Assembly: GCA_036501005.1 (NCBI GenBank)
Contig: DASYBA010000090.1
Coordinates: 1 to 41,193 of the forward strand
Direction: 5' to 3'
From: Candidatus Xenobia bacterium
GTDB taxonomy: Bacteria > Vulcanimicrobiota > Xenobia > RGZZ01 > DASYBA01
Length of the DNA stretch: 41,193 nucleotides
In this document: in pieces, positions 1 through 41,193 of the stretch
Layout: each line of letters begins with the position of its first letter
Numbering within the stretch: the stretch's first letter is position 1
Made by a program: the position numbers and the translations under genes
Notes under the pieces: generated by a model
What the model was told of the DNA's origin: nothing
The model's database searches: none
What the model saw: only the letters and a program-made list of their open reading frames with translations

Positions 1-1
1 C

Positions 2-1102
2 CGGGAGGGCGCCTTCCAGATCACGGCGGCGTCCGAGGTCATGGCCATCCTGTGTCTGTCGAACAGCCTGTCGGAGCTGCGCCAGCGGCTGGGCCGCATC
101 CTGGTGGCGAAGGGCAAGGCGGGGGCCCCTGTCACGGCCAACGACCTCCAGGGGGCGGGTGCGGCGACCGCGCTCTTGAAAGACGCTCTCAAGCCCAACC
201 TGGTGCAGACCGTCGAAGGTGGCCCTGCGCTCATTCACGGCGGCCCGTTTGGCAACATCGCCCATGGCACCAGCTCCATCCTGGCCACTCGCTTGGCGCT
301 GGGCCTGGGCGACTACGTGGTCACCGAGGCCGGCTTCGGCAGCGACCTGGGGGCCGAGAAGTTCTGCAACATCGTCTGCCCCGTCGCCGGCTTCACGCCG
401 GCGACCTTCGTGCTGGTCGCCACCGTGCGAGCCCTGAAGATGCACGGCGGCCGTTCGAAGGCTGATCTGGCGACGCCAGACGTCGCCGCGGTGGAGAAAG
501 GCCTGCCCAACCTGCAACGCCACCTGGCTCACCTGTCCTGCTATGGCCCGCCGGTCGTGGTGGCCATCAACCGACATGAAGCCGATACGGAGGAGGAGCT
601 GGCCACCGTCCTGGCATGGTGCCGACAGCAAGACGTTGCGGCAGCCGTCGCCGACGTCTATCGACAAGGCGGAGAAGGGGCCGCGGAGCTGGGCCGACAG
701 GTCATCGAGGCGAGCCGCCGTCAGAGTGCGTTCCAACCGTTGTATCGAGCCGATGCGCCCGTGCTGGAGAAACTCAACACGGTGGCGCAGGCCGCTTACG
801 GGGCCGGCGGTGTCGTGCTGGAGGAAGGCGCCATGACGCGCCTGGCGTGGGTGGAGAAGCACGGGTTTGCAGACCTGCCCATCTGCATGGCGAAGACCCA
901 GTTCTCCTTTACCGACGACACCAGTCGCCTCGGAGCCCCGACCGGCTTTCCCATCCGGGTGCGAGACCTGGAGGTATCGGCTGGAGCAGGCTTCCTGGTC
1001 GTGCACACGGGCAGCATCCTGCTGTTGCCGGGCCTGCCCAAGGTGCCGTCCGCCACCGCCATCGACGTCACGGATGCAGGGGTGATCACAGGACTTTTTT
1101 GA
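2..1102 (+). CDS. fhs: formate--tetrahydrofolate ligase, C-terminal ~366 aa (5' end lies outside the window)
   Basis: The frame is open from nt 2 (REGAFQITAASEVMAILCL...), so the ATG at 41 is internal. It contains the FTHFS-type block HGGPFGNIAHG and a conserved C-terminal region. TGA at 1100-1102. Confidence 0.9.
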   Translation, partial: REGAFQITAASEVMAILCLSNSLSELRQRLGRILVAKGKAGAPVTANDLQGAGAATALLKDALKPNLVQTVEGGPALIHGGPFGNIAHGTSSILATRLALGLGDYVVTEAGFGSDLGAEKFCNIVCPVAGFTPATFVLVATVRALKMHGGRSKADLATPDVAAVEKGLPNLQRHLAHLSCYGPPVVVAINRHEADTEEELATVLAWCRQQDVAAAVADVYRQGGEGAAELGRQVIEASRRQSAFQPLYRADAPVLEKLNTVAQAAYGAGGVVLEEGAMTRLAWVEKHGFADLPICMAKTQFSFTDDTSRLGAPTGFPIRVRDLEVSAGAGFLVVHTGSILLLPGLPKVPSATAIDVTDAGVITGLF

Positions 1103-1123
1103 GGGGAGGACAAACCCATCTCC

Positions 1124-2920
1124 ATGCAAGCCATCGCTTCCACACAACAACTTTCTCCCCACGAACGACTGACCCGACTGCGCCAGGAGTTGCAGCGGCA
1201 GGGCCTGGACGGCTTTCTCGTGCCTCGAGCCGACGAGCACCAGGGCGAGTACATTCCGCCCGCTTCGGCGCGCCTGGCATGGCTGACGGGCTTCACGGGC
1301 TCGGCCGGAGCCGCCGTCGTCCTGCAGGACCATGCAGCCGTCTTTGTCGACGGCCGCTACACGCTGCAAGCCAAGGCTGAGGTGGACATGGGGCTATATG
1401 GCCACCGCCACTTGATTGATGAGCCCCCGCACCAGTGGCTGCCGGGCCACGTCAAGCGTGGGCAGCGCCTGGGCTACGATGCCTGGCTGCACACCACCCA
1501 TGATGTCCGCACGTTGCGGACCGCTCTGGAACCCGTCGGGGTCTCGCTGGTGGCCGTGGCGCACAACCCCATCGATGCCGTCTGGAGCGATCGGCCGCCG
1601 GCCCCCGACACCGCGGTGCAGATTCATCCCGTGAAATACGCGGGGCAGGCCAGTTCCGACAAGCGCAAGGCCCTCGCCGAGGCGCTCGTCAAGGAACACC
1701 TGGAGGCGGCCATCATCACCAGCCCCGACAGCGTGGCATGGCTTTTGAACGTGCGCGCGACCGACGTGCCCCACACCCCCCTCCCCCTCAGCTTCGCCAT
1801 CTTGCACGGCAACGGCCAGGTGGACTGGTTCATCGAGCCGGCGCGTCTATCGGATGAAGTGCGCCGGCATGTCGGCTCCGAGGTTCATGTCCACCCGCCA
1901 TCCGCCCTTCTGCCGTCCTTGGACAAGCTGCAGGGTCGGCGGGTTCGATACGATCCGGCAGTGTCCGCCGACATGCTGCGAAGCCGCCTGGAAGAGGTGA
2001 AAGCGGTGGTGGTCGAGGGGCCCGATCCGTGCTTCCTGCCCAAGGCCTGCAAGAACCCGGTCGAGCTGGAAGGCGCTCGCACCGCCCACCGGCGAGACGG
2101 CGCCGCCCTCTGTCGGTTTCTCGCCTGGGTCGACCGGCAAGGCGCTGGGGTGGGCGAAATCGCCGCATCCGACAAACTCGAGGCCTTTCGCCGCGAGTTG
2201 CCGGAGCTTTTGGACCTGAGCTTCGATACCATCTCGGGGGCAGGCTCGAACGGGGCGATCGTGCACTATCGTTCGAGTCCAGCCACGGAACGCAAGATTA
2301 CTGAGGGTGAGCTGTACCTGGTCGATTCGGGTGCCCAATATGCCGACGGCACCACCGACGTAACCCGCACGGTCGCCGTTGGAACGGCCCCCCCGGCCGC
2401 GGCCGAGCATTTCACGCTGGTGCTGCAGGGCCACATTGCGCTGGCTCTGACCCGCTTTCGACAGGGCATCAGCGGACATCAGTTGGATGCCATTGCCCGC
2501 CTGCCGCTGTGGGCCCGCGGCCTGGACTACGATCACGGCACCGGGCATGGCGTGGGCAGCTACCTCGGCGTGCACGAGGGGCCCCAGCGTATCGCCAAAC
2601 AGCCCAACAACATCGCCTTGCAAGCGGGCATGATAGTATCGAATGAGCCGGGCTATTATGCCACCGGCCAGTACGGCATCCGTATCGAGAACCTGGTAGT
2701 GGTCGTTCCCGTAGAAACCCCGGGCGGCGAGCATCGCATGCTCGGCTTCGAGACGCTGACCCTGGCCCCGATCGATCGTCGCCTGGTGGTCAAAGGCATG
2801 CTGAGTGCGGCTGAACTGGTGTGGCTGAACGATTATCATCAGCGGGTTTGGGAGATCATCTCGCCCTGGGTGGATCCGCAGACTCGAGACTGGCTGCGCC
2901 AGGCGACGCAGCCTATCTAG
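1124..2920 (+). CDS. pepP: aminopeptidase P family (M24B Xaa-Pro aminopeptidase), ~598 aa long form
   Basis: N-terminal creatinase/prolidase-like region. M24 metal-ligand blocks are present: LVDSGAQY, DVTRT, HGTGHGVGSYLGVHEGP, SNEPGYY, GIRIEN. Starts 21 nt after fhs. TAG stop. Confidence 0.85.
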   Translation: MQAIASTQQLSPHERLTRLRQELQRQGLDGFLVPRADEHQGEYIPPASARLAWLTGFTGSAGAAVVLQDHAAVFVDGRYTLQAKAEVDMGLYGHRHLIDEPPHQWLPGHVKRGQRLGYDAWLHTTHDVRTLRTALEPVGVSLVAVAHNPIDAVWSDRPPAPDTAVQIHPVKYAGQASSDKRKALAEALVKEHLEAAIITSPDSVAWLLNVRATDVPHTPLPLSFAILHGNGQVDWFIEPARLSDEVRRHVGSEVHVHPPSALLPSLDKLQGRRVRYDPAVSADMLRSRLEEVKAVVVEGPDPCFLPKACKNPVELEGARTAHRRDGAALCRFLAWVDRQGAGVGEIAASDKLEAFRRELPELLDLSFDTISGAGSNGAIVHYRSSPATERKITEGELYLVDSGAQYADGTTDVTRTVAVGTAPPAAAEHFTLVLQGHIALALTRFRQGISGHQLDAIARLPLWARGLDYDHGTGHGVGSYLGVHEGPQRIAKQPNNIALQAGMIVSNEPGYYATGQYGIRIENLVVVVPVETPGGEHRMLGFETLTLAPIDRRLVVKGMLSAAELVWLNDYHQRVWEIISPWVDPQTRDWLRQATQPI

Positions 2921-2923
2921 CGC

Positions 2924-3433
2924 TTGGCGTACGCGCGGCCGCGCACGGAACAGGGCCGGCTGGCGGCCTGGATTGGTCACCTGTTGCTGCAGCATGTGGA
3001 AAAGCACCCCTGCGGTGAGGTCATGGTGGGAACGGCCTACCTGCTGGAGCGGAACTCCGATAGAGTGAGGGATCCGGATGTGAGCTTCATATCGAATGCT
3101 CGACTGCCGGAGGCCAACCGGGGCGTGTCGTATCCGGAGATGGGCCCCGACCTGGCGGTGGAAATCGTGGCCCCGGGCCACAAAGCGGGAGATATCCTCA
3201 AGGAAGTGAAGGAGTTCCTGTCGGCGGGCAGCCGGCTGGTCTGGGTGGTCTACCCCAGGCGCCGGCAGGTGGCGATATTCCGCCCCGATCACTCGTTTAC
3301 CCGATTGGGTCTATCGGATCGGCTGACGGGCGAAACGGTCCTGCCTGGCTTTGATTGCTCGCTGGCGACCTTCTTTTTGCCGCTCATGTCGACCGGGCCT
3401 GTCGTTCCGGGCAGTCCGTCCTCGTCGACCTGA
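2924..3433 (+). CDS. Uma2-family (DUF820) putative endonuclease, apparently missing about 35-40 N-terminal residues
   Basis: Uma2-like core: RDPDVSFI...GPDLAVEIVAPGH...SAGSRLVWVVYP...VAIF. The only start is a TTG one codon after the pepP TAG, in the same frame. It could be a 5'-truncated remnant. Confidence 0.55.
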   Translation: MAYARPRTEQGRLAAWIGHLLLQHVEKHPCGEVMVGTAYLLERNSDRVRDPDVSFISNARLPEANRGVSYPEMGPDLAVEIVAPGHKAGDILKEVKEFLSAGSRLVWVVYPRRRQVAIFRPDHSFTRLGLSDRLTGETVLPGFDCSLATFFLPLMSTGPVVPGSPSSST

Positions 3434-3528
3434 CGAATTGACGACGGCCCGGAGTGACGCCAGATGAGTGAACGCCAGGAGAGGGGGGCGCAGGCGGCGG
3501 CTAGGGTCCCTAGAAGTAAACAGGTGCC

Positions 3529-5358
3529 GTGATCTTTCGCAAGCTGGGATGGCAGCTCACCGCGTCGTTTTTCGTCGTCATCTTGTTTTCCATGGCGGTG
3601 CTGGGCTTTTATCTGCTCCACCGCCTCGATCAACTCTTTACCGACGACGTCGATTCCAGCATCCACGACGAAGCCCACCTGGTGGCCCAGATGTGGGGCC
3701 AGTTCAACGAGAACGGGGCGCCCATCAACCAGCAGCAGAAGCGGGTCGTCTACACCCTCTGCAATATGTTGACCTGGCAGTACGGAAGCCGCATTCGGAT
3801 TCTCGATCTGAAGCGCAATACCGTCGTCGATCCCCTGGCCGATCCCAATCCGGTGGTCAGGAATCGCACCGAAGTCCAACTGGCCTTGGAAGGGCAGGAG
3901 GCCACCGCCACCTGGGAGCCCGAGCAGGAGGACGACCCACCGACCAAAGCGGTGGCCTTTCCTGTCATCGTGTCTCGCCCCACCCGGAGCGGCCCCAAGA
4001 GCATGGTCGTCGGCGTCGTCTACGTCAGTCGTTCCTTGAAATATCAGCGCCAACTGCTCCATAGCCTGCGCTTCGACTTCGTGGGCGGTACCCTGCTGTC
4101 GTTGCTGTTCTCGGGGATCATCGCGGTGATGTTCTCGCAGTTTCTTTCCAATCCGCTGCGCCGCATGAGCGCGGCGGCCAAGCAGATGGCCCATGGCGAC
4201 ATGTCGGCCGTGGTGCCGGTCCAGGGCCACAACGAAATCGGCGAGCTGGCCCAGTCGTTCAACTACATGGCCAAGGAGCTGGGCCACCGTACCGAGCAAC
4301 TGGTGGAGGAGAAGAACAAGCTGTCGGCCGTGCTGACGCACATGCAAGGCGGCGCCCTGCTGGTGGATGTCGAGGGGCACCTGCTCATGCACAACCGTAC
4401 GGCCCTGCAGATGCTCGGCGTCGATCCAGCGAGCGACCCCTCTCAGTGGGATAGTTTTACCCGCATCCTGGATCTGGCCATGACCCATGCCGGCTCTGGT
4501 TCTTCCTCCAGTCAGGAGGTGCGCTTGCCGGGCGGCGTGGTGGCTCAGGTCCGCTGGACGCCGCTGCGCACCGAGTCGGACGAGCCGTACGGGTTCGTCA
4601 TCCTGCTCAACGACATCACCGAGCTGCGGCGAGTCGACGAGATGAAGACGGAATTCGTGTCCAACGTGTCGCACGAGCTTCGCACACCCCTGGCGGCCAT
4701 CAAGGGACTGGCCGAGATCCTCCTCGACGGAGCCCTCCACGAGGCCGAAGGGCGCAGGTTCCTGGGGTCCATCAATCATGAGGTCGACCGCCTGACCAGG
4801 CTCGTCAAAGACCTGCTGGATCTCTCCAAGATCGAGTCTGGCATGGTCAAGTTCGAGACCCGACCCGTCGATCTGGGGGACATTCTCCTGGGGGTCCTGC
4901 ACCGCATGCAGGCCCGCCTGGAAGCGGCCACCATCGTGACCGACCCGGACCTGCTGGGCTGCATGGTCATGGCCGACGTCGATCGTCTGGAGCAGGTGCT
5001 CATCAATCTGCTGGGCAACGCCGCCCGCTATACGCCGCCCGGTGGGCTCATCAAGCTATCGGCCCGCGGCGCCGACGGCATCTGCGAGTTCTGTGTCGAA
5101 AACGAGGGCGTGGGCATTCCGCGCGAAGAGCTGGCCAAGATCTTTGAGCGGTTCTATCGAATCGACAAGCACCGCTCCCGAGACCAGGGCGGCACCGGTC
5201 TGGGCCTGTCCATCACCCGACACATCGTCGAACGGATGGGGGGCCGTATCTCGGCCGAGTCGGAGGACGGCTTGACCCGCTTCATCTTTACCTTGCCGCA
5301 ACCTCGCACCGCCGGGCCTTCGTTGGAAGATACGCCTCGAGCGGCCGTGGCGGGATGA
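3529..5358 (+). CDS. membrane sensor histidine kinase (TM - periplasmic loop - TM - HAMP - PAS-like - HisKA - HATPase_c)
   Basis: H-box FVSNVSHELRTPL. N-box LINLLGNAARYT. G-boxes GVGIP and GGTGLGLSI. Hydrophobic N-terminus MIFRKLGWQLTASFFVVILFSMAVLGFYLL. GTG start. No response regulator is adjacent. Confidence 0.85.
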   Translation: MIFRKLGWQLTASFFVVILFSMAVLGFYLLHRLDQLFTDDVDSSIHDEAHLVAQMWGQFNENGAPINQQQKRVVYTLCNMLTWQYGSRIRILDLKRNTVVDPLADPNPVVRNRTEVQLALEGQEATATWEPEQEDDPPTKAVAFPVIVSRPTRSGPKSMVVGVVYVSRSLKYQRQLLHSLRFDFVGGTLLSLLFSGIIAVMFSQFLSNPLRRMSAAAKQMAHGDMSAVVPVQGHNEIGELAQSFNYMAKELGHRTEQLVEEKNKLSAVLTHMQGGALLVDVEGHLLMHNRTALQMLGVDPASDPSQWDSFTRILDLAMTHAGSGSSSSQEVRLPGGVVAQVRWTPLRTESDEPYGFVILLNDITELRRVDEMKTEFVSNVSHELRTPLAAIKGLAEILLDGALHEAEGRRFLGSINHEVDRLTRLVKDLLDLSKIESGMVKFETRPVDLGDILLGVLHRMQARLEAATIVTDPDLLGCMVMADVDRLEQVLINLLGNAARYTPPGGLIKLSARGADGICEFCVENEGVGIPREELAKIFERFYRIDKHRSRDQGGTGLGLSITRHIVERMGGRISAESEDGLTRFIFTLPQPRTAGPSLEDTPRAAVAG

Positions 5359-5464
5359 GAGCTGGGCGGAGGAAAAAGCGGCCCCCGGCAGAAACATGCG
5401 TACCCGGTAGCGGCTACCGTCGCTGACGTCCCCACGGGTTTTGAACGAATCGAAGGAGGCACCC

Positions 5465-6304
5465 ATGCGCACCTGCCCGGCATGCGGCAAAGAGAATGAA
5501 GACAACGTCACGCGCTGTGCAACGTGTGACGAGGAGATCGGGGCGGGAGCTGCGGCGAAGGCGTCTGAGGACGATCCCTCCTTGTCCACCCTGAAGGTCG
5601 ACGCCCACGAGATTTTTGCGGCGGCCGCCGCGCAGGCGACCAGCACGGAAGACCTGACCAAGGGCACCGATGGCAAGTCGTCGGAAGCCAAGAGTGAGGC
5701 CAAAGCTGAGAGCAAGGAACCGGCGCCCGCCTCCAACCACGTAGCGACCGCCGTCACCGAGCAGGTTCCGAGTGAAAAGCCGGCCGGCGAAGCAGACGCT
5801 CCGGTGGCATCGCCTCGCCCCCCCGCTCCCCCTCCGGTGGGCGAAAAAGTCGGTGCTGGCGTGGTCGCGGGAGACACCGCGAGGGCCGGCGGGCAAATGA
5901 CCGTGCAGGTACCTGTCGAGCAGATGCGAGCGCCGGGGGGCAACCTGGTCTTTGCGCCCGGCACCATCAAGCTGGTCGTCGAGCAAGGCATGAGCGTCAA
6001 CAAGGAGTACCTTCTCAACGACCCCGAGCTCATCATCGGCCGCCGAGACCCCGAGCAGGAGTTCATTCCCGACATCGACCTGTTCGATCAGGAGAACGCC
6101 AACAACCGCTACATCTCCCGCCGCCAGGCCCGGCTGTTCTTCCAGGAGGGGCACCTGTTCGTCGAAGATCTGGATAGCTCCAACGGCACCTGCGTCAATA
6201 ACCGGCCCATCAAACCCAACATGTCGGTGCAGTTGAACTCTGGCGACAAGCTCTTGCTGGGCCAGAGCGTCATGTTCCGCATCCGCCCCATGACGACGAG
6301 CTAA
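5465..6304 (+). CDS. zinc-ribbon + low-complexity linker + C-terminal FHA domain protein
   Basis: ATG at 5465 is preceded by GAAGGAGG; the ORF-track start at 5441 is an upstream TTG. N-terminal CPACG...CATCD zinc ribbon. C-terminal FHA signature IIGRR...ISRRQARLFF..GHLFVEDLDSSNGTCVNNRPI. Confidence 0.8.
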   Translation: MRTCPACGKENEDNVTRCATCDEEIGAGAAAKASEDDPSLSTLKVDAHEIFAAAAAQATSTEDLTKGTDGKSSEAKSEAKAESKEPAPASNHVATAVTEQVPSEKPAGEADAPVASPRPPAPPPVGEKVGAGVVAGDTARAGGQMTVQVPVEQMRAPGGNLVFAPGTIKLVVEQGMSVNKEYLLNDPELIIGRRDPEQEFIPDIDLFDQENANNRYISRRQARLFFQEGHLFVEDLDSSNGTCVNNRPIKPNMSVQLNSGDKLLLGQSVMFRIRPMTTS

Positions 6305-6413
6305 CAGGGCTAAAAGGGCTCCCGCGCAGCAAGAGCCCTCAAGGTAGGCGCTGGCTAGTAGTGGCGAAGCCGATGCCGCAGGGCTCTCCCTAGCTGCCAG
6401 CCGGGGGGGCCCC

Positions 6414-6456
6414 CAGCGCAGCGCCTGGGGGGCGGAGCCCTCTAGGCGCTGCGCTG
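6414..6456 (-). terminator. candidate terminator hairpin (13-bp perfect stem, 17-nt loop) just downstream of the phosphate transporter gene
   Basis: CAGCGCAGCGCCT (6414-6426) is the exact reverse complement of AGGCGCTGCGCTG (6444-6456). It lies 8 nt past the pit stop codon. There is no U-tract, so it may not be a classical intrinsic terminator. Confidence 0.4.
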
Positions 6457-6464
6457 CCCTAGTG

Positions 6465-7490
6465 CTAGTGCATTGCTGCCTGAGAGGCGAGGCCGGAGTA
6501 GCAGAGGAGGCCGGAGACGGCGGCGGCAGCGGGAATGGTCAGCACCCAGGCGACCAGCATGTTGCCCGCCACGCCCCAGCGGACGGCGCTCAGCCGCCGG
6601 GTCGCTCCCACCCCCATGATGGCCCCGGCGATGACGTGCGTGGTGCTCACTGGCGCGCCGAAATGGCTGGCGACGACGATGGTGGAAGCGCCGGATATCT
6701 CGGCGGCAAACCCGTGCACCGGTTGGAGCTTGAAGATCTTGCTGCCCATGGTCTTGATGATGCGCCAACCCCCAGACGCCGTGCCGCAGGCCATGGCGGC
6801 GGCGCAGCTCAGGATGACCCACTTGGGAACCTCGACGTGGTGGACATCGATCTTGCCCACGGCCACCAGCGCCATGGTGATGATGCCCATGGACTTCTGG
6901 GCGTCGTTGTTGCCATGGCTGTACGCCAGGAACGCCGAGGAGAAGACCTGCAGCCGGCGGAACAAGCCGTTGGCCTTCGGGGCTGGCACGTCGTTGAACA
7001 GCCACATGATGACCGTCATCAGGAAGAACCCGACGCCCATGCCAACGAGCGGGCTGGCCACCAAGGGAATGAGCACTTTGTGAAAGATGGTCTCAAAGTG
7101 GAGAGAGCCGAAATAGCCGGCCGCCGTTACGGCACCAATCACCCCGCCGATCAGGGCATGAGATGATGAACTGGGCAGCCCCCAGTACCACGTGGCCAGG
7201 TTCCACGTGACCGCCCCCAGCAGCGCGGTCAGCACCATCCATTGGCTGACCACCTGAGCGTCGACCAGGTCTGAACTGATCGTCGTGGCGACGTGAGTGC
7301 CCAGCAGGGCTCCCACCAGATTGAGCGCCGTCGCCATGGCAATGGCGGCCCGCGGCGAGAGCCCCCGAGTCGAGATGATGGTGGCAATGGCGTTGGCCGT
7401 ATCGTGAAATCCGTTGATAAAATCGAAGCACAGCGCCACGGCCACGACGATCACGAGCAGGGTGAGCTGGGAGTGCATGCGCCACCCCAT
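6465..7490 (-). CDS. pit: inorganic phosphate transporter, PiT (PitA-like) family
   Basis: FDFINGFHDTANAIAT and WNLATWYWGLPSSSSHALIGG blocks closely resemble E. coli PitA. Multiple TM segments. The likely start is MGWRMHSQLTLLV (7490) rather than the upstream ORF-track start at 7553. Confidence 0.85.
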   Translation of the reverse strand: MGWRMHSQLTLLVIVVAVALCFDFINGFHDTANAIATIISTRGLSPRAAIAMATALNLVGALLGTHVATTISSDLVDAQVVSQWMVLTALLGAVTWNLATWYWGLPSSSSHALIGGVIGAVTAAGYFGSLHFETIFHKVLIPLVASPLVGMGVGFFLMTVIMWLFNDVPAPKANGLFRRLQVFSSAFLAYSHGNNDAQKSMGIITMALVAVGKIDVHHVEVPKWVILSCAAAMACGTASGGWRIIKTMGSKIFKLQPVHGFAAEISGASTIVVASHFGAPVSTTHVIAGAIMGVGATRRLSAVRWGVAGNMLVAWVLTIPAAAAVSGLLCYSGLASQAAMH

Positions 7491-7800
7491 GTTGGCCCTC
7501 CTCCAAGTCGATCCTGCGCCCCTGCCCAGTGGAACCCGGCGGTTTGGCAACATCGGGGCAATGGATTCCGACCTGCACTTGCAGTAGGATCTCTATAGTA
7601 GCCTGGATGGAAGTGTACCGACACCGGTGCACATCGGGGGACAGGCCTACACGGCGTCTTGCACGCGCCCTGAACGCATGCATGCCGTCGACAGCCGGCT
7701 ATTCGATAGCTGGTTCGCGCTCCTTGTGACCCATGCCAAAAATGGGCCATGGTGGACGCGCCCTCAGCATACATAGAGGAAGAGAAACGAGGTCACCACC

Positions 7801-7929
7801 ATGGAAAGCAATTCCGCAGCCGTCGATAAAACCAACAAAGCCCTCGCCATGCTCGCCATCATGCGCCTCATCGAGAAGAAGCGGAAGACGCAGCACGGCC
7901 GCAAGTCGACCAGCAAAGCAGCCCGTTAG
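7801..7929 (+). CDS. candidate small protein (42 aa, basic C-terminus), below the ORF-track length cutoff
   Basis: ATG at 7801 has GAGG 8 nt upstream. Translation is MESNSAAVDKTNKALAMLAIMRLIEKKRKTQHGRKSTSKAAR. Third-position G/C bias matches neighbouring genes. TAG at 7927. It lies 45 nt upstream of the GAF-GGDEF gene and in the same frame. Confidence 0.35.
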   Translation: MESNSAAVDKTNKALAMLAIMRLIEKKRKTQHGRKSTSKAAR

Positions 7930-7974
7930 GCGAAACTCCAAGGAGCTTCGCCCTACGACACAGAAACGCTTGCT

Positions 7975-8967
7975 GTGTCGCGGGAGACTGAGGTCCTTCA
8001 AGTCCTGCTCGACGTCAGCCGGTTGATCAGCTCGAGAAACCAGATGTCGACCGTGGTCCGGCGCGTGACGCAGGAACTGCGGAAGGTTCTGAACGCCGAC
8101 GCCTGCTCCATCCTGCTGCTCGATCCGGTCCGCAAGGAGCTGGCCTTTGCCGAGTCCTCCGGCCATACTCGCTGGGAACGCGACAACATTCGCTTCCGCA
8201 TTGGCGAAGGCGTGGCCGGTTGGGTGGCTCGGTCCAAACAGCCAGTGCTCATTGAAGACGTCGAAAACGACGACCGGTTCGTCAAGATCGCACGCCAACG
8301 CCGGCCCATGTCGTCCATGATCGGTGTTCCGCTGGTCGTGAACAAGCGGGTCATCGGGGTCGTATCGTTGACGACTCGCACCCAGGACCACCGCTTCAAC
8401 CAGGCTGATCTCCAACTGGCCGTGCTGCTCTCCGCGCACGTCGCCTTGGCCCTGGAGAACGGCCGACTGTACGAGATCTCCGTCATGGACGGACTGACCA
8501 ACGTCTACAACCGCCGCTACCTGACGCAGCGGCTACACCAGGAAATCGCCTACAGCCGTCGATTCCGACACCCGTTGACGCTGGTGATGGTGGACATCGA
8601 CTGGTTCAAGAAGATCAACGACACCTATGGCCACCAGGCCGGCGACCAGGTGCTGCGCCAGGTGTCGCAATTGTTCAACCGCAGCTTGCGAGAGTACGAC
8701 GTGGTCGCCCGTTACGGCGGCGAGGAGTTCGCCTTGCTGCTGCCTTCGCTGGAAAAGCTTTCCGGTGCGTCGGTCGCCGACCGACTGCGTTTCCATGTTG
8801 CCGATGCTCCCGTGCGCCACAAGGATCAACAGATTTCCGTCACGGCCAGCTTTGGGGTGGCCGCCTTTCCGGAGGACGCCGATGCGGCTGACGAACTGAT
8901 CCTGCGGGCCGATCAAGCCTTGTACCAGGCCAAACAAAGAGGCCGAAACCGCGTTGCGCTCGCATAG
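7975..8967 (+). CDS. GAF domain-containing diguanylate cyclase (GGDEF)
   Basis: N-terminal GAF-like region (LLDVSRLISS...GEGVAGWVARSKQPVLIEDV). GGDEF domain with an intact active site RYGGEEF. An RxxD I-site (REYD) lies 5 residues upstream of it. GTG start. Confidence 0.85.
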   Translation: MSRETEVLQVLLDVSRLISSRNQMSTVVRRVTQELRKVLNADACSILLLDPVRKELAFAESSGHTRWERDNIRFRIGEGVAGWVARSKQPVLIEDVENDDRFVKIARQRRPMSSMIGVPLVVNKRVIGVVSLTTRTQDHRFNQADLQLAVLLSAHVALALENGRLYEISVMDGLTNVYNRRYLTQRLHQEIAYSRRFRHPLTLVMVDIDWFKKINDTYGHQAGDQVLRQVSQLFNRSLREYDVVARYGGEEFALLLPSLEKLSGASVADRLRFHVADAPVRHKDQQISVTASFGVAAFPEDADAADELILRADQALYQAKQRGRNRVALA

Positions 8968-9084
8968 CTATCTGGCTGGTACCCAGAGCCCTCATAGGTG
9001 CCAAGGGGACACGGGGGGCTATGCGTCGAATGAAAAAACGATGCTCTGGGAAGAAGCCCGGAGAAAGCAAGGTGCGAGGACCCG

Positions 9085-11901
9085 GTGCCGGAGAAGATCG
9101 ATACAGGATATGAGCTCGTCGTCATCAAAGGCGAGGACCGCGGCCGCAGTTTCCCGCTCATGTATCGCGAAGTGCACCTGGGCCGGAAGTCCCATCCCGA
9201 TGCCAACGACGTCGATTGGGTCCACCTCATCGATCCGACGGTTTCCCGCCACCACGCCTCCCTCATCTGGGACGATCACCGGCGACGCTATGTCCTCCAC
9301 CATCGGTCTCGCACCAACCCCACCTGCCTGAATGGGCAGGCGGTCCTGCAGGAGGAGCTGGGGCCGCATGACGTGGTCCAGCTTGGCATGTTGACCTTCA
9401 AGGTGGTCAAGCGCCAACCGCCGGGCGCTCCCCAGCAGACCATGATGCATTCCGGGCCTGTGCGCCGGGACTCCATCGTGCGCGATTCGCGGACCAAGCC
9501 CGACACCGGCTTCACCCTGGTCGTCACGGCCGGACCGGATCGGGGCCGGTCCTGGCTCCTCGACCAGACCGTCATCATCATCGGTTCCCAGCAGAACGTT
9601 GAAGGCGGCCGCACCTCCCAGATCATCCAACTGGTCGATGCGTCCCTGCCGCCCGAGCAGTGCATGTTGACGTGGTACGAGCGAGAGAAGACGTTCGGCA
9701 TCATCCAGATGGATCGATCCCCGGTGCCGACGGTGGTCTATCGACAGGGGCAACAGGGGCCGGAAGAGGCCACGCTTGACTCCATCAACCAGATCCTGTT
9801 GCAGGCCGACGATCAGATCGTCATGGGGCAGTCTGCCTTGCTCCTGCAGTCCCGCCGGTCCATGCGCGATTCGGGGGTGGGCCGGCCCATGGCGCCACCC
9901 ATCGCCACTCCACCCCTGCTCAGCCCGCAGCAGCCTGCCGTGCGCCCGGCCGCACCGGAACCCAACTACTCCATGGCGCCGCCGCGGTTGCCGGCGGCTC
10001 CGCCGCCCGGCCCAGGGGAATCTCTGGGGGGCAGCTACCCCCCCGCGGACCCCGGCCGCGTGCCGCCCCGCTATGCCCCTGGTCTGGGCACACGCCGCAC
10101 CGAGCTGGTCGACAATGCCGGGGTCGGATACCCACCGCCGGATGCCCTCAACCTCATGCCCCGCCTGTCCGGCGAATCGGCGGCCGCCGCCCGCAGCTAT
10201 CCTGACCCGTACCAGGAAGCCTACAGCGGCTTTCCGCCAGCGCCCAGCGAACACTCTGGCGGCCCGGCCGGCTACCCCGCCGCGTGGCCGGCCGCCGGCA
10301 ACCAGCCAGGCTGGGCCTCGACGCCGGTCGCGCCGCAGCCCCAGCCTCTCAACCCCGGATGGGGCCCGGGCCCGATGGTCCCGCCCCCCCAACAAGCGCC
10401 CATGTGGGCGGATCCGGGGTTGAGCCCCGAGCATGGCTTCAGCGAGGATCCGCCCGTACCGTCTGCGGTATTGCGTCAAGCGGCTGCCCCCCTGTGGCGA
10501 CGCAATAATCGGGAGCCCCTGGCGCCCGCGGTGACGCCCATCGAACGGACGCCCCGGCCGACCGCCGACCCCCTGGAGGCCCCCCGCCTGCGGGGCCGCA
10601 CCGAAGATGAACTGCCGCCGGATCGGCGGCCGCAGAAAAGCAGCTATCGGCCGCGGGTGGACGAGCCGGTCGAAGAGGAACGCCCGCCAGCCCGACGTCC
10701 GACTCGGAACGAAGTGGTCGACGCCAATCGCGTTCGCCAGGCCCAGTTTGAAGACGTGCTGGATTACCGGGAGGATGAGGCCCCGCGGCAGTCGCTGCCC
10801 TGGGGGCGCACCACCGCGGCCCGCCGCCAGGGTACGGACACCCGAGGTGGCGGGAGCGGCGGCAACTTCGAGACCTCCACCGACCGCCGTAATGTGGAAA
10901 GCAGCACCGATCGGCCGCGCTCACCCATGAAGGGCAAGGTCATGGGCGAGCCGGTCCGTCCCCCCGCTCCGCCCGCCAAGCGGGGTCTCCTCGACGAGGA
11001 TTTTGGCGCTCGAGTGGTGGACCCCGACGAAGGTCCTCCCCCCCGTCCCATGGAGTCCTGGACCCCGAACGGCGAGCGCGCTTCCGGTGTCATCAAGAAA
11101 GGCAGCAGCGGTGGACCCCGGGCGATGAACATCATCGGTCTGGGCAAGGGCGGCGGCACGACCCGCTCGCCGGTGCGTTTCCAGCCCCCCGACGACCAGG
11201 ACGAAGTCGTCGAGTCGCTGACTTCTTCGGCGGGAGGTTGGCGCTTTGCGGCCGACTTCGTGTTGGGCTTCATTGAAGGCCCGTTGCGCGGTGCCAAGGT
11301 CGAACTGTTGACCGAAGATCTGTCGGAAGGACACGAAATCACCATCGGTCGCCGCGGCAGCCGCCCCAACGATATCGAAATAAACGACGAGCGGGTGGCC
11401 AACGAACAGGCGCTGCTGCTTTTCCATCAGCACCACTTCACCCTCGTCAACCAGGCGAGCCACCGGCCCATCCAGGTGAACAAGCTGACGGTGGCGGGCG
11501 GAGAAGAGATGCTGCTCAAGCATGGCGACCACATCGCCGTGGGCAACAGCCGCCTCATCTTCCTCGAACGCTCCACGGTCGAGGCGCTGATCTACTACGA
11601 ACTGGCTATCGTGGCGGGTGTGCCGGGCGACCGCGGTCGTCGATTCGATATTCTGCGCGAGCGCACATCCATCGGTCGCAGCCCTGACCTGGACGTGGTG
11701 CCGAGCGACGAAGGGGTGTCTCGCCGCCACGCCAGTCTCATCTATCGAGAGGGAGCCTTCTTCCTCTTGCACGAGAGTGGGTCGTCGCCCACCTTCGTCA
11801 ACGGCGTGGCGCTGCCCAAGGGGCGAGAGCGCCAGCTCAACCTGGGCGACAAGATCCAGATATCGAAAGCGACCACCCTCGTCTTCCGCGAGAAAGTTTA
11901 A
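9085..11901 (+). CDS. 938-aa protein with four FHA domains (two N-terminal, two C-terminal) separated by a ~450-aa Pro-rich disordered linker
   Basis: FHA1 about 9106-9384 (GRKS..VSRHHASL..NPTCLNGQ). FHA2 about 9511-9879 (degenerate). FHA3 about 11257-11565 (IGRRGS..NDERVANEQALL..). FHA4 about 11596-11895 (IGRSPD..VSRRHASLIY..SPTFVNG). GTG start. Confidence 0.8.
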   Translation: MPEKIDTGYELVVIKGEDRGRSFPLMYREVHLGRKSHPDANDVDWVHLIDPTVSRHHASLIWDDHRRRYVLHHRSRTNPTCLNGQAVLQEELGPHDVVQLGMLTFKVVKRQPPGAPQQTMMHSGPVRRDSIVRDSRTKPDTGFTLVVTAGPDRGRSWLLDQTVIIIGSQQNVEGGRTSQIIQLVDASLPPEQCMLTWYEREKTFGIIQMDRSPVPTVVYRQGQQGPEEATLDSINQILLQADDQIVMGQSALLLQSRRSMRDSGVGRPMAPPIATPPLLSPQQPAVRPAAPEPNYSMAPPRLPAAPPPGPGESLGGSYPPADPGRVPPRYAPGLGTRRTELVDNAGVGYPPPDALNLMPRLSGESAAAARSYPDPYQEAYSGFPPAPSEHSGGPAGYPAAWPAAGNQPGWASTPVAPQPQPLNPGWGPGPMVPPPQQAPMWADPGLSPEHGFSEDPPVPSAVLRQAAAPLWRRNNREPLAPAVTPIERTPRPTADPLEAPRLRGRTEDELPPDRRPQKSSYRPRVDEPVEEERPPARRPTRNEVVDANRVRQAQFEDVLDYREDEAPRQSLPWGRTTAARRQGTDTRGGGSGGNFETSTDRRNVESSTDRPRSPMKGKVMGEPVRPPAPPAKRGLLDEDFGARVVDPDEGPPPRPMESWTPNGERASGVIKKGSSGGPRAMNIIGLGKGGGTTRSPVRFQPPDDQDEVVESLTSSAGGWRFAADFVLGFIEGPLRGAKVELLTEDLSEGHEITIGRRGSRPNDIEINDERVANEQALLLFHQHHFTLVNQASHRPIQVNKLTVAGGEEMLLKHGDHIAVGNSRLIFLERSTVEALIYYELAIVAGVPGDRGRRFDILRERTSIGRSPDLDVVPSDEGVSRRHASLIYREGAFFLLHESGSSPTFVNGVALPKGRERQLNLGDKIQISKATTLVFREKV

Positions 11902-11956
11902 CAACATTCAATATTGGGGTTGATGGATCCCTCGAGTTTGGTTGGCGTTGCACGGG

Positions 11957-11964
11957 GGTAGAAT
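11957..11964 (+). promoter_or_regulatory. candidate -10 element GGTAGAAT upstream of the small secreted-protein gene
   Basis: TAGAAT hexamer 53 nt upstream of the GTG at 12017. The identical octamer recurs at 12416-12423 at a near-identical distance from the next gene start. No convincing -35 element. Confidence 0.25.
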
Positions 11965-12016
11965 TGCGATAGACAGAGATTCTGTCGACGATGTTTCGAG
12001 GAGGACGTGGATTCTC

Positions 12017-12262
12017 GTGAAGAAGATTTTTGCTATCGGATTCGGTACACTCAGCCTGGGGCTGATGCTGTTCGCCGCCGCTCCCGCGCGAGCGGCTGAC
12101 TACCCCAACGTCAGCACCCTGCACCCTTTCACCGCGGACTGCAACTACATGTCCCGGGCTGGATACCTGCGCTATATGGTATTCGCCCAGGACGGCGTGT
12201 GGCTGTCCCGTGCCGAATCGGTTGCCATTGTGCAGAGCCAGGGTACGGCGGCGGGCGAATAA
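12017..12262 (+). CDS. small secreted protein of unknown function (81 aa)
   Basis: GTG start with GAGGAGG 12 nt upstream. Signal peptide VKKIFAIGFGTLSLGLMLFAAAPARA/AD. Followed by a strong intrinsic terminator. The longer ORF-track start (11942, TTG) lacks a signal peptide or RBS. Confidence 0.55.
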   Translation: MKKIFAIGFGTLSLGLMLFAAAPARAADYPNVSTLHPFTADCNYMSRAGYLRYMVFAQDGVWLSRAESVAIVQSQGTAAGE

Positions 12263-12283
12263 GCTCGGTTGTCACACCTGCAG

Positions 12284-12314
12284 AACCCGGTCAGAAGACC
12301 GGGTTTTTTTATTT
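12284..12314 (+). terminator. rho-independent terminator
   Basis: AACCCGGTC-AGAA-GACCGGGTT hairpin (9-bp stem) followed by TTTTTTTATTT, 22 nt after the TAA at 12262. Confidence 0.8.
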
Positions 12315-12415
12315 CCGGCGAACTACGACCCAGGTCCCACGTGGGCACAGCCTCCGACCTAGGATGTCTTCCTAAAGATACGTCCTTCGGTCATTTTCAA
12401 CCCATGAGTTCTGGC

Positions 12416-12423
12416 GGTAGAAT
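12416..12423 (+). promoter_or_regulatory. candidate -10 element GGTAGAAT upstream of the HAMP-GAF-PP2C gene
   Basis: Same octamer as 11957-11964. It lies 55 nt upstream of the ATG at 12478. TTTCAA sits 17 nt upstream as a weak -35 element. Confidence 0.25.
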
Positions 12424-12477
12424 GCACAGGAAAGCATTCATTTCGGTTTTGGAAAGGGGGGAGAAGTCACGGAGCGC

Positions 12478-14952
12478 ATGGGCGCGGTGCAGGTCAAAAC
12501 CACCATCCAGTCCGTGCAGGGGCTATTGCTGTCCCTGCGCGCCACCGGGCGAAGCGGCATGAGACCACGCCTGGCGTGGTGGCTGTGGCTCTGCCTCATG
12601 GCCGTATACTGGGGCCTGGGTCTGCCCTTCTCCCTGCGCTATCTCAACTACGACGCGGCCCAGAAGAACTGGATCTGGGCGACCTATCTGTGGGAGGTAC
12701 CCGTCCTCGGCCTCGTCTTTGCCATCTGGCCGATGTGGGTCGGGTTGGCCCCGGTGGTGTCGTTCCTCAAGACCAGCGGGGGTCGTCCGGCCGAAGCCGG
12801 ACAGATTCGTTCGCTGGCGCTAGCCCTGCCTCTGCGCCTGCCCCCGCTCGTCCTGGGGGCGAGCCTGCTGGGCTTCGGGCTCGGTTCGTTGCAGCTTCGG
12901 GCCTGGGCCGACGTACCCACGGTTGAACTGGTCAAGAATCTGTGCCTGGGTCTGCCCACCGGCCTGTTGAGCGGCTTGTTGACCTACTTCATCCTGGCCG
13001 AGGGGCTACGGCCCGTCATCCAATATTGCGATACCCTGATGTCGCTGCGATGTCCGCGGCAGGTGCCGCCGTTGACGGTTTTCGGCAAGGTCCTGGCTTG
13101 CCTGTTGGTCATCAGTATCGTATCGATTTCAGTCATGGGCCTCATGTCGTACACCAGCAGCCAGAGACTGCTCGAAGACGAGCTCCGGTCGGTCGTCCCC
13201 CAACGCCTGGCGGAGCTGGTGCGCGCCGATCAACCGACCATGGCGACGGACACCGTCCTGGGACTGCCGATGCAGTGGTGCCGTGTGTCTCCGCACCTCT
13301 TGTCGGTCGCCCTGCCGCAGGATGCGGAGTTCATTCTAGGCGATCAGGGCCTCACGGTGGTTCGCCGCACGACATCTCGCCTGGTGGCCTGGCAACGGAC
13401 CCCCGACGGACGAATGCTGGTCGCCGTTCTGCCCTTGGCGGGCGCCCTGGCATGGTCGCAGACCACGGTCCAGGAGACGGTGCTGGTGGGACTCTGCACG
13501 CTGGGGGTGGCCATGCTGCTCGCCCTCGCGGTGGCTTGGAACCTCGGCCGCCCAGTGCAGGACATGGCCGCCATGCTGGCCACTCGGGGCGAGGACGGAC
13601 TGCCGGCGCAGGTGCCCATCCACGATGGCGATGACGAGCTGGGAGAGCTGAGCCGGGCCTTGCGCATCCTGCTGGACGAGTTGAAGACGGCGCAGGTGCA
13701 ACTGGCGCAGGCCAATTTCGACCTGCGCCACAAGGTTCAGCAGCGTACTCGGGAAATGCGTGAAGCGGCTGCGCTGTTCGAAGTGTCCCGCGCCTTGACC
13801 TCGTCTTTGCAGGTCGACCGGGTGCTGAACGAAGTCGTCACCCAGGTCCGCGAGCTGACCGAGGCCGACGGCTGCTCCATGCTGTTGAAAAAGCACGACT
13901 GGCTTGAACTGCGAGCCTCGTCTGGTCTCGACGCCGAGCTCTTGCCAGCCGCCCTGAGTGCCCAGGAGCTAGGCAACTTCGATTGGTATCGGGGCAGACC
14001 GCAGGTGCTGCGCATCAACCGGCTCCCCGCCGCCCTGCGAGAAGCGCTCCAGGCGCAGGGGTTCCAGGTCATGATCGCCTGCCCGCTCTTCACCCAGCGC
14101 AGCCTGCTGGGTCTTCTGGCGGTCTACTACCGCCATCCCGACGTTGACCTGGAACGTGATTTGAATCTGCTCCTGACGGTGGGCGGGCAGGCCGCGGTGG
14201 CCATCGAGAACGCCCGCCTGTACGAAGACCAGCAGCACGTGACCAACCTCCTGCGGGGTATTCTGGCCCCCCGCGAGGCCCTCGGCATGGACGGCGTCGA
14301 GGTCGGTCATCGCTTTGTGCCGTCCATGCTGCTATCGGGCGATTACTATGACATCATCCCCCTCCGCGAGCACCGTTTTGGCGTGGTGATCGCCGACGTC
14401 GCAGGGAAAGGCCCCGACGCCGCCATCATCACGGCCCGGGCCAAACACATCATCTCAGCCTACGCGACGGCGGGCTTCTCGCCGGCTCGCACCCTTGAGC
14501 TGCTCAACCAGCAACTCGTGGGCACCGCGGAAGATCTCCACCTGGTCACGGTCTTCTACGCCGAGGTCGACCTGCTTTCCAAGCAGTTGACGTATGCGTC
14601 GGCCGGGCACGAGCCGCCGCTCTTATGGAGCCCCGACCGCCTGGAGCCCCAAGCGCTCGTCTCCGACGGCGTGCTGGCCGGGGTGACCGTCACGGGCACC
14701 TACCGCGAGCACATCCTGCCCTTTGAGGCAGGCACGTGCCTGCTTCTGTACACCGACGGGGTGACCGAAGCTCGAGACGCGGCCGGCCAGTTCTTCGGAC
14801 AGCAGGGCATGCGCCAGGTCATCGCCGAGGTGGGGAGCGAGTCGCCCCAGCAGGTGGTCAACCACATCTACGTGGCTGCCAACCGTTTTTGCCAGGGCCA
14901 CTTCACCGACGACGTCTCCCTCCTCGTGATTCGGCTCACGCCGGTGGCGTAG
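12478..14952 (+). CDS. membrane-bound PP2C-type (SpoIIE/RsbU family) Ser/Thr phosphatase with multi-TM sensor, HAMP and GAF domains
   Basis: Several N-terminal hydrophobic helices. HAMP-like segment (RPVQDMAAMLA...DELGELSRAL). Coiled coil, then GAF (LFEVSRALTSSL...AIENARLYE). SpoIIE/PP2C blocks: SGDYYDI, VIADVAGKGPDAA, LLLYTDGVTEA, DDVSLLVI. Confidence 0.85.
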   Translation: MGAVQVKTTIQSVQGLLLSLRATGRSGMRPRLAWWLWLCLMAVYWGLGLPFSLRYLNYDAAQKNWIWATYLWEVPVLGLVFAIWPMWVGLAPVVSFLKTSGGRPAEAGQIRSLALALPLRLPPLVLGASLLGFGLGSLQLRAWADVPTVELVKNLCLGLPTGLLSGLLTYFILAEGLRPVIQYCDTLMSLRCPRQVPPLTVFGKVLACLLVISIVSISVMGLMSYTSSQRLLEDELRSVVPQRLAELVRADQPTMATDTVLGLPMQWCRVSPHLLSVALPQDAEFILGDQGLTVVRRTTSRLVAWQRTPDGRMLVAVLPLAGALAWSQTTVQETVLVGLCTLGVAMLLALAVAWNLGRPVQDMAAMLATRGEDGLPAQVPIHDGDDELGELSRALRILLDELKTAQVQLAQANFDLRHKVQQRTREMREAAALFEVSRALTSSLQVDRVLNEVVTQVRELTEADGCSMLLKKHDWLELRASSGLDAELLPAALSAQELGNFDWYRGRPQVLRINRLPAALREALQAQGFQVMIACPLFTQRSLLGLLAVYYRHPDVDLERDLNLLLTVGGQAAVAIENARLYEDQQHVTNLLRGILAPREALGMDGVEVGHRFVPSMLLSGDYYDIIPLREHRFGVVIADVAGKGPDAAIITARAKHIISAYATAGFSPARTLELLNQQLVGTAEDLHLVTVFYAEVDLLSKQLTYASAGHEPPLLWSPDRLEPQALVSDGVLAGVTVTGTYREHILPFEAGTCLLLYTDGVTEARDAAGQFFGQQGMRQVIAEVGSESPQQVVNHIYVAANRFCQGHFTDDVSLLVIRLTPVA

Positions 14953-14986
14953 GACCGGAGGCCGGCAGGCCGAATAGCCGCCGACC

Positions 14987-15601
14987 ATGAAGAAAGTTCT
15001 GTCCCTTCTGTTTTTGCTGGGGGTCACCGCGCATGCCGACGTCGTGCATGTGGCCTTGACGCCCCCCGTCAACCCTCACCAGGCCAGAGTGGCGGGGCAC
15101 GTGCTGACGACGCGCCTGAAGGCCTGGTATCTCGGCGCACCGGTGCAGCCCCAGGTCGACGTGCAGGGGTCGGCTGTGAAGGTGGACATGCCCTCCAAGC
15201 CGGCGGTGCCACCGCACGCCATTCTCACGTCTCCGGGTCGGGTTTCGTATCGGATCAATCGCGGCAGCCACGACCAGCCCCGCTGGGTCGTTCTCGTCCA
15301 GCAGCCGCTGGGTACGCCATGGTTTCGCTCCGGACGCTATCTCGGCATGAACCGCATCACCTTGCAACTGAACCCGGTCGGAGCGAAAGTCCTATCGAAG
15401 GCGTCCAAGCAAGCCCTGCACCACGAGATGGGTCTCTTCGTCGACAGCACGCTGGTTGAAGCCGAACCGGTGGTGAAGGTGGTGGACACCCGGTCGCCCC
15501 TGCAGTTGACGTGCTCCCGGACCATGAAGGAGGCCGACGCCCGCGTGCTGGCCAGCCTCCTGGTCGGTGGGCCGCTCCCGGTCAAGGCCAAGGAGCAATA
15601 G
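14987..15601 (+). CDS. secreted protein resembling a free-standing SecD periplasmic P1-head domain
   Basis: Signal peptide MKKVLSLLFLLGVTAHA. The C-terminal half (ITLQLNPVGAKVLSKASKQALHHEMGLFVDSTLVEAEPVV...EADARVLASLLVGGPLPV) follows the SecD P1-head pattern. That pattern is (..ITLd..Ga..f..T...G..lAIVLDg.v.SAP.i.......EA..LA..L..GaLP). The match is recalled from memory, not searched. Confidence 0.5.
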   Translation: MKKVLSLLFLLGVTAHADVVHVALTPPVNPHQARVAGHVLTTRLKAWYLGAPVQPQVDVQGSAVKVDMPSKPAVPPHAILTSPGRVSYRINRGSHDQPRWVVLVQQPLGTPWFRSGRYLGMNRITLQLNPVGAKVLSKASKQALHHEMGLFVDSTLVEAEPVVKVVDTRSPLQLTCSRTMKEADARVLASLLVGGPLPVKAKEQ

Positions 15602-15603
15602 AT

Positions 15604-16272
15604 CTAACCCGAAGGGGTTACGTTGCTATAGACTTCTTTCCTCAAGCTCGAATAGTTACGCAAAATCTGGTGAACATAGTTTCGAGTCTCCCGATAGGGG
15701 GGTATACCGTGATAGTGCACCACTGCGCCAGGCCCAGCATTGTAGGCCGCCACGGCATTCTTCACCTGGCCGTTGAAAAAGCACAGGTTGCTTCGCACCA
15801 GTTTAATGCATCCGCCCAGGTTGTCGTCGGCATCGTAGGGATCGTCGACCTTGAGTTCGGACGCTGTTTCCGGCATGAGCTGGCCCAGGCCCTGAGCGCC
15901 GACCCGCGACGTCGCGTCGGGACGGAACGCCGATTCCTGGGCGACCAGCGAGACAATCAAGAGCGGATCCACGTGGTGCTCTTTCGATACCTGCCAGATG
16001 GTGGTCACATAGTGCTCGGCATCCGGTTGCACGACTTGCGGATTGTAATGTTGAATCCAATGCACCGTATGCGCCATCATGGGCGTGATGACGTGGTAGG
16101 GCCGACCCAGTCGAGAGGCCAGCATGTGCGGATGCGGGCGGCCTGGGGCGATACGGGCTGGCGTTCGAACCAGCGGACTCGTCTCGGATGCCACCAGACC
16201 GTTGAGTCCACTCGATAGAACCACAGCTACGGTAAAGCAGGCCGCCACGGCCGAAGAATACCAATGCTTCAT
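15604..16272 (-). CDS. lytic transglycosylase (SLT domain, GH23)
   Basis: Catalytic block LVAQESAFRPDATSRVGAQGLGQLMPETA and AAYNAGPGAV. N-terminal signal/anchor MKHWYSSAVAACFTVAVVL. Visibly lower GC than the flanking genes. Confidence 0.85.
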   Translation of the reverse strand: MKHWYSSAVAACFTVAVVLSSGLNGLVASETSPLVRTPARIAPGRPHPHMLASRLGRPYHVITPMMAHTVHWIQHYNPQVVQPDAEHYVTTIWQVSKEHHVDPLLIVSLVAQESAFRPDATSRVGAQGLGQLMPETASELKVDDPYDADDNLGGCIKLVRSNLCFFNGQVKNAVAAYNAGPGAVVHYHGIPPYRETRNYVHQILRNYSSLRKEVYSNVTPSG

Positions 16273-16398
16273 TTTTCCCCCAGCACGGAATTGTCCTCGG
16301 AAGATACGCGAAAACGAATCGATTTTCCAGCCATGAGGCCCTAAATCATACTACAGGATTAGTCCATCGGACTCGGCCGTCAATCGAGGGCGAGCGAG

Positions 16399-16413
16399 TA
16401 TTCATATTGAATA
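16399..16413. promoter_or_regulatory. perfect palindrome TATTCA-TAT-TGAATA in the AT-rich divergent intergenic region (candidate operator)
   Basis: 6-bp arms with a 3-nt spacer. It lies 35 nt upstream of the DUF1772 start and 127 nt upstream of the SLT start. Confidence 0.25.
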
Positions 16414-16447
16414 GGATTCGTAAAGATCGCCGTCGAAACGTGTCGGC

Positions 16448-16918
16448 ATGCTGATGGTCCAAGGCGTTCCCCTGCTGGCGGTGTGGGTAACCGGCACCCT
16501 GGCAGGCATATTCTGCGGCACATGGTGGGGCCAGATACTCGCCGCCCAGGACGCTCGGCCGGAGTTCTTCGTCACCGTCCATCAGAGCCAGAACGCCACC
16601 TACGGCCGCTTCGTACCGGTGCTCATGGGGCTGGCGCTGCTCTCGGTGGGCGGCTGGCTGGCCATGCTGGTCCGGTTTTTTCCAGACCCGCACCAAACAG
16701 TGCCGGTGGGCGTCGCTGAAGGGCTCCTGCTGCTGTCTGTCGTCTCCACCCTGGTCGTCAACGTGCCCGTCAACAAGATGCTGGATGCCTGGTCGCCCTC
16801 CCAGCCCCCGGACGGCTGGGCAGCGTCCCGACGCCGCTGGAACGCCGGCCACGTCGCCCGCGCCGTTTTCACCACCGTGGCCTTCCTCTGTCTCATTTTG
16901 TGCCTGTTGTCGAGGTGA
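16448..16918 (+). CDS. DUF1772 (anthrone-oxygenase-like) family membrane protein
   Basis: Four hydrophobic helices. The segment NVPVNKMLDAW...W..RRRWNAGHVARAVFTTVAFLCLI is typical of DUF1772 proteins. Confidence 0.6.
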   Translation: MLMVQGVPLLAVWVTGTLAGIFCGTWWGQILAAQDARPEFFVTVHQSQNATYGRFVPVLMGLALLSVGGWLAMLVRFFPDPHQTVPVGVAEGLLLLSVVSTLVVNVPVNKMLDAWSPSQPPDGWAASRRRWNAGHVARAVFTTVAFLCLILCLLSR

Positions 16919-16963
16919 GGCCGCAGGAACCTGCCCCTGCTCCTCCCAAACCTCCCTCTGCCC

Positions 16964-18106
16964 ATGCCCACTGACTTCTTGACCGGCCTCGAGTGCAGCG
17001 CCTGCCACCAGCGGCAGACACCGGATCGGCTGCACAACCTCTGCCCGCACTGCCAGAAACCCCTGCTGGCGCGCTACGACCTGGAGCGGGCGGCCCAGAC
17101 GCTGAGGCTGGGGGACATGGCCGGGCGGCCCGCGTCCATGTGGCGTTACCGGGAGGTCATGCCGGCCCGTCGCCCGCTGAGCCTGGGCGAAGGCTGGACG
17201 CCCCTTCTCCCGGTGCGAGACTACCCCCACCTGCTGGTCAAGGACGAGGCCCTCAACCCGACCGGGAGCTTCAAGGCCCGAGGGCTGTCGGCGGCCGTCA
17301 GCATGGCGGTCGAACTGGGGGCCAAGGGCCTGGTGATTCCCAGCGCGGGCAACGCGGCCGGCGCCATGAGTGCGTACGCTGCCCAGGCCGGCCTGCCCGC
17401 CCACGTCTTCATGCCGGCCGACGTCCCGGCACCTTTTCGTATCGAATGCGAGGTGCTGGGGGCGACGGTCACGCTGGTCGACGGCCTCATCACCGATTGC
17501 GGGGCCCGGGCTCGGGCGGCGGCGCAGGAACACGGCTGGTTCGACGTGAGTACGCTCAAGGAGCCCTATCGGGTCGAGGGCAAGAAGACGCTGGGGTACG
17601 AGCTGTTCGAACAACTGGGGCGTCTGCCCGACGTCGTGATCTACCCGACGGGCGGAGGCACGGGCATGGTCGGCATGTGGAAGGCGTTCCAGGAGATGGA
17701 GGCGATGGGCTGGATCGACGGTCGCCGCCCTCGCATGGTCAGTGTGCAGAGCACGGGATGTGCGCCCATCGTGCGGGCGTTCGAGCAAGGCGACCAGCAC
17801 GCCGCCATGTGGGAGGGTGCCCGCACGGTGGCCGATGGCTTGCGAGTGCCGGCCGCCGTGGGCGACTTCTTGATTCTACAAGCGGTGCGGGAGAGCAGCG
17901 GAACGGCCGTGGCGATTGCCGATGCCGACCTCCTGCAAGGGGCCCGCACGCTGAGCCGGCTGTCGGGCACGTTCGCGGCGCCGGAAGGCGGCGCCTGCAT
18001 GGCCGCTTACCTCAAGCTACGGAATTCGGGCTGGCTCCGAGACGGCGAACAGGTCGTGCTGTTCAACACGGGTACTGGGCTGAAGTACCACCACGCCTTC
18101 GCCTGA
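16964..18106 (+). CDS. thrC: threonine synthase-type PLP enzyme (fold type II) with N-terminal Cys4 zinc ribbon
   Basis: CSACH...CPHC ribbon. PLP-lysine block NPTGSFKARGLS. Glycine loop YPTGGGTGMVG. About 380 aa. Confidence 0.75.
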   Translation: MPTDFLTGLECSACHQRQTPDRLHNLCPHCQKPLLARYDLERAAQTLRLGDMAGRPASMWRYREVMPARRPLSLGEGWTPLLPVRDYPHLLVKDEALNPTGSFKARGLSAAVSMAVELGAKGLVIPSAGNAAGAMSAYAAQAGLPAHVFMPADVPAPFRIECEVLGATVTLVDGLITDCGARARAAAQEHGWFDVSTLKEPYRVEGKKTLGYELFEQLGRLPDVVIYPTGGGTGMVGMWKAFQEMEAMGWIDGRRPRMVSVQSTGCAPIVRAFEQGDQHAAMWEGARTVADGLRVPAAVGDFLILQAVRESSGTAVAIADADLLQGARTLSRLSGTFAAPEGGACMAAYLKLRNSGWLRDGEQVVLFNTGTGLKYHHAFA

Positions 18107-19222
18107 CTACTCGAACAACCCGCCTCCGTCCCCTGTCGAATCGACATTCCCCGTCTGGGGGTTCGGCCCGCTCTGGTCATTCAACATGATGAAGGGAGCG
18201 CTGGTCGCGGGGACCAGTCCGTTGCTCGTGCCCTGCAGAGTGAAATTCGAGCCCTGCACGTTGATGCTGAGCCCCGGAAAGGTCGCTATGCCCTGTGCGG
18301 CGGCCAGGCTGACGTTCCCGGCCAGGAAGCCCCCGCTGGGGTTGTTGAGAATGGCCAGGTCGACCGTGGCCGACGACGTGTTGACGATCACCCCATTCGC
18401 ATCTTCGACGGCCACCTCGGGCGAGGGGACAAACGGGATGTTCATGGTGGTGACGGGAAACGGTTGCACCGTAAAGGCCAGTTGAGTCGGCGCCCCGGCG
18501 CCGGCCACGACGTTGAAGGGCGCACTGGTGACGGGCGGGGCCGCGTCACACGACGCCACCAGCGTGTCTCCGCTGCCCGTGGTATTGAAGGTGAGGCCGC
18601 TGAAGGTGGCCAGGCCAAACACGGGCGTCACGCTGACGCCCGCCACGGTCACGGCATCGGCGGCCCCGACGGCGATGTTGTTGGTCGCATCTACCAGACC
18701 CACCACGATGCTGTTGAGGCTGGCGCCCGCCACCACGTTGGCCGGCTCGCTCACAAACACGAGCTGAGCGATGGCATTGGGCGGCCCGATCGTGACCTGC
18801 ACGGTGGGGGCCGCATCGATATTCACGTAGACCTGGTTGGTGCCCGTAATGATGGGGCTGCCGCCCCCGTCCAGGGCTTGCACGCCGACAGTCTCGGTCT
18901 CTACCGCGGGCACGTTGTTGAACGTCTGGACAGCCGGCGTGCCGCCGCTATAGGGCACCTGGGTCTGGTCGACCAGGTCGCCCTGTTGATCGGTGACCGT
19001 ATAAAGCAGGCTCTGCGTAGTGGCCGGGAGCGCCGGATTGGTCACCTGCACCAGCACGGATCCATCGGCCGGCACAAAACCATTGGAATTCTGGTCTCCG
19101 CCGGTCGCTGCAGCCGGGACGGGGCCTGCGAAACCGCCCGCCTGGGAGCCACCTCCCACACCGCCGCCACATCCCGCCAGACCTAGAGCCAAGACCGCAA
19201 TGCAACAGTATTTCTTCTTCAT
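18107..19222 (-). CDS. lipoprotein with repeated Ig-like (Big-type) beta-sandwich segments
   Basis: Lipobox MKKKYCCIAVLALGLAGCGG at the internal ATG (19222). Repeated ...QLVFVSEPANVVAGASLNSIVVGLVDATNN... and ...QLAFTVQPFPV...EVAVEDANG... units. The upstream extension to 19393 is unlikely. Confidence 0.65.
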   Translation of the reverse strand: MKKKYCCIAVLALGLAGCGGGVGGGSQAGGFAGPVPAAATGGDQNSNGFVPADGSVLVQVTNPALPATTQSLLYTVTDQQGDLVDQTQVPYSGGTPAVQTFNNVPAVETETVGVQALDGGGSPIITGTNQVYVNIDAAPTVQVTIGPPNAIAQLVFVSEPANVVAGASLNSIVVGLVDATNNIAVGAADAVTVAGVSVTPVFGLATFSGLTFNTTGSGDTLVASCDAAPPVTSAPFNVVAGAGAPTQLAFTVQPFPVTTMNIPFVPSPEVAVEDANGVIVNTSSATVDLAILNNPSGGFLAGNVSLAAAQGIATFPGLSINVQGSNFTLQGTSNGLVPATSAPFIMLNDQSGPNPQTGNVDSTGDGGGLFE

Positions 19223-19302
19223 GGCTCGATGGTACCCCCCGGCGCCCCTTTGCGCCAGTCTCCGCCGGGCTAGGATACAGTAGCCGAGCGGTGCGCGACT
19301 TT

Positions 19303-21207
19303 TCAGCGCCGGTGGGAGACGTACACCCGGGCAGACCATGGTTCGATACGCGTGCACCGCTCCACCCACTGCTCTTCCAGCACTTCGAACCAACGAAGAC
19401 CCTCGGGCCAGGCTGGAATGTCGTAGTGGTCGGACGAGAAGTCGGAAAAGTTCACCACGACGGCGACGGCGTTCGGGAGCGTGCCTCGCAGGTAGACGGC
19501 GACGTTCTGGTCGTCATCCCAGTGGATGAATTCTGTGTCGTTGACGGCCAGGGCATCATGCACGGTGCGCAGCCGCACTAGCCGGCTCACGTCGGCAAAA
19601 AGTTCGGCGCGCCACGGTTCCTCCAGACGTTCGAAGCCGACCGGGTCGATCTCTTTCGAATCATCGCCCGGGACGTCCATGATGTCTCCAAACTCGTCCC
19701 CGGCCAGGATCATGGGCATGCCCACGGCGGTCAACAGCACGGCGAAGGCGAGTCTCAGCCGGCTCTCTTTCTCAACCACACCATGGTTGTCCAGGTAGTT
19801 GTAGATTCGCTCGTTGCCGTCGCCCCCGGTGTCGTGAGACGTGATGTAGTTGACCGCCTGGGTGCCGTCGCTGAACCCCAGCGTTCGACAGTCCACGACT
19901 TTCGAAAGGGTCGCCTGGAACGACTCGCCACTCTCGCCGACGAGGAGCCCCCGCAAGAGCCCCTTGAACGGCTCGTTCCACAAGCCGTCCAGTCGCTGCT
20001 CGTGCACCTGGTGAACGGGCACGGAAAGCTCTTCGCCAACCACGATGAACGGGGCGTCTTGCCCTGCCCGGGCCAAAAACGTCGCCCAGGCAAAGTCCTT
20101 GAATTCCTGCACGAAGTCCCAGTTGGCGATGTTGTTGACGCTGTCCATGCGAATGCCGTCGATATGGTAGTAGTCAATCCACCACGCTATGTGCGCTTTG
20201 AGAAACTGCCGGGCTGGCGACAGCTCGCGCCGCTCGCCGTCCAGCGGATCAGTGGCCTCGACCCAGTGATCGAAGCGGAAAAGATCGCCGCCGAAACCGT
20301 CTCGATCGCCCTGTTCGGGATCGCCGCTGCCCCACTGCACCAGAAAGTCTGCAAAGTTGATGTGGCGATACGGCATGTCGCGGCAGAACGCCATGACGGC
20401 GTCGTAGATGAAGCGAATGCCTCGTTGATGGCAGTGGCCGATCAGCTCGGCCAGATCGTGACAGGCCGAAGGGTGCGACTGCCCGTCGGGCGTGCCCAGA
20501 AAGAACGCCGGCGCGAAATAGCTGGAGGTGCCGTAGCCCCAGCCGTACTGCGATGGGTTGTCAGCCGGAGGCAGCAACTCAAGCGCGTTTACGCCCAGTT
20601 CGATGATGTGGGCCCGGGCTGAGCTGGCGGCCTTCAGCCGGGGGTGGGACGGAGAGGCGTGCGCAACCGATACCAGGGACAGCACGTCCTGGAACGTTCC
20701 GTTACCGATGGGTTCTGCGGCCTTGGCATCCTCGACTTTGACCCAGCGGGTGGGCAGTTCGTACATGACGATCCGATTATTGGGAGGGAGCTGTGACGAT
20801 CGGGGCTCACGATGCCACTCGGCGGTCCGGCCATCCGGATCCGACGGCTGCAAGTGGCCGTCGACATAGCGGGTCACGGCGGCCGGGTCGCTCGTGACAG
20901 GCGCCAGCAGGCGGCGGTCGACGGTCCACGCAATGGGATCGGTGCAGTCGACGGTGCCGCGGTGGTCGGCATATGGATCGGTGTCCTTGACCCGGAACCA
21001 GTAGTGATAGACCTGGCCGTCTTTCAAACCGCACTCGGCGGCGGGAATTTCGAAAACGTCGTCCGATACCTTCTGGAGGGCGATGTCACGAAAGTCGTGG
21101 TTGCCGTACGTTCCAATATGGAGGACCGGAGCGGGACCGGGACCGGGACGCCACAGCAGGAAGTGGGTGGTGCGCCGGCCCAGCAGGCCCTTGGTCAGCG
21201 TCTTCAT
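19303..21207 (-). CDS. GH13 alpha-amylase-family glycoside hydrolase with N-terminal E-set/CBM48-like domain
   Basis: GH13 conserved regions: IYDAVMAF (region I-like), IDGIRMDSV (nucleophile Asp), VVGEELS (acid/base Glu), YITSHD (region IV). Confidence 0.85.
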   Translation of the reverse strand: MKTLTKGLLGRRTTHFLLWRPGPGPAPVLHIGTYGNHDFRDIALQKVSDDVFEIPAAECGLKDGQVYHYWFRVKDTDPYADHRGTVDCTDPIAWTVDRRLLAPVTSDPAAVTRYVDGHLQPSDPDGRTAEWHREPRSSQLPPNNRIVMYELPTRWVKVEDAKAAEPIGNGTFQDVLSLVSVAHASPSHPRLKAASSARAHIIELGVNALELLPPADNPSQYGWGYGTSSYFAPAFFLGTPDGQSHPSACHDLAELIGHCHQRGIRFIYDAVMAFCRDMPYRHINFADFLVQWGSGDPEQGDRDGFGGDLFRFDHWVEATDPLDGERRELSPARQFLKAHIAWWIDYYHIDGIRMDSVNNIANWDFVQEFKDFAWATFLARAGQDAPFIVVGEELSVPVHQVHEQRLDGLWNEPFKGLLRGLLVGESGESFQATLSKVVDCRTLGFSDGTQAVNYITSHDTGGDGNERIYNYLDNHGVVEKESRLRLAFAVLLTAVGMPMILAGDEFGDIMDVPGDDSKEIDPVGFERLEEPWRAELFADVSRLVRLRTVHDALAVNDTEFIHWDDDQNVAVYLRGTLPNAVAVVVNFSDFSSDHYDIPAWPEGLRWFEVLEEQWVERCTRIEPWSARVYVSHRR

Positions 21208-21728
21208 GGGTCGAACCTCAAGGTAGAGATAATCTTTTCCCAGCGCGGTTTCATGACGGCGAACTGCTCTGGATAGGTGGTGGCGAAGAACATATAGGCC
21301 TTATGCCTGGGCTGGTTCAACACGACATAGCCGCAGCTCTTGCATTTGACGCTGCCCCACCTGCCATGGTCATCCTGGGCGTCCTTGACGCTATCGAAGG
21401 TAAAGCCGTACAGCCCGGACAGCACCTTGACCTCCGACACGGTCGTGATGCTCTTGGCCGTCTGGCTGATCTTCCAGCACATGTCCTGGCAAACGTCCTT
21501 GGGGTCGCTCTTGGTGGTGGGCGAGATGGCCATGTGCAGGTTGTAGTAGGCGTCGCCGTTGACGTACTCGATATTCCACATCTCGTCCCCGGCCCGCGAT
21601 GGCGTCCAGTTAATGCCGCTGCCCTCGTAGGTGATCTGGTAACCGTTCGCTTCATCGTGGTAGGTCTTGGGCGCGGCCAGGGCGACCTGGGTCAGTAGAA
21701 GCGCCAGAAGTATGAATCGTTTGAGCAT
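21204..21728 (-). CDS. secreted protein of unknown function (174 aa), translationally coupled to the GH13 gene
   Basis: Signal peptide MLKRFILLALLLTQVALA/AP. Its TGA overlaps the GH13 ATG (ATGA at 21204-21207). Lower GC than its neighbours. Confidence 0.65.
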   Translation of the reverse strand: MLKRFILLALLLTQVALAAPKTYHDEANGYQITYEGSGINWTPSRAGDEMWNIEYVNGDAYYNLHMAISPTTKSDPKDVCQDMCWKISQTAKSITTVSEVKVLSGLYGFTFDSVKDAQDDHGRWGSVKCKSCGYVVLNQPRHKAYMFFATTYPEQFAVMKPRWEKIISTLRFDP

Positions 21729-21886
21729 GTGGACCTCGCAAAAGACGTCGTGGGGCCCTCGCAGTTCTCAGGGGGGTGTGACCAACCCTGCCTGTTTCCA
21801 AAACGTTGCAGATGTTAACAAGAAGTTGCTTGATGGGGTCGACGCGGGGGCGTAAACTGCAAAGCAGATTGCGACAGGAGTAAGCC

Positions 21887-23470
21887 ATGAACGCCCTTTC
21901 CGCCCTCGGCAACACCCGCCCGCCAGCCGCCAAAGAAGACCGCGTCGAGCTGCCCGGGAGCAGTTTCCCGGCCCCTCCGGGCTCGGTGTCGAGGAAAGCC
22001 GCGAATCCGGCCGAACCCCTGACGGTTTCGCTCATCCTCAAGAGCCCCAAGCCGCTGCCGGATGCGGCCGGCCCGTTCAAGCAGATGAGTGCGGAAGAGC
22101 ACAAGCAATACGAGGCGAGCCCGGCCCAGATCGAACAGGTGCGGCGGTTTGCCAAGACCAACGGCCTGTCCGTCGCCAGTGTCGACGCCGAGACCCGCAC
22201 GGTCAAGCTGCAGGGCACCGTGGCCGATTGCGACAAGGCCTTCGGCGTCAAGCTCAACCAAATGCAGGCGGGCGGCAAGTCCTTCCGAGGCTATCAGGGC
22301 ACGGCCTCCCTGCCTCGCAGCCTGGCCAGCCAGGTGGAAGGGGTGTTCGGCCTGTCGGACCGTGCGGCTGTCCGACCCCGAGCCGTCATGGCCCCGAAGG
22401 GCTTCGGCGGGAGCGGGTACATGGCGCCCGAAGTCGGCCAGCTCTACAACTTTCCCAAGGGGGTGGACGGCACCGGCCAGACCATCGGCATTATCGAGTT
22501 CGGCGGCGGCTACAATCAGGCCGACCTCAAGCGCTACTTCGACAAGGCGGGCCTGCCTGTGCCCAAGATTACCAGCGTCGGGATCGATGGCGTCGACAAC
22601 AAACCCAACGTCGACAACGACGTCGACGGTGAAGTGGCACTCGATATCGAGGTGGCCGGCTCGGTCGCCCCGGGCGCCAACGTCGTCGTGTACTTCGCTC
22701 CCGATACGGAACAGGGCTTCATCGACGCCATCAATACCGCGGCGCACGACAAGGTGAACAATCCCAAGACCCTGTCCATCAGTTGGGGGTCTCCGGAGGA
22801 CAGCAAGAACGATCCGCCGCCCAGCGGCTGGTCCGATGCCGGCCGCACGGCTGTCGACCAGGCCTGCAAGGACGCCGCCAACCTGGGCGTCAACATCTTC
22901 GTGGCTTCGGGCGACGACGGCTCGGCCGACGGCACCCACGACGGCAAGCCGCATGCCGACATGCCCGCCTCGAGCCCGTCGGTCGTGGCGGTGGGCGGCA
23001 CCCGCCTCGATTCCGACGGCGCGGGCCACAAGACCGGCGAAGTCGCCTGGGGCGACGGTTCATGGGGCGGTGCATCGGGCGGCGGCATCAGCAAGGACTT
23101 CCCGGTGCCGGATTTCCAGAAGGACTTGAAGCTGACCGGCCGAGGCACCCCCGACGTGGCCGGCAATGCCGCCCCGGAGACCGGCTATGACGTCATCTGG
23201 GATGGCTCGGAACAGTCCATCGGCGGCACCAGCGCTTCCGCGCCGCTATGGGCCGGGCTCACGGCACTGCTGGGCCAGGGCGTGGGTCAGCCGCTGGGCT
23301 ACCTCAACCCCTTCTACTACCAGCACCCGGAGGCATTCAACGACATCACCGAGGGGAACAACGGGGCCTACAAGGCCGGCCCCGGCTGGGATGCGGTCAC
23401 CGGCATGGGCTCCCCGGATGGCGGCAAGATGCTGGCGGCCCTGAAGGCACAGGCACCGAAGCAGAGCTAA
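21887..23470 (+). CDS. S53 family serine-carboxyl peptidase (sedolisin/kumamolisin-like) with pro-domain
   Basis: Pro-kumamolisin-type activation domain at the N-terminus. Catalytic blocks DGEVALDIE (Glu/Asp), LSISWG, and GGTSASAPLWAG (Ser). Confidence 0.85.
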   Translation: MNALSALGNTRPPAAKEDRVELPGSSFPAPPGSVSRKAANPAEPLTVSLILKSPKPLPDAAGPFKQMSAEEHKQYEASPAQIEQVRRFAKTNGLSVASVDAETRTVKLQGTVADCDKAFGVKLNQMQAGGKSFRGYQGTASLPRSLASQVEGVFGLSDRAAVRPRAVMAPKGFGGSGYMAPEVGQLYNFPKGVDGTGQTIGIIEFGGGYNQADLKRYFDKAGLPVPKITSVGIDGVDNKPNVDNDVDGEVALDIEVAGSVAPGANVVVYFAPDTEQGFIDAINTAAHDKVNNPKTLSISWGSPEDSKNDPPPSGWSDAGRTAVDQACKDAANLGVNIFVASGDDGSADGTHDGKPHADMPASSPSVVAVGGTRLDSDGAGHKTGEVAWGDGSWGGASGGGISKDFPVPDFQKDLKLTGRGTPDVAGNAAPETGYDVIWDGSEQSIGGTSASAPLWAGLTALLGQGVGQPLGYLNPFYYQHPEAFNDITEGNNGAYKAGPGWDAVTGMGSPDGGKMLAALKAQAPKQS

Positions 23471-23485
23471 TCGAATACCGGTGGC

Positions 23486-24274
23486 ATGGAGTGGTTACCG
23501 GACAGACGTCGGGTCGCGGTCGCCGACGGGGTTGAACTGAGCGTGGTCGACCAGGCACCCGCTCGCGCGGCCGAGTGCCTGGTCTTCATCCACGGGGCAG
23601 CCGGGCATCTCGTGCACTGGCAGCACATGATCAAGCATTTCAGCCCGACGTATCGGACGGTCGCCATGGACCTGCGGGGCCACGGCGAATCCGACAAGCC
23701 TGAGTCGACCTATGCTCTCGAAGAGCTGGTGGCTGATGTGGAACGCCTGGTGGAGCAGTTGGCCTTGCCCGAGCGGTTCGTGCTGGTCGCCCACTGTTTC
23801 GGGGCCGCTCTCGCGTTGACGTACGCCGCCCGACATTCCGAGCGGCTGCGCAAGATGGTGCTGATCAGCACGTCGTCGCTGATTCCGCTCACCCCGGTGT
23901 GGCGACCCTTGTTGACGCTCCCGACCGTGCTGGTGGAACCGGTGCGGCGCATGGTGGCGAAGCGCGTGTGTTGCCCCACCCACGTGCTCAAACAGTTCCT
24001 GCCTCGCACGGTCTACCCGTGGAACGGCTGGAACCTGCTCGAGCAGATCAAGACGCCGACCCTGGTGTTGATTGCCGAGAACGACAAAATCATTCCACCC
24101 GCCTACACGCGCCGCATGGCCGAGCACATCGTCGGGTCCCGGGTGGAGGTCATCCGACATAGCTGGCACCTGCCCATCTTGGAGCGCCCAGACGCCGTCA
24201 ATCGGGCCATGGAGCGCTTCCTCACCGACCAGGTCAAGTCGTGGCGGGGCACGGTGGAGACGCCGGCCGAGTGA
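23486..24274 (+). CDS. alpha/beta-fold hydrolase/acyltransferase with Cys in the nucleophile-elbow position
   Basis: Oxyanion block VFIHGAAG. The nucleophile elbow reads VAHCFGA (TGT at 23795-23797) where the family has G-H-S-x-G. Asp (ENDKIIP) and His (SWHLPILE) are retained. Confidence 0.8.
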   Translation: MEWLPDRRRVAVADGVELSVVDQAPARAAECLVFIHGAAGHLVHWQHMIKHFSPTYRTVAMDLRGHGESDKPESTYALEELVADVERLVEQLALPERFVLVAHCFGAALALTYAARHSERLRKMVLISTSSLIPLTPVWRPLLTLPTVLVEPVRRMVAKRVCCPTHVLKQFLPRTVYPWNGWNLLEQIKTPTLVLIAENDKIIPPAYTRRMAEHIVGSRVEVIRHSWHLPILERPDAVNRAMERFLTDQVKSWRGTVETPAE

Positions 24275-25857
24275 CGATTCCCGAGCTTCTCGACGCGTCA
24301 CCCGATGGGGTGGCGGTGGTCTTCGGCAGCCACCGGGTGTCCTATGACGAGCTTCGCCGGCAAAGCCATGCCGTCGCGGCGGCCTTGGGCCGGGCCGGCG
24401 TCGGGGAGGGAGACCGGGTGCTGCTGTTGATGCCCAACATGCCCGCGTGGCTGGCCTGCTGGTTCGGCATCCTGCGATGTGGTGCGGTGGCCGTTCCCGT
24501 GCCGGTGACGGCGAGTGACACCGAGATCGATACCATCGCGGCCGAGGTACAGCCGGCGGGCATGATTTCGATTCGCATGTTCTATCCCGTGGTCTTGCGC
24601 ATGAGAACCTATACGGACCTGAAAGCCGTCATGATGGTGCACATTCGGGAGTACCTGAAAGTCTTCAAGCAGGCGCTTTTTCCGCTGTTGTCGGACCGGA
24701 TGGGGGCTGCCGCCTCGCCCGCCACGCGGGACCCGGAGGTGCTTTGGTTCCAGCAAGTCGTGCGCGAAGGAGGCAAAGTAGCGGTTCCAGTCTCGGACGA
24801 GGCCTTGGCTTCGGTGGTGTATACCAGCGGCGCGACCGACCGGCCGAAAGGCGTCATGCTGTCGCACCGCAACCTGGTGTCCAATGCACTGCAGTTGAAA
24901 GAGTGGGCGGGGGCGCGAGGCGCCGGGTCGATATTGGCGGCCCTGCCGTTGTCGCAACTCTACGCCGTCACCGGCTGTATCCACCTGGGTGCGCTGCTGG
25001 GGGCGACCCTCGTCTTGCTGCCGACGTTCGACATGAACGACGTGATGGACGCCATGAAGGCCCACCATCCCACGCTCTTCCCCGGCGTGCCGTCGATGTA
25101 CATGCGCCTGGCCGAGCATCGGGGCATTCGAGGGGCAGCCGTCTCCGGACTCAGGGCCTGCATCAGCGGCGGGGCGCCCTTGCCGGTGGAAGTGCAGGAG
25201 GCGTTTGAGCGGTTGACCCGGAGCCGCCTGGTCGAAGGCTACGGTCTCATCGAGTGTGGCCCCGTGACGCATGCCAGTCCACTGGATGGGCACAAGACGG
25301 GAACCATTGGAAGGGTGTTGCCGCAGACGGAAGCCCGCATCGTGGGATTGGAGTCTCGCGAGCCGCTGCCGGTCGGAGAGGTCGGCGAGCTGGAGGTGCG
25401 GGGGCCACAGGTCATGATGGGCTATTATCACGCGCCCGAGCTGACCGAGAGGGCTTTTCACGACGGCTGGCTGCGCACGGGTGACCTGGCCGTGTGCGAT
25501 ACGGAAGGGTACTACCAGATCGTTTGTCGGACACAGGACTTGATCGAAGTCGGCGACGGTCGGGTCATCTACCCGCGGGACGTGGAAGAGGTGCTGTACG
25601 AGCACCCGCAGGTGCTGGACGTGGCGGTTGTGGGCCTGGCCCGATCCGTCAAGGCGTGCGTGGTGCCGCGTCACGGTGAGTCGATACGGACCGGGGACCT
25701 CATCGAGTTCTGCCGACATCGACTGCCCGCGTGGAAGGTCCCGTCGGCCATCGAGGTGCGAGGATCGCTCCCGAGAACCGCGGACGGCAAGATTCTCTAT
25801 CGGGTGCTGCAAAACGAACTGTCGCGGGAGGCTTTCGTCATGGGGGATCAGATATAG
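24271..25857 (+). CDS. AMP-dependent acyl-CoA synthetase/ligase (ANL superfamily)
   Basis: AMP-binding motif YTSGATDRPKGVMLSH, plus GYGLIECG, TGDL and the C-terminal ..PRTADGKI. The GTG at 24271 overlaps the upstream TGA (GTGA). The ORF-track start at 24241 is less likely. Confidence 0.85.
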   Translation: MTIPELLDASPDGVAVVFGSHRVSYDELRRQSHAVAAALGRAGVGEGDRVLLLMPNMPAWLACWFGILRCGAVAVPVPVTASDTEIDTIAAEVQPAGMISIRMFYPVVLRMRTYTDLKAVMMVHIREYLKVFKQALFPLLSDRMGAAASPATRDPEVLWFQQVVREGGKVAVPVSDEALASVVYTSGATDRPKGVMLSHRNLVSNALQLKEWAGARGAGSILAALPLSQLYAVTGCIHLGALLGATLVLLPTFDMNDVMDAMKAHHPTLFPGVPSMYMRLAEHRGIRGAAVSGLRACISGGAPLPVEVQEAFERLTRSRLVEGYGLIECGPVTHASPLDGHKTGTIGRVLPQTEARIVGLESREPLPVGEVGELEVRGPQVMMGYYHAPELTERAFHDGWLRTGDLAVCDTEGYYQIVCRTQDLIEVGDGRVIYPRDVEEVLYEHPQVLDVAVVGLARSVKACVVPRHGESIRTGDLIEFCRHRLPAWKVPSAIEVRGSLPRTADGKILYRVLQNELSREAFVMGDQI

Positions 25858-26453
25858 GCCTGGCGAGCCTGCCAGATGGCATGGCACGTCACGTCGCCGT
25901 ACTCCAAGAGGAGGGCGAAGTCGCAGCCTTCTTCCCGGGCGTGACTGAGGGCTCGCGCGAGTCGCTCCAGGTCGGCCTTGACGTCGGCAGGAACTGGATG
26001 CTGCAGCAAGGCGCAGATAGTGTCGAGGCACTCCCACGGCCGGTGCCAGGCGAGGGTTTCGCCCTGGAACGGATCGCCGAAACCGAAGGTCGACAGGGGG
26101 GCCAGGCCAAGCTCCTCGGCCAGGGCGTCCAGTTGTTGGGAGCGGCGGGCCAGGGCATGACCGGACAGGTAGGCGGGGCTGTCGCCTGGGCGAGGTCTGT
26201 CGAATACGGGAATGATCCGAACGGCCGGGGAGCGGAAGCTGGAGACCGCACCGACCAACAGAAGCTGCGCGACGATGAGCCCGAAGAGCGCGGTCAGATG
26301 AACGTGCTGACCCCACCGATAATCGGTGAAGACGACCTGGGTGGAGGTGACGGCAAAGACCAGGCAGATGCACAGCCAGATGAGCACCGGCACGAGGTTG
26401 TCCCAACGGTGGCGGTAGTAGTAGGCGGGATAGCCCTGAGCGTCCCAGTTCAT
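25848..26453 (-). CDS. hypothetical membrane protein (201 aa: two TM helices + cytoplasmic C-terminal domain)
   Basis: ATG at 26453 (MNWDAQGYPAYYYRHRW). TM segments LVPVLIWLCICLVFAV and LTALFGLIVAQLLLVGAV. I recognised no motif. The 3' end overlaps the convergent ligase gene by 10 nt. Confidence 0.5.
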   Translation of the reverse strand: MNWDAQGYPAYYYRHRWDNLVPVLIWLCICLVFAVTSTQVVFTDYRWGQHVHLTALFGLIVAQLLLVGAVSSFRSPAVRIIPVFDRPRPGDSPAYLSGHALARRSQQLDALAEELGLAPLSTFGFGDPFQGETLAWHRPWECLDTICALLQHPVPADVKADLERLARALSHAREEGCDFALLLEYGDVTCHAIWQARQAYI

Positions 26454-26666
26454 GCGGGCCTGCCCGGCAAACAGAACGTGAGGCGTCGACCCATACCCCC
26501 ATGGTAACCCGCCGGCCGCCCGCCGCCCATGGCCCGTCCGTCCTGGTAGGACTGTTCCACTCGGCCGCTCCAACCCGAATTGAGTCTCACATATCGGACG
26601 AAGTGTATGAAATAGCCTGGGGGGGCGGCCGGGCAGCCGGCTGGCACAAGCCAGCCGGCGCAGTGG

Positions 26667-27629
26667 TCAGGTCTTCCCGGCGGTGGCCAGCAGCTCGCGG
26701 ACCCTCGGGCGTACTTCCTTCTGGAACCGTTCGAGCGTCTCCATGTCGTAAGGGGGCGGACCGCCCAGCAGGATGCCCTGGAGGCCCACCTTGGCATAGG
26801 CCGCGATGGTCTGGGCCACCTGTTCAGGCCCACCCGTGACCGCCATCACGTTGGCGTTGGCCTGTTGCATGCGGTTGTGGGTCGTCACCTGCTTGGCACG
26901 GGCCTCCACGTCCTGCGGCTTGTCCCGGATGATGACGCTCAGCAAGACCGTCCCCAGGATGTGGTCGAAGGACGTCCCCGCCTCCTGGCAGTATCCTTTG
27001 AGCAACCCCAGCTTGTGCGCGATGACGTCGGGCGTGCCGAACCCGTTCCAATAGTCGGCATACTTTGCCACCAGGCGGAGCGTCTTCTGCTCCCCGCCGC
27101 CCCCGATCATGATGGGCAGGTGCTTCTGCACCGGTTTGGGCTCTGCCCACGCGCCGCTCACCTGGTAGTACTTGCCGTGCAAGGTCGTTTCCTTTTGATC
27201 GAGCATCGACCGCATGATGGGCAGCGCCTCGCCCAGCTTGGCGATCCGATCGCCCGGGCTCTTGCCAAAATCGATACCGTACTGCTTGTGCTCCAATTCG
27301 AACCAGGCCGCCCCCATGCCGACGATAGCGCGTCCGTTCGATATGTGATCGAGCGTGGCAGCCATCTTGGCCAGGACGGGAGGCTGCCGATAGGTGTTGC
27401 CCGACACCAGCGCGCCGAGCTTCACGTGCTTCGTCAAGGCCGCCAGGGCCGGCAGGAGCTGCCAGCACTCCAGGTTGGGTCCGGCCGGATCGCCGATGAT
27501 GGGCAGGAAGTGGTCCCACGCCCACACCGAGTCGTAGCCGAGCGTTTCCACGCGCAGCGCGGCGTCCCGCCACTCCGGCCAGGTTGCGTACTGGGGCCAG
27601 AGGCTGACGCCGTAATGCAGTTCGTTCAT
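26667..27629 (-). CDS. LLM-class (luciferase-like) flavin/F420-dependent oxidoreductase
   Basis: Typical LLM N-terminus (LHYGVSLWPQ...GYDSVWAWDHF) with TIM-barrel spacing. ISNGRAIVGMGAGW block. About 320 aa. Confidence 0.8.
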   Translation of the reverse strand: MNELHYGVSLWPQYATWPEWRDAALRVETLGYDSVWAWDHFLPIIGDPAGPNLECWQLLPALAALTKHVKLGALVSGNTYRQPPVLAKMAATLDHISNGRAIVGMGAAWFELEHKQYGIDFGKSPGDRIAKLGEALPIMRSMLDQKETTLHGKYYQVSGAWAEPKPVQKHLPIMIGGGGEQKTLRLVAKYADYWNGFGTPDVIAHKLGLLKGYCQEAGTSFDHILGTVLLSVIIRDKPQDVEARAKQVTTHNRMQQANANVMAVTGGPEQVAQTIAAYAKVGLQGILLGGPPPYDMETLERFQKEVRPRVRELLATAGKT

Positions 27630-27716
27630 GAGGTCACCTGCTTTCTGTGGTTCGGTAGAGGTGCCCTAGTTAACGGCCCGCCATGGACGTTCCTCCAGCC
27701 CGGTGCCGAGCGCGAC

Positions 27717-27746
27717 AAGGCCAGCCTCGGAGACCGGGCTGGCCTT
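27717..27746 (-). terminator. stem-loop downstream of the repeat-protein gene (possible terminator, no U-tract)
   Basis: AAGGCCAGCC (27717-27726) and GGCTGGCCTT (27737-27746) form a 10-bp perfect stem. It lies 19 nt past the stop at 27765-27767. Confidence 0.35.
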
Positions 27747-27764
27747 GACGGATAGAAGGGACTT

Positions 27765-28940
27765 TTAGGCGACGCTCTTCAGGATGTGCCAGCCGAGCTG
27801 GCCGGCGTTCTTGCCCAGGTCGGAAACGGTGTTGATGGCGTTCTCGAAGGTGTGGCCGACCGTCGTCGCCGCATCGTCGATGGCCTCGACCGCCGTTGCG
27901 CCCACGTTGACGGCGGCATGACCCACCGTCTTGGCACCGTCGACCGCCAGGTCCTTGCCCGTGTGCCAGGCGTTCTTGCCCAGGTGGCCGGCGGCGCTGG
28001 CGACGTCGACGGCCGCCTGGCCAACCGTGATGGCGGTGTTGTCGATGGCATTGCCGACCAGGTTGCCAGTGTCGAGGACGGCACCCTTCCCGGCGTGCCA
28101 GGCGTGCTTCGCCAGGTGGGCGACGGCGGTCCCGCCATCGGCCACGGCGTCGGCGGCCGTGTCGACCACGTTGGCGGCCGCGTGTCCGACGGTCTTGGCC
28201 CCGTCAACCACCAGGTCCTTGCCCGTGTGATAAGCATTCACGCCCAGGTGGCCAACCGTGAGGCCGGTATCGGCCACCAGGTCTACCGCGGTGGCGACCG
28301 CATTGCCGGCCAGGTGACCGGTCGCAGCGACGGGGTGCCCGTCAGCCAGATCGTCGAAGAACTGGCCGGTGGTCAGCCCGAGGTTCTCACCTGCGTGCAG
28401 AAGGGTCTTACCCGTATCGACAACCAGGCCTTTGCCCGTGCCGTAGAGGTTCTTGCCCGCGTCGGCCGCCGTCTTGCCGACGTCGTAGCCTGCTTCAGCT
28501 ACCGTACCCGCCGCGTTGAGGACGGCATCCTTGCCGAAGTTCCAGGTGTCCTTGCCCAAGTCGGCGCCAGCTTCAACAGCGTGCCCACCCAGGTGGTCCA
28601 GGGCCGCCGCGGCGTCGCCCAGGGCCATGTAGCCGGTGATGCCTGCGTTGAGGGCGGCGTTGCTCACGGCGTGGCCGCTGTCGACCACGGCGTCCTTGCC
28701 AGTCTTGTAAAGATTCTTGCCGGCATCGACAGCCGTCTTGGCCGTATCTTCGGCGGCGATGGCCGCCGTGGCGACCGTATTGAGAGCCAGGTGGCCCACG
28801 CTCTTGCCGGTGTCGGTCACCAGGTTGGCACCGGTCTGGAACGTATCGGACACAGCATCGTTCACCAGCCGTGCCGAGTCGTTGCCTATGGTGCGGCTGA
28901 AGTTGGAATGACCGGCGGCGGTTGGATTGATGGTGTTCAT
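27765..28940 (-). CDS. 391-aa repeat protein of unknown function (Ala/Gly/Val/Asp/Thr/His-rich, 11-residue periodicity, no signal peptide, no Cys)
   Basis: ATG at 28940 with a purine-rich patch upstream. High third-position GC. The motif GKN(L/A)(Y/W)xxGKxxVxD recurs 7 times. The plus-strand ORF 27786-28970 is Gly/Arg/Val-rich and looks like an antisense shadow. Confidence 0.6.
   Translation of the reverse strand: MNTINPTAAGHSNFSRTIGNDSARLVNDAVSDTFQTGANLVTDTGKSVGHLALNTVATAAIAAEDTAKTAVDAGKNLYKTGKDAVVDSGHAVSNAALNAGITGYMALGDAAAALDHLGGHAVEAGADLGKDTWNFGKDAVLNAAGTVAEAGYDVGKTAADAGKNLYGTGKGLVVDTGKTLLHAGENLGLTTGQFFDDLADGHPVAATGHLAGNAVATAVDLVADTGLTVGHLGVNAYHTGKDLVVDGAKTVGHAAANVVDTAADAVADGGTAVAHLAKHAWHAGKGAVLDTGNLVGNAIDNTAITVGQAAVDVASAAGHLGKNAWHTGKDLAVDGAKTVGHAAVNVGATAVEAIDDAATTVGHTFENAINTVSDLGKNAGQLGWHILKSVA
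27768..28721 (-). repeat. in-frame tandem repeats inside the 391-aa gene (units of 33-55 codons; 264-nt higher-order repeat visible at DNA level)
   Basis: The GKNxW/Y motif starts at residues 74, 129, 162, 233, 277, 321 and 376, giving spacings of 55, 33, 71, 44, 44 and 55. The exact 18-mer CAGGTCCTTGCCCGTGTG occurs at 27948 and 28212, 264 nt apart. Confidence 0.8.
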
Positions 28941-28973
28941 TGGCTGTGGCCCCCTATCGAATTTGTCTGACCT

Positions 28974-28980
28974 ATTATCA
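28974..28980 (-). promoter_or_regulatory. candidate -10 element (TGATAAT on the minus strand) for the repeat-protein gene
   Basis: GATAAT lies 33 nt upstream of the ATG at 28940. It is an AT-rich hexamer in otherwise GC-rich DNA. The -35 element is weak. Confidence 0.25.
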
Positions 28981-29011
28981 CCGATCGCCCCCCGTCAGTC
29001 GTGAATGGGCG

Positions 29012-29038
29012 GTTAACAAAGGTAACGGCGATGTTAAC
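29012..29038. promoter_or_regulatory. three phased GTTAAC / GGTAAC / GTTAAC half-sites (candidate response-regulator binding array)
   Basis: GTTAAC at 29012, GTAAC at 29022 and GTTAAC at 29033, giving 10- and 11-nt spacing. They sit in the divergent region between the repeat-protein gene and the Spy/CpxP-like gene. Confidence 0.3.
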
Positions 29039-29162
29039 AGCCGGCCATCCCCACATCCCATCAGACCGCGCCGGATCAGGCGCCATCGCCCTACCGGCGG
29101 GGTTGCAGGACTCGCCACGCCACGTCGTAAGCTAGCGGGGACATCCATCGAAGGAGATCCCC

Positions 29163-29633
29163 ATGAACCGTCGAGGCGTGCTCCTCCCCGTCCTGCTCCT
29201 GGCCCTGGGAGCCCCCATTCACGCCCAGACTCCCGCGGGCTGCGCCCCCATGGTCCCGGCCTCCGCGAGCCCTGCCAGTCAGCACGGGACCGCTCTGTGG
29301 GACTACCAGACGGAACTGAGCCTGAGCACTGCCCAGGTCGACAAGATTCACAGCACCTACGACAGCTTCCAGAAGAAGATGATGGACAACGAACAGAAGC
29401 TGCGCGGCCTCAGCCAGGAGATCGCCGGCCTGGTCCGGCAGAGTGCAGACATCACTACCATCCGCGCCAAGATGCAGCAGGCGGCCAACCTCCAAGTCGA
29501 CGTCAGCATCGAAGACATCCAGACCGGGCGGGCCATCAGCGCCATTTTGACGCCCTCGCAGCGCAAGCAGTGGGCAGACATCCAGACCCAGCTCCGAGTT
29601 CAGCAAGGCGCAATTCCACCCCCCAACAAGTGA
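29163..29633 (+). CDS. periplasmic Spy/CpxP-family (LTxxQ motif) protein
   Basis: Signal peptide MNRRGVLLPVLLLALGAPIHA/Q. Helical, Gln/Lys-rich. LSTAQVDKI and LTPSQRKQW LTxxQ-type motifs. GAAGGAG RBS. Confidence 0.7.
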   Translation: MNRRGVLLPVLLLALGAPIHAQTPAGCAPMVPASASPASQHGTALWDYQTELSLSTAQVDKIHSTYDSFQKKMMDNEQKLRGLSQEIAGLVRQSADITTIRAKMQQAANLQVDVSIEDIQTGRAISAILTPSQRKQWADIQTQLRVQQGAIPPPNK

Positions 29634-29763
29634 TTGACATCACAGCCTCGCCCGGCGGAGAATGTTAATATACTAGCGAGGCTCACGTCAGGGATGTGTA
29701 GGTATCCCCTACAGCTCTGGCCCCGTTGACTTACGGAGGGCCTCTTCCTCTCTCCCCTGTTGT

Positions 29764-29789
29764 GAGGCTCCATCGGAGCCTTTTTTTTT
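29764..29789 (+). terminator. rho-independent terminator
   Basis: GAGGCTCC-ATC-GGAGCCT hairpin followed by nine T residues (29781-29789). It lies 131 nt after the Spy-like stop codon and 52 nt before the next gene. Confidence 0.8.
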
Positions 29790-29840
29790 GCCCCGGCCGG
29801 CAATGAACGGCATTCACCGCCGTCGAATGGTGGCCGGGAG

Positions 29841-31010
29841 ATGTACGACCTTCTCGTGGTGGGCGCCGGCCCGGCCGGCTCTCGGACCGCGGCCCTCATG
29901 GCGGCCGCGGGTCACAGCGTCGCGCTTCTGGAGGAGCATGCCGCCGCCGGCGAGCCCGTCCACTGCACCGGCATCGTGGGGGAGGACTGCATGCAACGCT
30001 ATGCGCTGCCTCCCGCGCTGGTGCGGAAGCTCCTGCCTCATTTCGAGGTGATCGCGCCCGACGGCACGGTGTGCCCCTTGCCGGGGTCCGTCTACGTGCT
30101 GGACCGCGCCGGACTGGACCGCCTTCTGGCCGAGCGGGCCCGTCACGCGGGCGCCGAGCTGCACACGGGGTGCCGCGCCCTGCAGGTTCAGGAGAGGGCC
30201 GATCGGGTGAGCGTCGAGGTGCGGCGGGCCGACGGCGTCGAGTGGTTGGAGGCCCGCCACGTGGTGCTGGCCTGCGGGGCCATGTCCACCCTGCCGCGGC
30301 GCAGCGGCCTAGCCGAGCCCGAGGCCTGGTATCGCTCCGTGCAGTCGGAGTGGGAAACCCCGCCGCCGACCACGGCTCGCGTACTGCTGGGCAGCGCCTT
30401 CTCGCAGGGCGCTTTTGCCTGGACAGTTCCGCTGGGCCCCACGAGCATCAAGATGGGTCTGCTGTCCCCCACGTCGGTGAGACAGGGCTACCACAGGCTG
30501 ACCGACGGGCTGCCGGGCCGCCCGTTGGGCCGAGCGGAGTGGCGACGCATGCCCATGGGTCTGGTCAGCCGGTCGGTGCGGGGCCGGGTGGCCGCCGTCG
30601 GCGACGCGGCCGGACAGGTCAAGACCACCACCGGCGGCGGCATCTACTATGCGCTACGCTGCGCCGACTTGCTGGCGCAAGCCCTGCTGGCAGGTCGGCT
30701 GGACCGCTATGAACCGTCCTGGCGCGAGCTGGTGGGACGAGACCTGCACAGCGGCCGCCTCGCCCGCCGCCTGCTCGAACGGTTGGACGACGCCGAGATG
30801 AACCGCCTGGTTCGGCTGTGCCGCCGCGACGAGGTGCAAGGGCTCCTCGCCAACCACTGGCACTTCGACTTCCACCAGGGCATTCTGCGGGCCCTGGCGA
30901 CCGCCCCCGGCCTCCGCCGCCTGGCCGCCGAGACCTGCACCACCCATGGTTTCCAGCACCTGCTCAAAGTGACCGACCGGCTGCGCCTGGTTCCAGGGCT
31001 CCGGCGTTAG
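29841..31010 (+). CDS. geranylgeranyl reductase family FAD-dependent oxidoreductase
   Basis: N-terminal dinucleotide fold YDLLVVGAGPAGSRTAALMAAAGHSVALLE. The following ...GEPVHCTGIVG... and ...VGDAAGQVKTTTGGGIYYAL blocks are characteristic of the GGR family. Confidence 0.8.
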   Translation: MYDLLVVGAGPAGSRTAALMAAAGHSVALLEEHAAAGEPVHCTGIVGEDCMQRYALPPALVRKLLPHFEVIAPDGTVCPLPGSVYVLDRAGLDRLLAERARHAGAELHTGCRALQVQERADRVSVEVRRADGVEWLEARHVVLACGAMSTLPRRSGLAEPEAWYRSVQSEWETPPPTTARVLLGSAFSQGAFAWTVPLGPTSIKMGLLSPTSVRQGYHRLTDGLPGRPLGRAEWRRMPMGLVSRSVRGRVAAVGDAAGQVKTTTGGGIYYALRCADLLAQALLAGRLDRYEPSWRELVGRDLHSGRLARRLLERLDDAEMNRLVRLCRRDEVQGLLANHWHFDFHQGILRALATAPGLRRLAAETCTTHGFQHLLKVTDRLRLVPGLRR

Positions 31011-31063
31011 AAATTAACAAAAACGACTAGCAATAGAACGGCACTTGGGATACTCTAAAAGCA

Positions 31064-32356
31064 ATGGTTGAGCGGATCACGGTGCGGGGAACCCCCACCC
31101 GGACAGAACGTCAGGCTGCGCCTGCAGGCGTCGACAAGACGACCTCGGGCGTTTCTCATGACCCCGGGCTGGCGCAGGCTTCGCAACTCAAGCGTCTGGC
31201 CCAGACTCGGCCCTCGTTTAACGTGGAGGGGCGATTCCCGTCCGCCCACTGGGCATGGACCGAGCGGTTGCACGACCCCCACCCCGAGCTCATCCAGCGT
31301 GACTTTCTCGAGGTCCAGAAGCAACCGGATGCGGACAATGTGCGAGCCTTCGGCACCGAGACGCCGTCCTCGAGCGACGTCCTGCTGCACTACGCCGGGG
31401 ACCCCCCGGCGGGAGTTCCTGTCCACCCCAGACCCGTTCTCCTCGTGCACGGCGCCGCCCACGATTCGAACTATTTCAAAGACGGGCACGACGGCAAGGT
31501 CGGCGGCGGCCTGGCCGATCATCTCCGCCAGCAGGGCTTCAAAGTCTACGCCGTCACGTTTGCCCACAACCAGGACGACAACTTCTTCTGGGCCCAGCAG
31601 ATCAACAACGCCAAGACCCGCATCAAAACCCTGGAGAAGGTCGACGACATCGACATGGTGGCCCACAGCAAGGGCGGCCAGGCGGCCCAGATGGTGGTGT
31701 CGGATTTCCGCCAGCCCTGGATGACGGCCTACCCCCAGGACGTCCACCGGGTCGTTTTCGTGGCGGCGCCCCTGGGCGGTATCGATTATTCGTTCCGGCA
31801 CCCGGCGGTCAGCCTCGGCATGGCCTGCATGCCCGACTTTACCTTCAACGCCCCCACCTCGTGGGATCGTACGTACTACTGGGGGCTGCCCAAGAGCACC
31901 ACGGCCATGAGCTTTGGCGCCGGCATCGACGGGCCCGGCCCCGACTACTTTCCCGGGCAGCGACAGATCCTGGGCCGGTGGGACGAGTCCTATCCGCTGC
32001 CCCGCTTTGAGACCGACTGGAAGACCACCTACTACGGCGGGCAGGGTGTGGTCAGCCACGGCGAGGGCATCGAACACTATATCGATCAAGGCGGCGACAC
32101 GGTCGAGAAACTGCAGGAAAAGGGCATCCAGCCGGGGGTTGAGGTGGCCGTGCTGGCTGGGGATCGCCCCAACCTGCCGTCTTTCTACAACGAAGAGACC
32201 GGGCCGAGCGACGGCCTGCTGTTCACCAAGAGCGCGACCGCGCTTCCGCCGGGGGCCAACCTGCTCGAGACCCGGGTCTTGCCGCTCAACCACATGGACC
32301 TGGTTCGCAAACCGGCCGGCATGGACGCCATCGCCGACCTCCTGTCTCGCCCCTGA
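31064..32356 (+). CDS. alpha/beta-hydrolase, lipase-like (AHSKGG nucleophile elbow), with ~100-aa unrecognised N-terminal extension
   Basis: PVLLVHGAAHDSNYF (oxyanion region) and DMVAHSKGG (A-x-S-x-G lipase-type elbow). No signal peptide is visible. It lies between the GGR and UbiD genes, with gaps of 53 and 3 nt. Confidence 0.55.
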   Translation: MVERITVRGTPTRTERQAAPAGVDKTTSGVSHDPGLAQASQLKRLAQTRPSFNVEGRFPSAHWAWTERLHDPHPELIQRDFLEVQKQPDADNVRAFGTETPSSSDVLLHYAGDPPAGVPVHPRPVLLVHGAAHDSNYFKDGHDGKVGGGLADHLRQQGFKVYAVTFAHNQDDNFFWAQQINNAKTRIKTLEKVDDIDMVAHSKGGQAAQMVVSDFRQPWMTAYPQDVHRVVFVAAPLGGIDYSFRHPAVSLGMACMPDFTFNAPTSWDRTYYWGLPKSTTAMSFGAGIDGPGPDYFPGQRQILGRWDESYPLPRFETDWKTTYYGGQGVVSHGEGIEHYIDQGGDTVEKLQEKGIQPGVEVAVLAGDRPNLPSFYNEETGPSDGLLFTKSATALPPGANLLETRVLPLNHMDLVRKPAGMDAIADLLSRP

Positions 32357-32359
32357 CGC

Positions 32360-34135
32360 GTGGGATATCAGAGCCTGCAGGCCTGCGTCGCCGACCTGGA
32401 ACGGACCGGTCGACTGATCCGTATCGAACAGGAAGTGGACGCCCACCTCGAGGCCGCCTGCATTGCCCGCCGGGTGTTCCAGGCGGCCGGCCCGGCCGTG
32501 TTCTTCGCGCGGGTGAAGAACTGCGCATTTCCCATGGTCGGGAACATGTTCGGCACCATGGAGCGAGCTCGCTACATCTTCCGCGACACGCTGGAAGCGG
32601 TGGGCCGTCTGGTCGACCTGCGGCTCAACCCCACCGAGGTGCTACGTCGGCCGTGGCGGTTTCTGTCCCTGCCGCGGACGGCCTGGCACCTCCTGCCGCA
32701 GGATGTAGCGGATGGGCCCGTCATGGCCTGTCGAACCACCGTCTCGGCCCTGCCTCGGCTGCAGAGTTGGCCTGACGACGGCGGGCCTTTCATTACGCTC
32801 CCGCTGGTCTACACGGAAGATCCGAAGAGGCCGGGACCGTGGCGCAGCAACCTGGGCATGTATCGGATCCAGCTCACGGGCAATCAATACCAGACCGACG
32901 CCGAGGTGGGCATGCACTACCAGATCCACCGGGGTATCGGCATCCACCACGCCGCCGCGGTGGCCAAGGGTGAGAAACTGCCCGTCACGGTGCACGTAGG
33001 AGGCCCACCGGCCCTCACGCTGGCGGCCATCATGCCGCTGCCGGAAGGCATGCCAGAGATCGCCTTCGCCGGGGCTCTGGGGGACCAACGAACCCGGCTA
33101 TCGGACGGCGTCCTGGTCGACACGGACTTCGTGCTGAAGGGGTTTGTCGATCCCACTCGGCGCCTGCCCGAAGGACCTTTCGGCGACCACCTGGGCTACT
33201 ACAGCCTGGCCCATGATTTCCCGGTCATGACCGTCGCGAGCGTGCACCACCGCCGAGATGCGATCTGGCCTTTCACTACCGTGGGCCGCCCCCCGCAGGA
33301 AGACACCATGTTCGGGGCCCTCATTCACGAACTGACGGGGCCCTTGATTCCGGCCGTCCTGCCGGGCGTCAAGGCCGTGCATGCGGTCGATGCAGCGGGC
33401 GTCCATCCGCTCCTGCTGGCGATTGGCAGCGAGCGCTACACGCCCTACGAAAAGCGCACCTCACCGCGGGAAATCCTCACCCAGGCCAACGCCATCCTCG
33501 GTCAGGGGCAACTTTCCCTGGCGAAGTACCTGTTGATCGTCGCCGGGGACGACAACCCGAACCTGTCGATCAACGACATTCCGGCCTTCCTCCACCACCT
33601 TCTCAGTCGTATTGACTTTCGCCGTGACCTGCACTTCCAGACCTGCACCACCATCGACACGCTGGATTACTCCAGCGGAACCATGCACATGGGGTCGAAG
33701 CTCGTCATGGCCGCAGTCGGAGCGCCCCGACGGGCGCTATCGAACGAGGTGCCGAACCTGCCGGCGAGCTTGCGGAACCCGCGCCTGGTCATGCCGGGGG
33801 TTCTCGCGGTCGAAGGGGATCCGATCGTCGACCACGTGCCCACCGATCCTCGCTGGGAGGGCACGCCCCTGTGGGTCGTGGTCGACGACAGCGCCTTCAC
33901 CGCCGCCACCTTATCGAACTTCCTCTGGGTCACGTTCACCCGTTCGAACCCAGCCGCCGACGTGCACGGCATCGATGCCTTTATCGAACAGAAACACTGG
34001 GGCTGTCGGGGCCCCCTGGTCATCGATGCCCGCCGCAAACCGCACCATGCGCCGCCTCTCGAAGAAGACCCGGCCGTGATGCACCGGGTCGACGCGCTGG
34101 CCGCCCCAGGCGGCCCGCTGCACGGGATTCTGTGA
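32360..34135 (+). CDS. UbiD-family (prenylated-FMN-dependent) decarboxylase, long form (591 aa)
   Basis: UbiD-type N-terminus (LQACVADLERTGRLIRIEQEVD). The conserved blocks WPDDGGPFITLPLVYT, NLGMYR and HHAA follow. GTG start 3 nt after the upstream stop. Confidence 0.8.
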   Translation: MGYQSLQACVADLERTGRLIRIEQEVDAHLEAACIARRVFQAAGPAVFFARVKNCAFPMVGNMFGTMERARYIFRDTLEAVGRLVDLRLNPTEVLRRPWRFLSLPRTAWHLLPQDVADGPVMACRTTVSALPRLQSWPDDGGPFITLPLVYTEDPKRPGPWRSNLGMYRIQLTGNQYQTDAEVGMHYQIHRGIGIHHAAAVAKGEKLPVTVHVGGPPALTLAAIMPLPEGMPEIAFAGALGDQRTRLSDGVLVDTDFVLKGFVDPTRRLPEGPFGDHLGYYSLAHDFPVMTVASVHHRRDAIWPFTTVGRPPQEDTMFGALIHELTGPLIPAVLPGVKAVHAVDAAGVHPLLLAIGSERYTPYEKRTSPREILTQANAILGQGQLSLAKYLLIVAGDDNPNLSINDIPAFLHHLLSRIDFRRDLHFQTCTTIDTLDYSSGTMHMGSKLVMAAVGAPRRALSNEVPNLPASLRNPRLVMPGVLAVEGDPIVDHVPTDPRWEGTPLWVVVDDSAFTAATLSNFLWVTFTRSNPAADVHGIDAFIEQKHWGCRGPLVIDARRKPHHAPPLEEDPAVMHRVDALAAPGGPLHGIL

Positions 34136-34299
34136 GCGGCGGTCGAAGATGCCAGGCGTTCTGCCGCAGCGCAAGATGACGCCCCAGGAATTTCCAGCGA
34201 CAGCCGAGTGGGCGGTGGCTGCTCACGAAGTACAGCGGCCTGGAGGCCGTCGTCGACCTCCCCGACCTTGGCGTCAAGCTCCCCCTGTCCGAACCGGTT

Positions 34300-34662
34300 T
34301 CAGACGACCAGGGCGGCGGCGCGAGTTGAGACGATGGTGAGCACCTGATCGAGACGGGTCTTGCTGAGCAGATTCAAATACCGCGTGTTGCTGACGACGA
34401 CCACCAGGTGACTGTCCCGGGCCCGCACCGAATGATACACCGAGATCACGAAGCCCAGGCCGCTGGAGTCGATGTGGGTGGCCCCGTCCAGTTCAAGGAT
34501 GTAGTCGGTCAGCCCATCGTCGATGTATTGGTGGAAGTCATGCGACATCTCGGGCGCGGAGTAGTAGTCGAGCGCTCCTACGACCGTCAGAAGGCAGCGG
34601 GTTGGGGATAGTCGGGTGCCGACCAGTCGGGCCTCCGATTTTTCAGGAACAGGCATTTCCAT
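34300..34662 (-). CDS. STAS-domain protein (anti-sigma-factor antagonist, SpoIIAA/RsbV-like)
   Basis: LDGATHIDSSGLGFVISVY with the conserved phosphorylatable Ser in DSSGLG. About 120 aa from the ATG at 34662. The ORF-track start at 34692 is also possible. Confidence 0.8.
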   Translation of the reverse strand: MEMPVPEKSEARLVGTRLSPTRCLLTVVGALDYYSAPEMSHDFHQYIDDGLTDYILELDGATHIDSSGLGFVISVYHSVRARDSHLVVVVSNTRYLNLLSKTRLDQVLTIVSTRAAALVV

Positions 34663-34811
34663 GTTGGGTCCGTGCAGAGTCCCCCTCTGCACTGACTACC
34701 CATAAATCAGTCGTGCCAAACGACCTTAAGACAATTTAGCCTCATCACTGCGCCGATGGCCGCGAATCCCCGTCGATAGGATCGGGTCGCCCGCTTATCC
34801 AACCTTGAGGT

Positions 34812-35375
34812 ATGAAAGCATGGATGGGTTGGCTAGTCGTCTTCCTGCTCGCGCTGGGCGGCGGTCTGGCGTGGTATTATCCCAAGCTGCAGTACCAGGC
34901 CGGCTACGCCAAGGGGGTGGAGGCGGCCAAATCGACCCGTGCGCCCGACGCGCCGCAGGTCGACGACCTCATCGCCAAGCTGCAGGCCGATCCCAGCCTC
35001 CTTGACAAGACCCGGGCGTTCCAACAAGGGTTTGCCGACGGACTGCGCTCGGGCTTGTCGGCCAAACTGCCGGGCGCAGCGGCCGGCGCCGATGCCCAAT
35101 ATCAGGTCGGCTACGCCCTCGGCCAGAAGACGGGAAGCTCTCAAGGCAGCCCCGATCCGAAGTTGATCGATACGCTGGTCACCCGCCTGTCGAAGGACCC
35201 CAGCATCCTGCAGAAGACCCAGGAATTCCAACGGGGCTTTGCCGACGGACTGCGCTCCACGCTGCTCGCGAAGATGCCGTCCTCGGGCCGGCCGAGGAAA
35301 CCCCCAGGCCCACCGCACCTCAACCTGCCCAACCCCGCCGGCGGACCTCCCCGGCCGCCCTTCCCACCGCCGTGA
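34812..35375 (+). CDS. membrane-anchored protein with an internal tandem duplication and Pro-rich tail (unknown function)
   Basis: N-terminal TM MKAWMGWLVVFLLALGGGLAWYY. There are two ~65-aa copies of YQxGYAxG...DxLxxxLxxDPSxLxKTxxFQxGFADGLRSxLxAKxP. The alternative ATG at 34824 has better SD spacing. Confidence 0.55.
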   Translation: MKAWMGWLVVFLLALGGGLAWYYPKLQYQAGYAKGVEAAKSTRAPDAPQVDDLIAKLQADPSLLDKTRAFQQGFADGLRSGLSAKLPGAAAGADAQYQVGYALGQKTGSSQGSPDPKLIDTLVTRLSKDPSILQKTQEFQRGFADGLRSTLLAKMPSSGRPRKPPGPPHLNLPNPAGGPPRPPFPPP

Positions 35376-35453
35376 TTTAACACCTCGCACCAAACCCGGT
35401 TACCTTTCCCTAACATGCGGCCTCTATACTGTGCATGGCACAGGAGGAGAGGC

Positions 35454-36380
35454 ATGCAAGCGATAGGACAGAACGCCCACCGCTCGATACAGGTCGCCCG
35501 CCAGGTTCCCGGTATTCCAACGGACACGGTTCCCCCCCATCGAGAAGCCGACCCTGCTGAACTGCGAGGCACCTTGTATGCCATCCAACCCAACGGCAGC
35601 GACGCCACCGTTCTCAAGCACAACGGCGAGACGCGTCCGGACGGCCACGACATTCCCGACGACGCTGTCGTCAACCACCGCGTCATCCTCCTGACCGAGG
35701 GCATTGGCGACGACATCCAAGATTACACCAGGCTCATGCGCGGCCTCATGCAGTCGACAGACCAGCCTTTCGACATCAACGTCCATCAGCCGCTGCTCTC
35801 CATCCACGAAGGCACCAGCGCCAAGGGCGACAAGGACGTCGAGCGCATCGCCCACGACATCCTGCTGGTCAAGAGGCTCGAACGAGGGGACAGAGTCGAT
35901 CCCGCGCATGCCTTCAAGGTGGACCCTGCGGTCCAGACCATCGTCAACGTGGTTCGACAAGGCCTCGATGCCGGGCACGACATGCTGCTCGTCCCCCACA
36001 GCGGCGGCGGCCCGGAGAACGCCCTGGCCCTGCATCTCCTGGCCCAGGAGGGGTATAAGGACGCTATCGGACAGCACGTGCGGGTGCTCTCGCTGGCCGG
36101 TGTATTGACGCCCACAGATTACCACCAGGCCGGGGTCAAGCCCGGCCACGTCTACTATACGGCCGACCACCGCGACGCCATCGGCGGCCTGGGCACCATC
36201 TATATCGATCCGGACAAGCCGGACAGTATCATCCATGCGGCCGAGGAGATGAAGAAGAACGCCCACAATCATCCCACGTACCACAACAACGACGACAACT
36301 TCCGCGACAACACGAAGAACGGCCACAACCAGATCGTCGACTTCATCAACGGGGGTCCGGGCGGCACGTACATCTGGTAA
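35454..36380 (+). CDS. hypothetical protein, possibly alpha/beta-hydrolase-like (PHSGGG elbow), with Asn/His/Asp-rich C-terminus
   Basis: ATG at 35454 directly after AGGAGGAGAGG. VILLTEGIG and MLLVPHSGGGPENALAL resemble oxyanion and nucleophile-elbow segments. No signal peptide. TAA abuts the convergent kinase stop codon. Confidence 0.45.
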   Translation: MQAIGQNAHRSIQVARQVPGIPTDTVPPHREADPAELRGTLYAIQPNGSDATVLKHNGETRPDGHDIPDDAVVNHRVILLTEGIGDDIQDYTRLMRGLMQSTDQPFDINVHQPLLSIHEGTSAKGDKDVERIAHDILLVKRLERGDRVDPAHAFKVDPAVQTIVNVVRQGLDAGHDMLLVPHSGGGPENALALHLLAQEGYKDAIGQHVRVLSLAGVLTPTDYHQAGVKPGHVYYTADHRDAIGGLGTIYIDPDKPDSIIHAAEEMKKNAHNHPTYHNNDDNFRDNTKNGHNQIVDFINGGPGGTYIW

Positions 36381-39300
36381 TCAGTCGTCTTCGTGGGTAC
36401 TCGTCTTCAATAGTTCGGGCGGGCCCGGCCAGGCTGGCGCGACCTGCAACAACCGCTGCCGCACCCCGTCCGGGTTGAGCCAGCCGAAGCCCCAGCAGGA
36501 CAAGGCGTGGTCCAGCCGCGAGAAGTCTTCATCCTGCCAGATCCGATCGGCCAGGGGTCTGACCTGGCGGGGCCGACGAGCCGCCTCCAGGCAGAGGAAC
36601 GCCGACAGGCAGGGCTCGGCCCGCTCATCCCACATGGCCACCGGGTGCGTCTCCAGCTCCCAGTCCAGGTGCCACACCCGCACCACGCCGTCGCTGGCGC
36701 CCGATACCGCGTGGCTGGCATCCTGGTTCAGGCACACCGCCGTGACCGCTCCCCCGTGTCCGGCCAGGCGCATCGGCACCTCATCGGGCGAGTCGACGTT
36801 CCACACCCGCAACGTCCGGTCCCGGCTGCCGCTGACGACGTGACGCCCATCGCAACTCACCGCGACACACAGCACCGACCGAGCGTGGCCTTTCAACACG
36901 GCCTTCTGGCGGCCTCGGACCAGGTCGAACACCTGGACGGTCCCGTCCTCTCCGGCCGACACCGCCGTGCGGCCGTCGGGGGTGAGCACGACCTGGTTCA
37001 CCGCGCCCTGATGCCCCCGCAGCACCTGCATACACTTGCCGGCTCGCACGTCGTAGATGCGCACGCGGCCTCCGCTGGTCGCCAGCGCCAGCACCCGCCC
37101 GTCCGGGGTGATGGCCACTTGCTCGCCCAGGCCCTGGACGTTGGCGGTACAGTTTCCCGTCTCGACATCCCAGACTCGCAAGCGGCCTTCCTGTCCGGCC
37201 GTGACCGCCAGGCGTCCATCCGGCGTCATGCAGAGCCCGCGCACCCGGCGCAGGTGCCCTGCCAGTCGCCGTATCACCTGCTCCCCCGGCACGTCCCACA
37301 CCAGCACGTCCTCGTCGTCGCCGACGGTCAGCGCCCGCTCGCAGTCCTCGCGCAGCACCATGTGGCGAACGGCGGCCTGCTGCCCGGCCAGGGTCATCAT
37401 GCACTCGCCCGTGCCCAGTTGAAAGACGCGCAAGGTGGCGTCTTCGCTGGCCGAGACCAGGTAGTGGCCGCTCCCGTCCAGGCTCAAGGCGGTGATGGGA
37501 CCGTGGTGGCCGGTCAAGGACGCCGTCAACCAGGCCCGCTGCGCCCGCCGGCGCGAGGCGTTGCGCAGCATGGCCGCCCACAGCTCCAGGCAGCGGGGGG
37601 CCCTTTCGTAGCCGGGAACCTGGCGGGCCGCCATGAGGGCCTGCAAGGCCCGGTCCATGTGGCCGGAGGTCCATGCTTCCTCCACCTGTTCCAGCCAGTG
37701 CAAGTACTGCAGGCGGTTGTCCATCAGCTCTGCCGAAGTGCGGGGCCGCACCACCATGGGGGGGGTCTGCGGGGTGTCCCAGGCGAGATGCCAGACCCGC
37801 ACCGCCATGTCGGAACCGGCCGCCAACGCTCGCTCGTCTGTGAGCGCCACGCCGTGCAGCCAACCGGCGCCCGCTCGCATGGTGCGAGCGCAGCGGCCGG
37901 TCTTGACCTCCCACAGGCGCATGCTGGCATCCTCCGAAACGGAGACCGCCCACCGGCCATCCCGAGTCACCGCCACGTCTCGCACCGGCGCCCGGTGCCC
38001 GTGCAAGACGAGGTGGCAGCTCCCCGCCTCCACGTCCCACAACCGCAAGCTGCCGTCGTCGCTGGACGTGATCACCTGGTTCGACAACAGGGCCAGTCCT
38101 CGTATCGGACCCGTGTGTTCCGCCAGATCGTGCACCAGATCGCCGTGCGTCACATCCCACAAGGTCAGCCGGCGATCTTCCGATACTGCAGCCAGCAAGC
38201 CGCCCGACTCGGTGAAACGCAGGCGGGTCACGGCCCCATCGTGGGCGGCTTGCGTTCTGAGCAGCTTGCCGTGCTTGTCGAAAAAGCGTATCGAACCGCC
38301 CTGGCCTCCGGTCGCGACCAGGCGCCCCTGGGCCAACACCGCCACGCTTCGCACCGGTTCCTTGTGCCCGCCCATGGTCGAAATGACCCGCCAGGAGGCC
38401 ACGTCGATGAGGCGGGCCGTGCCGTCCTGCCCGGCGGTTCCGAGCAGCAGGCCGTCGGGCGAGACGACCAGGTCATGGATGGGACCCTGGTGCACTCGCA
38501 AGGATCGGATCATGCGCCCGCTGTCGAAATCCCAGACATGCAGCATGCCGTCGTCGTCGACGGCCGCCACGCGACCCTCCCCGCAGATGGCCACCGCGTT
38601 GAGCGCCGCTGCCCCTCCCGACAGGGTGGCCACCACGTGAAAGCCGCCCTGCGCCTGCTGTCGCACCCGCCCCACCGTCTGCACCGCCAGCGGATCGCCG
38701 AGCGCTTCCCGCTCGGCCGCCATCAGCTCTTCGATGGCCAGGTCCTCATCGCCGCGCTCCTTCTGAATGCACCCGGTCAGATAGCGCACCACCCAGCGAT
38801 CGCTGGGCGCGGTATGCAGCTCCCGCATGCGCTCCAGCAGCGCTTCGTCGGTGATGCGGCCTTGCCGCCAGCGCAACACCTCCCGGTTATAGCAGGCGAA
38901 CAAGTGCCAAGGGTCGGCCAGCACGGCGTCGTCCAGGTAGCGGCGCGCATCGTCCAGCCGCCCCAGGTCCATCATGGAGGCGGCCCGGTTGTTGAGCATG
39001 TCGGCCCGCTGATCGACTTCGCCCGGCCGGGGACGTGGATAGGCAGTGCCATACAAAGCCAGCAGCGTCTGCGCCACCACCGGCACGGTGGGACGCTCCT
39101 CCGGCCGTTCCTGAAAGCACCAACGGAGAAGATTCGATACGGCTTCCGGCATCCACAGGCCGTCGGAGGTGACCTTGTCCAGGAACTCATCCAGCTCGTG
39201 CATGGCGTTCGGCCCATACGAGGGCCAGTGGCGGAGAAACATCTCCAAGACGGTCAGCCCCCATGACCACACATCGGTCGGTTGCCCCACCGGCTGGCCC

Positions 39301-39914
39301 ATCATCTGCTCGGGCGAGGCGTAGGAGGGCGTCGCGGTGACCGAGCCGGTGGCCAGGGTCACGCGGGCGAAGTCGGCCAGCCCGAAGTCGCTGACCTTGG
39401 CCGTGCCGTCGGGCATCATCATGACGTTGGACGTCTTCACATCCTGGTGCACCAGCCCGCTCTGATGGGCGTGTTGGAGACCCCAGGCACATTGGATGGC
39501 GATGTCGAGGATGCGGTGCAGGGCCTCCTCGGGTGTCCCGGCGTACAGGCTGCCGGTGTGCACCCAGTGGGCGAGGTTGCCCCCTGGAACCAGCTCGGTG
39601 AACACCCGGGGCAGCCCGCCGAGAACCCGCACGTAGTGGCACACCACGATGTGCTGGTGCAATCCGAGCCGGACCCAGTGCTGGGCTTCCTTGACGAAGG
39701 TGTCGATGGCCAGAGACGCCATGGACGAGGCCCGCGGGCTCTTGACCGCCAGCTCCAGGTCCCATTCCCGGTGTCGGACCTTGTACACCTTGCCCATGCC
39801 GCCCTCGCCCAGGAGAGCCGTGACCTCATACCGGTCCAGGATGACGTCACCGACGTCCCATTCGGCCGGGACGTCGTCCTCCAGGGTGCGCGAGGAGACC
39901 AGGAGCGGGCGCAT
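36381..39914 (-). CDS. Hanks-type Ser/Thr protein kinase fused to a helical linker and 14 WD40 repeats (two 7-bladed propellers)
   Basis: Kinase motifs GEGGMGKVYKV, AVK, HQDVKTSN (non-RD), DFG and SPE. There are 14 WD40-type blade ends: LHVWD, LTLWD, LRLWD, MRLWE, VRVWH, LRVFQ, VLVWD, LRVWD, VRIYD, VQVFD, LRVWN, VRVWH and others. Confidence 0.9.
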   Translation of the reverse strand: MRPLLVSSRTLEDDVPAEWDVGDVILDRYEVTALLGEGGMGKVYKVRHREWDLELAVKSPRASSMASLAIDTFVKEAQHWVRLGLHQHIVVCHYVRVLGGLPRVFTELVPGGNLAHWVHTGSLYAGTPEEALHRILDIAIQCAWGLQHAHQSGLVHQDVKTSNVMMMPDGTAKVSDFGLADFARVTLATGSVTATPSYASPEQMMGQPVGQPTDVWSWGLTVLEMFLRHWPSYGPNAMHELDEFLDKVTSDGLWMPEAVSNLLRWCFQERPEERPTVPVVAQTLLALYGTAYPRPRPGEVDQRADMLNNRAASMMDLGRLDDARRYLDDAVLADPWHLFACYNREVLRWRQGRITDEALLERMRELHTAPSDRWVVRYLTGCIQKERGDEDLAIEELMAAEREALGDPLAVQTVGRVRQQAQGGFHVVATLSGGAAALNAVAICGEGRVAAVDDDGMLHVWDFDSGRMIRSLRVHQGPIHDLVVSPDGLLLGTAGQDGTARLIDVASWRVISTMGGHKEPVRSVAVLAQGRLVATGGQGGSIRFFDKHGKLLRTQAAHDGAVTRLRFTESGGLLAAVSEDRRLTLWDVTHGDLVHDLAEHTGPIRGLALLSNQVITSSDDGSLRLWDVEAGSCHLVLHGHRAPVRDVAVTRDGRWAVSVSEDASMRLWEVKTGRCARTMRAGAGWLHGVALTDERALAAGSDMAVRVWHLAWDTPQTPPMVVRPRTSAELMDNRLQYLHWLEQVEEAWTSGHMDRALQALMAARQVPGYERAPRCLELWAAMLRNASRRRAQRAWLTASLTGHHGPITALSLDGSGHYLVSASEDATLRVFQLGTGECMMTLAGQQAAVRHMVLREDCERALTVGDDEDVLVWDVPGEQVIRRLAGHLRRVRGLCMTPDGRLAVTAGQEGRLRVWDVETGNCTANVQGLGEQVAITPDGRVLALATSGGRVRIYDVRAGKCMQVLRGHQGAVNQVVLTPDGRTAVSAGEDGTVQVFDLVRGRQKAVLKGHARSVLCVAVSCDGRHVVSGSRDRTLRVWNVDSPDEVPMRLAGHGGAVTAVCLNQDASHAVSGASDGVVRVWHLDWELETHPVAMWDERAEPCLSAFLCLEAARRPRQVRPLADRIWQDEDFSRLDHALSCWGFGWLNPDGVRQRLLQVAPAWPGPPELLKTSTHEDD

Positions 39915-39933
39915 GACAGCCGCCGTTCTGCGG

Positions 39934-40683
39934 CTACCGGCTCAAATTCCTCCACAACGTCCAGGCGACCACGGCAATGCCGATGCCCACCACCAGGGCC
40001 CGGTTGGTGCGAGGGCCGAGACGGCGAGCCAGCCGCACCCCCTGGTATCCGCCCAGGATGGAAGCCAACGTCATGGCCAAGGCGGTCTGCCACTGGACCA
40101 GGCCGCTGACCCCGAAAACGACCACCGCCACACCGTTGATGAGCGCCACCAGAACGTTCTTGACGGCCGTCGCCCGGGGCAGGTGGCGCTCGCCGAGAAA
40201 GCTCAGGGCGGCCAGCGTGAGAATGCCGATGGCGGCCCCGAAGTAGCCGCCGTAGATGCCCACGCCCAACTGGAAGAGCGCCACCAGCGGCCCCGGCATG
40301 GTCCGCCGCGACACATGCTGCACGCCCTGCTGAAAGGCAAACAGGACGGTGGCGAAGAGAATGAGCCAGGGGATGAAAGCCTCAAACCACGTCGACGGGG
40401 TCTTCAAGAGCAGGATGCTGCCGATCAAGCCGCCCACGAAACACGGCAAGGCCAGGCGCAGCAACAAGGGACGCCCGGCGGGCAGATCGGCATGCCCGGC
40501 GACGACCGCGCCCAACGTTCCGGGCCACAACGCGACCGTGCTGGTGGCGTTGGCCTGGCGGGGATCCAGGCCGGCCGCCAGCAGGGCTGAAAACGTGATC
40601 AGCGTGCCACCGCCGGCCACCCCGTTGATGGCCCCGGCGGCGAAGGCGGCCAGCGACAGGACGCCGACCTGGGTCAGGTCCAC
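39934..40683 (-). CDS. TauE/SafE family sulfite/anion exporter
   Basis: Seven to eight TM helices. Typical N-terminus GAINGVAGGGTLITF and internal GIYGGYFGAAIGI blocks. It lies 19 nt upstream of the kinase gene. Confidence 0.8.
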   Translation of the reverse strand: MDLTQVGVLSLAAFAAGAINGVAGGGTLITFSALLAAGLDPRQANATSTVALWPGTLGAVVAGHADLPAGRPLLLRLALPCFVGGLIGSILLLKTPSTWFEAFIPWLILFATVLFAFQQGVQHVSRRTMPGPLVALFQLGVGIYGGYFGAAIGILTLAALSFLGERHLPRATAVKNVLVALINGVAVVVFGVSGLVQWQTALAMTLASILGGYQGVRLARRLGPRTNRALVVGIGIAVVAWTLWRNLSR

Positions 40684-41193
40684 AGGTTGAACAATCTAGG
40701 GGCCAACGCCGACACGTCGCCCCGAGTCCCCCGCCAGATGAGGGCCTGACTCACCGCCTCCCGCAGGAAAGGCAGGGCTTCCTGGGGGCGGGTGCGGGCC
40801 GCCACGGTGTGCGCCAGCACTTCGAGCACGCCCGCTCCGGCGGCCACGACCTCGGGGGTGAAGTGGGCGCCCTCCTGATAGCGGGTCAAGAGCACCAGGC
40901 CGATCGGCAGCGGATCCTGGCCCGGCCGGGTGGGCCGCACCCGCCGTACTTTGCCTCCGGGCTGGCGGAGCGACAGCCAACGGGGCCACGGATGGACCCG
41001 CCCCACCGGATCGATGGCCGCATACTCGTCGGAGTAATACTCTGCCCCGTGCCGCACCAGGTACTCTACCATGGTGCTCTTGCCGCCCTGGCTCGTGGCG
41101 GGGAAGAGCATGGCACGGCCCCGCCACCCGACGACCCCGGCGTGTACCAGGATGCGGTCGACGGCGTGATCGGCCAGGAACGTGCCCAGGTCC
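40674..41193 (-). CDS. HPr-kinase-related / P-loop kinase-like protein, C-terminal part (5' end outside the window)
   Basis: The frame stays open to the window edge (DLGTFLADHAVDRILVHAGVVGWRGRAMLFPATSQGGKSTMVEYL...). The pattern LHA..V...G.A.L..G.SG.GKST is typical of HprK C-terminal-domain-like kinases. It overlaps the TauE start by 10 nt. Confidence 0.45.
   Translation of the reverse strand, partial: DLGTFLADHAVDRILVHAGVVGWRGRAMLFPATSQGGKSTMVEYLVRHGAEYYSDEYAAIDPVGRVHPWPRWLSLRQPGGKVRRVRPTRPGQDPLPIGLVLLTRYQEGAHFTPEVVAAGAGVLEVLAHTVAARTRPQEALPFLREAVSQALIWRGTRGDVSALAPRLFNLWT

Follow-up and report, generated by a model that had tools for sequence, protein, structure and literature searches.

A 391-residue bacterial protein made of 34 in-register eleven-residue repeats, with a tentative likeness to interface-coating giant helices

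We describe a gene whose product, 391 amino acids in length, consists almost wholly of 34 in-register repeats of 11 residues. The gene is genuine and chromosomally native, as indicated by its GC3, its codon score and the dN/dS among its repeats. Its product should form a very long, weakly amphipathic 11/3 helix, and its closest physico-chemical analogue is perilipin 4 (Plin4). By analogy with that protein we tentatively favour, with somewhat less than even confidence, a conditionally folded helix that would coat an interface and be zipped laterally by a polar stripe. Below, the window designates the whole stretch of DNA that was analysed (41,193 nucleotides).

The gene and its repeat array

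The features discussed here are as follows:

28950..28955, minus strand: putative Shine-Dalgarno-like AGGGGG, 9 nt 5' of the ATG, read from the sequence
27765..28940, minus strand: protein-coding gene, 391 aa, 38.5 kDa, pI 5.3, ATG at 28940, from the ORF list
28329..28922, minus strand: N-terminal arm, 18 hendecads, residues 7-204, from the register table
28314..28328, minus strand: insert AATGH, residues 205-209, just past Gly201-His202-Pro203, the sole register break
27786..28313, minus strand: C-terminal arm, 16 hendecads, residues 210-385, from the register table
27713..27750, minus strand: terminator-like hairpin, 15 nt past the stop codon, an inverted repeat

Of the two overlapping ORFs, the coding one is 27765-28940 on the minus strand and the plus-strand one is a shadow, an assignment made because of codon statistics and of the dN/dS between the gene's own repeats. 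GC3 is 0.84 in the former versus 0.69 in the latter. The codon log-likelihood reaches 0.462 bits/codon in the minus-strand ORF, at the top of the range of the Pfam-confirmed genes of the window (0.26-0.475 bits/codon), versus 0.18 in the plus frame. Among the internal repeats, dN/dS amounts to 0.36-0.98 in the minus-strand frame versus 1.8-4.2 in the shadow frame. All three measures thus uphold the minus-strand product that the first-pass annotation had proposed, and the ORF encoding 391 aa is present as it had been described. The reading frame is unbroken over 1.2 kb, and an identical 391-aa product was called by JGI on an independent contig. The gene is probably well expressed in its uncultured, Chloroflexota-like bacterial host.

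The hairpin beyond the stop codon has 14-nt arms and a 10-nt loop, without a U-tract, and its RNA fold of -31.5 kcal/mol (z = -4.1) was equalled by 0/200 shuffles. Since this strong hairpin separates the gene from the LLM oxidoreductase gene that follows, the former looks monocistronic, and its link with the neighbouring genes is therefore weak.

The array is laid out as 18 hendecads, a 5-residue insert after Pro203, which is likely a hinge or turn, and 16 further hendecads. Once the insert is allowed for, the 34 hendecads follow one another in register from residue 7 to residue 385, with the consensus [AL]-[AGV]-x-[DN]-[AT]-[GA]-x-T-[VG]-[GA]-[DH]. The most conserved repeat positions are 1, 4, 8 and 11: position 1 is Ala or Leu in 30/34 repeats, Thr occupies position 8 in 21/34 and is followed three residues on by D/N/H in 14/34, and aromatic residues return about every 44 residues. 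The seven motif starts reported earlier (residues 74, 129, 162, 233, 277, 321 and 376) were verified, with spacings of 55, 33, 71, 44, 44 and 55; the only spacing that is not a multiple of 11 (71) results from the single 5-residue insertion at residues 205-209.

The C-terminal arm is organised as the best-conserved 44-residue (4 x 11) super-repeats, as illustrated by the 44-mers starting at residues 232 and 320, whose identity is 68% at the protein level and 77% at the DNA level. Overall, DNA identity between repeats ranges from 47 to 77%. The 264-nt DNA repeat noticed at first is real inasmuch as units 264 nt apart are 78% identical, but the basic repeat period is 132 nt; similarly, the identical DNA word exists, at 27947 and 28211, but it is a 19-mer rather than an 18-mer. 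The periodicity is far beyond chance: for lags of 44, 88, 22 and 11 residues, the BLOSUM self-similarity has z-scores of 12.3, 10.5, 10.2 and 6.3, respectively. In a lag-11 screen of 2,666 ORFs of 150 aa or more, taken in all six frames from the window and 82 fetched loci, comparable self-similarity was found only at this locus and in a phage protein, P0001, with their overlapping frames.

Searches for relatives and genomic context

The protein had been described as belonging to no named family, and indeed Pfam, NCBIfam, PHROGs, PADLOC and PDB sequences all gave no family match. When 1.84 billion representative proteins were scanned exhaustively, a single match was returned, the phage protein P0001 (E = 5e-8, 7 stretches). 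Word-indexed protein searches with the whole protein, a 7-row repeat profile or a joint profile of the protein and P0001 yielded nothing; they are poorly sensitive for such a composition, since P0001 itself was not recovered. Metagenome and viral contig scans by protein or 2-row repeat alignment provided no relative, and tblastn against phage and plasmid collections no match. In 80 genomes with an orthologue of the LLM gene (best orthologue 53% identical, from Ca. Limnocylindria / Chloroflexota), no related or 11-periodic ORF was found nearby. A 44-mer repeat profile retrieved from the PDB chance matches to SDR reductases only. P0001 forms a singleton cluster, with no relatives in viral contigs. 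As this case shows, an ORF without homologue in about 15 billion proteins can still be confirmed as coding through its own internal repeats.

The neighbours correspond to those first described: the gene is divergent from a gene for a secreted, weakly Spy/LTXXQ-like protein, and lies upstream of an F420-type LLM oxidoreductase gene. The LTXXQ, Metal_resist and Spy matches of the divergent neighbour are all under the curated cut-offs, and the promoter region common to both genes contains an 11-nt inverted repeat. Further along, the alpha/beta hydrolase does carry the announced Cys at its nucleophile elbow (AHCFG). Overall, the neighbours are metabolic and signalling genes. They include enzymes of lipid and isoprenoid metabolism (a long-chain fatty-acid-CoA ligase, a geranylgeranyl-reductase-family protein and a UbiD-type decarboxylase), which lend weak support to a coat. 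The 41-kb window contains no phage or tail genes; it also contains no storage-lipid or PHA synthase gene, which speaks against a coat. Scanning the window for Rfam families and tRNAs detected nothing.

Predicted fold and competing readings

As claimed at the outset, the protein has no Cys, almost no Pro (2 residues), no signal peptide and no TM segment (top 19-residue Kyte-Doolittle window, 1.2), and a secreted or membrane-anchored reading was rejected on the last two grounds. "His-rich" was apt only in part: the 19 His represent a modest 4.9%, but their regular spacing is strongly phased, 10/19 being located at repeat position 11 (P = 1.6e-6). Together, Ala, Gly, Val and Thr (20.2, 13.6, 10.5 and 10.0%, respectively) make up 54% of the sequence; hydrophobic residues account for 45%, Ala+Leu for 28%, Glu+Lys for 6.6% and aromatics for 3.8%, and the GRAVY is +0.087. 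With 40 D+E and 22 K+R, the protein carries a net charge of about -18 (some -1.5 per 33 residues), and the charged fraction is 0.159.

The Fourier analysis of hydrophobicity that had been suggested as a check revealed the 11/3 periodicity, with a Kyte-Doolittle peak at 3.70 residues (z = 15.6) and a peak power of 152 vs 64 for the 95th percentile of shuffled maxima. At 98.2 degrees per residue, the hydrophobic moment is 0.24 in the N-terminal arm and 0.27 in the C-terminal arm, compared with 0.05 +/- 0.03 in shuffles, and it is maintained over about 190 residues per arm; mean hydrophobicity is 0.26 in the N-terminal arm, and <H> ranges from 0.26 to 0.33 for the whole protein. The AlphaFold2 model is helical throughout, with breaks at 187-190 and 200-203; its low confidence (pLDDT 51) is expected of a conditionally folded helix, and its pTM is 0.27. 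Used as a Foldseek query, this low-confidence model retrieved generic long-helix proteins (BAR domains, chemoreceptors and tape-measure/tail proteins), with a best E of 0.06. A beta-solenoid was considered for the 11-residue unit and rejected in view of the dominant 11/3 harmonic, the lack of Cys, the Ala+Leu content of 28% and the all-helical model.

The product is a cytoplasmic, acidic protein of 38 kDa, in essence one repeat array in two arms, with a 5-residue hinge containing Gly/Pro between them. Each arm is predicted to form a continuous 11/3 ("3-11") alpha-helix of about 27 nm. Small residues (Ala/Leu, Ala/Thr, Val/Gly, Ala/Gly/Val), with a Trp or Tyr about every 44 residues, would make half of the helix surface a broad and weakly hydrophobic face. 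This face would be flanked by a strictly conserved polar stripe composed of Asp/Asn(4), Thr(8) and His/Asp(11), itself followed by a Lys-bearing stripe. Alone, the protein may be largely unfolded, like the giant helix of Plin4 and alpha-synuclein, and would fold upon laying its small-residue face onto a hydrophobic/aqueous interface. The interface may be a membrane with packing defects or else an inclusion, of neutral lipid or of polymer, whose surface the helix would cover; binding would be the sum of many weak contacts along the helix. The Asp/Asn-Thr-His and Lys stripes might zip neighbouring helices, or the protein's own two arms, into a stable coat. Gly contents as high as 13.6% are typical of surface-induced helices and unusual in stable coiled coils. 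Against a coat, the protein has no homology to any lipid-binding family, positions 1, 4, 8 and 11 suit the core and flank of a hendecad coiled coil equally well, and the only sequence relative bears repeats of tape-measure type, i.e., of a self-assembling helical rod.

These last points lead to the main rival, which we hold to be rather unlikely: a self-assembling hendecad coiled coil, a cellular relative of tape-measure-type hendecads that would serve as rod, spacer or ruler. It could be an antiparallel hairpin of the two arms, which their near-equal length around the Gly/Pro hinge would fit, or a straight, non-supercoiled bundle or rod of 27-58 nm. Its core would consist of small residues at positions (9, 1, 2, 5), i.e., V/G, A/L, A/G/V and A/T, or would be partly polar at positions (1, 4, 5, 8), i.e., A/L, D/N, A/T and T, with Asp/Asn at d and Thr at h coordinating water or ions. 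Fully polar-core coiled coils do exist and are mis-predicted as disordered (PMC13580157). The 11-residue period with a 3.67-residue hydrophobic spacing, expected of hendecad coiled coils, is found here, and the conserved positions 1, 4 and 8 (and 5) fall on hendecad a, d and h (and e). The only match among the 1.84 billion representatives is P0001, whose hendecads have the form [WF]VGNAAxDVGN and match tape-measure PHROGs (phrog_58, E = 3.6e-27), annotated tape-measure proteins of Streptococcus and Lactobacillus phages, and a solved tape-measure protein chain, 9h4p. The two proteins have the ordered motif TVG[HN]AAx[ND]VG in common to a degree for which composition and periodicity do not account: their Smith-Waterman score is 287, vs 106 +/- 37 with the 11 repeat columns permuted, and was reached by 0/150 permutations. 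This motif-level link hints that phages and cells have exchanged hendecad modules. However, P0001 alone matches tape-measure families; the 391-aa protein has 0 PHROG matches at E <= 0.1, and matches neither a Pfam TMP or Scy model nor any PDB chain. A regular expression for a Trp/Phe marker every 11 residues was negative in the 391-aa protein, which lacks even three consecutive [FW]-x10 units. The absence of phage or tail genes in the window, the Gly content combined with an Ala/Gly/Thr core that is poor for a stable bundle, and the low pTM and weak best Foldseek E also argue against it. Both candidate cores are small or polar, and the monomer AlphaFold2 model is of low confidence.

The remaining alternatives appear less probable. 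Together with an Asp seven positions earlier and an Asn four positions later on one helical ridge, the phased His could form a ladder of low-affinity Zn/Ni/Cu sites, making the protein a periodic scaffold for metal binding or buffering. Such a role, perhaps under common regulation with the divergent Spy/ZraP-like periplasmic gene, is improbable. Besides the phasing itself, both H-x3-[DN] (11 vs 2.9 expected, z = 5.5) and [DN]-x6-[DH] (22 vs 7.7 expected, z = 6.0) are enriched, and the divergent neighbour and the inverted repeat in the shared promoter region would fit. Against it, His makes up only 4.9% and Cys is absent, HxxxH/HxH clusters do not exceed chance, the i+4 partner is in most cases Asn, which binds metal poorly, the neighbour's family matches remain below their cut-offs, and the Spy-like protein is secreted but the 391-aa protein carries no signal peptide. 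Even less probable is a protectant in hydration, desiccation or ice, either LEA-like or a helix of the type-I-antifreeze or "Maxi" kind, in which a T-x2-[D/N/H]-x7 repeat would place Thr, Ala/Leu and Ala/Thr at i, i+4 and i+8. Type I antifreeze proteins have T-x2-[D/N]-x7 repeats in an Ala-dominated helix of about 60% Ala, and the present repeat presumably resembles their motif: it has the 11-residue period, the Thr at position 8 with D/N/H three residues later, an enrichment in T-x2-[DNH] (z = 3.7) and mostly Ala or Leu at position 1 (i+4). Nevertheless, Ala reaches only 20%, the GRAVY of +0.09 fails the hydrophilin/LEA criterion of a strongly hydrophilic, charged composition, and LEA_4 (PF02987) had no match in Pfam at E <= 10. 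Finally, the repeats could be a lineage-specific expansion without a conserved cellular role, whether newly arisen or left over from the decay of a mobile-element gene, still bearing a coding signature, as the lack of orthologues in the 80 genomes with the LLM orthologue, in metagenome, viral, phage and plasmid collections and in protein searches would suggest. We give this little credence: the repeats are old and diverged with their protein pattern kept and dN/dS < 1, codon usage is among the window's best, and the 1.2-kb frame is intact, with an SD-like site and a terminator hairpin.

Extending the favoured coat further is speculative. The protein might, though improbably, be a prokaryotic counterpart of the perilipin-4/synuclein giant helix, arisen independently or from phage tape-measure-type hendecads, which would coat a hydrophobic inclusion or a membrane in an uncultured Chloroflexota lineage, with a phased Asp/Asn-Thr-His ladder zipping its helices, possibly switchable by pH or metal. 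If true, this would be the first bacterial case of such a coat design and would link phage "ruler" repeats to cellular coat proteins. Provided that it is expressed and behaves as its physico-chemistry suggests, the protein would also offer a compact, acidic, His-phased model of 391 residues for polar stripes that drive lateral helix assembly, and for the choice between interface binder and polar-core coiled coil, a question raised explicitly for sequences predicted to be disordered (Hartmann et al., 2026).

Comparison with known helical repeat proteins

The analogy with amphipathic surface-binding helices made at first sight is borne out as regards the 11/3 hydrophobic periodicity, but not as regards group 3 LEA proteins and class-A apolipoproteins. 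Group 3 LEA proteins (LEA_4, 11-mer TAQAAKEKAGE) similarly consist of tandem 11-mers predicted to form amphipathic helices. However, the 391-aa protein is not hydrophilic and is poor in Lys and Glu; it is too hydrophobic and therefore not LEA-like, and the proposed desiccation analogy falls with its GRAVY and the missing LEA_4 match. Exchangeable apolipoproteins (A1/A4/E, PF01442), whose tandem 22-mer helices are punctuated by Pro, have in common with it a 22-residue period (z = 10.2 here), but it contains only 2 Pro, has no Pfam match, and bears Asp/Asn instead of Lys at the interfacial position, which is not the charge pattern of class-A helices. As for alpha-synuclein, residues 1-95 have a uH of 0.26 on the same scale, but there is no Synuclein Pfam match and the repeat consensus is unlike the KTKEGV-type 11-mer. 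The chlorosome envelope protein CsmC (PF11098) is the only lipid-monolayer family with any Pfam signal, at 9.0 bits (E = 1.8) for the 391-aa protein and 30.4 bits for P0001, with a cut-off of 26.3 bits; the match of P0001 is most likely an artefact of repeat composition in the phage protein.

Tape-measure repeats (Pfam TMP repeat PF05017; PHROG 58/1535/167/305) share with the array an 11-residue period over hundreds of residues and units rich in Gly, Asn, Asp, Ala and Val. In their Pattern 1, a Trp/Phe marker recurs at intervals of 11 (or 11-11-18) residues (Belcaid et al., 2011, PMC3271669). The 391-aa protein is only 391 aa long, without a hydrophobic/TM region or C-terminal domain, and its gene lies outside any tail-gene context.

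Human perilipin 4 (PLIN4, 29 x 33-mer = 3 x 11) is the nearest system, within the wider class of 11-mer "3-11" helices that also occur in other perilipins, alpha-synuclein and exchangeable apolipoproteins. Both are uninterrupted arrays of 11-residue units, Plin4 being repeated "entirely without deletions or insertions" (PMC5889406). Mean hydrophobicity (about 0.3), moment (about 0.25) and charged fraction (0.15-0.16) are near-identical: the Plin4 amphipathic helix has an <H> of 0.293, an <uH> of 0.257 and a charged fraction of 0.15 (PMC5889406), which the <H> of 0.26-0.33 and <uH> of 0.24-0.27 measured here match. Both are rich in Gly, Val, Thr and Ala (Thr 20.9, Gly 15.4, Val 14.9 and Ala 10.7 mol% in the Plin4 helix; PMC5889406), with almost no Pro or Cys. 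The 391-aa protein is about as long as the Plin4-12mer, the 396-aa fragment used as droplet-coating construct (PMC5889406). The polar residues of Plin4 are proposed to hold adjacent helices together laterally (PMC8064757).

The two proteins also differ. There is no detectable sequence homology and no match to the Perilipin Pfam domain, and the 391-aa protein has no PAT or 4-helix-bundle domain. Its super-repeat is of 22/44 residues, against 33 in Plin4. The net positive polar face of Plin4 (+1 per 33-mer) is absent, D+E exceeding K+R; a net charge of about -18 speaks against a coat, given that Plin4 no longer targeted droplets once its charge per repeat was switched from +1 to -1, except when its hydrophobicity was increased (PMC5889406). 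The 391-aa protein further has conserved Asp/Asn and phased His, as compared with 0.1% His in Plin4, more Leu and aromatics (3.8% against 0.5%), and a bacterial host. Giant low-hydrophobicity 11/3 helices have so far been characterised mainly in perilipin 4; if the present protein is expressed and behaves as predicted, they would not be a metazoan speciality.

Coding strand and surroundings of the repeat gene

The repeat gene occupies the minus strand (27765-28940, ATG start, 391 aa) and is entirely overlapped by a plus-strand ORF of 394 aa (27786-28970). The GC content by codon position of the minus ORF (0.69/0.48/0.84) resembles that of the Pfam-confirmed genes of the window, whereas that of the plus ORF (0.83/0.48/0.69) is the mirror image expected for a shadow frame. 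A codon model trained on 18 genes from the window with Pfam confirmation scored the minus frame at 0.462 bits per codon, at the top of the range of real genes (0.26-0.475), and the plus frame at 0.18. Similarly, when the internal 44-residue units were taken as paralogues, inter-repeat dN/dS stayed below 1 in the minus frame (0.36-0.98) and ranged from 1.8 to 4.2 in the shadow frame. By these three lines of evidence the minus strand is the coding strand, as the first-pass annotation had proposed. JGI called the same 391-aa product on another, independent metagenome contig of 29 kb (3300036780 / Ga0376652_0002957). The repeat locus is a native coding gene. The plus ORF was rejected as a gene (GC1 0.83, GC3 0.69, codon score 0.18, inter-repeat dN/dS >1.8); it is a good illustration of the long ORFs that arise spuriously in DNA of 65% GC.

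Signals flanking the repeat gene
9 nt 5' of the ATG, minus strand: Shine-Dalgarno-like AGGGGG
15 nt past the stop: strong hairpin (-31.5 kcal/mol, z -4.1)

As the hairpin separates the repeat gene from the LLM gene, the former looks monocistronic. A consensus promoter scan gave no minus-strand match upstream of the repeat gene; a GATAAT near its start (28974-28979) was spotted by eye only. The promoter region shared with the divergent Spy-like gene contains an 11-nt inverted repeat (GGCGGTTAACA / TGTTAACAGCC, 29008-29042), which includes two GTTAAC palindromes 21 nt apart and could be an operator. A third GTTAAC (27669-27674) closely precedes the LLM start; three of the four sites in the 41-kb window thus flank the repeat gene, the overall count being not significant alone (14 of 100 shuffles reach at least four).

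Outside the repeat gene the window is ordinary chromosome, in which no phage genes, RNA families or tRNAs were found.

Genes encoded in the window
Formate-THF ligase; M24 peptidase
Histidine kinase; FHA proteins; GGDEF protein; RsbU-type phosphatase; STAS protein
Sedolisin; Cys-elbow alpha/beta hydrolase; long-chain acyl-CoA ligase
Geranylgeranyl-reductase-family protein; UbiD-type decarboxylase
Ser/Thr kinase with WD40 propellers

The adjacent gene, previously annotated as an LLM oxidoreductase, is indeed one, of the F420-dependent TIGR03560 type. Its best genomic relatives, at no more than 53% identity, belong to Ca. Limnocylindria / Chloroflexota MAGs, and none of the 80 retrieved loci carried a related or 11-periodic gene near the LLM orthologue. 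The divergent neighbour (29163-29633), described earlier as Spy/CpxP-like, carries a signal peptide and matches LTXXQ and Spy weakly, in all cases below curated cut-offs; its Spy-like nature is plausible, not established. The reported pair of a Cys-nucleophile alpha/beta-fold protein and an acyl-CoA ligase was recovered at 23486-25857 (+): the hydrolase has Cys at its nucleophile elbow (LVAHCFGAA) and its gene overlaps the start of the long-chain fatty-acid-CoA ligase gene by 34 nt, which suggests translational coupling. The best NCBIfam match of this hydrolase was PcaD, with a weak one to intracellular scl-PHA depolymerase, all below cut-offs. Between the ligase and the LLM gene, an ORF of 241 aa (25848-26573, minus strand; 201 aa in the JGI call) encodes two hydrophobic segments and has no Pfam, NCBIfam or PADLOC match.

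Beside the Spy-like gene, a run of three genes (29841-34135, +) encodes a geranylgeranyl-reductase-family flavoprotein (159.2 bits, cut-off 158.8), a 430-aa alpha/beta-hydrolase-like protein and a UbiD-family decarboxylase of menaquinone type, and looks like an isoprenoid-quinone tailoring cluster. The window is also rich in signalling genes (5441-6304, 9085-11901, 12478-14952, 34300-34692 and 36381-39914), including two FHA proteins, one of which has 938 aa and three FHA domains and is encoded in a stretch of 73% GC. The others are a STAS protein, an RsbU-type phosphatase (HAMP-GAF-SpoIIE) and a Ser/Thr kinase of 1177 aa that also carries multiple WD40 propellers in fusion.

Anatomy of the repeat protein

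The product (38.5 kDa, pI 5.3, GRAVY +0.09) contains 79 Ala, 53 Gly, 41 Val, 39 Thr, 19 His, 2 Pro and 0 Cys, and no TM-like hydrophobic window was found, in agreement with the first-pass annotation, which had noted the lack of Cys and of a TM helix and the near absence of Pro. That annotation had also counted seven starts of a recurring motif, mostly spaced by multiples of 11 residues, and both starts and spacings were correct. Written in rows of 11, the protein stays in register throughout except for a single five-residue insertion directly after Gly201-His202-Pro203, which separates two arms of hendecads (11-residue units).

Arms and repeat positions
Residues 7-204: N-terminal arm, 18 hendecads
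Residues 205-209: hinge, AATGH
Residues 210-385: C-terminal arm, 16 hendecads, then ILKSVA
Repeat position 1: Ala/Leu in 30 of 34 repeats
Repeat position 4: Asp/Asn in 31 of 34 repeats
Repeat position 8: Thr in 21 of 34 repeats
Repeat position 11: Asp/His/Asn in 24 of 34 repeats

The consensus is [AL]-[AGV]-x-[DN]-[AT]-[GA, or W/Y/F about every fourth unit]-[KNH]-T-[VG]-[GAK]-[DH]. Plotted on an 11/3 helical wheel, the small residues of positions 8-1-5-9-2-6 cover about 195 degrees as a wide, weakly hydrophobic face, with Gly clustered on one side (positions 2, 6, 9 and 10) and missing from the other (1 and 8). A polar ridge runs unbroken along positions 4 and 11 together with Thr 8, and Lys is located at positions 3, 7 and 10. 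Ten of the 19 His occur at position 11 (P = 1.6e-6), usually in the setting D-x3-T-V-G-H-x3-N, and both H-x3-[DN] (z 5.5) and [DN]-x6-[DH] (z 6.0) are enriched. The expected 11/3 (3.67-residue) hydrophobic period was found: one peak, at 3.70 residues, dominates the spectrum (z 15.6), and its harmonics fall at 5.5 and 2.2. Coherent summation along an arm (about 190 residues) gives hydrophobic moments of 0.24 and 0.27 for the two arms (Fauchère-Pliska; shuffles 0.05 +/- 0.03). The protein is a two-armed, indel-free hendecad array, amphipathic with a coherent 11/3 pattern, in which a polar stripe is conserved. AlphaFold2 without alignment predicted a helix over residues 6-390, with breaks at 81-82, 187-190, 200-203 and 294-297, at low confidence (pLDDT 51, pTM 0.27).

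Self-similarity peaks at lags 44, 88, 22, 66 and 11 (z 12.3 falling to 6.3). At the DNA level, an identical word is real but is a 19-mer at 27947 and 28211, not an 18-mer at 27948 and 28212; likewise, units 264 nt apart are 78% identical, as a proposed 264-nt higher-order repeat would have it, but the period is 132 nt, adjacent units being about 63% identical. Tandem Repeats Finder detects almost nothing, which together with these DNA identities indicates that the repeats are old and diverged; an origin as a recent slippage array was rejected on these grounds.

A single relative, encoded by a phage

The earlier failure to place the protein in any family was borne out by searches of Pfam, NCBIfam, PHROG, PADLOC and PDB sequences, all without match. 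One match (E = 5e-8, seven stretches) came out of an exhaustive phmmer scan that covered 1.84 billion representative proteins: P0001, a 1154-aa singleton whose gene lies between terminase and portal on a 20-kb phage contig.

Location of the relative
L002 6905-10369: P0001, on phage contig ENA ERZ14210015 NODE_1398

Word-indexed protein searches gave no relative, and locus scans of metagenome and viral contigs and tblastn against phage and plasmid collections were empty; since HMMER bias handling and word indexing are unfavourable to this composition, distant repeat relatives could be missed. Six-frame translation of the window and of 82 other loci gave 2,666 ORFs with a length of 150 aa or more, among which 11-residue self-similarity of this kind was unique to the repeat locus and P0001.

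P0001 has its own hendecads ([WFT]-V-G-N-A-A-x-D-V-G-N; lags 22, 11 and 44), which match tape-measure-protein PHROGs (phrog_58, E = 3.6e-27), annotated tape-measure proteins of Streptococcus and Lactobacillus phages and one solved tape-measure chain; a match to Pfam CsmC (30.4 bits, gathering score 26.3) is probably a repeat artefact. The Smith-Waterman score between the two proteins is 287, compared to 106 +/- 37 when the 11 repeat columns of the bacterial protein were permuted (0 of 150 permutations reached 287), and stays at 267 when the order of whole hendecads was shuffled. This collapse upon column permutation implies a similarity beyond composition plus period, and an ordered motif is common to both, T/W-V-G-[H/N]-A-A-x-[N/D]-V-G. 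It may reflect a shared ancestor or, equally, convergent evolution towards a single helical solution. Following the tail-assembly chaperone gene, where a tape-measure gene usually lies, the phage contig also encodes a separate 1176-aa protein, and the phage may thus carry two hendecad "ruler-like" proteins.

Candidate roles and comparison with known repeat helices

The closest physico-chemical match appears to be the giant amphipathic helix of perilipin 4 (Plin4), with a mean hydrophobicity <H> of 0.293 versus 0.26-0.33 in the repeat protein, a hydrophobic moment <uH> of 0.257 versus 0.24-0.27 and a charged fraction of 0.15 versus 0.159 (Plin4 values from PMC5889406). The main residues are Thr 20.9, Gly 15.4, Val 14.9 and Ala 10.7 mol% in Plin4, whose helix has no Pro and whose repeats have no indels (PMC5889406), and Ala 20.2, Gly 13.6, Val 10.5 and Thr 10.0 mol% here. 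The Plin4 helix is unfolded in solution, and many weak contacts hold it on the neutral-lipid surfaces that it binds; polar contacts made sideways with neighbouring helices are proposed to stabilise it (PMC8064757). On the strength of this match we favour, tentatively and at somewhat less than even odds, an interface-binding coat: the protein would fold conditionally, on binding an interface, and the bound helices would form a coat, zipped side by side by the Asp/Asn-Thr-His stripe and the Lys stripe. Several observations count against it. The protein is acidic, and net-negative Plin4 loses droplet targeting (PMC5889406); its polar/apolar boundary carries Asp/Asn, not Lys; an inclusion-forming enzyme gene is absent nearby; and the one sequence relative that it has points to rods of tape-measure type.

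In the main rival, possible though less probable than the coat, the protein would self-assemble as a hendecad coiled coil or hairpin around a core that is partly polar or built of small residues. The most conserved positions map onto hendecad a/d/h, and disorder is known to be wrongly predicted for coiled coils with polar cores (PMC13580157), but 13.6% Gly speaks against a stable bundle. A ladder of bound metal is improbable, and a functionless lineage-specific expansion about equally so, while a role in hydration or ice binding appears more remote still. The analogy to LEA proteins drawn by the first-pass annotation is disfavoured by hydropathy (GRAVY +0.09).

This orphan of an uncultured organism, with a weak genomic context, is a clean, verifiable curiosity that poses a testable biophysical question. 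Long 11/3 amphipathic repeat helices are a known architecture, and the protein stands outside every known family of them, failing at least one defining feature of each; tape-measure repeats, for example, are defined by a Trp/Phe marker every 11 residues (PMC3271669; PMC5099701), which it lacks. Compared to these systems its repeat is an unusual variant, acidic, His-phased and Asp/Asn-conserved.
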